Shown here in pieces: positions 1 through 64,000 of a stretch of DNA of 64,000 nucleotides. The position numbers and the translations under genes are program-made. The stretch is taken from assembly GCA_977862235.1 (NCBI GenBank), contig OZ374564.1:1488001-1552000 (forward strand). The letters run 5' to 3'. This DNA comes from Dudresnaya verticillata (lineage: Eukaryota). The notes under the pieces are model-generated. The model saw only the letters and a list, made by a program, of their open reading frames with translations. It was not told where the DNA came from and did not search any database. Each line of letters opens with the position of its first letter. Within the stretch, counting starts at the first letter, position 1.

Positions 1-3000
1 ACCATCCCGTGTTCGTCCTGGGCGTCACGGCCGCTGCAGGTTCCACAGGCAGGGCGGGGTTGTGTGGGGAGTTTGTCCGCCCTCGCGACTGTCTACAATG
101 CGATTCTCGATGGGCGAGGAAGCCACGCCGCCGATGCTGATTGGTGGAACAGACATCCATTCTTCAGACAAACAGAAGCAAGTACTGTAACGTGCAGATA
201 TTTTTCTCGTATAATCTCCCAGAGATTATCCAAGATCCTCATCACCACAGTTCAGGTTTAAAATATTTCGGTATTACATACAGTACCAGTACGGTACTAC
301 TGTACGTGATTCGAGCTTTATTGGGGGCCTCGCGCTAGGAAAATTGCAACTGTACCGTTGTTTGTGATTCTACTTTTCTGTGCGCACCTACTCCGAACTA
401 CGCTTGTAGGGCTGTTGACGGACGGCACGCCTCGAGGCGCAAGCCCCCGCGGTCTGCCAGCATTGCCGCGGACCGGCTGAACATCCCAGTCCTCGTAATC
501 GACTTGGGCATGCCCGCGCTCGACGCGGCGCAGTCCGCGGCGTCGCGGAGGTAGTGCGAGGCCTCCGGCAACCAGCCTCCCAATGTACTAACGGTACTAC
601 TGTACAGTATAGGCAATCTAAGCAGCCGCTCAACATTGGGATACATACTGCTCCCGAATGGCTTTCAGGGGATGCCAAATTAGAATATTCTTCAGAAAGA
701 CATCAAGACATCCCTACAATGGGATCTCAAAACTGTTGCAACGCTGCAGGATAGTTCCCTACAATGGCAACCTGTCGGGGAAACAGTTACTGCCAACGGC
801 CAGCCCCACGACCAAGCATGGCCAGCTCGTATCGACCTGCTGAATCTACACGAGGCAGAACGGCCAGTCTGACAATGCCCATTTGCTTCCCTCCGGATAA
901 GCCTCTACACAGTACTGGCTAATGTTCAGGGTCCCCTGACATGGTTCAGGCCTAAACGACTTTCCGTCCGGCCCCGACAGACTGCAGGACCGCGGGTGTG
1001 GACACATCCACCTGTTCACGTCTGTCTGAATCGAGGCGGAGCCCGAGATCATGTGGCTCACAAATACTGCGGGTCGCTTGGGATGCCCAGCTGTAGGAAT
1101 AATAAAGGAAGCCCGCTGGCGTCGGACGACGACAGCGAGGGACCACACTCCTCAGCCACGCGGTGACTTTGCCCTCCGCTTTACCAATCCCAACCTTTCC
1201 CTTTCTCTACCTCGTACCTTTTTTTTAGGCTTCGCGATCTTTCTCTTCAACGGCGGACGCTGCTATACCTCACAATAGATGAGTTCGACCCGTTGGATAT
1301 TACGAGCACTGCCCGCATGCATCAACTAAGCGATAATGGTCTTTGAGTCTAGCTCTGGTTTAGCTCTGGTCTCTGAGAGTTGACAAAGGCATTTTCATGA
1401 CGGTCGGGTCAACAAATGATCATCCTGGTCTCAAAATTTCTGTCGCTATGAAGCTCCTTGATTGTTAAGGAATGAATTTTTAAATTGCATACGTTCTTTA
1501 CTACAATACGGCTGTACTCTAGTAAAAGATGGCCCTTTATCGAATGCCATCAATTCTAGCATGCTGTGTTATATGCGGAGCATACCTCAACTATGCAATG
1601 ACGGAGAAGTAATGTGTTCCAATTCTTCGACACGTAGAGAATTACCAAAGTATGGGATTATGACTTCGTTCCCGACCAGAACGTCACCTTCTCCGACCTA
1701 TTTCATATTCTCCAACGAAAAGCCCTCTTAGTTCATACCCATAGAAACACAATGAAATAGTTATATTCTGGAACTACACTCAAGATATGTTTGAGTATTG
1801 CTTTTCGGTCGCATCTGTCCACCGTTACTCCACCACGACCGCTAGTATCCGCATCTGGACCGCGCTGGCTACACTATCGCGTTCTGCACTTGTCTGACCA
1901 TCCTCATAACATCTCCTTCGTTTCGTCGATCCCCACTAGTGCTTTATCCGCTTCATCCCATTTACTTCTGCCGCTCTTGGGCTGGTGCGCTTGCTAGTGC
2001 ACCTTCGTCGCTTCAGGACTGCCTTTATACGACAATAAAACTTAATCCTCGTAAAGATCTTATTAATATTCAGAATTGTCAGTGCTGACCTTGACGGACA
2101 GACACGCACATAGTGGCATTTATCTCCTTCTACTGATTGATTCTTTCAAGACGTAGTTAGTCTCCATTCATTCGCGACGGAAGAGAAGCTCAGTGCGGAG
2201 CTTCTGGGCTTCATTTCTATCCTACTCATCGTAAAGGATTTTCAACGATTCGGCAACTGTTTCATCAAACCGAGAGTGCGAGTTCGCTGGGTGACAATGT
2301 GTAGGGCGGAAACAATTCGCGGATACAATCAACTGTTGGTCACAGTGTCCAATTCAAAACTGCTGATGCCGCAGCAGGAGGGACACGATTCAGGCGTGTT
2401 GGGCATGGAAATATTTAGTTCCAGACTACCCTCTTTGTTATGCAACAGTATGCCTCGTATGCATGACTTGATTATCGTTACCAAAGTGCGATCAAAGTGT
2501 AATTTCAATGTTACCTGATGACGACTGAGTAAATATCAAAATGCGGCAGTTTGCAACTTTCAAAAGTCGCCTTCGAAACTTATCCTTTCCACCTTCATTA
2601 CTTTATTTCTTTCTGTCTCTCAAGGTTGACCATTCTATTGTTTTCCACCTTCGGTTCCTGCCCTTTCCTAACGGTTCACCTCTCTCTGTTCCTGTTAAAG
2701 CACATCTTGGCCATGACTTGCAGACATACTCGACAGTTCTCACTGGATAGCAATTGTAGCAATAAGCAATAGCTGGCTGTTTTCGACAGGACGTTTCGTT
2801 GACCACTCCGAGGCTAACAATCACATATTCTTCTTAATTTTTAGCTTCCTTTCTTCTGGAAAAATTTGCCACCGTTTGAATGTCCTTCTGTCTTGAACGC
2901 TGCTCTCATGGGATTGGGAAACTTCTGAACTATGCAATTACACCTTGCGACACACGGCTCATGTTGGAGCGAGAGAGTCTTGTAGGAGACTCTTTGTCCA

Positions 3001-3669
3001 TGATGCATTTTCAACTATGACATGTATAGCATGTAGACTGTAACTGAGCATCAAAAACCTGAGTGGCGGTCTTAGGAAGGATTATACCGTTGGGGTTGTT
3101 CCTCTAACTGTCTGATCCAGGTCCTCACACGTTGTGAAGCTGCATTTATTTTGCATATTGTTTCCGATGAACCACTGCGGGCATTACAAGTGGGACGCTA
3201 TGCCGGCGTACCATTACAAAATCCTACCTGGGGCCCCAGTGGCATTGTTGGGGATTATTTTCAAGTTGTGAGTTAGAGCCGTCATTGTACTTGAAATTAT
3301 ATTACTTCTCGTGATCAACCTCTTGCTTGCCAATATGCCTGCGATGCCGAAGCAGGCACACTCAAAATCAGGTTGAAAAAACTTATAAGTTACTAGTTAT
3401 AACATCAACTCTCGAGCATGCTCTTCTTGTGCGGTGTTTAGCGTCTGTTCTTCTGCTGGTCTAGCTCCAAGTTTTTTTTTGTCGTAGATCTTCCTTCTGA
3501 CGTCAATTTCTACACATTAATCCTCCCAAGTTGCAAAATTGAAACCCCCTATAGCGCCGGGCTTTCAGAACTGCAATCTTCTATGATCGCCAATGACCAC
3601 CGACTCTTTTCTCTATAGGTCTGCATCATCATATTCTTTTGGGATTTTCTGCCCAATTTTGATACGTGT

Positions 3670-3980
3670 ATGGAATTTACGTCAAGCACCCAGGTGCTCC
3701 TCGGCCGCTGGTACCTATGTACTTTTCCAGTGCCACCCACAGATAATAAAGCCCGAGACCTCTTGCGCATAGCAGCCAGTCCATTGCAGTTGCTCACGGA
3801 ACACGACACCTCTCCAAAACAACGATCCGCCCTGCAAGAGGCCGTCCTAGACATCCTCGCAATAAGCGAGACCTTGCAACAAAGACTGGCGGCCGTAGCC
3901 TAACCCCAAAATGGCTGGGTGTACACCAAATCGGTCCCCTGTGCGACCGCGGTGTCGTACACCATAACCAAATAAATTTA
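3670..3980 (+). mobile_element. 3' end remnant of a non-LTR retrotransposon (LINE)
   Basis: Translation 'LGRWYLCTFPVPP...LQEAVLDILAISE' matches the C-terminus 'AIRWHLCSFPIPP...SSAIDTIRQLCE' of the RT-bearing LINE at 21703-22967. Followed by a GC hairpin and an A-rich end (accaaataaa). Confidence 0.65.
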
Positions 3981-6196
3981 CAGCTTCACCAGGGTCAGCT
4001 GCAGCGAGATCTGTGGCACTGAACACGAAAGGATCTCGTTGACTTTGGTGCCTCCATGAAGGATCGCTATAAACGTTTACATTTGATACGACGTGATGCT
4101 GCCCTTTGTTGGTTGTTTAGAGTGGAGTTACGCGGGCAACTGGGGTCAATTCGCAGGCACACGTAGGAGTTCCAATATTTGAAAGATATAGAGTTTCAGG
4201 TGATTAAAACGTTAGTACTGACTAAGGTGTCAATTGAGATCCTTCTTCGAACTCTCTACGAAGGTCTGATTTTCGTACACGTCATCTACTTCCCACCGTT
4301 TTTTACAAACTACTGAAGGACAATGCATCCCAGTTCATCATCTCATACATCAGATCTATTGTGAATCGATACATAAATATTGGACTAGAGTAAAGTGTTG
4401 ATTTTTGTGATGAGCGAACCGGACCTAGATGCTATTTGCCGTCTATTGATGCCTACGTTTATTGCCTACATTTCCGTTTTTACAGTCACAGGCCTGATTG
4501 CGGACATACGTGAAACGATCGTTGCAAAAGCCAGGGTACCTCTGAGCGGTGCACGTCTGAGCGGTGATTGTATGAGCAAAAAAGAACTCCAAAGAAGATT
4601 TCCAAGACACTATATTTACATGCCCTGCTGCCAAAGCAGCCAGAATTTTCTTGAATATATAGCCATGCTAGTACTTCCGGGGTCCTTATTTACTTGAAGA
4701 ATCACTACTCCGAATGTAAATACAATCCCTAACGGTGACAGAGGTCCCCAGCGTTGTTGAATCTTGGTTGCACGCTCTTCAAAATTGAACCAGGCTTTGT
4801 AACATAGTGCCCTCCAGAACGACTGCAGTTGCACTATTATGGAAGAGTGCCAGATGAGCTACAGCCACAAAAGTAAAGTGTACCAGCTCTTAGTTTAAGC
4901 GCACATTTACAGTTACAGCACACACAAATTCTCCTTCACGTTAGTATCTTGTTGCAGCGAACAGCCTAGATATAGCTTCGTCTGTTTGCATATCCACAAC
5001 AAGACAGAGAGACGAGCTTCACACGACACGATTCACACACAGCAAAGCGTGCGCTTTACAAACGACAGCAAGAGTACGTTCACGGTACCGCATTCGGACG
5101 TTCACCTTCTTGAAGGCGTGTGCTTTGTAATAAATAAGATATTCGCACGAAAAAGTCGGGTCGAAGTGGAACAAGACTTTCAAAAAAGTGGGGTCGAAGT
5201 GGAACAAGGGCTTCTTGAAATGCCAAGATTAAATAGTTGAATACAACCTTAGCATTGATCTAGGTTGTGTGAGATGTTCTAAAATCACAAAAAGCAGTAC
5301 TAATATATTATACTCCAAACAGACACGTTTGCTGCATACTTGAGGCTGGAACTAGGCATGTGAATATTCTTATGAGGCAGCAAACTGAGAAAGGATTATG
5401 ACCTACTTGAAAAACTTATTCGGGGCAGCTCGCATTTATGGTCCCTCTTTGAAACAAAAATGTGTATAGATATTCAAGGTTTAGTATTGCTACATTGATT
5501 CATTGGGTCCGTGACTGCCCCTGTACCTGTATTTTTGACTTTCTAGGAGACTAGGTTTATAATGCATCTGCACGAATGCCGATGGTCGATTGGCAGACAT
5601 AGATCACGATGTTACTACTATGCCTGCATGTGCGTACAACAAGGAGATTGCAGCTAACTACAGTCAAACTGACATTCTGAAGGCGGAAATGTCGTCTAGA
5701 TTACAAGATTTATCAAGTAAGGAGAATAGTGAAGATGCAGTGGCCGTCTGTGATGTCTAACACCCTCTTTGTCTGACACTCTTTGATAGGAACACGTTGT
5801 GCAGCAAAACCCCGTCTCTGGTATTGTTGCTCAATCGTATTAACACAAAGAAATCCTTTATCTTTCTTTTTGTATACTCTTCATATGTGAGCTAATTAGA
5901 ATGGATATGGGTCGTTGCGGGGATTGATTTGACTTGACGTCAATACAGACAGAATCAGGCTGTAGACAGGAATTGGTTCTGTTCAAAGCAACAATCGCAT
6001 TGTCCCCCCAGCGGCCAGGTAAAATGCAGAACTACGGTCCCTCAAAACACTATTAGGACCCCTCAATGTGTCAAGCCAAAACCAGAGACACAAGCACGCA
6101 GTGTCCTAGTTTTCTTTGTCAACAAATCGAGCTACTCAACATTGCCGAAAGCATATGTTTTCCAAGTTTCAAGTGTTAAGCACATCCTGCACTAAG

Positions 6197-6643
6197 ATGA
6201 ATTTCAAGACGGTCTCCGCTATCGCTATTATGCTCTGCGTTACAAGCCATTTTGTATCTGCAACTAAAGTCCGCTCTGATTATTCCAAAATAATCGGAAC
6301 GCTTCCCAGCGAAGGAAAGATGTCAAAACATCGCGAATACGAGTACAGCGCCTCTTGCTCAAGCGGGAAACATTATTGCTGCGTAGCTGCCAGTGCGGGC
6401 GGGCGAAAATCCTGTGCACGGCTATACTGTCCAGGTGTTCGAGTCCCTTGCACTAAGGAGGAGGTGAAACGTTTTAGGGAAGAGGCTTTGGAGAAGATTA
6501 AGAAGTTTTGAGACAGCGGGATTCATCCATGCTGCGTTTTGTCTCGTATGGGCCCGAAGGGCATTAAGAATCGTAAGAAGTGTTTTAAGCTGTATTGTCC
6601 TAGTGATACAGGAGTTTGTCGAGTTGGAGTGTCTGGGCATTAG
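6197..6643 (+). CDS. Secreted cysteine-rich protein with two 6-Cys modules and an in-frame TGA at 6509-6511 (104 aa if terminated there, 148 aa if read through)
   Basis: ATG 6197 begins a signal-peptide-like MNFKTVSAIAIMLCVTSHFVSA. Module 1 is CSSGKHYCC-x10-CARLYCPGVRVPC. After the TGA the same frame continues DSGIHPCCVLSRMGPKGIKNRKKCFKLYCPSDTGVCRVGVSGH-TAG(6641-6643). Paralog at 14267-14896. Confidence 0.8.
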
Positions 6644-7342
6644 ACGGTTTGCCGTTGCAAGATCTACAAGTAGCCTTCAAAAGTCCATGTGTACGGAGCG
6701 TGTGCCCACGGACACTCATGATCGGCTAAGAACTGATTATTTGACATGCTTTCCCTGCTCCTACAACTTTTCCCTGCTTTCTCTTCAACTTCCTCTCTCT
6801 TAAGAAGGGTACCTCCCCTGTCGCTGAGAAACTATCTCTGCTCAGCCGACTTACAACTTTAGTTCCTCAGTGTATCGCAGTAGGCGTTAATCACTGCCTG
6901 CTTTGAAGTTCTTCTTTCTCTAGTTGCTTTTAGCTCTTACGGGGGGCTAGTCCTTTGTTTTACTGCGTAAAGATGTACCTCTTTTTTAGTTTCTCTCTCT
7001 TTTGCACATAAGCATACATGTGTTCAATTTACAAGTTACCGCGAAAGGATTTTCTCGAGTTCCAGAAGGAATGAATACCCTGCGGTTTTCTCAATTCTCC
7101 AAAAAGGCTCCCATTACCTTTTATCACGCGTGCGCTAGAGTCCTGTAAAAAATGTCGACGTTGTGAACTAACATCGCGTTACGACGTGCGTGTGGTTCCA
7201 GAATTGCTTCGGGGAAGGGCCGTGACCACTTTACAGAATATAATTAATCCTTTACCACTGTTATTGAAGGACGCAACGAACGGCGATGCATAAAGGAATG
7301 ATCAAGAAGCCATTTGAATTATCTCTCACAGTCACAGCTGGA

Positions 7343-7490
7343 CACAGCTGCATAGACTGCAGGTCAGAACGGAGCAAACATGACGCATTTTCAATTCTCC
7401 GCTTACGTTGCGTCCCCACAGCTGCATAGACTGCAGGTCAGAACGGAGCAAACATGACGCATTTTCAATTCTCCGCTTACGTTGCGTCCC
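7343..7490. repeat. Perfect 74-bp tandem duplication
   Basis: cacagctgcatagactgcagg...gttgcgtcccc occurs at 7343 and again at 7417. Confidence 0.95.
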
Positions 7491-7753
7491 CCTGTCTGCG
7501 ACTGTAATCAGAAGGTCAAGTCAGACGAGAAGATGTCGAATGCCAACAAAAGAAGATTGTTGAGTCGGTAAATGTCTGATGCCGATGAGCTTCGCAGTTC
7601 TTCTTCAACTGTTTGCTGCTGTTCTTACAATAATAAACATGTTGGGCATTCTCTACATCGCGCCTCATTTGAGTCTCTACCCTCTGGAGTTGGCGTCTGT
7701 TCGACTGGCTCATTTAGTTTAGGACAAAGCAATGCTGAGAGAGTCGACAAAAG

Positions 7754-7759
7754 AAAAAA
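7754..7759 (-). terminator. RNA polymerase III oligo(T) terminator of the tRNA gene
   Basis: TTTTTT on the minus strand 8 nt downstream of the tRNA 3' end. Confidence 0.8.
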
Positions 7760-7767
7760 GGGGAGAC

Positions 7768-7874
7768 TGGACCTGCCGGGCTTCGATCCCGGTACTTCTC
7801 GTAGATCCCGATGACTTCACGCCATCCGCTTGCACAATGCGAAACGAGCACTCTACCAATTGAGCTACAGGCCC
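7768..7874 (-). tRNA. tRNA-Ala(CGC) with a 34-nt intron (7804-7837)
   Basis: Minus strand reads GGGCCTG TA GCTC AATTGGTA GAGT G CTCGT TT CGC A [intron] T ACGAG AAGTA CCGGG ATCGAAG CCCGG CAGGTCC A. All four stems pair, with the G3:U70 alanine identity pair, discriminator A and intron at canonical 37/38. Confidence 0.95.
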
Positions 7875-8313
7875 ACCATTCTGATTTGTTTGTTCATTTG
7901 CGGCAAATTTCACGAATTTGTAATCATAATCCGAAGACAAGCGCTGCCAATCGAGCTGCGCGCTGCGGAACCCCTTTCTGAAAGAAATAGAAGCAAGACA
8001 GTTGCGCGCCTCAAGTCCAACCGCCATCCGCAGGACTTGTCAAAGTCCGCGCCGAGCATTAAAGGCCCCCAGTGCTAGTCGGCATCTTCCTCTAGTATCT
8101 ACCATCGTGCAAAGACGGCGAACAAAGTACGTCGAGTTCCGAGACACATCGCCGGCAAACCTTGCGCCGTTACGCCCAGCCGTTCAATGCATACCGTGCC
8201 TCTGCTTCAACAAGTATTTCCTTCCGCATCTCTAACTGCTCTGGGATAGTTGCGCATGTGCGCTTGTACGAGGTTATGCATTGCCTGTTTGAATGCAACG
8301 ACAATGTGATGAT

Positions 8314-8729
8314 TGTAACAACTTTTGCAGGTTATTTACCGTGATCCTACGCGGGCGACTTCGACCTAGGAACAGGCGCACCTTGGGGAGGTACAGTTGT
8401 GGGCTAACATTGCAGGGCATCCCAGGAGCGATGTTCCCCCCGGGAACCGCTCGTTACAGGTTATTTGGATCCTAAGTAGTGTGCGTGAGTCGGAGGGAGA
8501 GGGGTGTAGTCTACGGCGTGCCTCTCGGCGAGGGGATTTGGTTGTTGCTGAGTGCGCTGATCTGCTGGGTCGCATTTACAATAGCTTGCAGGTCGTCTGG
8601 AGTAGTGCTGAGGAGCATTCCCTTCTGAAGTTTTTCACTGTTGATTTGAAGAGCGGCTCGTTTTGCTGGGAATGTGGACGGTATTGGGAAAGATCCCGAG
8701 TCTCATCCTACAGCCAGCTTGCGGTCACA
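8314..8729. mobile_element. Probable old solo LTR
   Basis: TGTAAC...GTCACA termini, flanked by ATGAT / GTGAT (4/5 TSD match). No second copy in the window. Confidence 0.5.
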
Positions 8730-8789
8730 GTGATCCCGGATTAGGAGCGCAGGGGGCAGTAGGGGGTACATACCAGGGCGTTAAGATGT

Positions 8790-9595
8790 CCCCAGACGGA
8801 ACAAGCACAGGCTGAACTCTGCGCCCTTTCCAGGCCGTGAAGCAGACATTAGGTTCCCAACGACAGATGGGCTTCATATACTCCGCAATGCCCCTGGACT
8901 GCTCAGGTTTCCTACGACATGTTCATCAGGTCTTTTGTCTTTCCACGGGTGCACTCTGGTACCGTGCAGCAGAGACACCCTGTACGTCATCGATGACCCT
9001 GACAGCGCCTTGTTCCGCCTTTCACCCGCAACTGATCCGCAACGTATCGTCCAACACAAGTTGATCCATGGATTGCTTCGTGTGCAACTTGTACCCCCAA
9101 GCATTTCCGCGGAAAGAAAGGCGATGTGTAAGCTGTTGGAACTTCGCTCACTCCCATACCATGAAACTACTCATGGGGGTGCGCTAGATGTGTCATCGGA
9201 CCAACCTACTCGGCACATTAAGGAAAGCCCTGAAAGGTCGCGGGTAAGCATCGGGTCCAATACGAGAACGTTCCCTCCCGCTCTTCAGCTGCAAACACGC
9301 CACAACTGGAAGGTAGCCCGGCGTTTGTACCTCGGCACATTTCCGATCCCCAGAAAAGCCGTATCACCAATACCCAACTGCAGCAACCCTTCTCGGAGCT
9401 GGCTTCCCTGACTGATCCCAGTCCCCAACAGAGCTGCCCTGCTATCTACCACCGACGCGATTCGCGCCATTCGGGCCCTTCACGTCCCAGACCTCCTGTT
9501 ATCAAGAGAAATGTAGGCCTAACCCCCTTTCGACCAGAGGGTACAGATACGGACCATAGCTGCGTCCGCGGGGCTTCGTTAAATATAAATAAGCG
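8790..9595 (+). mobile_element. Decayed 3' portion of a LINE
   Basis: 'HGCTLVPCSRDTLYVIDDPDSALFRL' and 'ARRLYLGTFPIP' match 'HGCALVPYTNTVTEAIDSLDAAFFRL' and 'AIRWHLCSFPIP' of the LINE at 21703-22967. A-rich end near 9590. Confidence 0.7.
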
Positions 9596-10521
9596 GGACA
9601 GGGATAATATGTTCCCCGTTGGCGAAGATGGCAGTGCTCCAACCCAGTACTGGCATGGTTGTGTATAGTACAGCGGAAACCTCAAGAACAGCTACATCTA
9701 CATGGCGGTTTCCTTGGATGAGAGCAGCAGGTATTTTGTATGACGGGGTTGCGTTGGAATGAATGCCCATGGTTTGGTGAGAACACTCCCATGAAGATAA
9801 GGCAATTTTCAAGGAGCTTCATCCCCCTCTTTGCCCCGTCCGTTCTTACAGAAGCGTGAATTGTGGAATGAAAGATATCTACATATTTCCCGAGCTTGAA
9901 GGTATTCCCAAGACTGTGTCCCTGGGAGCCGGCGTGTAAAGTATCACGGCATTATCAATGACACCTGAGGGACCCATACAATAGCAGAAGTCTGAGTTGT
10001 ATTCTTCAAGATTCCCCTTCTGTAGCTAATCCTCTTTGAATCCAGCAAGACCTCCGCTTATTTTGGGTTGAAGTGCATATCTTTACAAATTCTTTTTAAA
10101 GCAGTTTCCGGTGTGAGCACGTAGGCGCATTGAGACTCATACCATGCACCCTGTCTGTGCGTCGAACGACCGCCATTGTGCATATGAATTTAGCTTCTTC
10201 TCCGAGTACGGATCTCTTGGGATAAGAGTATGGCATGTTGTGAGGAGGGATAGCACGAATTGTAGCCTATCAGACCCACTGCATGACACGGCTGGGAAAC
10301 AGAAAACGGTATTTTCCTTCAATCCATACTCTTGCGTCAACAGAAATGGTGTGTCGGTACGTTTGTGTCGCATTATATGGGGCGTCATGCTAGCAGTGCT
10401 GTGCCGGTATTTTCAGGTTTGTCCTGTACTTTCAACCGAACATGATTTTAAGAGGACTGCAACGGCATCACCAAAGCCATCTTTCATTGTCCTCACAACA
10501 TGAGCGTATGTCCTGACCTCT

Positions 10522-10809
10522 TATGACGACTGGAGGGGGGAACTCCGAGACGGAAAACTGAAAGGCAACCTACAGGGCGGAGGGAAAAGCTTCGGCTTCG
10601 ATGCCGGGGGTTTACTGAGAGGGATGGTCCAGTAACGGAGTAAATACTGCTGTACCGTGCCGGAGTAAATACTACTGTACCGCGACGGAATAAGGGACGG
10701 CGGCAAGTTCCAGCCACGTGGCCACGCTGCCACGGGCGGACACCGTGTAGGAATCCTCCAACAGGATCAATCCGAGACGGTGGAGGATAGCCATGCGCAG
10801 CTGGCTACA
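10522..10809 (-). mobile_element. Probable short solo LTR
   Basis: GC-rich block with T(A)TGAC...GCTACA termini, flanked by CCTCT / CCTCG. Contains the ctcagtaaac motif (minus strand) also seen in other LTRs here, and an internal 26-bp duplication (gagtaaatactRctgtaccg). Confidence 0.45.
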
Positions 10810-13800
10810 CCTCGTTCCCAGTCGTACCAGAACTTGACTGCGCTTGCCGTGCGATCCAGTCCCAGAGTGGAACATAGTCCATCCTCTCCGTAAACGTGCT
10901 ATTCGAATTTCTCGAGAAGGTGTTGTACATGCCATATAGAGAGTTTAACGATCGCGTTTGGGGAAAAGTAAGAACTATGGCATTGCCGCTCCGATAATCT
11001 CAAATCGCAGGTGTAATTCCACATCAGTATCATCACTGAACTTAACGCAATTGACAGGCGAATTACTTCTCAGTTATATCATTAAGTTTCCCCTGAGATC
11101 TGTTTGTTCTTAATTCATTACTATCTGGAACCATTTGTTGAAGTCTGTAGGCTTTCTGACTCCATGATTACTACAGAATCACGCAAAAAACTTGCTAAGA
11201 GATGTGGAGAATGGAATGTTTCTAATACTCAAGCACGACCGGTTAAGTAGGATTGCTCAAGACGACAGACAATCCAGTGCCGGCTACTGTGATATTAGTG
11301 GGGTCCAAGTGATGGATGGATACATTCGGCAATGAGGTGAATTGATCTGGATAAAGGAGGCTTCCGATTCGCAACTGGATGTGGCAAGGGAGGCAGATGA
11401 GATGAGTTATAGAAGCACATCGAAAGGGACGGGGACAAGGGCGATGCACGATCAGTGAGCAGTGAGCATGTGAGACTTTGACAACAAGTTCTTATCATCC
11501 AACGCAGGTTCTGTCCCAGAATCATTGACTAATACTTATCTCTTCGCGTTGGGTGCATTGACGTAAGAAGTACAAGGAAATCCTGTCCAATAGCTGGCAA
11601 CGTCGGGTCGGACCGCCATGCGGCTGGCATGCGTTCGAAGAAAGAGGAGCCATAGCGGAGTGGCCTTTCTGATATCAACCGTACACGCCTTACACATCTT
11701 CCGTCCTTCGCAGTTCCGTAAGCAGAACTAGCACCCCGCCATTTCAATGCCTCCCAAAAAGTGTTGCTTAGTCCCTGAAATTCGCGACCACTCGGGATGC
11801 AAGTTGGATCTGAAGTAGCAAATCAAAGCCTTGCTCCTCACTCTATCCCGCCTTAGAAATCATGATTCTGATATTCCTCGAGCGGCACTCCCAGAAAATG
11901 TTTCCTCCGGAACCGTATGTAACGAAACAAAAAAATGGTGGCCCTTTGTGGTATTTTTAGTGGGGAGAATTGTATCGTTCAGTTTCAGCTTCAGATGTAA
12001 ACGCATGTGCAACTCAATCCGTTCCTACTAGGGTTCGAACCGAGGCGTCATTGTCTTAACTAGATCCTTCGTGTAACTCAGACGCAGAATCTTGCAATGC
12101 AGACTGGTAATACAATTTTCTTAAAGTCGTTAAAAGGAGTCAGGAGAAAAGATTGCTGATAGAACGAGCAATGGACATAATGCAACGCATTTGGTGCTTC
12201 CAATTGTCATCATCATTTCTGGCGTAGCTCAGCAGGCGAGGAATAAAGAGAGGCTCATTTTTCTTTCTGTTTAAACTGTGGCTCAGGTATCCCGAGCTTC
12301 TGTCTTGTCAGTATCAGGATAACAGTGCAATTCTCTCCCCTTGTCTGGCTTAGCGAAAGAAGCTGGATTAAGCAATGGAAGAGGGGAATGGCAATACCAG
12401 GAGACGGCCTGACGAACCCTGGTAGCGAAGTTGCAGGTTTGTCCTTCATGGCGTGAGCCACACACAATGAAGGAGTGTAATTTTTGCCTGTCGACGAAGT
12501 TTCGGGCATTGATGGAGGTACAGTAACATGGTAGGTACAACAATAGCGACTTCGTTTCATTCCACGCCCAGAGTTGTCTACAAGGATCATTCCCTCTTCC
12601 CGATAGAAACTCTGTCCCGTTGGGACTAGTAGAAGCAAGGAAGCATGGCTATTGAGAGAGGAAAGCTCTTTCCATCGACATCCATGGTATGACCCCCACT
12701 GCCACCACCTTCGTGCACGCTGCATCTCAATTTTCTAGTGGAATAACGGTTTCCAGAAAACACCTCAATCCCATTCGGATCTTGTGCCACGTCTAAATAG
12801 AATACAACAACACATCTATTAGCCTCAGCTTCATATTTCTCTCCGGTGTGCAGCGGAGTAACGTCTGGTCATATTTTCTCGCACATAATTTTCAGCAGAG
12901 GGCGGGGGTGTTGTCAAGACGTGCGACTGTGGTTTCATTTCACGAATGCTGTGGCTCGAAAGTACTTTTGATGTAATCAATTCCTGAGGGGTCAAACTCC
13001 CGGGCCCGGGGGAGAGGAGGTTCAACCCTCGGTCGGCATGTGTTGATGGCTAGATGAACATATGAGTCTAGGTGTCGTTTAATGGACAGGCTTTTGCAAA
13101 GGATGTATGACGTCCGAAGTATTGGAGCAAAATTGAAGCCCTTATTGGGGGCAAAACGGCTGTATCGTAAACATGTTCCTGACTATCTTTCTGAAGAATG
13201 CGTGAGAGAAGAGCGAGTTGAAGCCAATGTAAACCCTGTACTACAATTTCGGAACCCGTACACTCCGCAGACAGACATTCAAGCAACATACAGCAAAGAA
13301 GCATTTAACGGGTGAGAAGTCTATGGTATGCCTGCATCAAGGACGCCGATTGTAACTCTTTCGCGGTTAGGCAGGCAACAAGCCGCCACCCAGTTGTTTG
13401 CTCCGTCAGCTTTAATGCGAACACGACTTCCATGCAGCGGATGCGGTTCACTGAAGGCCGACGTGTGGACCGTGAAAGCAATCCTACACATAGGCGAGAG
13501 TACCGAGTACGTCACCCAGCTAATGGAAAGCTTCGGTGAGCAAGATCTCAAGAGTTCTCAGTGTTATCGAGGCTGTACGGGAGAACATTAATACCACGCC
13601 GTCATCTGCATTAAAACCTGTTGCGAAGCCGCTCGTGAGGTTTTCATGGGGACGCACCCTGCGATTGTTGCCGAAAAGCAACGTTTATCTGAGCCAACGA
13701 CAACGGATTTTCAGTATGAGCACTCGACGGCTTCCAATAGCCTTTTTCGGCCCATTTGGCGAAATTCTACACCTCGCTGTGTACAGTCACCTCCCCCTTT

Positions 13801-14266
13801 TGGCGATGGAAACGCGTAGCTGTTCCCAATAGCCCCATCTTTCCACGGCGCTGCAGCGTTATGACATCATTTTATGGGTCGTAAAGTGATAATTCCCCCG
13901 TCATGCCAAGGGCAACTGTCGCAATAAGGAGTCTCCTGGAGACGGGAAAGTAGCCTGGATGGCCCTTGTACGCAAGACATGTTGATCTCCTGAAAGGCCC
14001 CGTGCATGCAGTCGCCGCCCCACCACAGAGAGACGGTACCTATATATTCGAGTGTATATAAGTGATGGAGGGAGGCCGTGGCGGACATAGACAGATTCCT
14101 CATCACCGGAACAGTTCTTCCCCACGCTCCTGCCACTCTGCAGGCTTGGATAAAGGTCATCACTCGTAGTACTTCGTCATATCTTGTACTTGCGTTATCC
14201 CTTCCTTTTCGAGCCTCTACCTCACCTGCTCTTCTCCCGCCAGACCCTGGAAGAAATTGCCCCACT

Positions 14267-14896
14267 ATGCATCTCAGGATCACCGTGGCTGCTACAGCCC
14301 TCCTTATCGGTCTCTCGACAATCTATGCCGCCCAGCTGGGTACTCCTATCGAAGAGAGTCTGAAAAACTCTTTGCAACTGCTGGATTCAACGGCACAACG
14401 ACTTCAACTTCCGCAGAAAGCTGTGAATTGTATCAAACTTCAGATGAGTAGGTACGATTCTGGTTTGAGAAGCCGGAAACAGGACCTACTCGATACACCG
14501 CAATACTCTTCGCTCATCTCTCGTGTCGTGTCGAAATGTTTGCAGGAAATGAATGATGCCAAGTCGGCTCTCGCTACGCATGCAATCAGGAATGGGAAAC
14601 ATCCGAGTATCAGAATGAATCGTGCGGTTGGAACATGCGGAAGTGAGAGCCATTTCTGCTGCATAGGAAAGACGAGAGTAGCTCGAAAGTTCTGCTTTCG
14701 CTTGTACTGCCCAGGAATATCCCCCAAGTGCAACAATGGGGGCACTGGGAGTGATGCAAAGCCATCTATGACACCTGAACCTGGAACATGTGAGAGTGGG
14801 AAGCATTTCTGCTGTGCATCGTCGATCACAGGATCAGCTGCAACTGCTCTTTGCTTTGGTACTTACTGTGCAGGGATTGCCCCAAATTGTCGATAA
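14267..14896 (+). CDS. Secreted cysteine-rich precursor, 209 aa: signal peptide, pro-region and two 6-Cys modules
   Basis: ATG 14267 begins MHLRITVAATALLIGLSTIYAA (signal-like). Modules are CGSESHFCC-x10-CFRLYCPGISPKC and CESGKHFCC-x12-CFGTYCAGIAPNC. Uninterrupted ORF. TATATAA near 14055. Confidence 0.85.
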   Translation: MHLRITVAATALLIGLSTIYAAQLGTPIEESLKNSLQLLDSTAQRLQLPQKAVNCIKLQMSRYDSGLRSRKQDLLDTPQYSSLISRVVSKCLQEMNDAKSALATHAIRNGKHPSIRMNRAVGTCGSESHFCCIGKTRVARKFCFRLYCPGISPKCNNGGTGSDAKPSMTPEPGTCESGKHFCCASSITGSAATALCFGTYCAGIAPNCR

Positions 14897-17800
14897 GTAT
14901 CGACAGGTATGGTGACGGCTTCATCGGTACTCTATTGAGGAAATGATGCCCAGACTGGATCAGGAGAAATGTTGCATGACTGGTCTTGGGAAATAGACAT
15001 TAGAAAGGTTATCCAATCTTGATGAAAAACCTCGCCATACGCCGTCTGCATGCCCAGAATACGGTTGGCATGTGCGCTCTGTATGACGACGTTGTCCGAG
15101 TATCGAAGATACATTCGATGTTGCAGCTTTTAGCTTTGTCGGTTGTTGAGTCTTTTTTGTAGCTAGTAGAGATTCCTCTTCCTCTTGGGCCCTCTCAGGA
15201 TCCATAGAAAACAAATATAAGACCATGATGATGAGTTGCGATAGGGAATAGATTTTGTGTTGCGCTCATTTCTATTAAAGTCATTGTGAATGTCATTTAG
15301 TTGTTCTATGAAGGCAGAAATGGAGATGGAGATCTTTTTGCATAGGAAAGACTACACCCCCATAAAGGGCCCTAACAAAACTCATGTTAAAGGCGACGGT
15401 CGAAGAGTGAACGGCGGTTAACAGCCACCGCGACAGATTGAAGCAACAGAGAGGTGGGGTGGGTTAGAAGAGGGAGTTTATCGGCTCTCGGCGAAGTACC
15501 CTTCATGCAGAAACGGATAGGATTGACAGATACCCTTTCCCAGCAGACAAATCGAAACAAAGACAAATTTACCCGATGTCATTTCCTTGCAGAACATACC
15601 ATGAATACATGTTCATACATCACATGGATGCTTTGAAAGGCAAACTGCATGGGCTGGGGTAGGCCTTGCCTTATTACGATGGATATCCTAAACATAAACG
15701 ATTTGGGAATTTTGACGCGCTGGGGTAGGGGGGAATGTTATCACCAACTTCCATAGGGTTGTGCAGAAGCACTCCGTCTAAACTGATGAATTGACCCGAT
15801 AGTGTCAGATACCAAGAAACGCTATCGTATTCGCATCATATTGAACATCAACGTACTTGATCTGCGGCCAGCAACGCCCCGATAGCGCGTCCTTGTCAGC
15901 CTCGAGATCTATCCACAGACATGAGGTAAGTTTACGTTATCTTGCAATGGTTTTACACGCTCACGGACAGTCTCCAAAACGGTTTGCGCAACGAATGTGG
16001 CTTGGGGGACATACCTGTCTACCACAGTTACCTATTCTGGACAAGTGAAAGGCATATGAACCAGCGATTGAGAGCTACCCTTGTGTCCTAGCTTTCGATG
16101 CAGCATCTTATCGCAACGGAGCAAACAAAATGATACTGTAGTAAATGTTTGAGCATGAGTGGCACGCCTGCACCCTCGGGATTACAATTTGCAGATGCAT
16201 GAAACCAGTATTGCAGAATGGGACAAAGTGTGTCGCAATGTGCTACATACAGTACATTGCCTAGTCTTATGATAGTAGCAATAAAATGCACAGACCGATC
16301 AGCTCGTTGGCAAGGGAAAGACGACGGAACGTTGCGGCAGCGGTGAGCGAGAGGAGTACCCAAAAACGAGACGTCTGTCATATTTTGCAGACTGCCCTTT
16401 AATCACTGCCGTACAGTTGGATACGTACAGAGTTTAGTACGTCGAAGTTGCGAATTTTTGCTATCCTTTGTAGATCTGTATGACAGAGAGGGTAAAGATT
16501 AGAGGGAGCTCCAACCTTTCAAGTTAGAAGTTAAAACAAAAAGGAGATTGGTTTAGAATACTGCTCTCCTCAGCTCGAAATTCTTAGCGCGCGTGTGTTC
16601 AGGTCTCACGAAGCGCAATACAAGCGCACACACTGCAGGCCTTCGTGATGATTGCCTTTTGTTGTTTGTGCTTTTCAGTGCCGATGAGTGCAACCTCTCT
16701 CTATGTGAAGGATGCAATTCTTGTCCAACGGCTTCAAACAATACCGACCCTATAAGGAATCAAATGAGAGAATGTCGCATTGCCTCTGTTCGTTTGGGGA
16801 CAATTGATTTTGGATATTGACCAAGAAAGGATCCGGCTGCAGCGGATACCGAGTTTGTTGGTGTTACCGTTTCAATGGAGGCGCATCATTAATGATCTGT
16901 ACAAGAGCTGAACCGTGGGTCGCAGATAATGATCTTCACAGTAGACGTGCGATATCCTCCTGATAGGGACTGTTTATGAAGTCGACACAGCTGTGCCCTC
17001 ACAAGAGGATTGATCGTGCTGTGCTATAACAATCATCATGTAGGACATTACTCATCAAGGATACCCCTTGAATATTCGCAAGGATGTAGAGGTTCACATG
17101 AACTTCATAGAAAGTGCAACTTGACTCTGTTTCAGGAGGATCTGCAAAAAGCCTCTTCAACGCATAAAAACACATATAACGGACGGGCAGTGTATTTAGA
17201 TTCTCATTACTCCCGTTGATGAGCACAATAGTACAGTGCATATGTATGTCAAGGCAAACTGGTCTGTCCCGCGAGGTTAAGTATGGGGAGTCCCCACTGG
17301 GGACACTGCATCTTTTTGGTACAGATGCGTAGTCAAACCGCGGGCGCCTCTCCAGACTTCTAAGAGGAACGTGAGGACATAACTTGTGCCCGGCCGCTCA
17401 AAATGATCGTTGCTTCACTGGGTCACTTTTACCACTCATAACCTTCTAACCTTCACCACGTGGATTGCTGTCATGACACGCGGGCAACTTTGCGTGGCAG
17501 TTGCTTACATGATCTGTCTGTCTTTCGTCCGCCGGAATAAGTTGTTTGAGAGACCAAGCCTTTGGACTGACACGTCTCGAATTCACAGTGAGCAAAGGTG
17601 TCGCGTGGGCAGCAAACATGCTGTTGCTTGCCAGCAGCAAACAGCAAAGGAATGACACTGTCCGTGGCCCCCTTTAGGTCTTTGTGGGTTGTAGTGAAGT
17701 GCTTTTGAAATGTACGCTTGTTGTATGTTCCCCAATCGAAAGGCGAGATCATGAACAGTTTGCTGAACCGCGTTCGCGAGTTCAATTGCTGCGAAGTCAA

Positions 17801-19619
17801 TCATAGTGAGTGCAACTGCGCTCTCATCGCAAGAGCCACGGCTTTCAACGGCGGCTCATCACCAACGTTGAGGAAACGTACTGCGTACTGTACCGCAATT
17901 AAGAAGTCCAGGTGGAAGCGCATGAGCACACGCGTCGCAATTCTCTCGATTCACGTAGATGACAATAATCGGGAAAGTGGAACGAGGTTCACTGATAGCC
18001 TGAGCGGTTCTGACCAATGTGCGTTTCCACCTACAGACAGAAGGAGGACAGCACAAGGGGTAAAACTTGTTCCAGCCTCGAGGCACAATGCCCAAGCTCA
18101 TAGGCCTTGGTTGCCGATGCGATGGCACTTAAAACACCCGCTTCCACACAGTTTACAATCACAAAGGCGAAGCCGTGCGAAACTAAATAGTAAGGCCATA
18201 AACCGAGGAGTGCTGACCCCTTTGCGATGCAGCCGGGAAAGATTCGGTGTGAGTCGCGCGATATCAAGCCGCGCTTGAAGACTAGTGTGTTCCATAGTGC
18301 TTCGCACGCGCCGTTAGGTGCGGAAGTGCAACTTGGCGCGAAGACTGCGCTCGCTTAACTATCCGTAGATCGCGTATGCGGCTTGTTCAACACGTGTGTG
18401 GCTTTATGTCAATGCCTGCCGTCAGAATGTGCATCTACAGTCTACCCACCAAGAACCTGTCTGAAGTACAAACTTCGTTACCCTCATACTGAAGCGTGTC
18501 TGACGACGTACACACCGTGTTCGGCATGAATCAGGCTCTGCTTGTTGACACGGCTGTCGAGTCGCATTGAAGCTGGAAGCTTTTACTCGACGAATATCGA
18601 CGAATGAAAACAAACACTCCGCTGCTTGCCGCGGGATTGGAATTTTTTGTCTTTGCATTCGTTATACCCGTGGAACAAGCCTCGAGACTGAACACTTCGC
18701 GAAAGTTGCGAAGGTCTCATGAGGCACCCAACGCTCCTCACTGCTTTTTCCTTGGAAGGACGAACGACATGCACCGTACCAGAATGGAGGGCACGCGCCT
18801 TCCGTCTATGGGACTACTTCAGTCCCGGCTGCAGGTTCTTGTGAAAGCAAGTCAAGCATCGCAAGTGAGGAGCAGCATGGCGGGAACCGTTGAGTAAGCG
18901 AAAACGTACACATTCTTGGACAACGACGAGGTAAATCTGCGCGGTGTAATTCATCCCACTCCTTCTCCCAGCTGTTCAAGATCGAGACAGGAAACGCGGA
19001 GCCACTCGAATTCAATGACATGGAGGTCTTTCTGCCTTTCGACGATCAACAACCTTCTAGATCCACTCCAGTACTTTTTCCATAACAGCTTGCCTATCAG
19101 AACAGATGAGCCTGTGCCTTCCATCAATTCCACTGCTAACGAAGCCTCTGCAATTACATCAAAAAGCCTCGAAGGGACAGACTGTACGTGTAACAGAAGC
19201 GTATATGTTGGGGAACCACAGACCGGTTCGTCTGGATGTCGCCCCATTATTTTGCGCACTTCTCCAAACCCCCGGTAACAGCTATTGACGTCTTCATATT
19301 CGAAATTTCCCCAGCCCCTTGTACAGCAGTGCAACTATCTGTGCTGTCAATCGAATAGCCTCCCAATGTTTCAACCGCATTGCAGCCTTCTTTTTTCAGA
19401 AACTCCAGACTAGCTATTACGTTGTACTTGCTCGACATGGAGAAAGCGTATAAGGGCCTACGTTGTCTACAGAGTCCCACGGTAAACAGTTAAAACACAA
19501 ACTAGTATGCACCCTGGATGCAACGAACATTGATGTGAATTTACAAACATGAAGCAATCTCCCAGAGACGGCAACACAAAGCAATAATCTCGATGCCGAT
19601 ACAAACCGCGCTTTGTGAG

Positions 19620-21030
19620 GTTTGATTTAATGATCTTGTTTATAGTGGTCCCGCATGGGAAACTCAGGCCCTTTAGCAGGCGCTCTTCTGGCTGTTCGCT
19701 AGGCCGAGTGATGGGCCGGGTCCGGGCGGGGTCATTCTTCCTAGCATAGCGCTGGTATCACCGTGAGCGCTGTCGCTAGTACTGGACAACTGTACGGAGA
19801 GACCTGCAGCGCTGGCCCTGCCAGTTAATGTCTGTGAAATGCAGCATCATGGGGACGGAGGGCTTCCAGTTTGGTTTCAACATTTGGTCGGGTAGGCTAG
19901 TGGTACCGGGAACATTCTGAGGTGCAATTGTGTGGTCAGTTTTACGCCTTGGCGGTCCACAAGGAGGAGAGTGGGCGGCAAGTAAGTAGGTGGAGGGGTA
20001 CAGAAGGGCATATCTTCTACCTTGAAGCGCGTCAAGCCACGCGAGATAGATGCCGGACCTGTTCGTGGACTTCTCGGGCCTGAGCTGCATGGTGCGGCCA
20101 AGTTGTGACTCAAGGAGACGTTTCGAGGTCCGGGAGACTGCGATGCGCACCCCAGGAGGCGTTGGTATCGCTTGGGAGGACTAGCAGACTTTAGACGAGC
20201 GCAGCCGTTCTGTTGAGACTCGTTCTAATCGCTGTGCAATGCATATGCGGAGATATTGGGCGTCTAGATGGTCGATTGCGATTCTGCTTCGTTTGTGAGA
20301 GGGTCTACGGCGAGACAATGTTCATAGATTGGTTTGACGAACGCCTTGTATGCGTAGCGTACTGCATGCGAGTGTAATTATTGAAGACATAGATAACCAT
20401 ATCTAGCATTGTGCAGATTGCTTTCTTGGCACAGAGAGTGTGTTCCAATACTTTGAAAGCTCCTGCTCTATGGGATTTGATGTTGACTCCAACATCAATA
20501 CCGGGATTATCTTGGAAGGGATAGGCTTCCCTGCAATACAAAGCGCGGAACTGCCTGACCTTGTTCGATGGCGCCTTCGGCGTATGACCAAGCATTTCTT
20601 GGGAGACTGTCGCTCTCCAGCTTGTGATGGTAAACTTTTATTGGTTGTTTTAGGTGGTCCCGCTCTGGCGACTTAAAGGCCCATGTGCAGGCACACCAGC
20701 TTGTGCTGCAGGAAAGCTGCCCATTCGTCGCAAGACCCGAGTGCCTGGCACAGAGCGCAAGAGAATTTTATTCACATTCAGGATCAAACAGTCGTCTGCA
20801 AACAACTGACCTGGTAGGTCTTGATCGCATTGAGAAAGTTTCGAGCACAGCGAAGAAGTAGGCTGGTCGATGAAGAGACTGAACACGATTGGGCTAACGG
20901 GTGAGTCTTGTATCTGTGATCATAGTGCCACCACGCTATATATCTGCTGAACACGGTGTTGCGTTGCCTACCCCTGGACCGACAAGGTTCCTAGTTTGTT
21001 ACGGATCATGGCAGCGATGTGCGGATTGAT
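19620..21030 (-). mobile_element. Highly decayed LINE (RT and C-terminal region)
   Basis: RT motifs 'QDSPVSPIVFSLFID' and 'GQLFADDCLIL'. 'AIDHLDAQYLRICIAQR' matches 'AIDSLDAAFFRLFISQR' of the neighbouring LINE. The 3' hairpin at ~19650-19680 is shared with it. Confidence 0.75.
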
Positions 21031-21673
21031 CTCTCATGGAGGAGGGTGAGGAGTTTTGTGCTAACTGCTCAGGTATCAATAGTTGTAGTTATGGCCCATC
21101 AAGTTTTTTCGGAATATCGGAAGCCGCTGAGAACATGTACAAAGCCGCACATACTATAGTGCACTGCTGCAGTGCATCAACAGGAAAACGCAACAATAGT
21201 CAGAATGGCGCGGGAAGTCTCGGAGAGCTAGGTCTACAACACAGTGTCGCGATGCAAGAAGTTAATGTTAAACGAATGTTCGTTCAACTGTGTTGGCACT
21301 TCTGCGCAAATAGAGGTTGTCACCTCGTGCAGTAGCTAGCAGCAAGAGTTTCAGTCGTTGCTCATCCGTTTCTATGGTACAATGTTAATGACACCAATAC
21401 AAGAGCGCCAGTTTCATTCTCAAGGGCTTAGTGTCCAATACAATACGTTCGAGTTCACTCTGAGTTATAACTTGTAGAGCCCTCTCCGACGTGGCTAGCG
21501 GGGGATCTTTCAGTATCAATCAAAAAAGAAGAGAGAGTAATTTATTCAAAAAGAGACTAAACTAAAGCAAACCCCCTAGTAGAGGTTACGCATGCCTAGA
21601 TCGAACATTATTCTCCATTAGCTTGCGTTGTTTGACTGCTATTGAAGGACTTTTACTAGCGAAGCGAGGCAAG

Positions 21674-23709
21674 TGTTACACCTGAGCACCAGTTGCGATG
21701 TGATGCTTCATGTTTATTGATTTTTTTGGGTGGTCCTGCGCGGGCGACAAAGGCCCATTTGCAGGCGCACCGGCCCTAGGCCCGGCAAGGGCTGGGCGCG
21801 TTGCCCGTGTCACTTAAGGGGGTGGGAGGCGGCGTGGGGAAGGGTATTCCCTCTCACACAGCTGACGGATGGTGTCAATAGCCGATGACATTGCCATCAG
21901 GTCCGAAGAGGAAGGGGCATCCAGTGATAGTTTCTGTAGCAGTCTAGCAGAGTCCTGAAGAGTCTTGCGGGCGGTAGGGCACTTGGGTGGAATTGGAAAC
22001 GAACATAAGTGCCAGCGGATGGCGAGTAGGCGGTTTTGGTAGTCAGGGAGCATCAGCGCCGTGGGCAGGCTTGCGGTTTTGGAGACAGGGGCTGGTCGTG
22101 GGCCGGTGACGCAGATTTCCATTCGGCGATGCAATCCGTGTGCAGTGCTGGGAGGTTGGGAGAGTGCTGGGCCATGGTGCGGAGCGCACGGGTGCCGATA
22201 GTTGAGAGAGCCTGGAGGGTTTGGGTGGCGCGCCATCTGTAGAGGGAGTTAGGTGAATGGGCACTTCGTTGGAGGGACTTCACGAGCTTCGCTTGAACAA
22301 TGCGCTGGCGGAGATTCGGCGAGGGTATGCGGAACAGCGCTCTGAGCTTCCGTAGGCGCAGAGACGGCATCCGCGTGGTACGCTGTGAGATGAACAGTCG
22401 GAAGAACGCTGCATCGAGGCTGTCGATGGCTTCTGTGACAGTATTCGTGTAGGGGACTAGCGCACAGCCATGTTCGTAGAGGGGTCGCAAGAGGGTTTCG
22501 TAGACGAACTGACTGCAGGGGGTGGCATTCTAGCAGACACGAAACCCAAGTTTTAGAGCGATCGTAGCATACTCTTTGCTGGAGTGATCCGGGAAAGTGT
22601 TGAGTGAGTGGTCAGTCCCGTTGTTGACAGGGAAACGCCAGGATATGATACTGTGTCCCGGATCGGTAGTACCTCTCCAGCAAGTCGGAACTTGGTGGAT
22701 TTGCGTCGGCTGCGGTGGCGGTTGGGCAGGACCACGGCGCACTTGTGGGCCGACCATGTCATTTCAGCTTCGCGTGCCCATTGCTCGCATACTTCCAGAG
22801 CCTGTCGAAGTTCGTGAGGAGCGTTGACGTGCAGCAGGCAATCGTCAGCATACAGACGTCCTGGTGGGCGGCTGCGAGGGCGTTTCAGCTTCTCACAGAG
22901 GCGGTACAGTAGGCGAGTTCGTCTATGAAGAGATTGAAAAGAATTGGGCTGAGAGGTGAGCCTTGGACGATGTGCTATTCGGTCAGGACCCGCTGCGCGG
23001 TAACGGCTGCGCCGTGGAGCTTCCGACCTGATTCTGCTGCGCAGACAATGGCTGCGCCATTGAGCGACGTGGTGCCGCCTGGTCTGCGACCGGGTGCCAC
23101 GTGCAGCCACTTGGCTGATGTCGTAAGATAATATCAGATGACCTGGATTTATTCAATTTCTGACTGGTAGCTCAGAACCGGCGCCATGTGTGGCCCGCGG
23201 CCCACGTTGAACGCGGCAAGTCGATCTCCCTGTGCATTTCGCTGCCCGAGGCGCAGTTTCTCTGTCTTTTGTAGCAGGACGCGAACCGCGTTCACAATAA
23301 AGGCAGCCCTCTCTCTCGGCGAAATGACTGAGCAGAGAGATAGCGCCCTCTCACTGTTCCGACCTCCGTCTCCCTGTTCTCACCGCCGTCTCCCTGTTCT
23401 GACCTCCATCTCTCTGTTCCCCATCCTTTCCCTGACCGTACTGCACCTCCTACCAGCCTGCTATGCCCTTGCAGATTGCGTTCGAACCAAGCTGGAAATA
23501 TCCAGAACGATACTCCCGAGATCTGGGCTTCTTAGAGCTCATCCTCAACGGCTCAAGTCTCCACCTGGACGTTCGAAACACCCTTCGTTTGATCTAGAGA
23601 CTATTGCTCCACATTCAGGTCAGCTCCTACAATTTTCCAATATACGTGGGAAAGTTAATAGCAAAGCAATCCGCTTTGCCCACCGCGTCGCTGGCCCCAG
23701 GAATTCGCA
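21674..23709 (+). repeat. 5' LTR of element A, interrupted by a LINE
   Basis: 21674-21702 plus 22975-23709 align colinearly with 41177-42216. Ends ...CCCCAGGAATTCGCA. Confidence 0.85.
21703..22967 (-). mobile_element. 5'-truncated LINE with RT (YADD), frameshifted
   Basis: 'VQGSPLSPILFNLFIDEL', 'GRLYADDCLL', 'EVCEQWAREAEMTWSAHKC'. A-rich tail at ~21710-21727. Flanked by CGATGTG / CGATGTG (21696-21702, 22968-22974). Confidence 0.9.
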
Positions 23710-23965
23710 GTAATTACTTTCTTCTTATCTGCGGGGGAATCCGAAGGTAAAGCGTATGTCCGTGGTAACAGCCCTGTCACAAGTTCTTAATTATGCCGCC
23801 AAGGAGGAAGGCAACGACCACCGGCAGTGAAGCCGTGAGGTAAAATATTGTAGAAACCGTAGAAGCCCCGAGGCTGAAAGGAAGGAACACGCAAGACGTC
23901 GTTGCTTTCAAAGAAGAGCGCGAGATCTACGAGCACCGCGTCCAAGAGAAGAGTGCTTAGCATAA

Positions 23966-25539
23966 TGTGGTGAAGCGGCCGTTGTGGAGTTCCAACGACG
24001 GTTGAGCCGACTCGCGCCCGGCGCACCGGTGAGCTGGCGCCAAAAACCGAACGGGAGTGCAGCAACACAGTAGCACTGTACGCCTTGCTGGAGTCTGCGG
24101 GCACCACCAATAGGAGCCAAGTAGTTGATTTATTTGTAATTAGTTAATTGTAATGATGCTGTACAGTACGTAGTGTCAGCCGGCCAATGGGAATGCCGAG
24201 CATGTCCGCAACGGTGATCGGGACCAGTAGGGCCAGACCCACCTGATGGACCAGACCCATTGGGGTCTGACCCACACGGACCGGACCACGGGGCGTATCT
24301 CCCAGTATATTAATGGCTGGTCACCCGAGTCCTACATTAAACGGGTACTGTGGTGCAAACGTCTGAGACGATAGACCGCCAAGCAGTTCGGGGCTCGGTG
24401 GGTAGCTGCGCTCTCGGCGATGAGTAGCCTCGCCGTGGGCGATTTGTTGGTAGAGCAAAGGGACACGCCTTGGGCGGACTGTAAACGCCCGAGGCGGAAG
24501 GTGTGAAGGAAGGGAAAAGGAAACAGAAAGGGAACACGTCGAGGACGATGGTAGACGTGGAAGCACGGGAGGTAGACGCTTGAGCCGTAGGCAGCGGTAG
24601 GATACGCGCGTGCGGAACGGGGAAGTCTGGACCAAGGCCGGCTTGCCCGGGCGTTTACTGTTACGTCTGGGACGGCTTACCTAAGTATAGTACGGCGATG
24701 CGGCGGCGGCGGTGCGTGTGCGTAGCGCGGGAACTCGGGACACGTGTCGTCCCGAGGTGCGTCTGACAGATCACCCATCGCATGCAGCCGCGCGCCTGAC
24801 AGATTGCTGTACAACCCCCCTGTGCGGTTGCTTACACGCACACGTGGACGCGTGTGCCTTACATACTGTAGAGCGTGCGCCTTGGATCTAATCCTATACT
24901 TTTCCGATCCCGATCCCATCCGGATCGGGCCAGCGATGCGAATACCCGCAGCCTTACAGGCGCGTATCTTACAGCTTAGGCAATCCGGATAGCCAATCTG
25001 GATACCGGATCCGGATCCCATCTGGATCCGTATTACAGTGCCCCGGGGCGCCACGTCGGCCCATCACCGTACAGTGCCCGCGTGGCGCGCGGCGCGCAGT
25101 GTGCGCGCGCGCCCCAGTGAGCCGTCGATGACGTGTTTGCGCGCCAACGGCGGTGGTGAGCGCCGGTGGCGGTTTCTCCGTCGGTCGACGTATTTGGTCT
25201 GCCCGCTTTCAGCGAAAAAGGACTCACCTCCCCTTGCACCACAGGTATGCAACCCTGGGCAAAGTGACTTACCCTAAGCCTTACCCTCATACTCCTTTAC
25301 GGTTTCCCCTCGCCAGCCCCGTGCACGGATTCCTCTTACCTCCGTCCCGGTGTAGCTGCCCTGGCACTGTACCGTCCACCTTGTCTGTTGCGTCCCTTTA
25401 CTCCTTACAGGTGTTGCCGCTCGGGGTACTCTCTTCGGTCTACGAACTAAGCTCTACCACCCCAGTGCCGTGTGAGATCACCCCTTATTGGGATTGCCTG
25501 ACCAGCTCTCCTTACAGGTGTGCCTTTCACTTCACCACA
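23966..25539 (+). mobile_element. Solo LTR, family B (contains solo LTR C)
   Basis: Perfect terminal inverted repeat TGTGGTGAAG...CTTCACCACA. TSD CATAA / CATAA. Second copy at 42473-43799. Confidence 0.9.
24349..25243 (-). mobile_element. Solo LTR, family C
   Basis: TGTGGTGCAA...TTGCACCACA with TSD GGTAC / GGTAT. Absent from the second B copy. Homologous to 37333-38168 and 48291-49169. Orientation is inferred. Confidence 0.88.
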
Positions 25540-25624
25540 CATAACTTTGATCTTCCGAAAACGTCTCTCTTCAATTCTATCGATAAACCGATTCTGGACA
25601 TGTTTGTCACGGCTCAATGGGTTC

Positions 25625-26413
25625 TGTAGTATAGCCGTCAGCACGCTATCAGCAGCGGCTGTAAGGTATGCTGGCAGCCCCGCACTGTAATGGAGCACAC
25701 GATGACGCCCGCTGGCAAGTCGTGATTGGGCAGCGTGCCCTTAGTTTTTTCGTTGATTTAGTAGCGGTCGACCGCATTTCTGCGGGCAGCGGCCGCACGC
25801 CGTGCCGTACACGGCCCGCCCCAGGGCGCTCTCCGGCATCGAGTCGTTGAGAGGGCCGCTGCACAACGGGCGTTACGCCCCGCGCGCCCACGGGTAGCCA
25901 TTACCCGGACGTGTCGACACGTGTATGGGCGCGAGCTCGCACACCTCCCGCGTTGGTGTTGTGGGGCGCACCTACTGTAGAATAGCCGTAGTGTATGTGA
26001 CAGTGTACATAGCGTAGGGTATTTAAGGGAGTCTGCCATCGACGGCTCAGTAAACCGGGTAAGCAACAGCTCGCGCTGAAGCTTGCCCCCTCCTCTTCGG
26101 GTTCGATCCCTTTGCCTTACGCCAGCGGGCGGTTTCCCTTTTCCCCCTTGCCTCGCTAGGCTTTCCCCTTTCCTTTTCCTTTCCGTCGGCTTCGTGTCGC
26201 CCTTCGACAGGGACACTGGGATCCGGCCGCTGCCTACCCGCGTACGGTACGCCCCGTTCGCGCTCCTGCGTCGACGCCGTCGATCCGCACCTGCGAGGCG
26301 CACGCGGCCGACACAGCTCTACCACACAACAACAGCTACCCATCCACGGGTCTATGTGGCGGCTTCAGACCAGCGAGTATCAGACGTCGGATCGACCCGA
26401 CATCTATACTACA
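25625..26413 (+). repeat. 5' LTR of element D
   Basis: Direct repeat of 38440-39212 with TG...CA ends. Confidence 0.95.
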
Positions 26414-26414
26414 C

Positions 26415-26430
26415 TAGTCTCCCGACCTAG
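26415..26430 (+). promoter_or_regulatory. Candidate primer-binding site of D (mutated)
   Basis: TAGTCTCCCGACCTAG lies 1 nt after the LTR and would be TGG-initiated with one substitution. The priming tRNA was not identified. Confidence 0.3.
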
Positions 26431-26480
26431 AAGTCGTCGAGACCCTAGTACTTCTCGCATCGACGCGATCGAAGTAAAGG

Positions 26481-28880
26481 ATGTCGAGTCCTCCTGATCC
26501 GGCCACTGCCGCTTCGGCTGCTGCCGGTAAAGTTGAGGATGCGGCGCGTCGCACCTCAATACTGCGTACCATCGGCGTCTCAGATACTCCTCTACAGGAC
26601 GTGAGGCTCAAGCGGAGGGCCACGCTGCAAAAGTCCCTCGCCGGTAATCTGGCCTCGGTGGCCGACCTCCAGCTCCTGTATGAGGAGACCATGGACTCGC
26701 TAGCCGAGGTGTACGACCACCTTACAGCTTCGATAGCTACAGCGAGGGCTGACGGCCAGCAAGACCTGGACACGCTTCGACCCGGTCCTTTGGCGTCCAT
26801 AGAGGACGGAATAACCCGGTCACAGGGGCTCCTCGATGAGCTACGCAGCCGCGTTGAGTTGATATAGCGCGCGCCGACGTGGCAACGCCAGCGTGCTACG
26901 GGCCCGTCGCCGGTGCAGTGCTCTCCTCCGCGACCACAGTCACCAGCGGGTGCAGTTCAAGAATTGGCCGCTGCCATACTTGCCGAGCAACGAGCTCGGC
27001 ATGGCTTTCCTTCACCACCGCCATCTCCACCGAGGAGCGCGGCGGGGTTGCACCATCCGAGTGGGGACCCCAATCCGTTCCACGGAGTCGACCCCAGGTT
27101 ACTCCGACAGGCCCTCGACGGGCAAAAGACAATGGGGGGACCGATCCCCCCGAAGCACGAGGGCCCGTCTCTGATTATTGGCATTGGGGCCCACTTATGG
27201 CAGGCATCGAGCCGTTAACCACGTTGGTGCCAGAGTTCACTAAGGCGATCGACTACCGCTCTTACCGTCTCGATGACGTAAATCAGCGGGACAACCAACA
27301 GCAGGTGTGCCGCGGCAACACTGCGAAGATTGTCAGCCGCATGAAGGCCCTATTGCCCCGGCTCGACCGGTTCGACGGCAAGGAGCCGATTCGCCTGCTT
27401 GGCGTGCTTCGACAGCTACGCCAAGCATTCAATGGCGTTGGACTATCCGAAGGCGCAGCGGCGCGTGTGGTGTCCTGGTTCCTTGATGGAACCGCGTTGC
27501 AGGTGTACTCGAGTCACCTGTCCTCTAGGGTGCGCAGAACGCAGCGCGGCACCCCACCCTGTTGGGCCTCGGTGGTCAATACCCTCATCGAGAGGTTCGA
27601 AACGGACGACATCATTGCAGACGCCCATGAACGGCTGACCACCGCCAAGCAGAAGGACACCGAGTCCGAGCTTGAGTTCGCCACTCGCCTCGAAGGGTAT
27701 GCGGACAACTGCGCTGGCATGTACTCCGATGAGAACTTGACGCATCAGTTCCTTCGAGGCCTGCTGCCCACGACAAGACCCGAAGTGGCGGAGAAGGTCA
27801 GGTAGCTTCCTATGGTCGAACAGACCAATTTTAGTACCGTTCGTCGGATTGCCCATAGCGAGGGCACAACCTACCGCGCCCTTTCGGCAAAGGCAGCGCA
27901 GCCTACGAGCACCTCGGGGCGCAGTAGGTCAGGTGGCAGCTCGGAAAGCGGCCGTACACTGCTCATCGAGGGTCCACCAGGCTATCCCAGCGGGGACGTT
28001 GCTATCGACAGGACAATGCGAGTGGACCCCGACACCGACGGGTTCGAACCCGTGATGGTCGCACCCGCGCTGTCGACAGCCGATTCGACCGGAGCCTTAG
28101 AGACCCTCTACATAACAGGACGCATCGACACGGTCCTACACAAGCGCATACCACCGCTCACTCCAACGCAGGAGGCGATGGCACGCGCAGTCATCCCTGA
28201 TCGACAGGGATAGTACATCTGCTGGTTCCACCGTGAGGTCGGGCACATCATGTGCTCGTGCCCGTACCTCACGAAGGAACAGCAGACGTACTGCGCGTAT
28301 GCGAGCTGCAACCATCGAATGGAAACGCAGCCGCATTCGCGCAATATGCTCCAACAGCTCATCGACGAGCGCGCGCCAGCGGGCGCATGGACAAGGAACC
28401 CCACGCGGCGCTACGACGCGCCACGGGGTGGGGACCGACGCTTCGACGCGAGAGGTCCGCCGCAGCGCATGGGCGCACCAAGGCACCGCGGAGAGCCACA
28501 GGGGTACCGCGGGGATGGCGACGCACCGCGGTTCCTCCTGCGCGATAAGCGGGTCGGCTTCGACGAGCCCGCTGGCTGTCAACCTCAGGCATCGACGCCT
28601 CCGAGGGCCGACCCGCGCCGCGAACTGCTCAGAGCAGTTATGACGGTGCAGGAGCACACCGGTCTCACCGCCGACGAGTGGCTTCCGCAAGCGCTCGACG
28701 CGCGGCGCAAGGGAGAGACAGCCAGCGGGCAGGAAAGCGATTTCCCTCTCCTTTTTGACACGCCTCCGCGATCGACGCGAGGTGCCTCAGGGGTTACGAA
28801 ACACCCAATAGGAACCGATCACGAAAGCTCGGATTCCGAGGATAATTCTGACCGGGTCGATCCGGAAAAGAATAAAGGCG
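26481..28880 (+). pseudogene. gag: gag of element D (stops and frameshifts)
   Basis: Capsid-like 'FDGKEPIRLLGVL...WASVVNTLIERF...AKQKDTESELEFATRLE...FLRGL'. Degenerate zinc knuckle 'ICWFHREVGHIMCSCP' at ~28215-28265. End coordinate is approximate. Confidence 0.85.
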
Positions 28881-28889
28881 GCGCCGCTC

Positions 28890-31800
28890 GTGCGGTCGCG
28901 TGCACCGTCTTGTCCAACACCAGACCCACCATCCCTTTCACCTTCGGTGGCGTTGGGGGCGGCGAGCCCCCACGTCGAGCGCAGCAGCGCTTCGAAGGAC
29001 GCGACCGACGTCCCGGTCGCCGGTACGTCACTGGCAACACGTACCAAACCACCCTGGCGGCCGCGGCGTCGACGCAAGCGGCAGGCCAGGCAGAAAGGGC
29101 GCAGCTCCCCGGTAGCGGGACAGGTGGTACCCGACGCTCGACGCGAGGGTACCGGGGCTCCATGCATCGACGTAGAGCCGGCCACTACTCCCGATGGGTA
29201 CGTTTGCCTCATGTCTTCGGAGATTTATCGAGTGTCCGGGTCCCTCGGTGCGGACCCGCGGGTTATGATACCCCACACCATCGCGGTGGACACCGGCTCC
29301 AGGTACAACCTCATCGCTCGAGGTGCCCTGCCCGCAGGCTGGGAGGAAAACTCGTCAGAGATCGACTCCGCGCCACGCCTGGCAGGCGCCGACAAGACTC
29401 CGCTGAGGCTGTCCGGCGTCGTCCACCTCTCGATGAGGTTGGGGAACACGACGTTCCGCGTGCCTTTCATCGTCGCCGCGGTCGACGTACTGATAGGCAC
29501 GCAGTTTATCAACGCGCACGTGCGCGGGATCGACCTCGAGTAGAGGAGGCTGACGCTGAGGAAAGGGGGCTCGGTGCCCATCCTCAGCCGCAGGAACCCT
29601 AGCGAGGGAAGCGGTCCGGCAACGCAGCCGGAGAACCCATCGAAGGGTTTGTCGAAGAAGCACCAGCGGGAGCCCCTCGACTGGGATCACGATACTCACA
29701 CCATACATCTCGCTAGGCAGGTAGTTGTCCCAGCCTACTCGCAGAGGCTCGTCTCGGTGACGTCGGGGGCCAGTGGGTTAATCCAGTCGGAGCCCAAACC
29801 CTCGTTGCAATTCCTCCACGGCGTGAGACTGAGCAACGGGGTGCACGACATGGAGTCTGGGCGACCCTTCGGGGTTATCTTGGGCAACTGGACGGACAAA
29901 GCCCGGACCCTACCGAAGGGTACCGTGGTTGGTTATGCGGTCCGTAACCCAGTCGCCCTGATAACCCCGGACCGCGACGTCGCAGAAGAGTTCGGGAGGG
30001 TGATGAATATCACCACCCTTCCCCCCAAAGGGCAGCGGCCCAGGGGCAAGGGGAGGAATGACCCCCAGTCACGCCGTCGATGGCAAGGGGCCCCGAGCCC
30101 ACAAAGCTCCGAGGTGCAGCAACCGTAGCGGCGGAGAAATGAGAGTCCGTCGAGGACTGGGAGTCGCAGGTGGACCTTTCGCCTATCGAAGACAAAGTCA
30201 CCCGCGAAGAAGTCCTCGCCATGCTTCGGAAGCATCAGTCCATGTGGGACGGGAGGCTCGGCACGATTGCCGCTACGCAACACCACATCGACGTGGAACC
30301 CGGCACGCGGCCGATTCACTCAATGCCCTATCGACAGGGCCCCGCTATACGGAAGCTCGTATAAAACGAGGTCGAGACCATGCTGCGTGCAGGGGTAATC
30401 GAGCCCGCTACGTCGGAGTGGGCATCGTCAGTCGTTCTGGCGCCCAAGAAGGATGGCACGCTCAGGTTTTGTGCGGACTATCGACGTCTTAACACCAAAA
30501 TCCTGAGCGATGCGTACCCACTCCCACGCATGGATTACTGTATCGACAGTCTTGGCGACGCTGCCATATTATCCACGCTGGATTGTAACGCGGGGTACTG
30601 GAAAAGCCTTGTCGCAGCGGCTGACAGGGATAAGACCACGTTCACGACGTTCCTAGGGACCTTCCGCTACCTGCGGATGCCCTTCGGACTGAAGAACGCC
30701 CCTACGACTTTCCAGGTGCACTGGACATTATACGCAGCGGATTTAGATGGCAGTTGTTGTTTGATCTATCTCGATGATGTGATCATATTCTCGCGCTCGA
30801 TCGCGGAGCACGTTGATCACCTAGACCGCGGGCTGACTCTGCTTCGAAAGGTCTGCGTGTCCCTGAAGGTGAAGAAGTGCCACTTCTTCCAGTCCCGCTT
30901 GGACTACCTCGGTCACATGATCAAGCCGGGGAAACTACGCATGGTGAAGACAAGCATCGACGCGTTCGGCCATTCACAGTTCCCGACCTCCCTAACGAAG
31001 GTGAGGTCGTTCCTCGGGGCGTGTAACGTTTTCCGCCGCTTCGTGAGGAACTTCGCGAAGCTCGCTCGTCCACTGACGGATATGACCCGCAAGGATGCGG
31101 ATTCGGATTTCGATAATCCAAGCGCAGCGGCGCTAGAGGCATTCGAGATGCTGCGGGCGACACTCTTATCACCGCCTATCCTACGGCTCTCCCTCGCGAT
31201 GGCAAGCCGTACGTCCTCGACACGGACGCATCGGCGTACCAGCTCGGATGAGCCCTGCTCCAGGAGCAAGAGGACGGCCAGTTACTCCCCGTTGGGTACT
31301 GGTCTTACTAACTAAGCTCAGCGGAGCGAAACTACTCGGCCACGGAGCGCGAGTGCTTTCCAGTGGTGTGGTTGTTCACAAACCTGCGTCCCTACATCGA
31401 AGGGACCAGGTTCACGGTACGAACCGACCATGACGCTTTGCGCTGGCTCATGTCCCTGACCGATTCGTCCGGTCACCTCACCCGCTGGCGGTTGCGACTC
31501 GCGGGATTCGACTTCCAGATCGAGTACCGCCTGGAAAGGGTACACCAGGTGCCGGACGGGCTGTCCCGTCTGGTGAGGCCTCGAGGGCAGCAAGAGGAGG
31601 TTGACGGCGACGGCCCTGCCTATGACCCCCCGGCGGTCGACCGCCGGAATGAGGGTGCCTCGAGTACCGAACCCAAGGCACCACCGGTCTTGCTGACCAC
31701 GCGGTCCCAAGCCAACGCGTCGACGCGGAAGGCGCCGGATCGACAGGCTGTAGAGGACGGCAATAGAAACGAAACCAACGAGCCCTCGGACGGCGACGAG

Positions 31801-33014
31801 CCACCGGGGCTTGCAGACGACGAAGCCTGGGATGACTGCGACGACGTCGACGTCTTCGACCTTAGCCGCATCGACGCGAGCTAAGAGCCGACGGGCCTCA
31901 CCCGGGTCGAACCGGTGAAGCTCCCTTCACCAATAACCGTCGAGTAATTGATGGATGCGCAGCGGCGCGATTCCTTTTGCCAAACAGTGTTGGCACGGCA
32001 GTCCCGTCGACGGGATAGCCACTTATTCGAGGGCGAGGACGGGCTCTTCTGCAGGCATCAACCCGTCATCTCCTCGTTGGAGCAAAGAGTGGTGCCCGAA
32101 GCGCTACAGCCGCGGCTTCTCACGCTCGCGCACCACTCCCACCTGGCTGGCCACCCTAGCCAGAACAGGATGTTCTACACGCTCCGCGAGAGATACTACT
32201 GGCCACACATGTCAGCGGACATAGCCATGACAGTTCGGAACTGTTTTCATTGTGCCAGGAACCGCATACGATTGCGGAGGTCCCTTCATCGGTTGAAGTT
32301 GTTCCCGGCCACGAGGCCGCTCGAGTCGCTCGCGATCGATATCCTAGGGCCGCTGCCCAAGAAGAAGTCAGAAAAGCGCTTCCTGCTCGTCATGACGTAT
32401 CTATTCACGAAGCTGACTCCAGTAGCGCCGCTGCGCACCATCACAGCTTACCACGTCGCAGTGGCATTCTGTGAGAGGTGGATCTTCCACTATGGACCAC
32501 CGAGGTCTCTGTTGTCAGACAAATGGAAGCAATTCATCTCTAAGTTCTTTCAGGCAGTGTGCCGCTACCTCGTACTGAACAATGCGTTCACGACGAGGTT
32601 AAGAAACACAAGAAGCTCCAGAGCCCAGCGATAGGGCCCTACCGCGTGCTGCTTAACGACAAGCGCACGCTGTTTATCGACAAAGCCGGCCTGGTCGAAC
32701 GCATCGCAGCATACCGCGCCGCCTACTGTCCCCCGCCGCTGCGGGAGGATACCGCGCAACACAGCCCATACTTCCCCACCGCTGAGTAACTCGCGCCAAA
32801 GGCCGTAGATGGCCCACGGTTCGTGGTAGATAATGTCCTTGACCACGTCATGGCCGACGATGGCACGCTAGTGTTCAAGGTGAAGTGGACCGGCTATCGC
32901 AAGCCGACGTGGGAACCACGTTCCCATCTCCCCGCGGAGATGGTGAGCCACTATGTCGCATCGCAGCGGCGGTACAACACCAACCGGCTCGAAGCCGATC
33001 ACTCCTCCTCATAA
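28890..33014 (+). pseudogene. pol: pol of element D: protease, RT, RNase H, integrase (partly deleted), chromodomain
   Basis: PR 'VDTGS'. RT 'KKDGTLRFCADYRRLN...YLDDVII'. RH 'YSATERECF...TDHDALRWL...VPDGLSR'. INT 'HHSHLAGH...CFHC...AIDILGPLP' and 'GPYRV', with the C-terminal half of the core missing near 32595. Chromodomain 'VDNVLDH...FKVKWTGYRKPTWEPRSHL'. Confidence 0.95.
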
Positions 33015-34340
33015 TCCCTCGGCGGGGGCGCCTCGCGCTTGAGGAGGGGGCCGCAGGCATTTTTTGCCTTTTTGCGAAGGCAATCGATGCCTCACCCTAC
33101 CCTGCAATGGGCACTGAGCCCAGGCAGGTCACTCTTGCACCAGCAGAAGCGGCAGCAGTGCAAGAGGGGCCGCGGAACGCGGATTCATGCGCATCGACGC
33201 GCACAAGGCGGCTGCCAGCTAACCAAACCTGTCGCAGCGACCCCGGGCTGGTCGAACGCACTCGCAAGCGGCGATGAGACACAACCGCTCCCTCGCCTTC
33301 GCGCGCGAAAGGCGTCGAAGCCTCACGCGCAAAAGGTAAGGGGCGCTGACCAGCGGCTACCGAAGCCACTAACCAGCGCCGCGCACGCGGCGCTTCGTTC
33401 GCTCACGCCAGTGCCACCCATTGCGCCAGCAGCGGCTGCGGAGCGAGAAGGGGTGACCCCAGCGTGGGTGCAGAGCGGGCGCGTCGACGCACCCAATTCC
33501 GTCGCTGTCGAAGCGAAGCGGTGTGGGACAAAGGGTAGCGGCCCGATCGCCATCGCACTCAAGTGCATCGAAGTGCCGTTGCACTCGATGTGTAACGGCA
33601 CCCCAAAAACAAGCGTCACTTTGGCGTGGGCGCCGGTGCGGGGCGCACGCAGCGCATCGAGCGCGAAAAGTGTTCCTGCTACAGTACGTACTGTAGCCGA
33701 GGGGTTGGGAAACACCCTACCATGCCAGCGGGCCGGAAGGGAACAGCCAATGAAAGGGGTTTCGAAAAATCCCCAGCCAACTATTGGCTATAATTTGGGC
33801 GCAAACCGCCTCCAGGCGGGGAGCAACAGCCGCGGCTGATCGAGTCAGCCAGAAGCGGCACGCCGCCGGCACAAGCAGTGGACTTGAGGCAGCGGTCTCG
33901 CCGAAGCTAGCCGCAGTGGCACCAGCCGCCCAAGATGGGCGCACAGGGGCAGCCACTGTAGCCTCCCCATGCCAAGGTGACATGATGCGCAGCGGCGCTG
34001 GGGAGCCACATGGAATAGGCACGCGTACCTATTGCACCTGAGCAGCGGCTCACGCAACCCCCGCGCTGAGACGACCGCTGTCATAGCACAGTGGCGGCGC
34101 ACGCGGGCTCGATGCGCGCGCACGCAGCAGTCACTTGGGACAGCGGCCCGACGTGGTGAGCTACTGCGCTGGCGATCGCTTTCGCCAAAATAAGTTCGCA
34201 TCGACGCGGGCCGAAGCAATATCCCACCCCTTTCCCTTTAAACTTTTCTATAGACGCAGCGGCGTAACTGGACTAAAAGGCGCAGCGGTGCTCTATTGAC
34301 TGGGTGCCACGGCACCCCGGAGCACTATGCGTCGATCGCA

Positions 34341-37278
34341 TCACTGGGCAGCGTTGCCCCCGGCCCCCGCTCCCGTCTGTGCAGTCTTCGACGGCGGAAA
34401 GCCAGGAGCGGAGGTGTTATAGCCGGTCACCTGGGCCGCAGCGGGCGGCTGAGTTGGCGCAGCAGCGCCTGCCGCGGTAGCCGACGCGTGGTACACCGCA
34501 GTGGCGTCAGCGGCAGCGGCCGCTAGCCCAGCGGAGCTCACTTTCCCCACTAAGGGACCATAACCCTGCGGCACATAGCCCAGGGGGACGGGAGCAGCGG
34601 CGCCCGGCTGCTGTGGGACTCCACCGCCCTGCACCACCATCGATGGGTTGTAGCTGGGGGGTCCCATGGGAGCACATGGCCAGCGGGCCCTGCGGCATAA
34701 GGCAGCATCGGTTGCTGCTCAGCCTGCGCTGGCGCATACGAAGGCATCGGCTGCTGCGTCAGCGCCAGCGCTGGGGGCGGCTGATACTCCTCTCGTGGCC
34801 GCTTGCCGAGGGATCCAACGACTGGGGACGAGCGGGCAGCGTGCCTCAGCTCCCCCTGTAGTCGTTGCGCATTGTGTGCAGACCTATCCCGTTCGGTGCG
34901 ATAGCGGAGGGTAATGGCGTTCGAAGCGGAGAGATCGTCATTCGTCCCCGCTAGATGGACCGCAAAGGCGGTAACAAGAGAGCGCAGCGGCGAATATTCA
35001 CCCAACTGTACGACCGTAGCGGCGCGGCGTACATTCTGGTCGATCCAGAGACTCGCTGCCGCCGGCGCGTCGAGTGCATCAGTTGTGGGCTGCGGCACAT
35101 AAGGGGCCACCGCCATCGACGGAGGTGGGCCTTATCTCACCGCCTGCCTCGACGGCGTCTAGGCAGCCGATCGACCACCGCCTGCCGCTCGTGACCTCCA
35201 CCCATGGCAGCGGCCGGGGGAGGCGGTGCCAAAGCTCGGGGCGCCGGTGCCGCGACGCGTGGCACCGCCGGCAGGTAGGGCTCGGCCTCCGAGGCCATAA
35301 CTGCAGCGGCCGACTTAGAAGCTCCACCTATACCCCGAAAGGCGCGCGGCTTAGCGGCTCGCTCGACGCGGGCCGTATCCGCCATCGAGGCGTAGCCACG
35401 ATCCTTCCGCGGCGTGCGTGCGCGTTGGATCTTGTGGAAGGTCTCCGCCACCGCGTTGACCCCGCAAGTGAATGCATCGACGCGTGTTGCCAAGTGGCGG
35501 CGACGGGTGTGTTTCTCTCGTACCGCGGCCTCGAAGCGCGTCGTGTTCAGCAGCTTCTTGAACTCGAACGTTACCGATGTGTTATCCAGGCCTGACGCGT
35601 CTCGGAGACGCGGAAAGCCCGGGCGCCTGCTGCGCCACAAGCGATCGAGGTAGACCAAGAGGCGGTCATCGAGGACCCAATATATCTCCTTCGATAGGAT
35701 GTCAGAGGCGTAACGACGCCCCACCTCAAAGGTATACTCGTCGGAGCGCCTAGCGAGGAGCTCTCGACGAACTTCCTCACTCCCCGCCGTGGCGTAGTGG
35801 AAGTATCGCTCGACGCTGGGCCACGGGACGATCATGGCAGTGGGCACGTCCCGGTGGGAATAGCACTCCGCGGAGGGAGACCACGCCGCGTCGTGCGCCG
35901 GGTGCAAGCTTGCACCCGTGGTGATGAGCCCATCGTCGGGGGCGCGGCAGATCGCCCAGTCCCGCTCTCCCATACACACGCTGAGGAGGCGGCGTACGCA
36001 GTCGGCATCGGCCAGACCTCGCGCCTCCTCCGGTGTCTCCCCGATGGGGATGTCCCTCAGTCAGGCCAACGAGGCCGCGAGGGGCTCGTGGAACCCATCG
36101 ACGGGTTTCATGAAAAGGGCTTCGCCGCCTTTATCCACGATCAGCAGCTGCTTGATCGTGGTGAAGAACGAGATGTCACACGGTAGGCCGTTCGGCACGA
36201 GCCATATCGGCGATGCGGGCATGAAGGCGTCGTAGGCAGCGGCCCCGCCATCATCGCTCGCATCTGCCACGCGCAGGAGACGTTGGACGGCGATCCTTGG
36301 CACGGGCAGCCGACGCCACTGATCTAGCGGGATCTGGTGGCGTGGTGCCTCCCACGCGAAGACAGTGGGAGCCAATGAAACTGCATTGGGCACCGCGACA
36401 CCGAGTCGCTGGGGCCCAATGGTCAGATACACCCCTCGCATGGTGATGACCGGCAGAGGGGGAGCCACGGCAGCGGCCGATGAGGAATCAATGGCAGCAG
36501 CCGTAGTTGTGCCAGGGGCGGTCGACGCCCCTGCACCGGGGTCGCCTTGCGCCGATGCGCCGAGGCCCCGTCGGGGCACAAACTGAGCCGCAGCGGGCGC
36601 AATTCTGCTCCCCCTTGACGCGGAGGCCGTCGACGACCCCGTTAGGGCACGGGCGCGAGCCACGGGCGGCGCGTCGAGGCGCGGAGCGGTAAAGGGCACA
36701 GCGACCCGAGCCGCCTCCTCTGGGTATGGAGTGGCATCGGCCGCTCCACTCCGGTCCAGACTTCCCAAGCCACGCAGCGGCGGTCCTTGGTTGGCCACCT
36801 CGACCTCCTCGTAGCTCATCAGAGGTCGGGTCGCCCTACCCCGAGCCAGCGCAGCGGCTGCTGGATCAGCGGGCATCGCGGTGGGAGACGTGTCAACCGC
36901 AGCGGCGGGACGCATCTCCAGTGTCTTGGAGGGCGCAGCGGCGCCCTTTCCAGCTTCGCCGGTAGCTGATGGGCCGGCATGCGCAGCGGCGCTCGACATC
37001 TTGGCTTCGGCGTCGTGGGACGGCGCAGCGGCGCCAGCCCCAGCCGCCGAAGCCGCAGCGGGGCCAGTGGGCACCGAATCCGCCACCGCGGCGAGCGGTG
37101 GGTGTGGTGGCGCAGCGGCTCTCTTCCCAGGCGCAGCCTGCATCCGGGGGGGTTGAACATCCTCCACCGGTTCCACTGGTGCAGCCGTCGATGGCGCACC
37201 AACGGCCGGCGGCGGCGTGGTTGCGAGCTTCCCTCCGTCAGGGGCGCCCCGAGTGGCAGACGAGCGCTTCTTAGCCAT
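34341..37278 (-). pseudogene. Antisense ORF of element D, ~980 codons, unknown function
   Basis: ATG 37278 (MAKKRSSATRG). ORF-track segments 36061-37278, 35137-35979, 34550-35116 and 34341-34667 chain with one in-frame TGA and about two frameshifts. Homolog at 57225-59287. Confidence 0.8.
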
Positions 37279-37332
37279 CCCTATCGCCGCACGTCGACGT
37301 TCGTGGTCGCGTCGAAGCGCAGGGCAGGAGGC

Positions 37333-38168
37333 TGTCGTGCAAACGTCGTGCTGAAGACGGAGAACACCTCCGGGCCGTTCGGGAGCCCGGTGGGTAGCCG
37401 CTAATAGCGAACTTGGTAGAGCAGGTTGAACACGCCTAGGGCGGACTGTAAACACCCAGGGCGAGCGGACAAAGGGGCAAAGAAACCCAAAAGGAAACAC
37501 GTTAACAACGGTTAGGAACGTGGAAACACGGATAGGTAGACGCTTATGCTTCCGGGCAGCGGTAGGGTGCGCGCTGTCGCGGAAGGGAAGTCTAGACCCA
37601 AACCGGCTTGCCGGGGCTTTACTGTTACGTCCTGGACGAGGTACCTAAGTAATACTATGGAGCCGCGGCGCGGCGGCTGCATGAAGTAGTGCGCGGGAAC
37701 CCGGGACGCGTGTCGCGTGGAGGTGCTTCTGACACGTTCCGGGACAATGCAGCCGCTGTGCGCCGGCACGTGCGTCTTATAGAGGCGCGCTCGCACGGTG
37801 CTGTAGGCGATCCGGATTCCGATCGCGATTGGCACCGTATTGCAGGCGTGTTTCTCTTACAGTGGATCCCGATGCCCGATCTGAATGTCGGATCCGGATT
37901 CGATCGGGATCCGGGCCAATCTGACAGTAAACTCCCTTACACCTCGTTAATCCCGATGCATCATCCAGATCCGCTCTGCAGCGTTGCGCCGTACAGTGCG
38001 TCGGGCGTGCGCGGCGCTGGGTTGTGGCACCCGCGCGTCGGTAGGCCAATCATCGATGACGTGTTCGCGCCAACGGCGAATGAGCCGTTCCGGGTGACCG
38101 TCCGTCGGTCGACGAGGTTCTCGGCGCCCATGGCGAGGAAATAAAAGCTCGGTCCTCCGTGTGCCACA
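37333..38168 (-). mobile_element. Solo LTR E (family C) inserted upstream of the antisense ORF
   Basis: TGTCGTGCAAAC...GTGCCACA with TSD GAGGC / GAGGC. Absent from the homologous region at ~59300-59400. Confidence 0.88.
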
Positions 38169-38427
38169 GAGGCAGCGAATAACACACACAACGACAGCGG
38201 TCACTGGTGTGCAGAAGCGTGTGGGCAAGGGGAAGGTTGTGGAGAGCGATACCCGCAACCTCCCCAAAGCTTACTACGCGGTGATCCTTATATGTGCAGC
38301 GGCGCAGACGGGCGGGCACGCGCATACACCGTCGACGGTGTCACGTGCCAACCATTGCCAACGGCCACTCGGGATTGCCATCGTGGCCCCGGGAAACCTC
38401 AACGGCCGTGAGCGGGGCGCTCACGCT

Positions 38428-38439
38428 GGAGGGGGGCCG
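38428..38439 (+). promoter_or_regulatory. Polypurine tract of element D
   Basis: GGAGGGGGGCCG immediately before the 3' LTR. The same arrangement (GAGGGGGCCG-TGTAG) occurs at 59596-59610. Confidence 0.85.
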
Positions 38440-39212
38440 TGTAGTATAGCTGTCAGCACACTATCAGAAGCGGCTGTAAGGTATGCTGGCAGCCCCGCAC
38501 TGTAATTGTGCACACGATGACGCCCGCTGCCGAGTCGGGATTGGGCAGCGTGCCCTTAGTTTTTTCGCTGATTTAGTAGCGGTCGACCCCATTGCTGCCG
38601 GCACCGGCCGCGCGCTGTGCCGTACACGGCGCGCCCAAGGGCGCTCTCCGGCATCGATCTGTTGAGAGGGCCGCTGCCCGTTACGCCCCGCGCGCGCCCA
38701 CGGGTAGCCGTTACCTGGACGTGTCGACACGTGTATGAGCGCGCGCTCGCACACCTCCCGCGTTGGTGTTGTGGGACGCACCTACTGTAGAATAGCCGTA
38801 GTGTACATATCGTAGGGTATTTAAGGGCGTGTGCCATCGACGGCTCAGTAAACCGGGTAAGCAACAGCTCGCGCTGAAGCTTGTCCCCCTCCTCTTTGGG
38901 TTCGATCCCGTGGCTTTACGCCAGCGGGGGTTTCCCTCTTCCCCCTTGCCTCGCTAGGCTTTTCCCCTTTCCTTTTCCTTTCCGTCGGCTTCGTGGCGCC
39001 CTTCGACAGGGACACTGGGATCCGGCCGCTGCCTACCCGCGTACGGTACGCCCCGTTCGCGCTCCGGCATCGACGCCGTCGATCCGCACCTGCGGGGCGC
39101 ACGCGGCCGACACCGCTCTACCATACAACCACAGCTACCCATCAACGGGTCTGTGTGGCGGCTTCAGACCAGCGAGTATCAGACGTCGGATCGACCCGAC
39201 GTCTATTCTACA
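38440..39212 (+). repeat. 3' LTR of element D
   Basis: Direct repeat of 25625-26413. Confidence 0.95.
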
Positions 39213-39217
39213 GGTTC

Positions 39218-41140
39218 CAGCTCAGGTTACATCTGACATTAACGAGGACCATCGGTAAGCATGCATCGAGCATCGTGCTAAGGTTTCTTATAAGGACTAC
39301 GACCTGACGAGGATCTAGAAGGACATCGCCAAGGTTCGTATCGACACTTCTGAGAAATCTCCCGAGGTTCAGATATATACATCGATCTAGTAGATGACAA
39401 ACCAGGCGAACTGGAATCTGCTCTGAACCGCGTGAAGCAAGCCCGTGCTAATGGCATGTCAAATTCAGGCTGTGGCAAGTTGTCGAATCTGTTCGTCAAT
39501 TACAATTAGGTTTTCAAGGAAGGCCGTGAAAATCCCCACCAGCCAATGTGGAACCGATTAGGGTCCGACTTGCGCCGGAAACCAAACCGGTGCGGGTCAA
39601 AGCGCGACGCTATTCACCTGAACAGCGCGCATTCATGGATAAGTATGCTGAAAAGTTCCTGCACATGGACTTCGCTTTGCTTATACCGACCGCGGCTTGG
39701 AAAGCTGCGCCGCTGATCGTGCCGAAACCAGGCTCTAGGTCCAAATACAGGATAGCCATCGACTTGCGTCTCGTCAATGCAGCGACGCTTAAAGATTCAT
39801 GGCCGATGCCACATCTCGATTCAGAAGTTCTGGCCTTTGCCGGCACCTCATGCTTCCCCAGTTTGGATTTCGTCTCAGCTTATTGACAACTACCGTTGCA
39901 TACGGACTCGTACAGCTCTTGTGGGATCGTTACACCACGGACCGTGCTTGAATTCAAGCGAGTACTTCCTGGTCTGGCTAACGCTACGTCCTACTTCCAG
40001 AGTAATGTTGAACCTCTGTTCAGAGAGTTTCGACTCAACCTGAAGGCATGGCTAGACGATTTCAGTGCTCATTCTCATACCGAATATCACCTTCTTCGTA
40101 TCCTGGAACGATTCTTGCAAATATGCCATCAGCATGGACTATTACTTTCAGCTCTCAAGCATGTCTTCTTCTCCAAGAAGATGAAGTGGTGTGGGCGCAT
40201 TATCAACGACGACGGGTACCGCTTTGATCCTTTACGGCTTTCTGCGCTTCAGGATATGGACTTACCGCACACCGCTGCTGCGCTGGCCGAGTTTATCTAC
40301 TGCTGTAGGTCGATAGCGACGTGTATACCGGAATTCGCACAGATCGTTGCTCCACTCACGTCAGTGCTGGAGGAAGCCTACTCCCATTCTGGAAAACGCA
40401 CCAAGCGTTCAATCAAGCATATTCCGTTGAGCACTCTGTCCTGGGGCACTCCCCACGCGGACGCTTTCCGCAAACTGCAGGACACACTGCGCAACTCTGG
40501 TACCCTTTCTCATCCTAAATCGGGAATGGAGATATGCGTATTCACGGATGCATTATATCGGTTCTAGTCTTCCGTTGTGACCCAGACTCAACCTGAAGGT
40601 CTGGAGTTACCCATTGAGGAGCAACGCCACGAGCCGTTGGCTTTCCTTGGTGCGGAGTTCAAGGGAGCTGAAGTCGGATGGAGCACGTTTGAGAAAGAGG
40701 CCTTTGCCATCTTCAAGACATTCGATAAGCTTGACTACATCCTGACTGGAGCTAACCCGGCACATATTTACACTGATCATCGCAATCTGCTGTTTGTTTT
40801 TGCGCCTCTTGCGCTTGAACCCGCTCTGGGACGACACATCGTCTCAAAGGTCCAGCGCTGAGCCATGTTCCTATCAAGATTTCCGTACGTCATCGAACAC
40901 GTGCGAGCACCCCGAGGATTTCTATCAGGATTCCCGGGCGCTGTGTGATATCCGCGAAGTTGGCGGTCAAGTTAAGATTCAGGTTGAATGGGATGGACTT
41001 CCAGATGCCATTGACTTGACTTGGGATCCACTGCAACAAGTCCATGAAGACCTTCCAATATTACTCGCCAAGTTCTTGGCCTCTCCGGGAAGCGCCCGGG
41101 TCAAGGCAAAGGCTCGTGCTCAGTTTTCTTCTAAATGGCC
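39218..41140 (+). pseudogene. pol: Element A gag remnant plus RT, RNase H and chromodomain (protease and integrase deleted)
   Basis: RT 'YRIAIDLRLVN...WLDDF...KWCGRII'. RH 'VFTDA...WSTFEKEAFAI...IYTDHRNLLFVF'. Jumps after 'FPYVIEHV' (~40900) to chromodomain-like 'IQVEWDGLPDAIDLTWDPLQQVHEDLP'. Confidence 0.9.
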
Positions 41141-41176
41141 TCGGTGGCGAACTGCCAATCTCGGTCATAGGGGCAC

Positions 41177-42216
41177 TGTTACATCTGAGCACCATTTGCG
41201 ATGTGCTATTCAGGTCAGGACCCGCTGCGCGGTAACGGCTGATCCGTTGAGCTCCCGACCTGAATTCTGCTGCGTGGACAATGGCTGCACTATTGAGCGA
41301 CGTGGTGCCGCCTGGTATGCGACCGGGTGCCACGTACAGCCACTTAGCTGATGTTGTAAGAGAATATCAGATGACCTGGATTTACTCAGTCTCTGATTGG
41401 TAGCTCAGACCCGGCGTCATGTGTGGCCCGCGGCCCACGTTGAACGCGGCAAGTCGATCTCCCTTTGCATTTCGCTACCCGAGGCGCAGTTTCTCTGTCT
41501 TTTGTAGCAGGACGCGAACCGCGTTCTGTAGATGGTTGCGGTTACGCATCGTAACGCGCAGCGGCTAACAAGCATCGACTGCTTGTAGATAGCAGCCGGC
41601 TTCAAGCTAGTGAAAGCCACATTGCTGTTGTTTAGGATTTGCACGACCCATTCCAGTAGGGTAGAAACGTTGTAGCTAACCATTAAGATTGACTTCGGGT
41701 ACGTTACTACGCAATCCCCGTTGTGCCCTGCACCGAGGTCAACATAAATTGCCTCGGTCCGCCGCATTTTGGGAGAAGACGGCAAAGATCATTCACTCAC
41801 TACAGTGAGTCCTGGTTGGGGCAGTCAAGCGTCTAGAGTTCACAATAAAGGCAGCCCTCTCTCGGCGAAAAGACTGAGCAGAGAGGTAGTGCCCTCTCAC
41901 TGTTCCGACCTCTGTATCCCTGTTCCCTATCCTTTCGCTGACCGTACTGCACCTCCTACCAGCCTGCTATGCTCTTGCATATTTCGTTCGAACCAAGCTG
42001 GAAATATTCAGAACGATACTCCCGAGATCTGGACTTCTCAGAGCTCAACCTGAACGTCTCAAGTCTCAACCTGAACTTCCTGAAACACCCTCCGTTTGAG
42101 CTAGAGACTATTGCTCCACATTCAGGTCAGCTCCTACAATCTTCCAAAATACGTTGGAACGATAATAGTTAAGCCATACGCGTTGCCCACCGCGTCGCTA
42201 GCCCCAGGCATTCACA
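41177..42216 (+). repeat. 3' LTR of element A (with a 311-bp insertion)
   Basis: Colinear with 21674-23709, preceded by the purine run AGGGG. Confidence 0.88.
41527..41837. mobile_element. 311-bp insertion G (probable solo LTR)
   Basis: Absent from the 5' LTR (gcgttcacaataa). TSD GTTC / GTTC. Termini TGTAGAT...GTCTAGA. Confidence 0.8.
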
Positions 42217-42472
42217 CAAGTGAGAAAGATAAGCTTCTCAATATCAGCCAATCAGAGGAGACCTTGTGGATTCCTGGGGCTAGCGACGCGGTGGGCAACG
42301 CGGATTTCTTGCCTATTATCGTTCCGACGGATGTTGGAAGGTTGTAGGAGCTGACCTAAATGTGCTGCAATAGTCTCTAGCTCAAACTGAAGGTGTTCCG
42401 GAAAGTTCAAGTTGAGACCTGAGACGTTCAGGTTGAGACCTGAGAAGTTCAGATTTCGGAAGTAGAGTTCTG

Positions 42473-43799
42473 TGTGGTGAAGTGGCCGTTGTAGAGTGCC
42501 GACGACGGTTGAGCCGACTCGCGACCTGCGCAACGGTGAGCTGGTGCCAAAAACCGAAGAGGAGTGCAGCGGTACAGTAGCACTGTATGCCTTGCTGGAA
42601 CCTGCGGCGACCACCAATCGGAACCAAGAAGTTGATGTATTGTTAATTAGGTAACTGGTAATGAATCTGTACAGTAAGTAGTGTAACGCCGGCCAATCAG
42701 AATGCCGCGACTGTCCGCAGCGGTGACTGGGACCAGCAGGGCCAGATCCACCTAGTGGACCAGACCCATCCGGGTCTGACCCCCACGGACCGGGCCACGG
42801 GGCATACCTTCCACTAGATAATGTGAGGCCACCGCGTACCCTGCAGTAAACAGGCAAGCAACCCTGGGCAAAGTACTTTACCCCAATCTTTACCCTCGTA
42901 CTCCTTGTAGTATAATGGCTCCAAGCCAGAAAACCGACGGCAGCACAGCGCGACAGCTGTTCTCAAGCCAATTCCACTCTCGTGGTTGGTAGCTCCTGAA
43001 GGGGGTGGTAGGGAGTTGAAAGGGCTGCAAACCCTGACCAAGAGGGGAAAAAGAAAGGCGAACCGTACTGCTTAGAGCAGTCGTCGTAGGTAGCACGTCT
43101 TGTAAACGCCTAAAGGGGGTATGTAGCGGTGATACCGTGAGAGTTCAAGAAAGGGTAGAAAAACCCAAGGCACACACCGCTGCCCGTTTAAGGCGGGTCC
43201 CTGCTACTCAGGGGCCTAATAAATACGACGGGAGCCGGAAAGTTACTACCTGCTCAGTTAGAGCTATAATCCTCACAGTGAGCCAAATACTGTACACTAA
43301 CAGTTACACCAGCGATTAAAAATAGGAATCAGCGGTCATACCGCTTCCGCACGTACGGCGTCACTGTAAGGCGCCGGGCCGAAAATAGCCGCGAAATCAT
43401 GGCACGTATCCACCACTCAGCGCGCATAGTGCTCACGTAGTCAATTGTCCAATGGCAAGTAGCCATCTCACTCATGTGGCCCACGCCTTACAGGCGTCGC
43501 GTGTACACGTGGCTCTTTATAGCGCCCCAGTGCTCGTTGTACCACACTCCTTCACTGTTTCCCCGCGGTAGTCCCGTCCACGTATACCTCTATCTCCGTC
43601 TCGGTGTAACTGCCCCGGCATTGTACCGCCCCCTTGTCCGTTGCTTCCCTGTACTCCTTAGACGTGTTGCTGACCGCGGTACTCCCTTCGGTCTACGAAT
43701 TAAGCTCTTGTGGCACAGCTCTACCACACCTGTTTGGTGCGAAACTTCCGTATTGGGATTGCTTGGTCAGCTCTCCTTACATGTGTACTTCTCACTACA
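42473..43799 (+). mobile_element. Solo LTR, family B (contains solo LTR F)
   Basis: TGTGGTGAAG...CTCACTACA, colinear with 23966-25539. No TSD recognisable. Confidence 0.85.
42906..43546. mobile_element. Solo LTR F
   Basis: TGTAGTATAA...TTGTACCACA with TSD CTCCT / CTCCT. Absent from the first B copy. Confidence 0.85.
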
Positions 43800-44273
43800 C
43801 CAAATTCCGAACTATTGCAGCTGGGCTCGAATTCAAGCCGGGAGGTCGTAGCAAGTTAGTAGGAGGTGCAGTGCGGCCGGTGAGAGGATAGGCAACAGGG
43901 AGACGGAGGTCGGAGCAGTGAGAGGGCGCTACCTTTCTGCTTGGTCGGTTCGCCGAGCGAAGTCTGCCTTTATTATTGTGAACAAGGTTCGCGTCCTGCC
44001 ACAAAAGAAAGAGAAACTGCGCCTCGCGCAGCGCAGCGAGATGCACAGCTGCAGCTGTCTCTGGACATGTGCATGGAGATCGACTTCCCACGTTCAACGT
44101 GAGCCACATCACATACATGGAGCCGGGTCGGAGCTACCGATCAGAGACTGGATAAACCCAGTTCCTCTGATATCATCTTACGACATCAGGTAAGTGGCTG
44201 CACGTGACAGACGGCCGCAAACCTGGCGGTGCCAAATTTCTAAATGGCGCAGCCACCGTCCATGCAACGCAAT

Positions 44274-45044
44274 TGTAGTATAGCTGTCAGCACCCCATCA
44301 GCAGTGCCTGTAAGGGGTGCGCAGATACGCACTGTAATGGTGTACCCGACGATGCCCAACTGGCAAGTCGTGGTTGGGCAGCGTGCCTTTAGCTTTTTTG
44401 TTGATTTTAGCGGCGGTCGATCGCCTTACTGTCAGCAGCGGCCGCGCGCCGTGCCGCACATGGCGCGCCCCATTGGCGCTCTCCGGCATCGAGCCGCTGA
44501 GAGGGCCGCTGCCCGTTACGCCCTGTGCTCGCCCACGGGAAGCCGGTACCCGGACGTGTCGACACGTGTACGGGCGCGCGCACGCACACCTCCCGCGTTG
44601 GTGTTGTGGGGCGCACCTACGGTAGAATAGCCGTAGTGTACATAACGTAGGGTATTTAAGGGCGTCTGCCATCGACGGCTCAGTAAACCGGGTAAGCAAC
44701 AGCTCGCGCTGAAGTTTTCCCCCATCCTCTTCGGGTTCGATCCCTTGGCTTTACGCCAGCGGGGGTTTCCCTCTTCCCCCTTGCCTCGCTAGGCTTTTCC
44801 CCTTTCCTTTCCCTTTCCGTCGGCTTCGTGCCACCCTTCGACAGGGACGCTGGGATCCGGCCGCTGCCTACCCGCGTACGGTACGCCCCGTGCGCGCTCC
44901 GGCATCGACGGCGTCGATCCGCACCTACGGGGCGCACGCGGCCGACAACGCTCTACCACACAACAGCTACCCATCAATGGGTCTGCGTGACGGGTTCTGA
45001 CCAGCGAGTATCAGACTTCGGATCGACCCGACGTCTATACTGCA
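44274..45044 (+). mobile_element. Solo LTR, family D
   Basis: TGTAGTATAG...CTATACTGCA, colinear with the D LTRs. TSD GCAAT / GTAAT. Confidence 0.92.
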
Positions 45045-45729
45045 GTAATTCAGGTAGGGAGCTCAACGGTGCCGCCGTTGCCGGGCAGCGGGTCCTGACT
45101 TGAGTAGCACGTCCCAAATGGTGCTCAGGTGTAACAAACTGCACAATTAAACAATTCGGTATGATTGCATCAGGGCATATGGAAGGAAATCTAGTTGCTC
45201 TTGTCGGTAATGGCGACCAAAATACTTTCTATACTACCATTTAATATGTTCATTCTACAGATAATCTGGACGATTTCTAATTGTTAGCCAGAGATCTTGA
45301 TGCAATGATATCGAATCTGCGCAACATTTTCAACGGCAGAAGTTGTTTCGCATCAGGTCTGTTTCTTGACTAGTGTGCTAGCGCATCTGCATTTTGTCGA
45401 AGCTGACTCACTCTAATCTAATCGCAAAAATTGTATCATCACACCACACGCAGTACGTTCTGATCCCGATTGCCATTCGAACAATATGCCTTCACTGGGG
45501 GCCAGTGTCTATCCTACAAACTCATGAGAAGGCACACATTGGGGCAACCGCACGTTCACTTGAATGACCAATAGGGTCCCTGACTCAAATACAGTAGTAC
45601 GTGTCGCGTAGAGTATCTGCCTATAGGTAATTGGACTGTTCCTGAAAAGATAAAATGTCAGAGAAGAACCAAATGCACTATTTGAGCATTTGCACATTTA
45701 GTACGTCTCTCGGCACTCCTGATAAACCC

Positions 45730-46940
45730 TGATCAGATTGTTCCGTATGCACACCTACCCTCGTACTGCCGATTTACCGCTTCCAGAAATGGCAGGCTTC
45801 ACTACCACTCTTCTCACTCTTCTGTTTCACATACAAGGGCTCCCTCCGCGACTTGCCTTCAGAGAAAGGAAAACCCGCAATGGACGGCGTCGACGTGATC
45901 GTCACGTAACGTGCACAGAAGTGCAGAGCCCAGTGCTCTCCCCGTTTATGGTATTGTTTCAGTCGATGTAAGACCAGTCGCTAATAATCGTGACGGGCGC
46001 GGACCACACCACCTTTGTCGACCTATTTTGGCGTTTCGAGCCGCTCTATAACCGTTACACGCCCTACTCTCGCGACGGGGCCATTCGTGTCATGCCCCTT
46101 CGGTGGGTTCGCTGAGGAAGACCGCGATCTCTCAATGCCGTGCAGTGCCTGGGTTCGTTGCTCACCTTGTATAGGACGGGTGGTGGTATGTGGTCTCTCT
46201 GCATGCTTTTCGGGTCAACATCTTGAGTTTGTTCCCTATTGTTTTGTTTTGCCCGTCGTCTGCTGCTTCGAATCCTTTCCCGTGATAGCCGAGCTAAAGT
46301 TGGCATGCCCGAAGAGATCGAAATTACCGCATTCAAAACGTAATTTGCGGCAAAGTTTCACGCCTTAAAAGACGTTTATGCAGTAGCAGATGGGCTCAAG
46401 TTGTACTCGGAACAGGCAGGCGACTTTGTGATACAGAATATCTTTTACAATGGGTGGACGCACGACCACCATGTAGGTAATGCACTCGTTTCGCCCCTAA
46501 TAGAACAATAATTGCTTGCGCGATGAATGCACCCGGTAGCATGCATGATTCTGTAATTGTAGAAAGGGGTTGTCTACGCAAAGCTGGAGTCCTGTTTCAA
46601 TTTGTACAATGGACAGTGCGTTATGGATTCTGCGTTTTCACAGGGGCATTAGCCGTTTCTAATAAATTCCGCACAAGATGAAACAGGAGCGGAGGGCCCC
46701 GACGAGATCTTCAAACGTAAGCAGGAGACATCTGCAAGGCAGGCTTCGGAATGGGGAATGCGGGCGTTCCAAAATACATCTCCAAGAATGAAAGACCCGT
46801 TTATTTACGAAGAACATGGCGAGAGAAAGCTAATGCTGCTCTGCACAGTGCATCATTTTAATCTCCGGAAAGATTGGTAGGCATAAGCCACATTCAGTCC
46901 TCTTACATGATGCACCTAAGCGTAGAGGCAAATATGTTTG
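45730..46940 (+). pseudogene. PIF/Harbinger (HARBI1-like, DDE_Tnp_4) transposase remnant
   Basis: 'VYAVADGLKL', 'FYNGWTHDHHV', 'NAPGSMHDS', 'VMDSAF', 'TSARQASEWGMRAFQ'. Start coordinate is approximate. Confidence 0.85.
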
Positions 46941-46959
46941 TGCATGAGACCTTACACAT

Positions 46960-47750
46960 CTAATCGTGATCTTTGGGAGGTGAAGCACCTGGATGGGGTA
47001 CCTGACCACGCGTCAGCGCGACCATTATCATTTCCATCCAATGCGAATGTCTTCGGGTGCCTTCTTCGCGTCGTTTGCACTCTTCAGCTCTGTCTTCCGC
47101 TCGTTGAATGCTTTCCGCTTCCCCATGCTGCTTTTCCTGAATCCAGAAGAGCTTTAGGACCTCCAAAATGTCATCCGAGCCGCTGCTGCTCGCTCGTGAC
47201 GGGTTCTGCCGGAACACCAGAGGACGTGGTTCCCCCGAGGATCATGGTTGCTGAAGGTCTATGCCAGCTGTCGCAGCTGGTGCCCCACCACTTCCGTCGG
47301 TGTCTGCACCTTCATTCGAGAAAAATTCGTTTTCTGCACTCGATTCGCACACGCCCGTGTTATTCCCGTCTGGCAGCACCTCATCCACAACCTTTGCAGC
47401 TTCCTCAGCGTCCCCAACATCATCGCGTTCGCACATGTGGTATCTGATAGACTTGGCCTTGCGCACATCGATGGGCATGCGGGGGTCACCCGTCGGTATC
47501 TTGCGACGGTGAAGAGTAGAAAGCTTGCGTTTGAGGTTGTGAACCTAACGGCGTTCATGCGGAAAGGTCAACCCGTGGCTTCTCGCTACAACCTCCCACT
47601 CCTCCCTGAAAGTTGGCAGATGCGTTTCCAATAAACCAAGTAGGTGATGCACCTCGACTTGCGCAAACTCACTTCCCCGGCTTTGTGCGGCTGATCGTCT
47701 TGTTTTTGCGATGCGTGGGCGGTGGATGGTAGTTCTTAACTGCAGCACTG
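46960..47750 (-). pseudogene. Myb/SANT-like (DUF6818-like) partner ORF of the Harbinger element
   Basis: 'EVHHLLGLLETHLPTFREEWEVVARSH...LKRKLSTLHRRKIPTGDPA...IDVRKAKSIR'. Convergent with the transposase. Confidence 0.7.
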
Positions 47751-48290
47751 CATCAGCGGCAGGCGGAGAAGGATAGTTTCCACCACAACCGCATACAGCT
47801 GCCGATGATGGTGGCCGCGGTTGTACTGACGTTGTTCCCGCATTTCCGCTTTGGAGCTGACGAACCGTGTTTTTGTCCGTGGCCTCCTTTGGCGGAGAAG
47901 AGCTCTGAATTCCACTAGTGATAGCGGTGCGACGTTCGGCGCAGGAAAGGGATTGGCGTGCACGCCAGGAAGCTGCATAGCTGTGTGTTGCTTGCGAAGT
48001 ACACAGTTTTCCTTCGGATGTTAGGGGCGGGTGTGGTGTTTGGTGGTGGAGCGAAAGCCGCTAGGGAGGTTTGGATGTTGAAACACAAGGACGGTGTGGC
48101 CGTTTCGGATTTTGCGCACGAATGGTACCTCATTTTGGGTATTTGTTGCGCAAAGAGCAGACAGTCTGACGAGGGGTCCCCATATCCCTCCACGGGGTAT
48201 TGCTCGTGAACACATCAGCAAAGGGCAATCAGTATAGTAAGTTTGGTATTGCACAATTTGGGATTTGTGTTTTCAGGAACAGCCCATTGT

Positions 48291-49169
48291 AGTGGTGCAA
48301 ACCGTCTAGAGATGAGGAGCACCTCCGGGTAGTTCGATCCTGGTGGGTAGCACGCTGGTAGCGAGGGTGTGGTAGAGCGAAGGGAACACGCCGAGGGCGG
48401 ACTGTAAACGCCCTGGGCGGTAGGAGTGGAAACAGAGCTACAAAGAGAGAAAAGGAGAGAAAGAGAGACGCGTCAGGGACGTAGACGGACGCGGAAGCGC
48501 GGGCGGAGTTGCGCAGTTGCCTTCGTTGGTAACGGGAGGACGCACTAGCGAAGGGGCTTCAGGTCCGGGGCCGGCTTGCCGGGATTTACTCAATGTCCCA
48601 TAGGGTTACCTGATATACTATCGCTACGATGCGGACGGCGGCGGCATGGCGTGGCGCGCGGGAACTCGGGACGTGTGTCACGGCACCGCGCGTCTGACAC
48701 GTCGTCGTAGTCATGCAGCCGCGTACGCGCGGGTAAGGAGTAGCTTACAGACGTGCGCGCGCGTAACAAGTAGCTTACAGGCGCGCCCGCACGTCGGTAG
48801 AGATGATCCGGATTCGGATCCCGATCCCTGTCAGCATTGCTGGCACGTGGTCATTACAGGCGCACGCCTTACCTTGTAACGGGTCCCGATCTGATCCCGA
48901 TGCCCGGTCCAGATCCAACCCGGATCTGGGCCATATTTACAGACGCGCGCCTTACACCTCCTGGATCCCGATGGGTGATCCGGATGCGTGCCGCGTCAGG
49001 CGTACAGTGCCTGGGCCGCCATGCCCGTGCGCGATTGCGGCGTCCGTATGCCGTTGGGCCGACCGTCCGTGACGTGTTCGCGCGCGCCAACAGCAGTTGG
49101 GACTGCCCATCGGTCGACGCCTTATTTCACGCTCAGAGCGAAAAAGGGGCTCACCCCCCTTGCATCACA
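48291..49169 (-). mobile_element. Solo LTR, family C
   Basis: (A)GTGGTGCAA...TTGCATCACA with TSD ATTGT / ATTGT. Homologous to 24349-25243. Confidence 0.88.
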
Positions 49170-49979
49170 ATTGTCAGCAGTTTTCATATGGAATCTAAAC
49201 TTAGCCACTTGTAAAGAACACCCCCACAGTGAGGCTTAGGGACTAAGACCCAGTGGATGGGGTAATGGGATGAACTGCCGATTTACACAAATAGTAGGAC
49301 GCTGTAGAGCACGGGAGAAGAGACGAACCGAATGCGCATGAATAACGTTCTATCTTACTATGTATGCTATTGTACATACGATACTGTGTAGTTTTTTTCA
49401 CATTATTAGATCCTTTATGCATCTTGCACTGGCGTACCAACTACCTGGAAGACCAGTTCGCAATCAGCCCACACCTGTCAGCCTGTCTTACCTGAAAAGG
49501 AAATGTAACCTTTATCGTAAAAGCCGTACTTCTTCCGGAAATGAGTAATGCCAGTTAGTACCAGTTTGGTATCACTTAAGGGGGGCGCCAGCTGGCTTCA
49601 GAAAGGACTGAAATATGTGGCATGAAAGCTTAAGTGCAAAGCCGTGGGTGGGTGGGAGCAAGGACGGAACTTGCCGCACAAGCTCCGTGGGAAGCAGGCC
49701 GTAGCGTTCTTCTAGTACCTCGTCCTAGCTACTGTATTTTATTGACCCTCTTCCAATTCTTAGTTTATCTCACAATCTGATAGCTATATCGTAATTGGTC
49801 ATACTGTTCGTATACAGTATTACTGCAGTTATCGTCGATAGCCTTCGATCCTCTGTGAGGTATAAGCGCGGATCGCAAGTCGACTCCGTGGTCTACGTAA
49901 AAAGAATAGAGAAATACGAATTTAAAGTGACTCCGTGATTACGCGTGTCGCGATGGCCCTCGCATTACTGCGCCACTGT

Positions 49980-50760
49980 ATTCCATATTGTCGACACCTC
50001 CGTATTCTTTCCGTTGTTCTTGCGCACGGTGGGTGTGCACCTTCGTATACAGTGATGGCGTATCTCTAACCACCACGATACGCGAGACTAACGTTCGTGG
50101 GCTCGGGGGCCGTTACGAATTAGCCGAGTGCGAACCGTGTCCCGGGTTGACGCGTATTCGTGCTCGAGTAATAGTATTTAGAGAGTCGTCTGGAACGACC
50201 TCCGATGATTTTCGGCAAGCGACTAACACCCGGACCTCAATGTCTACGGCAAACGCTTTTTCCTTCATGTGAAGTTTCTTCGAGTTTGTGTTCACGGACA
50301 CAGTCTAGTTTCGCTTTCGATAGCCCCGCGCACCTGGAATCATCCCCGGCGATCGCTATCTCGCAGTTCTGCCTTCCGCACACGTAGTCGTTGACACCGT
50401 GGTCCTCGGAGTCGGTCGCCCGGCTCTACCACGCTACCCCTCTTTCCTTTCTTCGGTTCACTTTTGGCTACAAGGCCACCTGTTCGGCTCCAAGGCTATC
50501 GCTTGCAGTGCGAGACTTCTCCGCGTCACCGTGGACTATTCTTTATACCGCACTGTGTGGTGTGATCCGCGTAGCTTTGCAACACATGAAAAGCCCGCAA
50601 CGAAGAGAAGATCGGAGAAAAGTTTCCACGCTTATTGCGGGGAGGTGTCGACGACGATGCGATGAGACACCGCACATAATGGCTCATTTCCATATTGAAT
50701 TTCACTCTGCCGTCAAAGCAAACATTAATATCCATACTGTCTGTTGCCCGCAACGACAGG
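49980..50760 (+). mobile_element. Possible very decayed tyrosine-recombinase (DIRS-like) fragment
   Basis: Weak resemblance only: 'STANAFS..SFFEF' and 'FLRFTFGYKAT...LAVRDF...IRVALQHMK'. No intact catalytic motif. Confidence 0.25.
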
Positions 50761-50814
50761 CCTCTTTGAACGATCGCCGGAATAGGGAAACCGGCGAGGA
50801 TCTGTCTTAATACT

Positions 50815-51417
50815 TGTGGCATATAAGTCAGGTCGAACTGGACGTCTATGATGGCTGGTCTCGTAGTCGCACCTAGACCTGTCGATGGGTGGTGGTAGCT
50901 GTGTTAGAGGGGTGGTGTCGGCCGTGCGCGTGCGCCGAAGACGGTCGCGGATCGGACAGCGTCGAAGCCTCAGCGCGCACGGGGCGGACCGTACGTGGGC
51001 TGCAGCGGCCGGATCCCAGTATCACCGTTGTGGGATGACACAAATCCGACGGTCGGAAAAGGAAGAGCTTAGACGGCTAGGAGAAGGGAATTCGTAGAGC
51101 GAAAGGAACCCGGAAGGAATCCCAAAAGAAGATTCGAGTGCCAGTGCAGGCCGGATCGTTGTTGTGTCTACTTAGCCATGGCTGTCGACAGGCATTAAAT
51201 TGACTAAATACAGTACGCTCCGACACCAAGGCGGGAGGTGCCCCGGCGTGCACAGAGACGTTTCGACACGCGCACGGGCTACCCGGGGGCACGCGCGGGC
51301 GTAATGGTCCACCGCATATTCAACGGCTCGATTGGGGAGTGTGCGTGCGCCGTGCGCCGTGCACGGGACGGCGCACAGGACAGCAAGGCATTCGAACAAC
51401 GCTTAATTTATACTACA
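50815..51417 (-). mobile_element. Diverged D-related solo LTR
   Basis: The minus strand starts TGTAGTATA. Shares 'ctgggatccggccgctgc' and the 3'-terminal segment with D LTRs. No TSD seen. Confidence 0.7.
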
Positions 51418-51658
51418 CTATACACGCAAAACATTGACGTACGAATTACACAGGAGTGTCAGTGTCACACGCGAACACGCGTACGCTTGGGCGACACAGC
51501 ACACTTCGTTCGAGTTCATCGAGGCTTCGGCGCAAGCGTCTGACAGCGTGCGCACAGCGTGGCACACGTGAAGCAGCTGGGCTTGCAGCTGCGTGTCCGT
51601 GGCACAACTCGTCTTACAGTTGCGCGTGCGCTGCTGGTCTTACAGCTATGCCACAATA

Positions 51659-53190
51659 TTAAATTCTGAGGCTATGAGATGAATAATAGCAATGGGGAGG
51701 CGGATAAACTTGTACCTGATGTACTATTGGTCTCAAAATAATTTTGATGTCTAATGCAGACGGTGATATTCCGTTTGTATGCCCAGTAATTGGACGTTGC
51801 TGATCTTTTAGTCCTACATTGAAGTACCGCAGCTGTAGAGCCAGTGCATTTTCATCACCAGATCCATAGCAGGTTACGATATATGCAGGAGCGCTACGTA
51901 TTTTTCTCCCCTTCATAGAACGCGACCTGTAAGATATCGTAAGTGATGAAGTACCTGTAGAGTTGGACGGTGACCCGAAAAATCCTACATGCTCGCGCAA
52001 CAAAGCTCCGGCTGAACCCTCACTCCAGGGCATCAGAAACTGAAACTCTATCATTGCGGTGTTTCTCTGTACCTCTGATCCATCTTCTATGCCAAAATCA
52101 GCTGGCAGTGCCGTATGAGTGTCTTGGTGGTTTCCTTGGGCATCGCCTGCTCTTTGAAAGGCCTGTCACAGTTGAAAAGTAGTTCTGTAAGTAATTGACG
52201 TGAACTCTATCTTGTTCAAATAGAGTATCCTTTGTAGGCCAATACGGTCCCCCCTGAGGCTGGGAGAGGTGATGTCCCTCACTCTCGCAAAATCTTGGAA
52301 AATTGGACCATTGGGAGGACTTAGTTGCATTAGTGCTCCTGGCAATGCTATGTCGGAAGACATAGCGGTTTAAGGATGCTCTTCCGGATGAGGTATTGGG
52401 CAATTGAGACCTGAGAGGGTCCACGATAGACCCGGATGCCGTTGACCGACTTCGACTAGAAGCAATGAACAAGCTGGATCAGCGTGAGAGCTCCTGAACA
52501 AAGGCCCCCGTGATGGTCTCAGCTTGCGTTTCAAAACCATGACGCTCTGTAAGAGCCGCCACCAGTTCGTTCCTGGGCAAAACGGAGGCACTAAGATACC
52601 ATACGCCTTTTCTGTTTTCAGCTTGGTACGTTTTTCTTCCAACCAATGCGGGGGAGGGTTCCAGGGCCTGCTGCGGCCGTCTCCCCATTTTTCGCTAATC
52701 TGAGCTTGAATCACTTTCGCGCGTGCGGTTCTTGTTTCTCCTAGGGACCAGTATCGCTGGAAAAGCTGTAATAGGAACGATTCCTATGGCAATTTCAAGA
52801 TGACAGGCGTGGCTCTGAGGTCTCGTGGGTTCCAGATCCGGCTGAGGCGGTCCGCCTATTTGTTCATTGCTGACGGAAGTCACTCCGTCCTAATCTGAAT
52901 CTTCATTTGTTCCAAGAGGCTTTGTAGCTTGCGGATATCAAACATGAGCACAGGGGCTAGGCAAAATAGTGTCGGTTATTACGCGTAAGACGGCTTGGTT
53001 GTCGACGTGTGGTAATACGCGTTGGTTGCAGCCAGACAAAATTGTACGTACTGCTGCGGTCTCCAAAGATTTCCGAACAACCGCAAGCTCTCGCAAATTG
53101 ATGTTCTGTACACTACGAAATGGTGGGCAGGTTGCTTGCACTTCTAGTTCCCCAAGGGCCCCGGGTCTAAGATCCTGGCCTAACACCTAA
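51659..53190 (-). mobile_element. DIRS-type retrotransposon remnant: RNase H, methyltransferase-like domain, tyrosine recombinase
   Basis: RH 'INLRELAVV...VDNQAV...IRTE*LPSAMNK*ADRLSR'. MT-like 'WNPPPHW...ILVPPFCPGTNWWRLL'. YR 'SIARSTNATKSSQWSNFPRFC' and 'YSSHSLRI' (HxxR). The order is that of DIRS elements. Confidence 0.8.
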
Positions 53191-53199
53191 CTCGCGACT

Positions 53200-56100
53200 C
53201 ATCCGAGTCGCACAATCTAGTAATGTACTGCCGGACAGTGAGCCATGGGTCCCCTTGACTTGTTCGGCGAAAGGAACGTATTTACTGGAGTCACTCCAAC
53301 GATTGTACGAGCGCCATCAAGCCTTTGTAACGAATGGTATCCTCGACATTCAAGATAATACACTCTTTCATGTCAAAGTCGCCAACGTTTCTTCCCGTCC
53401 TCAGCTGCTATCCAGGAACCGGAGCTCCCGCAAGGCTGTACTGTCTCGGCAGGGCTATACTGGCGCCCGAAAGGATGCCTGCCTACGCTGTCTCCGTTGA
53501 GGACAATTCTTCTGACAATGACTTGCTTCCCTCCTCCGAAACATTCTCCGAGGTAGGGGGCTTGCTGCTGCTCTCGAGAGGGATACAGGTGCTAATCCTG
53601 GTATCAAAATTGCAACTTCAGCATCTCCGGATATGACGGTCGATGACCTATTTTTGGAACACCTGTCCACATCGGACTGGCTCCGTGTGCGCAAAATGTT
53701 GAAACCATTTGCTGGTATGTGGAACGGACAATTTCGCACCATCAAGGTGACCGAACACCGCATTAAGATCCCAGAAGGTTCAAATCCTGTTTTTACTCAA
53801 CCTTACCGGTTGGGCCCGAAGTCTCGTCAAGCCTACCAGGATGAAGCCGAGAACATGCTCAAGGAAGGCGTTATAGATCCTGCACGCTCTGCTCTTTCGA
53901 GCCGAATACTCTTGGTTAAGAAGTCTGACGGGTCGCTACGCTTCTGCGTTGACTATCGCCAGCCCAGTGTTACTACCGTCAAGAATATGTATACTATACC
54001 CCGTATGAGTGAGTGCCTAGACTCCCTGGACGAAGCCCAAGCTTTTACAGCCTTGGACTGTGATTATGGTTACTTGTTTCCCGGAGGATGAGCATAAGAC
54101 AGCTTTCACCTACCACGCAGGCTGCTTTAAGTTTTGCAGAAGGCACTTTTGGGCTATGTCGCTCTCCGGCGACCTTTCAAGAAACGGTTGACATGCTCCC
54201 ATCAGAATTTCGATGGAGATTGCGTCTCGTTTACCTCGACTACTTCATAGTGTTCTCGACGACAGTCAATGAGCACCTATCGAATTCTAAAAAGATTTTC
54301 TCCGTACTGCAGGAAGCTCGGATGTCCCTGAAGCTTAAAAGTGTAAATTGTTTACAAAACATATCGATCACTTGGGATACGTCCATTCATCTGGTGTACT
54401 GGAGCTGGAGACCAATAATGTACAATCGATCTGAGACTTCAACAAACCAACAATACGGATCCAGTTACGGTCTTTTACTGGATTTTGCAACGACTACAGG
54501 CGATTCATGCCTAAATTCACTCGTGTGGCACCGCCGTGCAGCGCCCTCCCACATAAGGAAGTGTGTCTTGATCGTTCCCATTTCAGTACACGTCAACGAG
54601 ATACATTTCAATTTTGAAGAAAGTGCTCATAGCGCCGCATATACTGAAGCTCCCATAGAATGGTAAACCTCTATCAGTTGATACCGACGCCTGAGACTAT
54701 CAGATCAGCGGGGCGCTAATTCAAACGGAAGAAGACGGGAGGCAGTATCCGATAGGGTTTTAGAGCCCAGATCTGACGAAGGCCGATAGGAACTGCTCTA
54801 TGAGCGAAAAGGATTGTATATCAATTGATAAGAGGTTTGGGAGGCAGAAGTGCTCAGACAGGCCCGATCTAGAAAGTTCCAATTTCAACCTATTCACCGA
54901 TCATCAAGCCGTGAAATGGATGATGAGCATGACTTATGCTTTGGGACGATTCGGCCGATGGAGATTAGCCTTCTGGATTACGATCTAACCGTCCAGCACC
55001 GAAAGGGGAAAAAGAACCAGAAATCGGGCACTGTCTCCCATCTACCGACTTAACGTTTCACGCCATAAGAAAAGAATCTCGAGATCCCATGATTAGTCAT
55101 CCAGACTGATAAAAGGCGTGAATCCTGCGAAAATACGGGATCTGAATCTACTCCGCTACCGTTGAAAGCTTGCGAGATCGAACCCATCGAAGAGCCAAAA
55201 TTGGACGACGAGTTGATGATGGCCCGAATGGCCGAGAAGGATTCCGGCCTGAAGGGACTGTCCCTCGTCACTGTGGAAGCGTTGCTCCGGGAGCAAAATA
55301 TAGCTGGATTCTGTATACGGGTTCGACGGAACCTCGAAGCAAGAAGGCCTTGTTGCTATCTTGAAGATGAATGAGGACTTCTTGTCCAGAAGTCGTATAT
55401 CCACAAGGCGATACAGATTCTTGCTCCTCATTCTTTTAGCGGGAGGGCGTTGACCTTGACCACTACACCGAGATAGCGGACAACCCGGTGGCATCCATAT
55501 GTACCAAACCTCCGGATATAAGTGTATTTGCCGGGAATGGCGTTAGATGTGTATAATGCAGTTCGGAATTGTGCCACGGGCGCTCGAAAGCGTGTGCAAC
55601 TGCGGAAAAAAGCTTCCCATTCGAATTTCTTCCAGGCAACGATGCCGTTGGAGTTCTTCGGGGTCGATATACTGGGTTCACTACACTGCCCCGGGAAAGG
55701 GAACGACTTCCTGTTCGTAATGACAGAACGATTCTCAATGCTGCCTCAGGCTGTGCCAGTGAAGATGGTGACAGTCTACACTGCTGTGAAAGCTTTCTGC
55801 CAGTTTTTACATACGGTACACCGTTATATCGTTTCAGAACATTGGTCGCATTTCGCGTCCAAGTTCTTCCTCGCAATGTACAATATCCTACGGATCCGGA
55901 ACATGTTCACATGTTCACATCAACATACCGTCCCCAGACGAATGCACATACCCAGAGGTTCAACTGTACCCTCAAACGGGTCTACGACACGTCATCGCGG
56001 AAGACCAAAGGCACTGGGACGGGATTACCTCAGCGCTCACGTACGCTTACAACAACACCGTGCATCACGCTACAGGGTTAGCCCCTTTCGATTTGGTTAT

Positions 56101-56620
56101 GTCAAATCCACCGTCTTCCCTCGTGATGTAACAAGCGGAAAGGGTGGACATAGACCAAATACCAAATTTAATAATCGTCTAACCACAGGGCTGGAGAATC
56201 TTATTAATACATCACTACCGACGATACGGCTAGTGTAATGTCGCTACGAGACCAACTTCAACAGATTCGGCCGGCCAACCAAAACGTAAGCCCTGGCATA
56301 CGGGCCTTCCTCGAGCGAGAAACAAAGTCAAGGGCACTTCAAGTTTCCCAAAAGAAGAGAAACGTTCCCGTAAGCCAAAAGGATTCCTCTCCTGAGGACC
56401 TTTTACGGCACTCAGGCCATTTGAAGGCCTTGAGAGAGGAACCCAAGTCGTGGTCCTCGACACACAATCGAGAGAGAAACAATCTCTTCGGATTGGGTCA
56501 CTTTGACCCCTTCATCCTATCAAGCGCAAACCTCACGAGGTGTACGTCCCTCCACGGTGGGCTTGCCACCGGACACAGATGGAACACCTCCAAGAATCCC
56601 AAGCGGACCTCCCAGGGGAA
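53200..56620 (+). pseudogene. pol: Second, more decayed Gypsy pol (RT, RH, INT) related to D
   Basis: 'KKSDGSLRFCVDYR', 'LVYLDYFIVFS', 'FTDHQAVKWMM', 'GVDILGSL', 'YRPQTNAHTQRFN'. Confidence 0.88.
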
Positions 56621-56932
56621 CTAGTCCAAGGCCCATTGGTCCTGTACTGAACACCGAGCCCAGCGGTAATGAATAAGAGTGTCCAGAAGCACTCGGTCTA
56701 GAAGCCGAGATACCTCCCAACACCCAGCGGTAGGTGCAACTTGATGATGCCGGTATGGTGATTCATAAGCCGCAATTCAGTCCGTCCGCCCATCGGACAC
56801 CCTTAATTAGCTCATTTGAGCCACTACGACCCGACCAGAGACAGGATAATGCTCTTACAGATATTGGGCCTAGTGATCCCATCCGTGCGCCGATAGCGGT
56901 TGAAAGGAGGTGAGGTCGCACATTTTCACGAT

Positions 56933-57200
56933 TGTAGCATAGGCCTCGGGTCGATCCGACTTCTAGCGAACACTGGACCGAAGCCGCCACATAGACCCGT
57001 CGATGGGTAGCTAGTGTTATAGCGGTTTCGGCTTCGCACGCTCCCGCAGGTGCGGATCGACGACGTCGATGCCGGAGCGCGCACAGGGTATACCGCAGGT
57101 GGGTGGGCAGCGGCCGAATCCCAACGTCCCTGTTGAAGAGCTGCACGAAGCCGACTGGAAAGGAAACGAAACGGAAGGAGAAAAAGCATAGCGAGGCAAT
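56933..57200 (-). repeat. Fragment (3' third) of a D-family LTR
   Basis: Reverse complement of the D LTR end (gggtcgatccgac...gaagccgccacatagacccgt). Confidence 0.8.
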
Positions 57201-57224
57201 TTGGACGGGGGCGACGGCCTGACC

Positions 57225-59287
57225 GCCAAGGGAGCATCACAACCCCGAGACACGGCAGCGGACTTGGAAGGGGGCGCAGCGGCACGTAGAACCGGCGCCG
57301 CAGCGCGCATCATCACACAAAGATAGGGTTGAGCTTCTGAGGCCACCACGGCAGCGGTGGACCCTGGTGCCGCACCTAGAACTCGACGGCCGCGCGACTT
57401 GGCGGCTCGCTCGACGCGAGCCACATCCGCCAACGGGGCGTATCCACAATCCCGCCGCAGCGCGCGCGTTGGATTTTTTGAAACGTCCTCGCCAGGGGGT
57501 TGACCCCACAAATGTACGCGCCGACGCATGTTGCGAAATTGCGGCGGCAGATATGCTTATCACGGATCCGAATCACATGACGCACAGTGGAAAACAGCTG
57601 CTTAAAATCAAACGTCATTGCAGTGCAATGAGTCACTGCAGTGCAATGAGAGCCCGCCATCCCTCGAAGGTGCGGGAAGCAGGAGCGCCTGCTGAGCCAA
57701 AATCCATCGAGGTAGACTAGCAAGCAGTAGCCGATGGCCCAGCAGATATCCATCGGCAAAATATCAGAGGCGTAGCGACGCCCTACCTCAAAGGCAATAC
57801 TCATCGGAGCACCTATCGAGGAGCTCTCGGCGAGCTTCCTTACTTCCCGTTCTGGAAGTACGGCTGGGCCAAGGGACATCCGTGCCAGCTGGCCCGTCCC
57901 GATGGGAATACCATTCTGCTGAGGGAATCACGACAACTCGAGCGCTGGGTGCAAGCTTTCACCCGTGGTGATGAGCCAATCACCGGGGGAGCGGAAAGTC
58001 GCCCAATCCCGCTCCCCCATACATATCCCAAGGAACCGGCGTGCGCAGTCAACATCTGCCAGACCCCGCGCCTCCTCGGGCGTCTCCTCGACGGGTATGG
58101 CCCTCCACCAGCTCATCGAGACCGCAAGGAGCTTATGAAACCCATTAACGGGTTTCAGAAAAGGCCTTCGCCGCCCTTATCCACGGTCAGCAGATGCTTA
58201 ACTGTAGTTAAGAACGAGACGTCACACGGTAGGCCGTTCGGTACGAGCCATATTGACATCGCAGAAGACATAAAGACGGTATAGGCAGCGGTCCCGCCAT
58301 CATCGCTTGCGTCTGCCACGCACAGGAGATGTTGGAAGTCAATCCTTGGCACGGGCAACCCAGGCCACTGATCCAGCGGGATCTAGTGGCGTGGTGCCTG
58401 CCATGCGAAGACAGTGGGAGGAAACTCATCTGCTGTCGGGACCACGTCACCAAGGCACGACGGCCCTATAGTAACCGAAACCACGCGCATGGTCGCGAGC
58501 GGCGGGTGAGATGCAGCTTCGGTGCACAGAGGAGTTGTATCAACGGTAGCGGCCGACAACGTTCCAGAGCGTTCGACGCCCCTGAGACAGGGTCCCCTTT
58601 CGACAAGGTGACGAGACCTCGACGTGGCACAAAAGGCACCGCAGCGGGCGGCATGATACCACCCTTCGCCGGAGAGGCCATCGACGCCCCCGTTATGGTG
58701 AGGGTGCGCACCAATGACGGTGGATCTACGCGCCGCACTGGGGCGGGCACTAGGGCAGAACTCGCCTCCTTTGGGCAAGGAGCGGCATCGGCCGCTCCAC
58801 TGCGGTCCACAGTTACCAGGTCATGCAGCGGTGGCGTCTGGTCCTCAGTCATTATGGGGGCGCTGCAAGCGCCAATCGCAGGGCCAGGACGCATCCGTTG
58901 CACCATTGGGGGCGCAGTGGTGCCCGTGTGGGCAACGAACACGGGCTCAACGATGCCCGGGTTAACTGCAGCAGCGCGGATCGATAACACTGCGGGCGCA
59001 GCGGGCAAACCTACAGGCCCCCGCAGTCTGAGCCAGCGCAGAAGCGCCCGCCGCATTAGCAACAGTAACAGCGGGGCCCGTGGGCACGAGATCCGTCGCT
59101 ACAGTAGGGGGCGTGTCCATCGGCGCAAGGACCCCGAGGAGCAGCGTGCTCTAGAGGGCGGTGCTAGCACCGCCACCGGCACTACCGGCTCAGCCATCGA
59201 TGGCGCGCCAGCAGCCGGAAGCCGGGTTGGAGTTGGCGCCCCTTCGGTATGGCCGCCACGATCGGCAGATGAGCGAGTCTTAGATAT
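57225..59287 (-). pseudogene. Second copy of the D antisense ORF (C-terminally truncated, decayed)
   Basis: 'ISKTRSSADRG' vs 'MAKKRSSATRG'. Also 'VADASDDGG..AY...IWLVPNGLPCDVSFLTT..LL.VDKGGE', 'ETPEEARGLAD.DC.RR.L..CMGERDWA' and 'FEVGRRYASDIL'. Confidence 0.88.
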
Positions 59288-59605
59288 TATTGCTTAACGC
59301 ACGTCGAAGCGGGTGTAAGCGTCGACGCGGAGTGGGGGAGGGGAAAACAAAAAATGTACGGAACCACGACAGCGGTCAGTGGTATGCTTGAGGGCGTTCT
59401 TGGGGGAAGTAGGAAGCCTGTGGGGTGCGATGCCTGCGATCGCCTCCAGGCTAAGCAGGGGCGGCCCCTTTTATGCGCAGTGGCGCAGAGACGGGCTGAT
59501 CGCGCGTACACTGTCGACGGGCATACACACATGGGCCCCTTGGTAACGGCTACTCAGGCGCGCCATCGTGGCCCTGGGCCTCAGTGGGAGTGCGCGAGGG
59601 GGCCG

Positions 59606-59965
59606 TGTAGTATAGCTTTTAGCACCCCCATCAGCTGTAAGGGGATGCACAGCCGCGCACTGTGATGGTGTCTGCGACGACGCCCGCTGCCAAGTCGTAT
59701 TTGGGCAGCGAGCCCGTTAGTTTTTTTGTTAATTCTAGAGGCGATCGATCGCCTTGCTGTCGGAAGCGGCCGCACACCGTGCCACGCGCACCCCAGTGTC
59801 CCTCTCCAGCATCGACCCGTTCAGATAGCCGTTGCTCGATACGCCCCGCGCGCGGGAAGCCGTTATTCGCACGTGTCCACACGTGTATGGGCGCGCGCGC
59901 ACACCTCCCGCGTTGGTGCTGTAGAGGACGTATTCAATGTAAAAGTAGCTGTAGGTGTACATAGT
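59606..59965 (+). repeat. Truncated 3' LTR of a D-family element
   Basis: TGTAGTATAG after PPT GAGGGGGCCG, colinear with the first half of the D LTR. Confidence 0.88.
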
Positions 59966-59969
59966 CTGG

Positions 59970-61200
59970 AGTAATTATCCGTGCCACCCTTCGCGTCGTT
60001 CCAGATGCCGCATAACTGAAATCCCTCCCTTATTGCGCTTGGAATAAATGACGTAGAATAGGCATCATGGATACAGTATCCGACGTCAAACGCATTCAGT
60101 TTGGACTTTTGGCGAGCTGCGCGATGTAAGACGTGCTGAAAAAAAGACTTGTATGCTCCAAATGTCGTTTTGTCCAGGGGTTGAAGCTCGTGAAATCAAT
60201 GGGATTCCATAGCCATTGTGATAATATGGTTCTGTTTCAGGAACCGAAGAGTCTCAAACTGGCATGTGCGCTGTATCCTTCAATAATCAGCGGCAACTTT
60301 TGTCCATTTATGCGCAAGTGGATTGTCTCCTTAATGAATTCCGGAGCCCATGCATACCAAATCGCGGCGTCGGTCCCGGGGACTTCACGATACGAAAAGA
60401 AGCAATCCAGAAAAACATTTTGCAGCGTCTGCTTTTGGCCGAGCACCGTTCGGTAGTGAGCGGTTTTTCCAGGGAATATCACGTACAGTGTAAAGGCTTT
60501 TCCTGCCGCGTTCACAACCGGCAGAATTGTTACTCGGTCAAGATGCCCATTCTTGCGGATTTTTTTCTGCAGCAGAGTGTCGCCTACATTCCCGACTCCC
60601 TTCCGAAGAGCACGTCCCATCATTTTTCGAATGATGCGCCACTTTGGCCCATATTAAAAATGAATTTGGGCCATGAATAGGTAACGGTTTATTGCAGCTT
60701 GAACACACGCAATATGCTCAGAAACATGCGTTTTGTCATTGCTCGAACACGGATGTCCTCCACCTGCCTGACGGCCTTGTACGATAGACCGTGCCTCTTC
60801 ATGAAGTTGTCTCCGGCTTTGCGTGACGGTCGGTTGTTTTTAAAGCCATTTTTCTGCTCCGTCTCCTCCAGCATCCCAACATAGGTTTGGACGAGGTCCA
60901 GAACGCCGGGCTTCGTCAGCGGAGTATTGTTTCCAGCGTACCAGCGTACTAGCGAATGGCCTCAGCCATAACGATCTCATGCTGGCAAGCAAGGGGAAAC
61001 GGTCGCTCAGGAGACGGGAGAAATATTCGGATGTCTTGCGGGCTTTCCGGGTCACGGTCTGAACTGCTGCGCACCCCGTTCCGCCAAGCCGCCCTGCTTT
61101 TGTGCACAATACAGCCATATTTTGCGGTCAGCCCATGCCAAGTAGCCTGTGAGCTATTGCGACGCTCGAAAAGCGCCCTTTGAAGGATCTGGTGATCGTT
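59970..61200 (-). pseudogene. Pogo/Fot1-like (Tc1-mariner, DDE_1) transposase remnant
   Basis: HTH-like 'FKNNRPSRKAGDNFMKRHGLSYK'. Catalytic-region motifs 'RVTILPVVNAAGKAFTLYVIFPGK' and 'LIIEGYSAH'. Boundaries are approximate. Confidence 0.8.
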
Positions 61201-62029
61201 CATTTCACCGAAAGTTGCAGCGGGATGAAGGGCGTTTGGAGAGGGTACCGTTACTGCGCAGGCACAGTACTCAGCATACGTTTTTCCGATTGAGGCGCCA
61301 AATGTCTCATTTGAAAGCTCTTGGAGCCCGCCAAAACGTGAAGCGACAATATCTGCTTGTTCATCGAAAGCACACGTGTAATAAGTGCTTATACAGCAAA
61401 GAGGGACAGAAAAGGAGCTATTGTCTTTGGAAATTGCCAATTCTCGGCTAATTTACCAGTCGTTGAATTTAGAGCAATTGTGCATTTAGATGCTGGACTT
61501 GTACTCCCCATTATGGATCTCCGAAATGGTCGTTACTGGAGAATACAACCAGTACATATGTAGGGACTGAGATACGCCCTGAAGAAGGGACCGAGAAAAT
61601 GAGGGAAAGAGCGCCTTCCCTTGTCGTGGCAGAGACCCTAATCGTCTACACCGCTAAGCACCAAGCACCCATGCGCCGTCGTCCATACATATTGGATGCT
61701 CGAAAGAGTGGCGACAAAGACAGCCAAGGCTACACAGATGAGGACAAGTTGTCGACCCCAACGAGGAACAAGGCGCCAAAAATGCAAGGCGTTGATTATT
61801 CCGCTGATAGAAATGATGATACTGCGTGTCCTGACCAGAATCACACACCCGACGTTGACGACTCACCAGACTGGACGCCGAAGGAGACCAGGGAGGTCGA
61901 TGGCGTGCCTAATATTGGAGATGTGGGTGTGGGAACCTCGCTGGATAGGCGTAAGCGTCAATAGAGGTATTTCAACCGCCCGGAAGGGGCCCCTTCAGGA
62001 TCATTAATGCAGGCGAAAAGGCGCAGGAT

Positions 62030-62300
62030 ATTGCAAACATTGGAGAGTCAGGGGATTTACAGTATCAACTGCTACTAGAAAACAATGCTTTGGTACTATC
62101 GAGCCTGTGTCTGTCGTAGTCGAGTCACTAAACGTCATGAGTCAGAACGGAGCGGAGTGAACAAAGTCTCTCGCAGGGCTTCTTGAGCACAACTCAAGCA
62201 GGTAATTTTTAGCGGTCGTCCTGTATGCTATATGTTCCTGGAGAGAGCGTTCGGGTTTTCAAGAGAACTTCAGTCAGCGCGGAAAGGGACGAATAGGAGT
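62030..62300 (+). mobile_element. Possible integrase-core remnant (Copia-like)
   Basis: 'GFTVS...IEPVSVVVESLNVM' and 'YVPGESVRVF' loosely resemble retrotransposon integrase core and downstream motifs. Confidence 0.25.
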
Positions 62301-63199
62301 CGTGAAAGGACAGGTAGAGGGCTCTCTGTCACTTCCTCTTCTACTAAGCTGCTCGAGGTGATCTTTTCCTTTCCGGAGCGCCTTGATGACGTCTCCGGAG
62401 ACTTGCAATCGGACAAACAGGAGACTCATCTTCCGTTCTATCAGAAACATTTAGTTTTCAAAATGTCTAACAAGGAACATGGAGCTCTGTATCCTATGCG
62501 AGTGAGGCCATTTACAAGCTACTTCTACAGCGTTTATATTCGAAATTGCCCACAGATCAAGGTAAGGCGCACACATAGGTTTAAAAAATGTCCTGAACGC
62601 GAACAGATGAAACCGTTACTCAAAAAGGCAGCCACAGGTCTTCCTGGCACAGCAGTGCTTCGAGAGCATCGGTCTCGATATCTGAACGAGGTCGCGAAGG
62701 ACAGGACACAGTATCGCAAAAGAGAGAAATGGATTCTATGCACCCGAAGAGCTACTGCTCAGCAATAATCGATGGTGCTGTCCAGTCCGCGTTCCGACTT
62801 CCCAACTTTGTTTGCCATCCGAGTGAAGCTCGAAGTGAGACCCATGTTCTTATTTCTGTTGGAATACCATACCGCACGGGTCGACTGTTATAGGGCAAAG
62901 GCTTGGAACGATAGTGAATAACGGAACGTTGAAGAACTGTTCGTCTCGCGATGATGCGGATGCTTTGAGGCTTCCACGGTCGGATACTCGAAGTTGCTGG
63001 ACACCGTATCTAATCTCAGCAAATGCGCGAAAATAGGAAACGCGCAAGCCTTCAATGCAACCGAGATGCTGCAGCTTGCTTAGAGCGCATGCAAGAGCTG
63101 GGAGACGACTGACCCAGTCATACATGCAAGGTATGAGGTCAGGTTTAACGCGCAAAAGGAAACTACCCTCGGAAACGGTGATTTAGTGACTAATATAGT

Positions 63200-64000
63200 G
63201 CCGACCTCAATACCGTCCTAGGCGCAGTTATACCGTCTCGGACGGACCTCTACCGCCCTCGGCGCTTCGCCGGCAACGGCGTTAAACATCAGAATTCGGG
63301 CGCGAACCTGCTCGCACTTCCAGGAAATGTCGCCCTAGGCGTGGATTACGGAAAAGCCGGTTTCCGATGAGTGACACGCGGAACACGCAGTATACGCGGA
63401 CACGTTGCACACTCGGCACCAGCCGAGCCGCAACCGCTCCAACATGTGGCTGACCAAATCATGTGGTACGTTTCTGTACGTGTAAGTGTAAGCATCCGCT
63501 TTACGTACGCCGCGGCATAGACAAATCTGTCAGGCGCGTGGCTGCATTCCAGGGCACTTGTCAGACCCGCGCTCGGAAGACACGTGTCCTGAGTTCCCGC
63601 GCGCCGCGACAAAGCCGCCGTTTCTGTATCAGTAGCAGTACTACATAGGAAACCCGTCGGGAGACGACTCAGTAAACCCCCGTCACGCCGGTCTGCCTTC
63701 AGACTTCGCCCATTCACTCGATAGCGTCATTACCGCGAACTGCGCTGGAGATTCGACGCGACGATCGCGCTTCCGCGTCCAATTCCGTCTAAGACGTGTA
63801 CCCTTTTTCCCTTTCTCATCCGAGAAGCTCGGTGTCCTCCACCCTCAGCGCTCAAGAGCGGACATCATCGTTACGCTATTAGCGTGGGATACGTGCCCGA
63901 ATACCGCGCAAACGCCTCGTTCCCGTCGTTGACGTGTGTTTTCCCCTTGTCTCCTTTTCCCGTCTGTACGACACTTTCCTTTCCCCCTTTCTCCGCCTCG
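63200..64000 (+). mobile_element. C-related LTR running off the window end
   Basis: 'gacacgtgtcctgagttcccgcgc', 'aatctgtcaggcgcgtggctgcat' and 'cagtaaac' match the reverse complement of 24650-24805. Start coordinate is approximate. Confidence 0.6.

Follow-up and report, generated by a model that had tools for sequence, protein, structure and literature searches.

A long reading frame on the minus strand of a Gypsy-type element, lying between pol and the 3′ long terminal repeat (LTR), raises the question of whether the element carries a further gene antisense to gag-pol and, if so, what the product of this gene might do. The locus is found in a stretch of 64,000 nucleotides from Dudresnaya verticillata (contig OZ374564.1), which is called the window here and consists of repeat-rich eukaryotic DNA with retroelements nested in one another. 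The element, termed D, extends over 25625-39212 (+) and encodes gag, reverse transcriptase, RNase H, integrase and a chromodomain. Its 5′ LTR (25625..26413, +) and 3′ LTR (38440..39212, +) both have TG...CA ends, share 724 of 769 aligned positions (94%), and are bordered by a 5-bp target-site duplication, with the copies of GGTTC located at 25620-25624 and 39213-39217. A purine tract, evident from the sequence itself, lies directly 5′ of the 3′ LTR (38428..38436, +). By its LTRs, their TG...CA ends, the target-site duplication and the order of gag followed by RT-RNase H-integrase, D is a Ty3/Gypsy LTR retrotransposon.

The coding domains of D are recognizable in a decayed state. The broken gag stretch (26858..27805, +) matches Retrotrans_gag (PF03732) at residues 204-303 of its frame and has three relatives with 53-65% identity. 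The reverse transcriptase and RNase H (30365..31509, +; PF00078 at E 2e-23 and PF17917 at E 1.8e-31) are interrupted by stops and frame changes. The zinc-binding and core domains of the integrase (PF17921 and PF00665) and the chromodomain that forms its C-terminus occupy 31948..32933 (+); the chromodomain itself, at about 32820-32933 (+), reaches 29.2 bits against a cut-off of 25.1 for PF00385. Every domain of gag-pol is disrupted by stops or frame changes, so D is a dead copy. A second RNase H of the archaeal type, a trait of Tat, Chronos and Archon elements, was not detected in the three frames of 31000-31900 of this decayed pol, where only RT_RNaseH families were matched. A segment between protease and reverse transcriptase (29700-30000, +) has no Pfam match and is reminiscent of the degenerate, dUTPase-like linker known from some Gypsy elements. 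The distance from the end of pol to the 3′ LTR is about 5.2 kb.

The DNA immediately right of D (39530-41351, +) encodes the reverse transcriptase and RNase H of a further Gypsy element, together with a weak match to a chromodomain. D appears to be nested in this element, LTR-like repeats being present at 22968-24345 and 41199-42854. A solo LTR of the D family is located at 44274-45045 (+) and is flanked by GCAAT and GTAAT. Other repeats in the window include a non-LTR reverse transcriptase remnant (21800-23152, −; PF00078), a remnant at 60000-61500 (−) that we take to be a DDE transposase, and a perfect 74-nt tandem duplication at 7343-7490. Two related open reading frames (ORFs) at 6110-6511 (+) and 14267-14896 (+), which are 39% identical over 46 aa, have the appearance of secreted host proteins rich in cysteine; neither has a Pfam match, and the longer one also lacks an Atlas match. 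No tRNA genes were found in the window.

The antisense gene (34342..37278, −) is placed between the chromodomain and the purine tract with the 3′ LTR, on the strand opposite to gag-pol. An earlier note, made from the letters alone, had described it as a gene of about 980 codons. The start of this gene was confirmed, with an ATG at 37278 and all the quoted peptides in frame, but its intactness was not: an in-frame TGA at 36061-36063 interrupts it at codon 406, and frame changes around 35140-35250 and 34650, after about codon 690, divert the tail, so that the length of 980 codons is a reconstruction. Translation in a single frame from the ATG ends at codon 714. The helical segment, the KRPR motif and the Q/P/Y-rich tail reported earlier are indeed encoded, in two other frames that run down to a stop at 34342. 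The tail by itself needs 2 breaks, compared with 3.4 in shuffled sequences, and 36 of 200 shuffles are equally open, a difference that is not significant; it is also absent from the second copy of the gene described below, and the frame assigned to it is the least secure element of the gene model. The conserved core (codons 280-650; 35329..36441, −), which is supported by dN/dS and by ten credible homologs, had been thought rich in W, Y and C. This could not be upheld, as its content of these residues (W 2.2%, Y 2.7%, C 1.6%) represents no notable enrichment.

Across 2934 nt, the minus strand can be read with a minimum of 4 breaks, compared with 11.3 in dinucleotide shuffles, none of which (0/200) is as open, and the plus strand of the same region needs at least 11. 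In minimum counts, the density of breaks in the antisense gene (1.36 per kb) is like that in gag-pol (1.78 per kb), suggesting that the gene was whole when D inserted and then decayed with the rest of the element. These values bear on the idea that the frame encodes an env-like protein for entry or is open by chance in GC-rich DNA. The location between pol and the 3′ LTR would suit an envelope gene, and a GC content of about 65% makes long frames common, as on the plus strand of the second copy. However, an envelope gene is contradicted by the antisense orientation and by the lack of a clear membrane span, the maximum 19-residue hydropathy being 1.27 in the first 714 codons of D, and a chance frame is contradicted by the shuffles and by the selection and homologs described below. 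In agreement with the earlier note, no recognized domain, signal-like start or other env feature was found by Pfam (E up to 1) and hydropathy analysis. This explanation is largely refuted, and we give it almost no weight.

A second, more decayed copy lies at 57242..59287 (−), with 72.9% nucleotide identity to D over 1543 nt that span codons 1 to about 695. It is followed at 59363..59963 (+), by alignment to D, by a D-like pre-LTR stretch, a purine tract and the start of a D-type LTR. The earlier report of a second copy in the same position before a D-type LTR is thus correct in its placement, but the copy is truncated, carries several frame changes relative to D and has ATA at the start position, and the adjoining LTR comprises only the first ~360 nt. 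The truncation is due to an inverted LTR piece at 56933-57199; this piece and another at 50812-51064 (both −) are 3′ halves of D-type LTRs. The missing 3′ half of the LTR next to copy 2, together with the inverted 3′ half that cuts the copy, suggests a local inversion. Between D and copy 2, nucleotide identity is similar in the ORF (72.9%) and in the LTR part (70.9-75.7%). The pol that adjoins copy 2 (53.5-56.2 kb) is 29-47% identical to that of D in tblastx blocks, whereas the core of copy 2, at 56-69% identity, is closer to D than this pol is. The plus strand of copy 2 (57223-59297) is unusually open, with 2 breaks compared with 9.3 in shuffles (0/200). Its ORFs run across the points at which copy 2 shifts frame with respect to D. 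This speaks against a sense gene in the ancestor, but does not fully explain the openness.

The comparison of the two copies provides the principal evidence for selection on the protein. Over 354 codons of the core, dN/dS is 0.39 (bootstrap 0.29-0.52), far from 1 and well under the neutral expectation of 0.76, which was obtained with the observed mutation spectrum kept because transitions dominate; none of 1000 permutations reaches 0.39. The estimate comes from a single pair of copies within one window and, with both of them decayed, combines time under selection with neutral time. Values in the remaining five frames are 0.58-1.56, with 5-22 stops per copy as compared with 1 and 2 in the gene frame; the value of 0.58 comes from the sense frame whose third positions coincide with those of the gene frame. 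Within codons 280-650, differences by codon position amount to 0.21, 0.17 and 0.31, the third position being highest. For the N-terminal 279 codons, the ratio does not differ significantly from the neutral value (0.79 versus 0.90; 207/1000). Between the two copies, divergence is comparable in the ORF, its flank and the LTR, so that the selection likely accrued inside the element.

Relatives of the protein were obtained by a HMMER search of 1,835,955,588 representatives, which gave 11 matches with E values of 0.001 or below, the best being 8e-17. Ten of the 11 are credible homologs with 25-46% identity, all of them unnamed proteins; P0015 was dropped as a repetitive protein in which 31 residues are matched seven times. 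The homologs were assembled in Logan or ENA, their contigs measuring 1.1-9.2 kb; they may not be retrotransposon genes, and the D gene might have been captured from a host. In pairwise comparison, the cores of the six longest rows are 22-39% identical. When the row of D was left out of the profile, the core of D (35605-36423) was still recovered at E 1e-47, as were two pieces of copy 2, and the rest of the window gave no match. Conservation falls largely on W, R, D, P, G and hydrophobic residues; no Cys or His is conserved in at least 80% of the family rows, and a conserved cysteine cluster is absent. Together with the openness of the frame and the dN/dS of the core, these homologs bear out the view of the earlier note that the element carries a protein-coding gene antisense to gag-pol, and show this gene to be under selection. 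We regard it as very probably a real selected protein-coding gene, and its status as an accessory gene borne by the element as probable.

Four homologs, P0008, P0010, P0012 and P0013 (585-835 aa), look full-length and intact, and share a layout of a disordered start, a core of roughly 330 residues, a heptad-rich coiled coil and a low-complexity tail. Clusters of basic residues are present in the disordered arms of D and of these homologs, and the highest 19-residue hydropathy of the homologs, 1.3-1.7, indicates no clear membrane span. A profile of their helical segment did not match the tail of D, whose heptad score is 1.15 compared with 1.40-1.73 in the homologs; the coiled coil is accordingly established for the homologs and not for D. 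KRPR falls in the least certain part of the D gene, and the homologs do not have it at that position.

The family could be detected by the full HMMER search and not by word-seeded protein searches, which gave no match to the core at 392-1250 aa (7995 candidates) or at 30-391 aa (5798 candidates). Scans for related loci with the core confirmed 0 of 52 pattern matches in metagenomes, 0 of 8 in viral sequences and 0 of 33 in prokaryote genomes, a reverse transcriptase scan of viral contigs confirmed 0 of 3, and a gag-alignment scan of genomes 0 of 58; no stretch of the family alignment is conserved enough for locus scanning. For the family, Pfam and NCBIfam returned only weak coiled-coil families, and the cores of the 11 matches have no Pfam match at E up to 1. 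TRP28 (PF04195) was likewise absent from the D antisense ORF and the homolog cores at E up to 1. Sequence searches of the PDB yielded nothing for the core and two coiled-coil matches for the profile (E 2.7-2.9), and phage records contained no match for the family. In the literature covered, which left most subscription journals, Repbase reports and supplements outside, neither this protein family nor antisense ORFs in red-algal Gypsy elements were found described. No described family was matched.

An alignment-guided AlphaFold run (16 rows) gave a mostly helical core with pLDDT 61.9 and pTM 0.65, this being the one good model of five, the other four having pLDDT 41-50; prediction from the single sequence (pLDDT 32.5) was unusable. 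Foldseek found no match to the core model in PDB or BFVD at E 0.001, and a wider structural alignment to 48,161 chains had a best Z of 3.7, below the usual level for unmatched models. A fold like that of MAIN/PMD was not recovered from the medium-confidence model in these fold searches, with the same best Z of 3.7, or by Pfam. In the ESM Atlas, the core of P0008 had no usable feature match, and the structure rows, with TM 0.21-0.35, were obtained on a poor model. On the basis of a medium-confidence model compared with experimental and viral folds, the core fold may be new, with the proviso that an absent structural match does not prove a new fold.

The region upstream of the gene is informative about how it could be expressed. 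A non-coding module 5′ of the ATG in D (37334..37794, −) recurs at three other sites of the window, with 70-79% identity to that of D: at 24447..24805 (−), where no cargo ORF was found; at 48292..48762 (−), where it precedes a different broken ORF (47011-47760, −); and at 63524..63715 (+), close to the window end, so that whatever it precedes falls outside. It is absent from copy 2, appearing as a gap in the alignment. A 24-mer pattern of the module has four matches in the window against 0.00 expected, a count that shows recurrence only, as these four copies served to derive the pattern; it has 0 matches in metagenomes. Several motifs are kept in order, namely an AT-rich element, (C/G)AGTAAA about 25 nt later, a pyrimidine tract and TTTACAG, and the spacing of the first two is also present in the LTR. 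The module is likely a putative antisense promoter with a 5′ leader, and the conserved TTTACAG could be a splice acceptor, judging from its sequence. An interpretation of the module as an inverted LTR was unsupported (z 0.3 for the D copy and 1.3-5.1 for the others). The conservation of this non-coding module between copies also gives some support to the view that an antisense RNA from the internal promoter is what matters, acting in self-regulation through double-stranded RNA with the protein being secondary, and such a role has been discussed for other elements (PMC7264820). The bias of divergence towards third positions and the protein identity retained by distant homologs, however, indicate selection on the protein, and we consider a purely RNA-level role quite improbable.

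The ORF at 47011-47760, downstream of the module copy at 48.3 kb, has a weak match to DUF6818 (E 2.7e-4, under the cut-off), a domain that we take to be Myb-like. No paper naming DUF6818 was found in the literature covered, and no purine tract with an LTR was identified for this module copy. The recurrence of the module ahead of a different ORF is the basis for two readings. According to the first, the gene is a passenger, originating from another mobile element or the host, which landed in the 3′ region with its own promoter module and is useless to D. The presence of the module at three sites not linked with a purine tract and LTR of the D type, the short contigs of the homologs, which may come from loci other than retrotransposons, and the fact that no pol can be assigned to copy 2 itself are all compatible with this reading. 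On the other hand, both copies are found at one and the same position, in front of a purine tract and LTR of the D type, the ORF, flank and LTR have diverged together under selection that likely operated inside the element, and terminal repeats were not observed on either side of the ORF, which makes a passenger rather unlikely. According to the second, related elements would keep the module as a cargo slot and swap the gene behind it, with the exchanged genes encoding trans-acting anti-silencing regulators as a class I counterpart of VANC. It is doubtful that, in an algal-type chromodomain Gypsy lineage, the slot is occupied here by an unnamed family whose fold is apparently new and elsewhere by a DUF6818 protein.

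For the accessory gene itself, the mechanism that we propose, largely by analogy, is that of a nuclear regulator, to which we attach somewhat less than an even chance. The gene would be the third gene of a chromodomain Gypsy element, selected, antisense to gag-pol and now present as a broken copy. A second, minus-strand transcript would start from the upstream module, serving as its own internal promoter, and would encode an accessory protein that is predicted to be nuclear and to oligomerize through a coiled coil. Its core might bind DNA or chromatin, and the protein might act in trans on element expression, keeping copies expressed as a transactivator or an anti-silencing factor, much as the earlier note had suggested in naming anti-silencing or transcriptional regulation. 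This regulatory effect is proposed because of the analogy with Grande gene23, Retand TRP28 and VANC. Against the regulator reading, no DNA-binding or chromatin domain was recognized in the core by Pfam or fold searches, both copies in the window are dead, and KRPR lies inside the unsupported tail. An element-encoded protein that works outside the nucleus, as a scaffold or chaperone of virus-like particles, an RNA escort or a factor for movement of the element between cells, would fit the evidence for a selected element-borne gene equally well; moreover, a coiled coil with low-complexity arms suits a scaffold, as does the lack of a recognized DNA-binding domain. We nevertheless hold this to be unlikely, in view of the basic clusters in the disordered arms of D and its homologs, the absence of a membrane span or a signal-like start, and the nuclear location of Grande gene23, an antisense ORF whose location has been tested (PMC7264820).

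The layout of D, with an antisense gene between pol and the 3′ LTR, is already known, and the protein family, as far as sequence searches extend, is new, with no named family or recognized domain. Boty, one of the elements with such a layout, is a chromodomain element. The statement of the earlier note that antisense 3′ ORFs occur in plant Tat elements agrees with published descriptions of such ORFs in Grande, RIRE2, Retand and PvRetro13, and also in fungal Boty (PMC7264820). The closest comparison is with the antisense 3′ ORFs of Tat elements (aORF-3R of Retand, Grande gene23 and rice RIRE2), which share position and orientation with the D gene, probably resemble it in having their own promoter, and combine a globular domain with a coiled-coil-like segment, as do the homologs of the D gene. 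Grande gene23 in particular is a nuclear protein with its own promoter (PMC7264820). In the available part of PMC11963269, antisense ORFs of Retand carry TRP28, predicted to be DNA-binding, 11 of them being Smc-like, and the region from pol to the LTR measures 2.9-6.6 kb, which is long as in D. According to the same part of that source, Retand is a non-chromovirus with TRP28 (PF04195) ORFs, whereas D has a chromodomain and an ORF that, like its homolog cores, has no Pfam match. The role of antisense extra genes in LTR retrotransposons is described as an open question (PMC7264820 and the available part of PMC11963269).

Outside plants, brtn of Boty/BcGypsy1 in Botrytis cinerea is, like the D gene, an antisense extra gene of a Gypsy element (PMC7264820 and the accessible portion of PMC8365987). 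The D family is large (585-835 aa in the intact-looking homologs) and has no conserved Cys. VANC, as characterized in the available text of PMC13547354, belongs to the VANDAL Mu-like class II elements of dicots, is related to MAIN/PMD and has a predicted coiled-coil segment for dimerization; its resemblance to the D gene is a functional analogy only, with no link in sequence or fold found. An integrase with a C-terminal chromodomain, as in D, is shared by chromoviruses, by oomycete Chronos (main text of PMC5348765) and by Ectocarpus lineages (main text of PMC12477816), so that the chromodomain alone does not prove that D is a chromovirus. Chronos differs from D in having a second, archaeal-type RNase H, according to the main text of PMC5348765, and the terms "additional ORF" and "ORF3" are absent from the main texts of both PMC5348765 and PMC12477816. 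Compared with these systems, the D gene places an unrelated protein family in this antisense slot, in a chromodomain lineage where none was found described, which points to repeated independent recruitment, and its intact-looking natural homologs P0008, P0010, P0012 and P0013 open the way to localization, structural and reporter tests.
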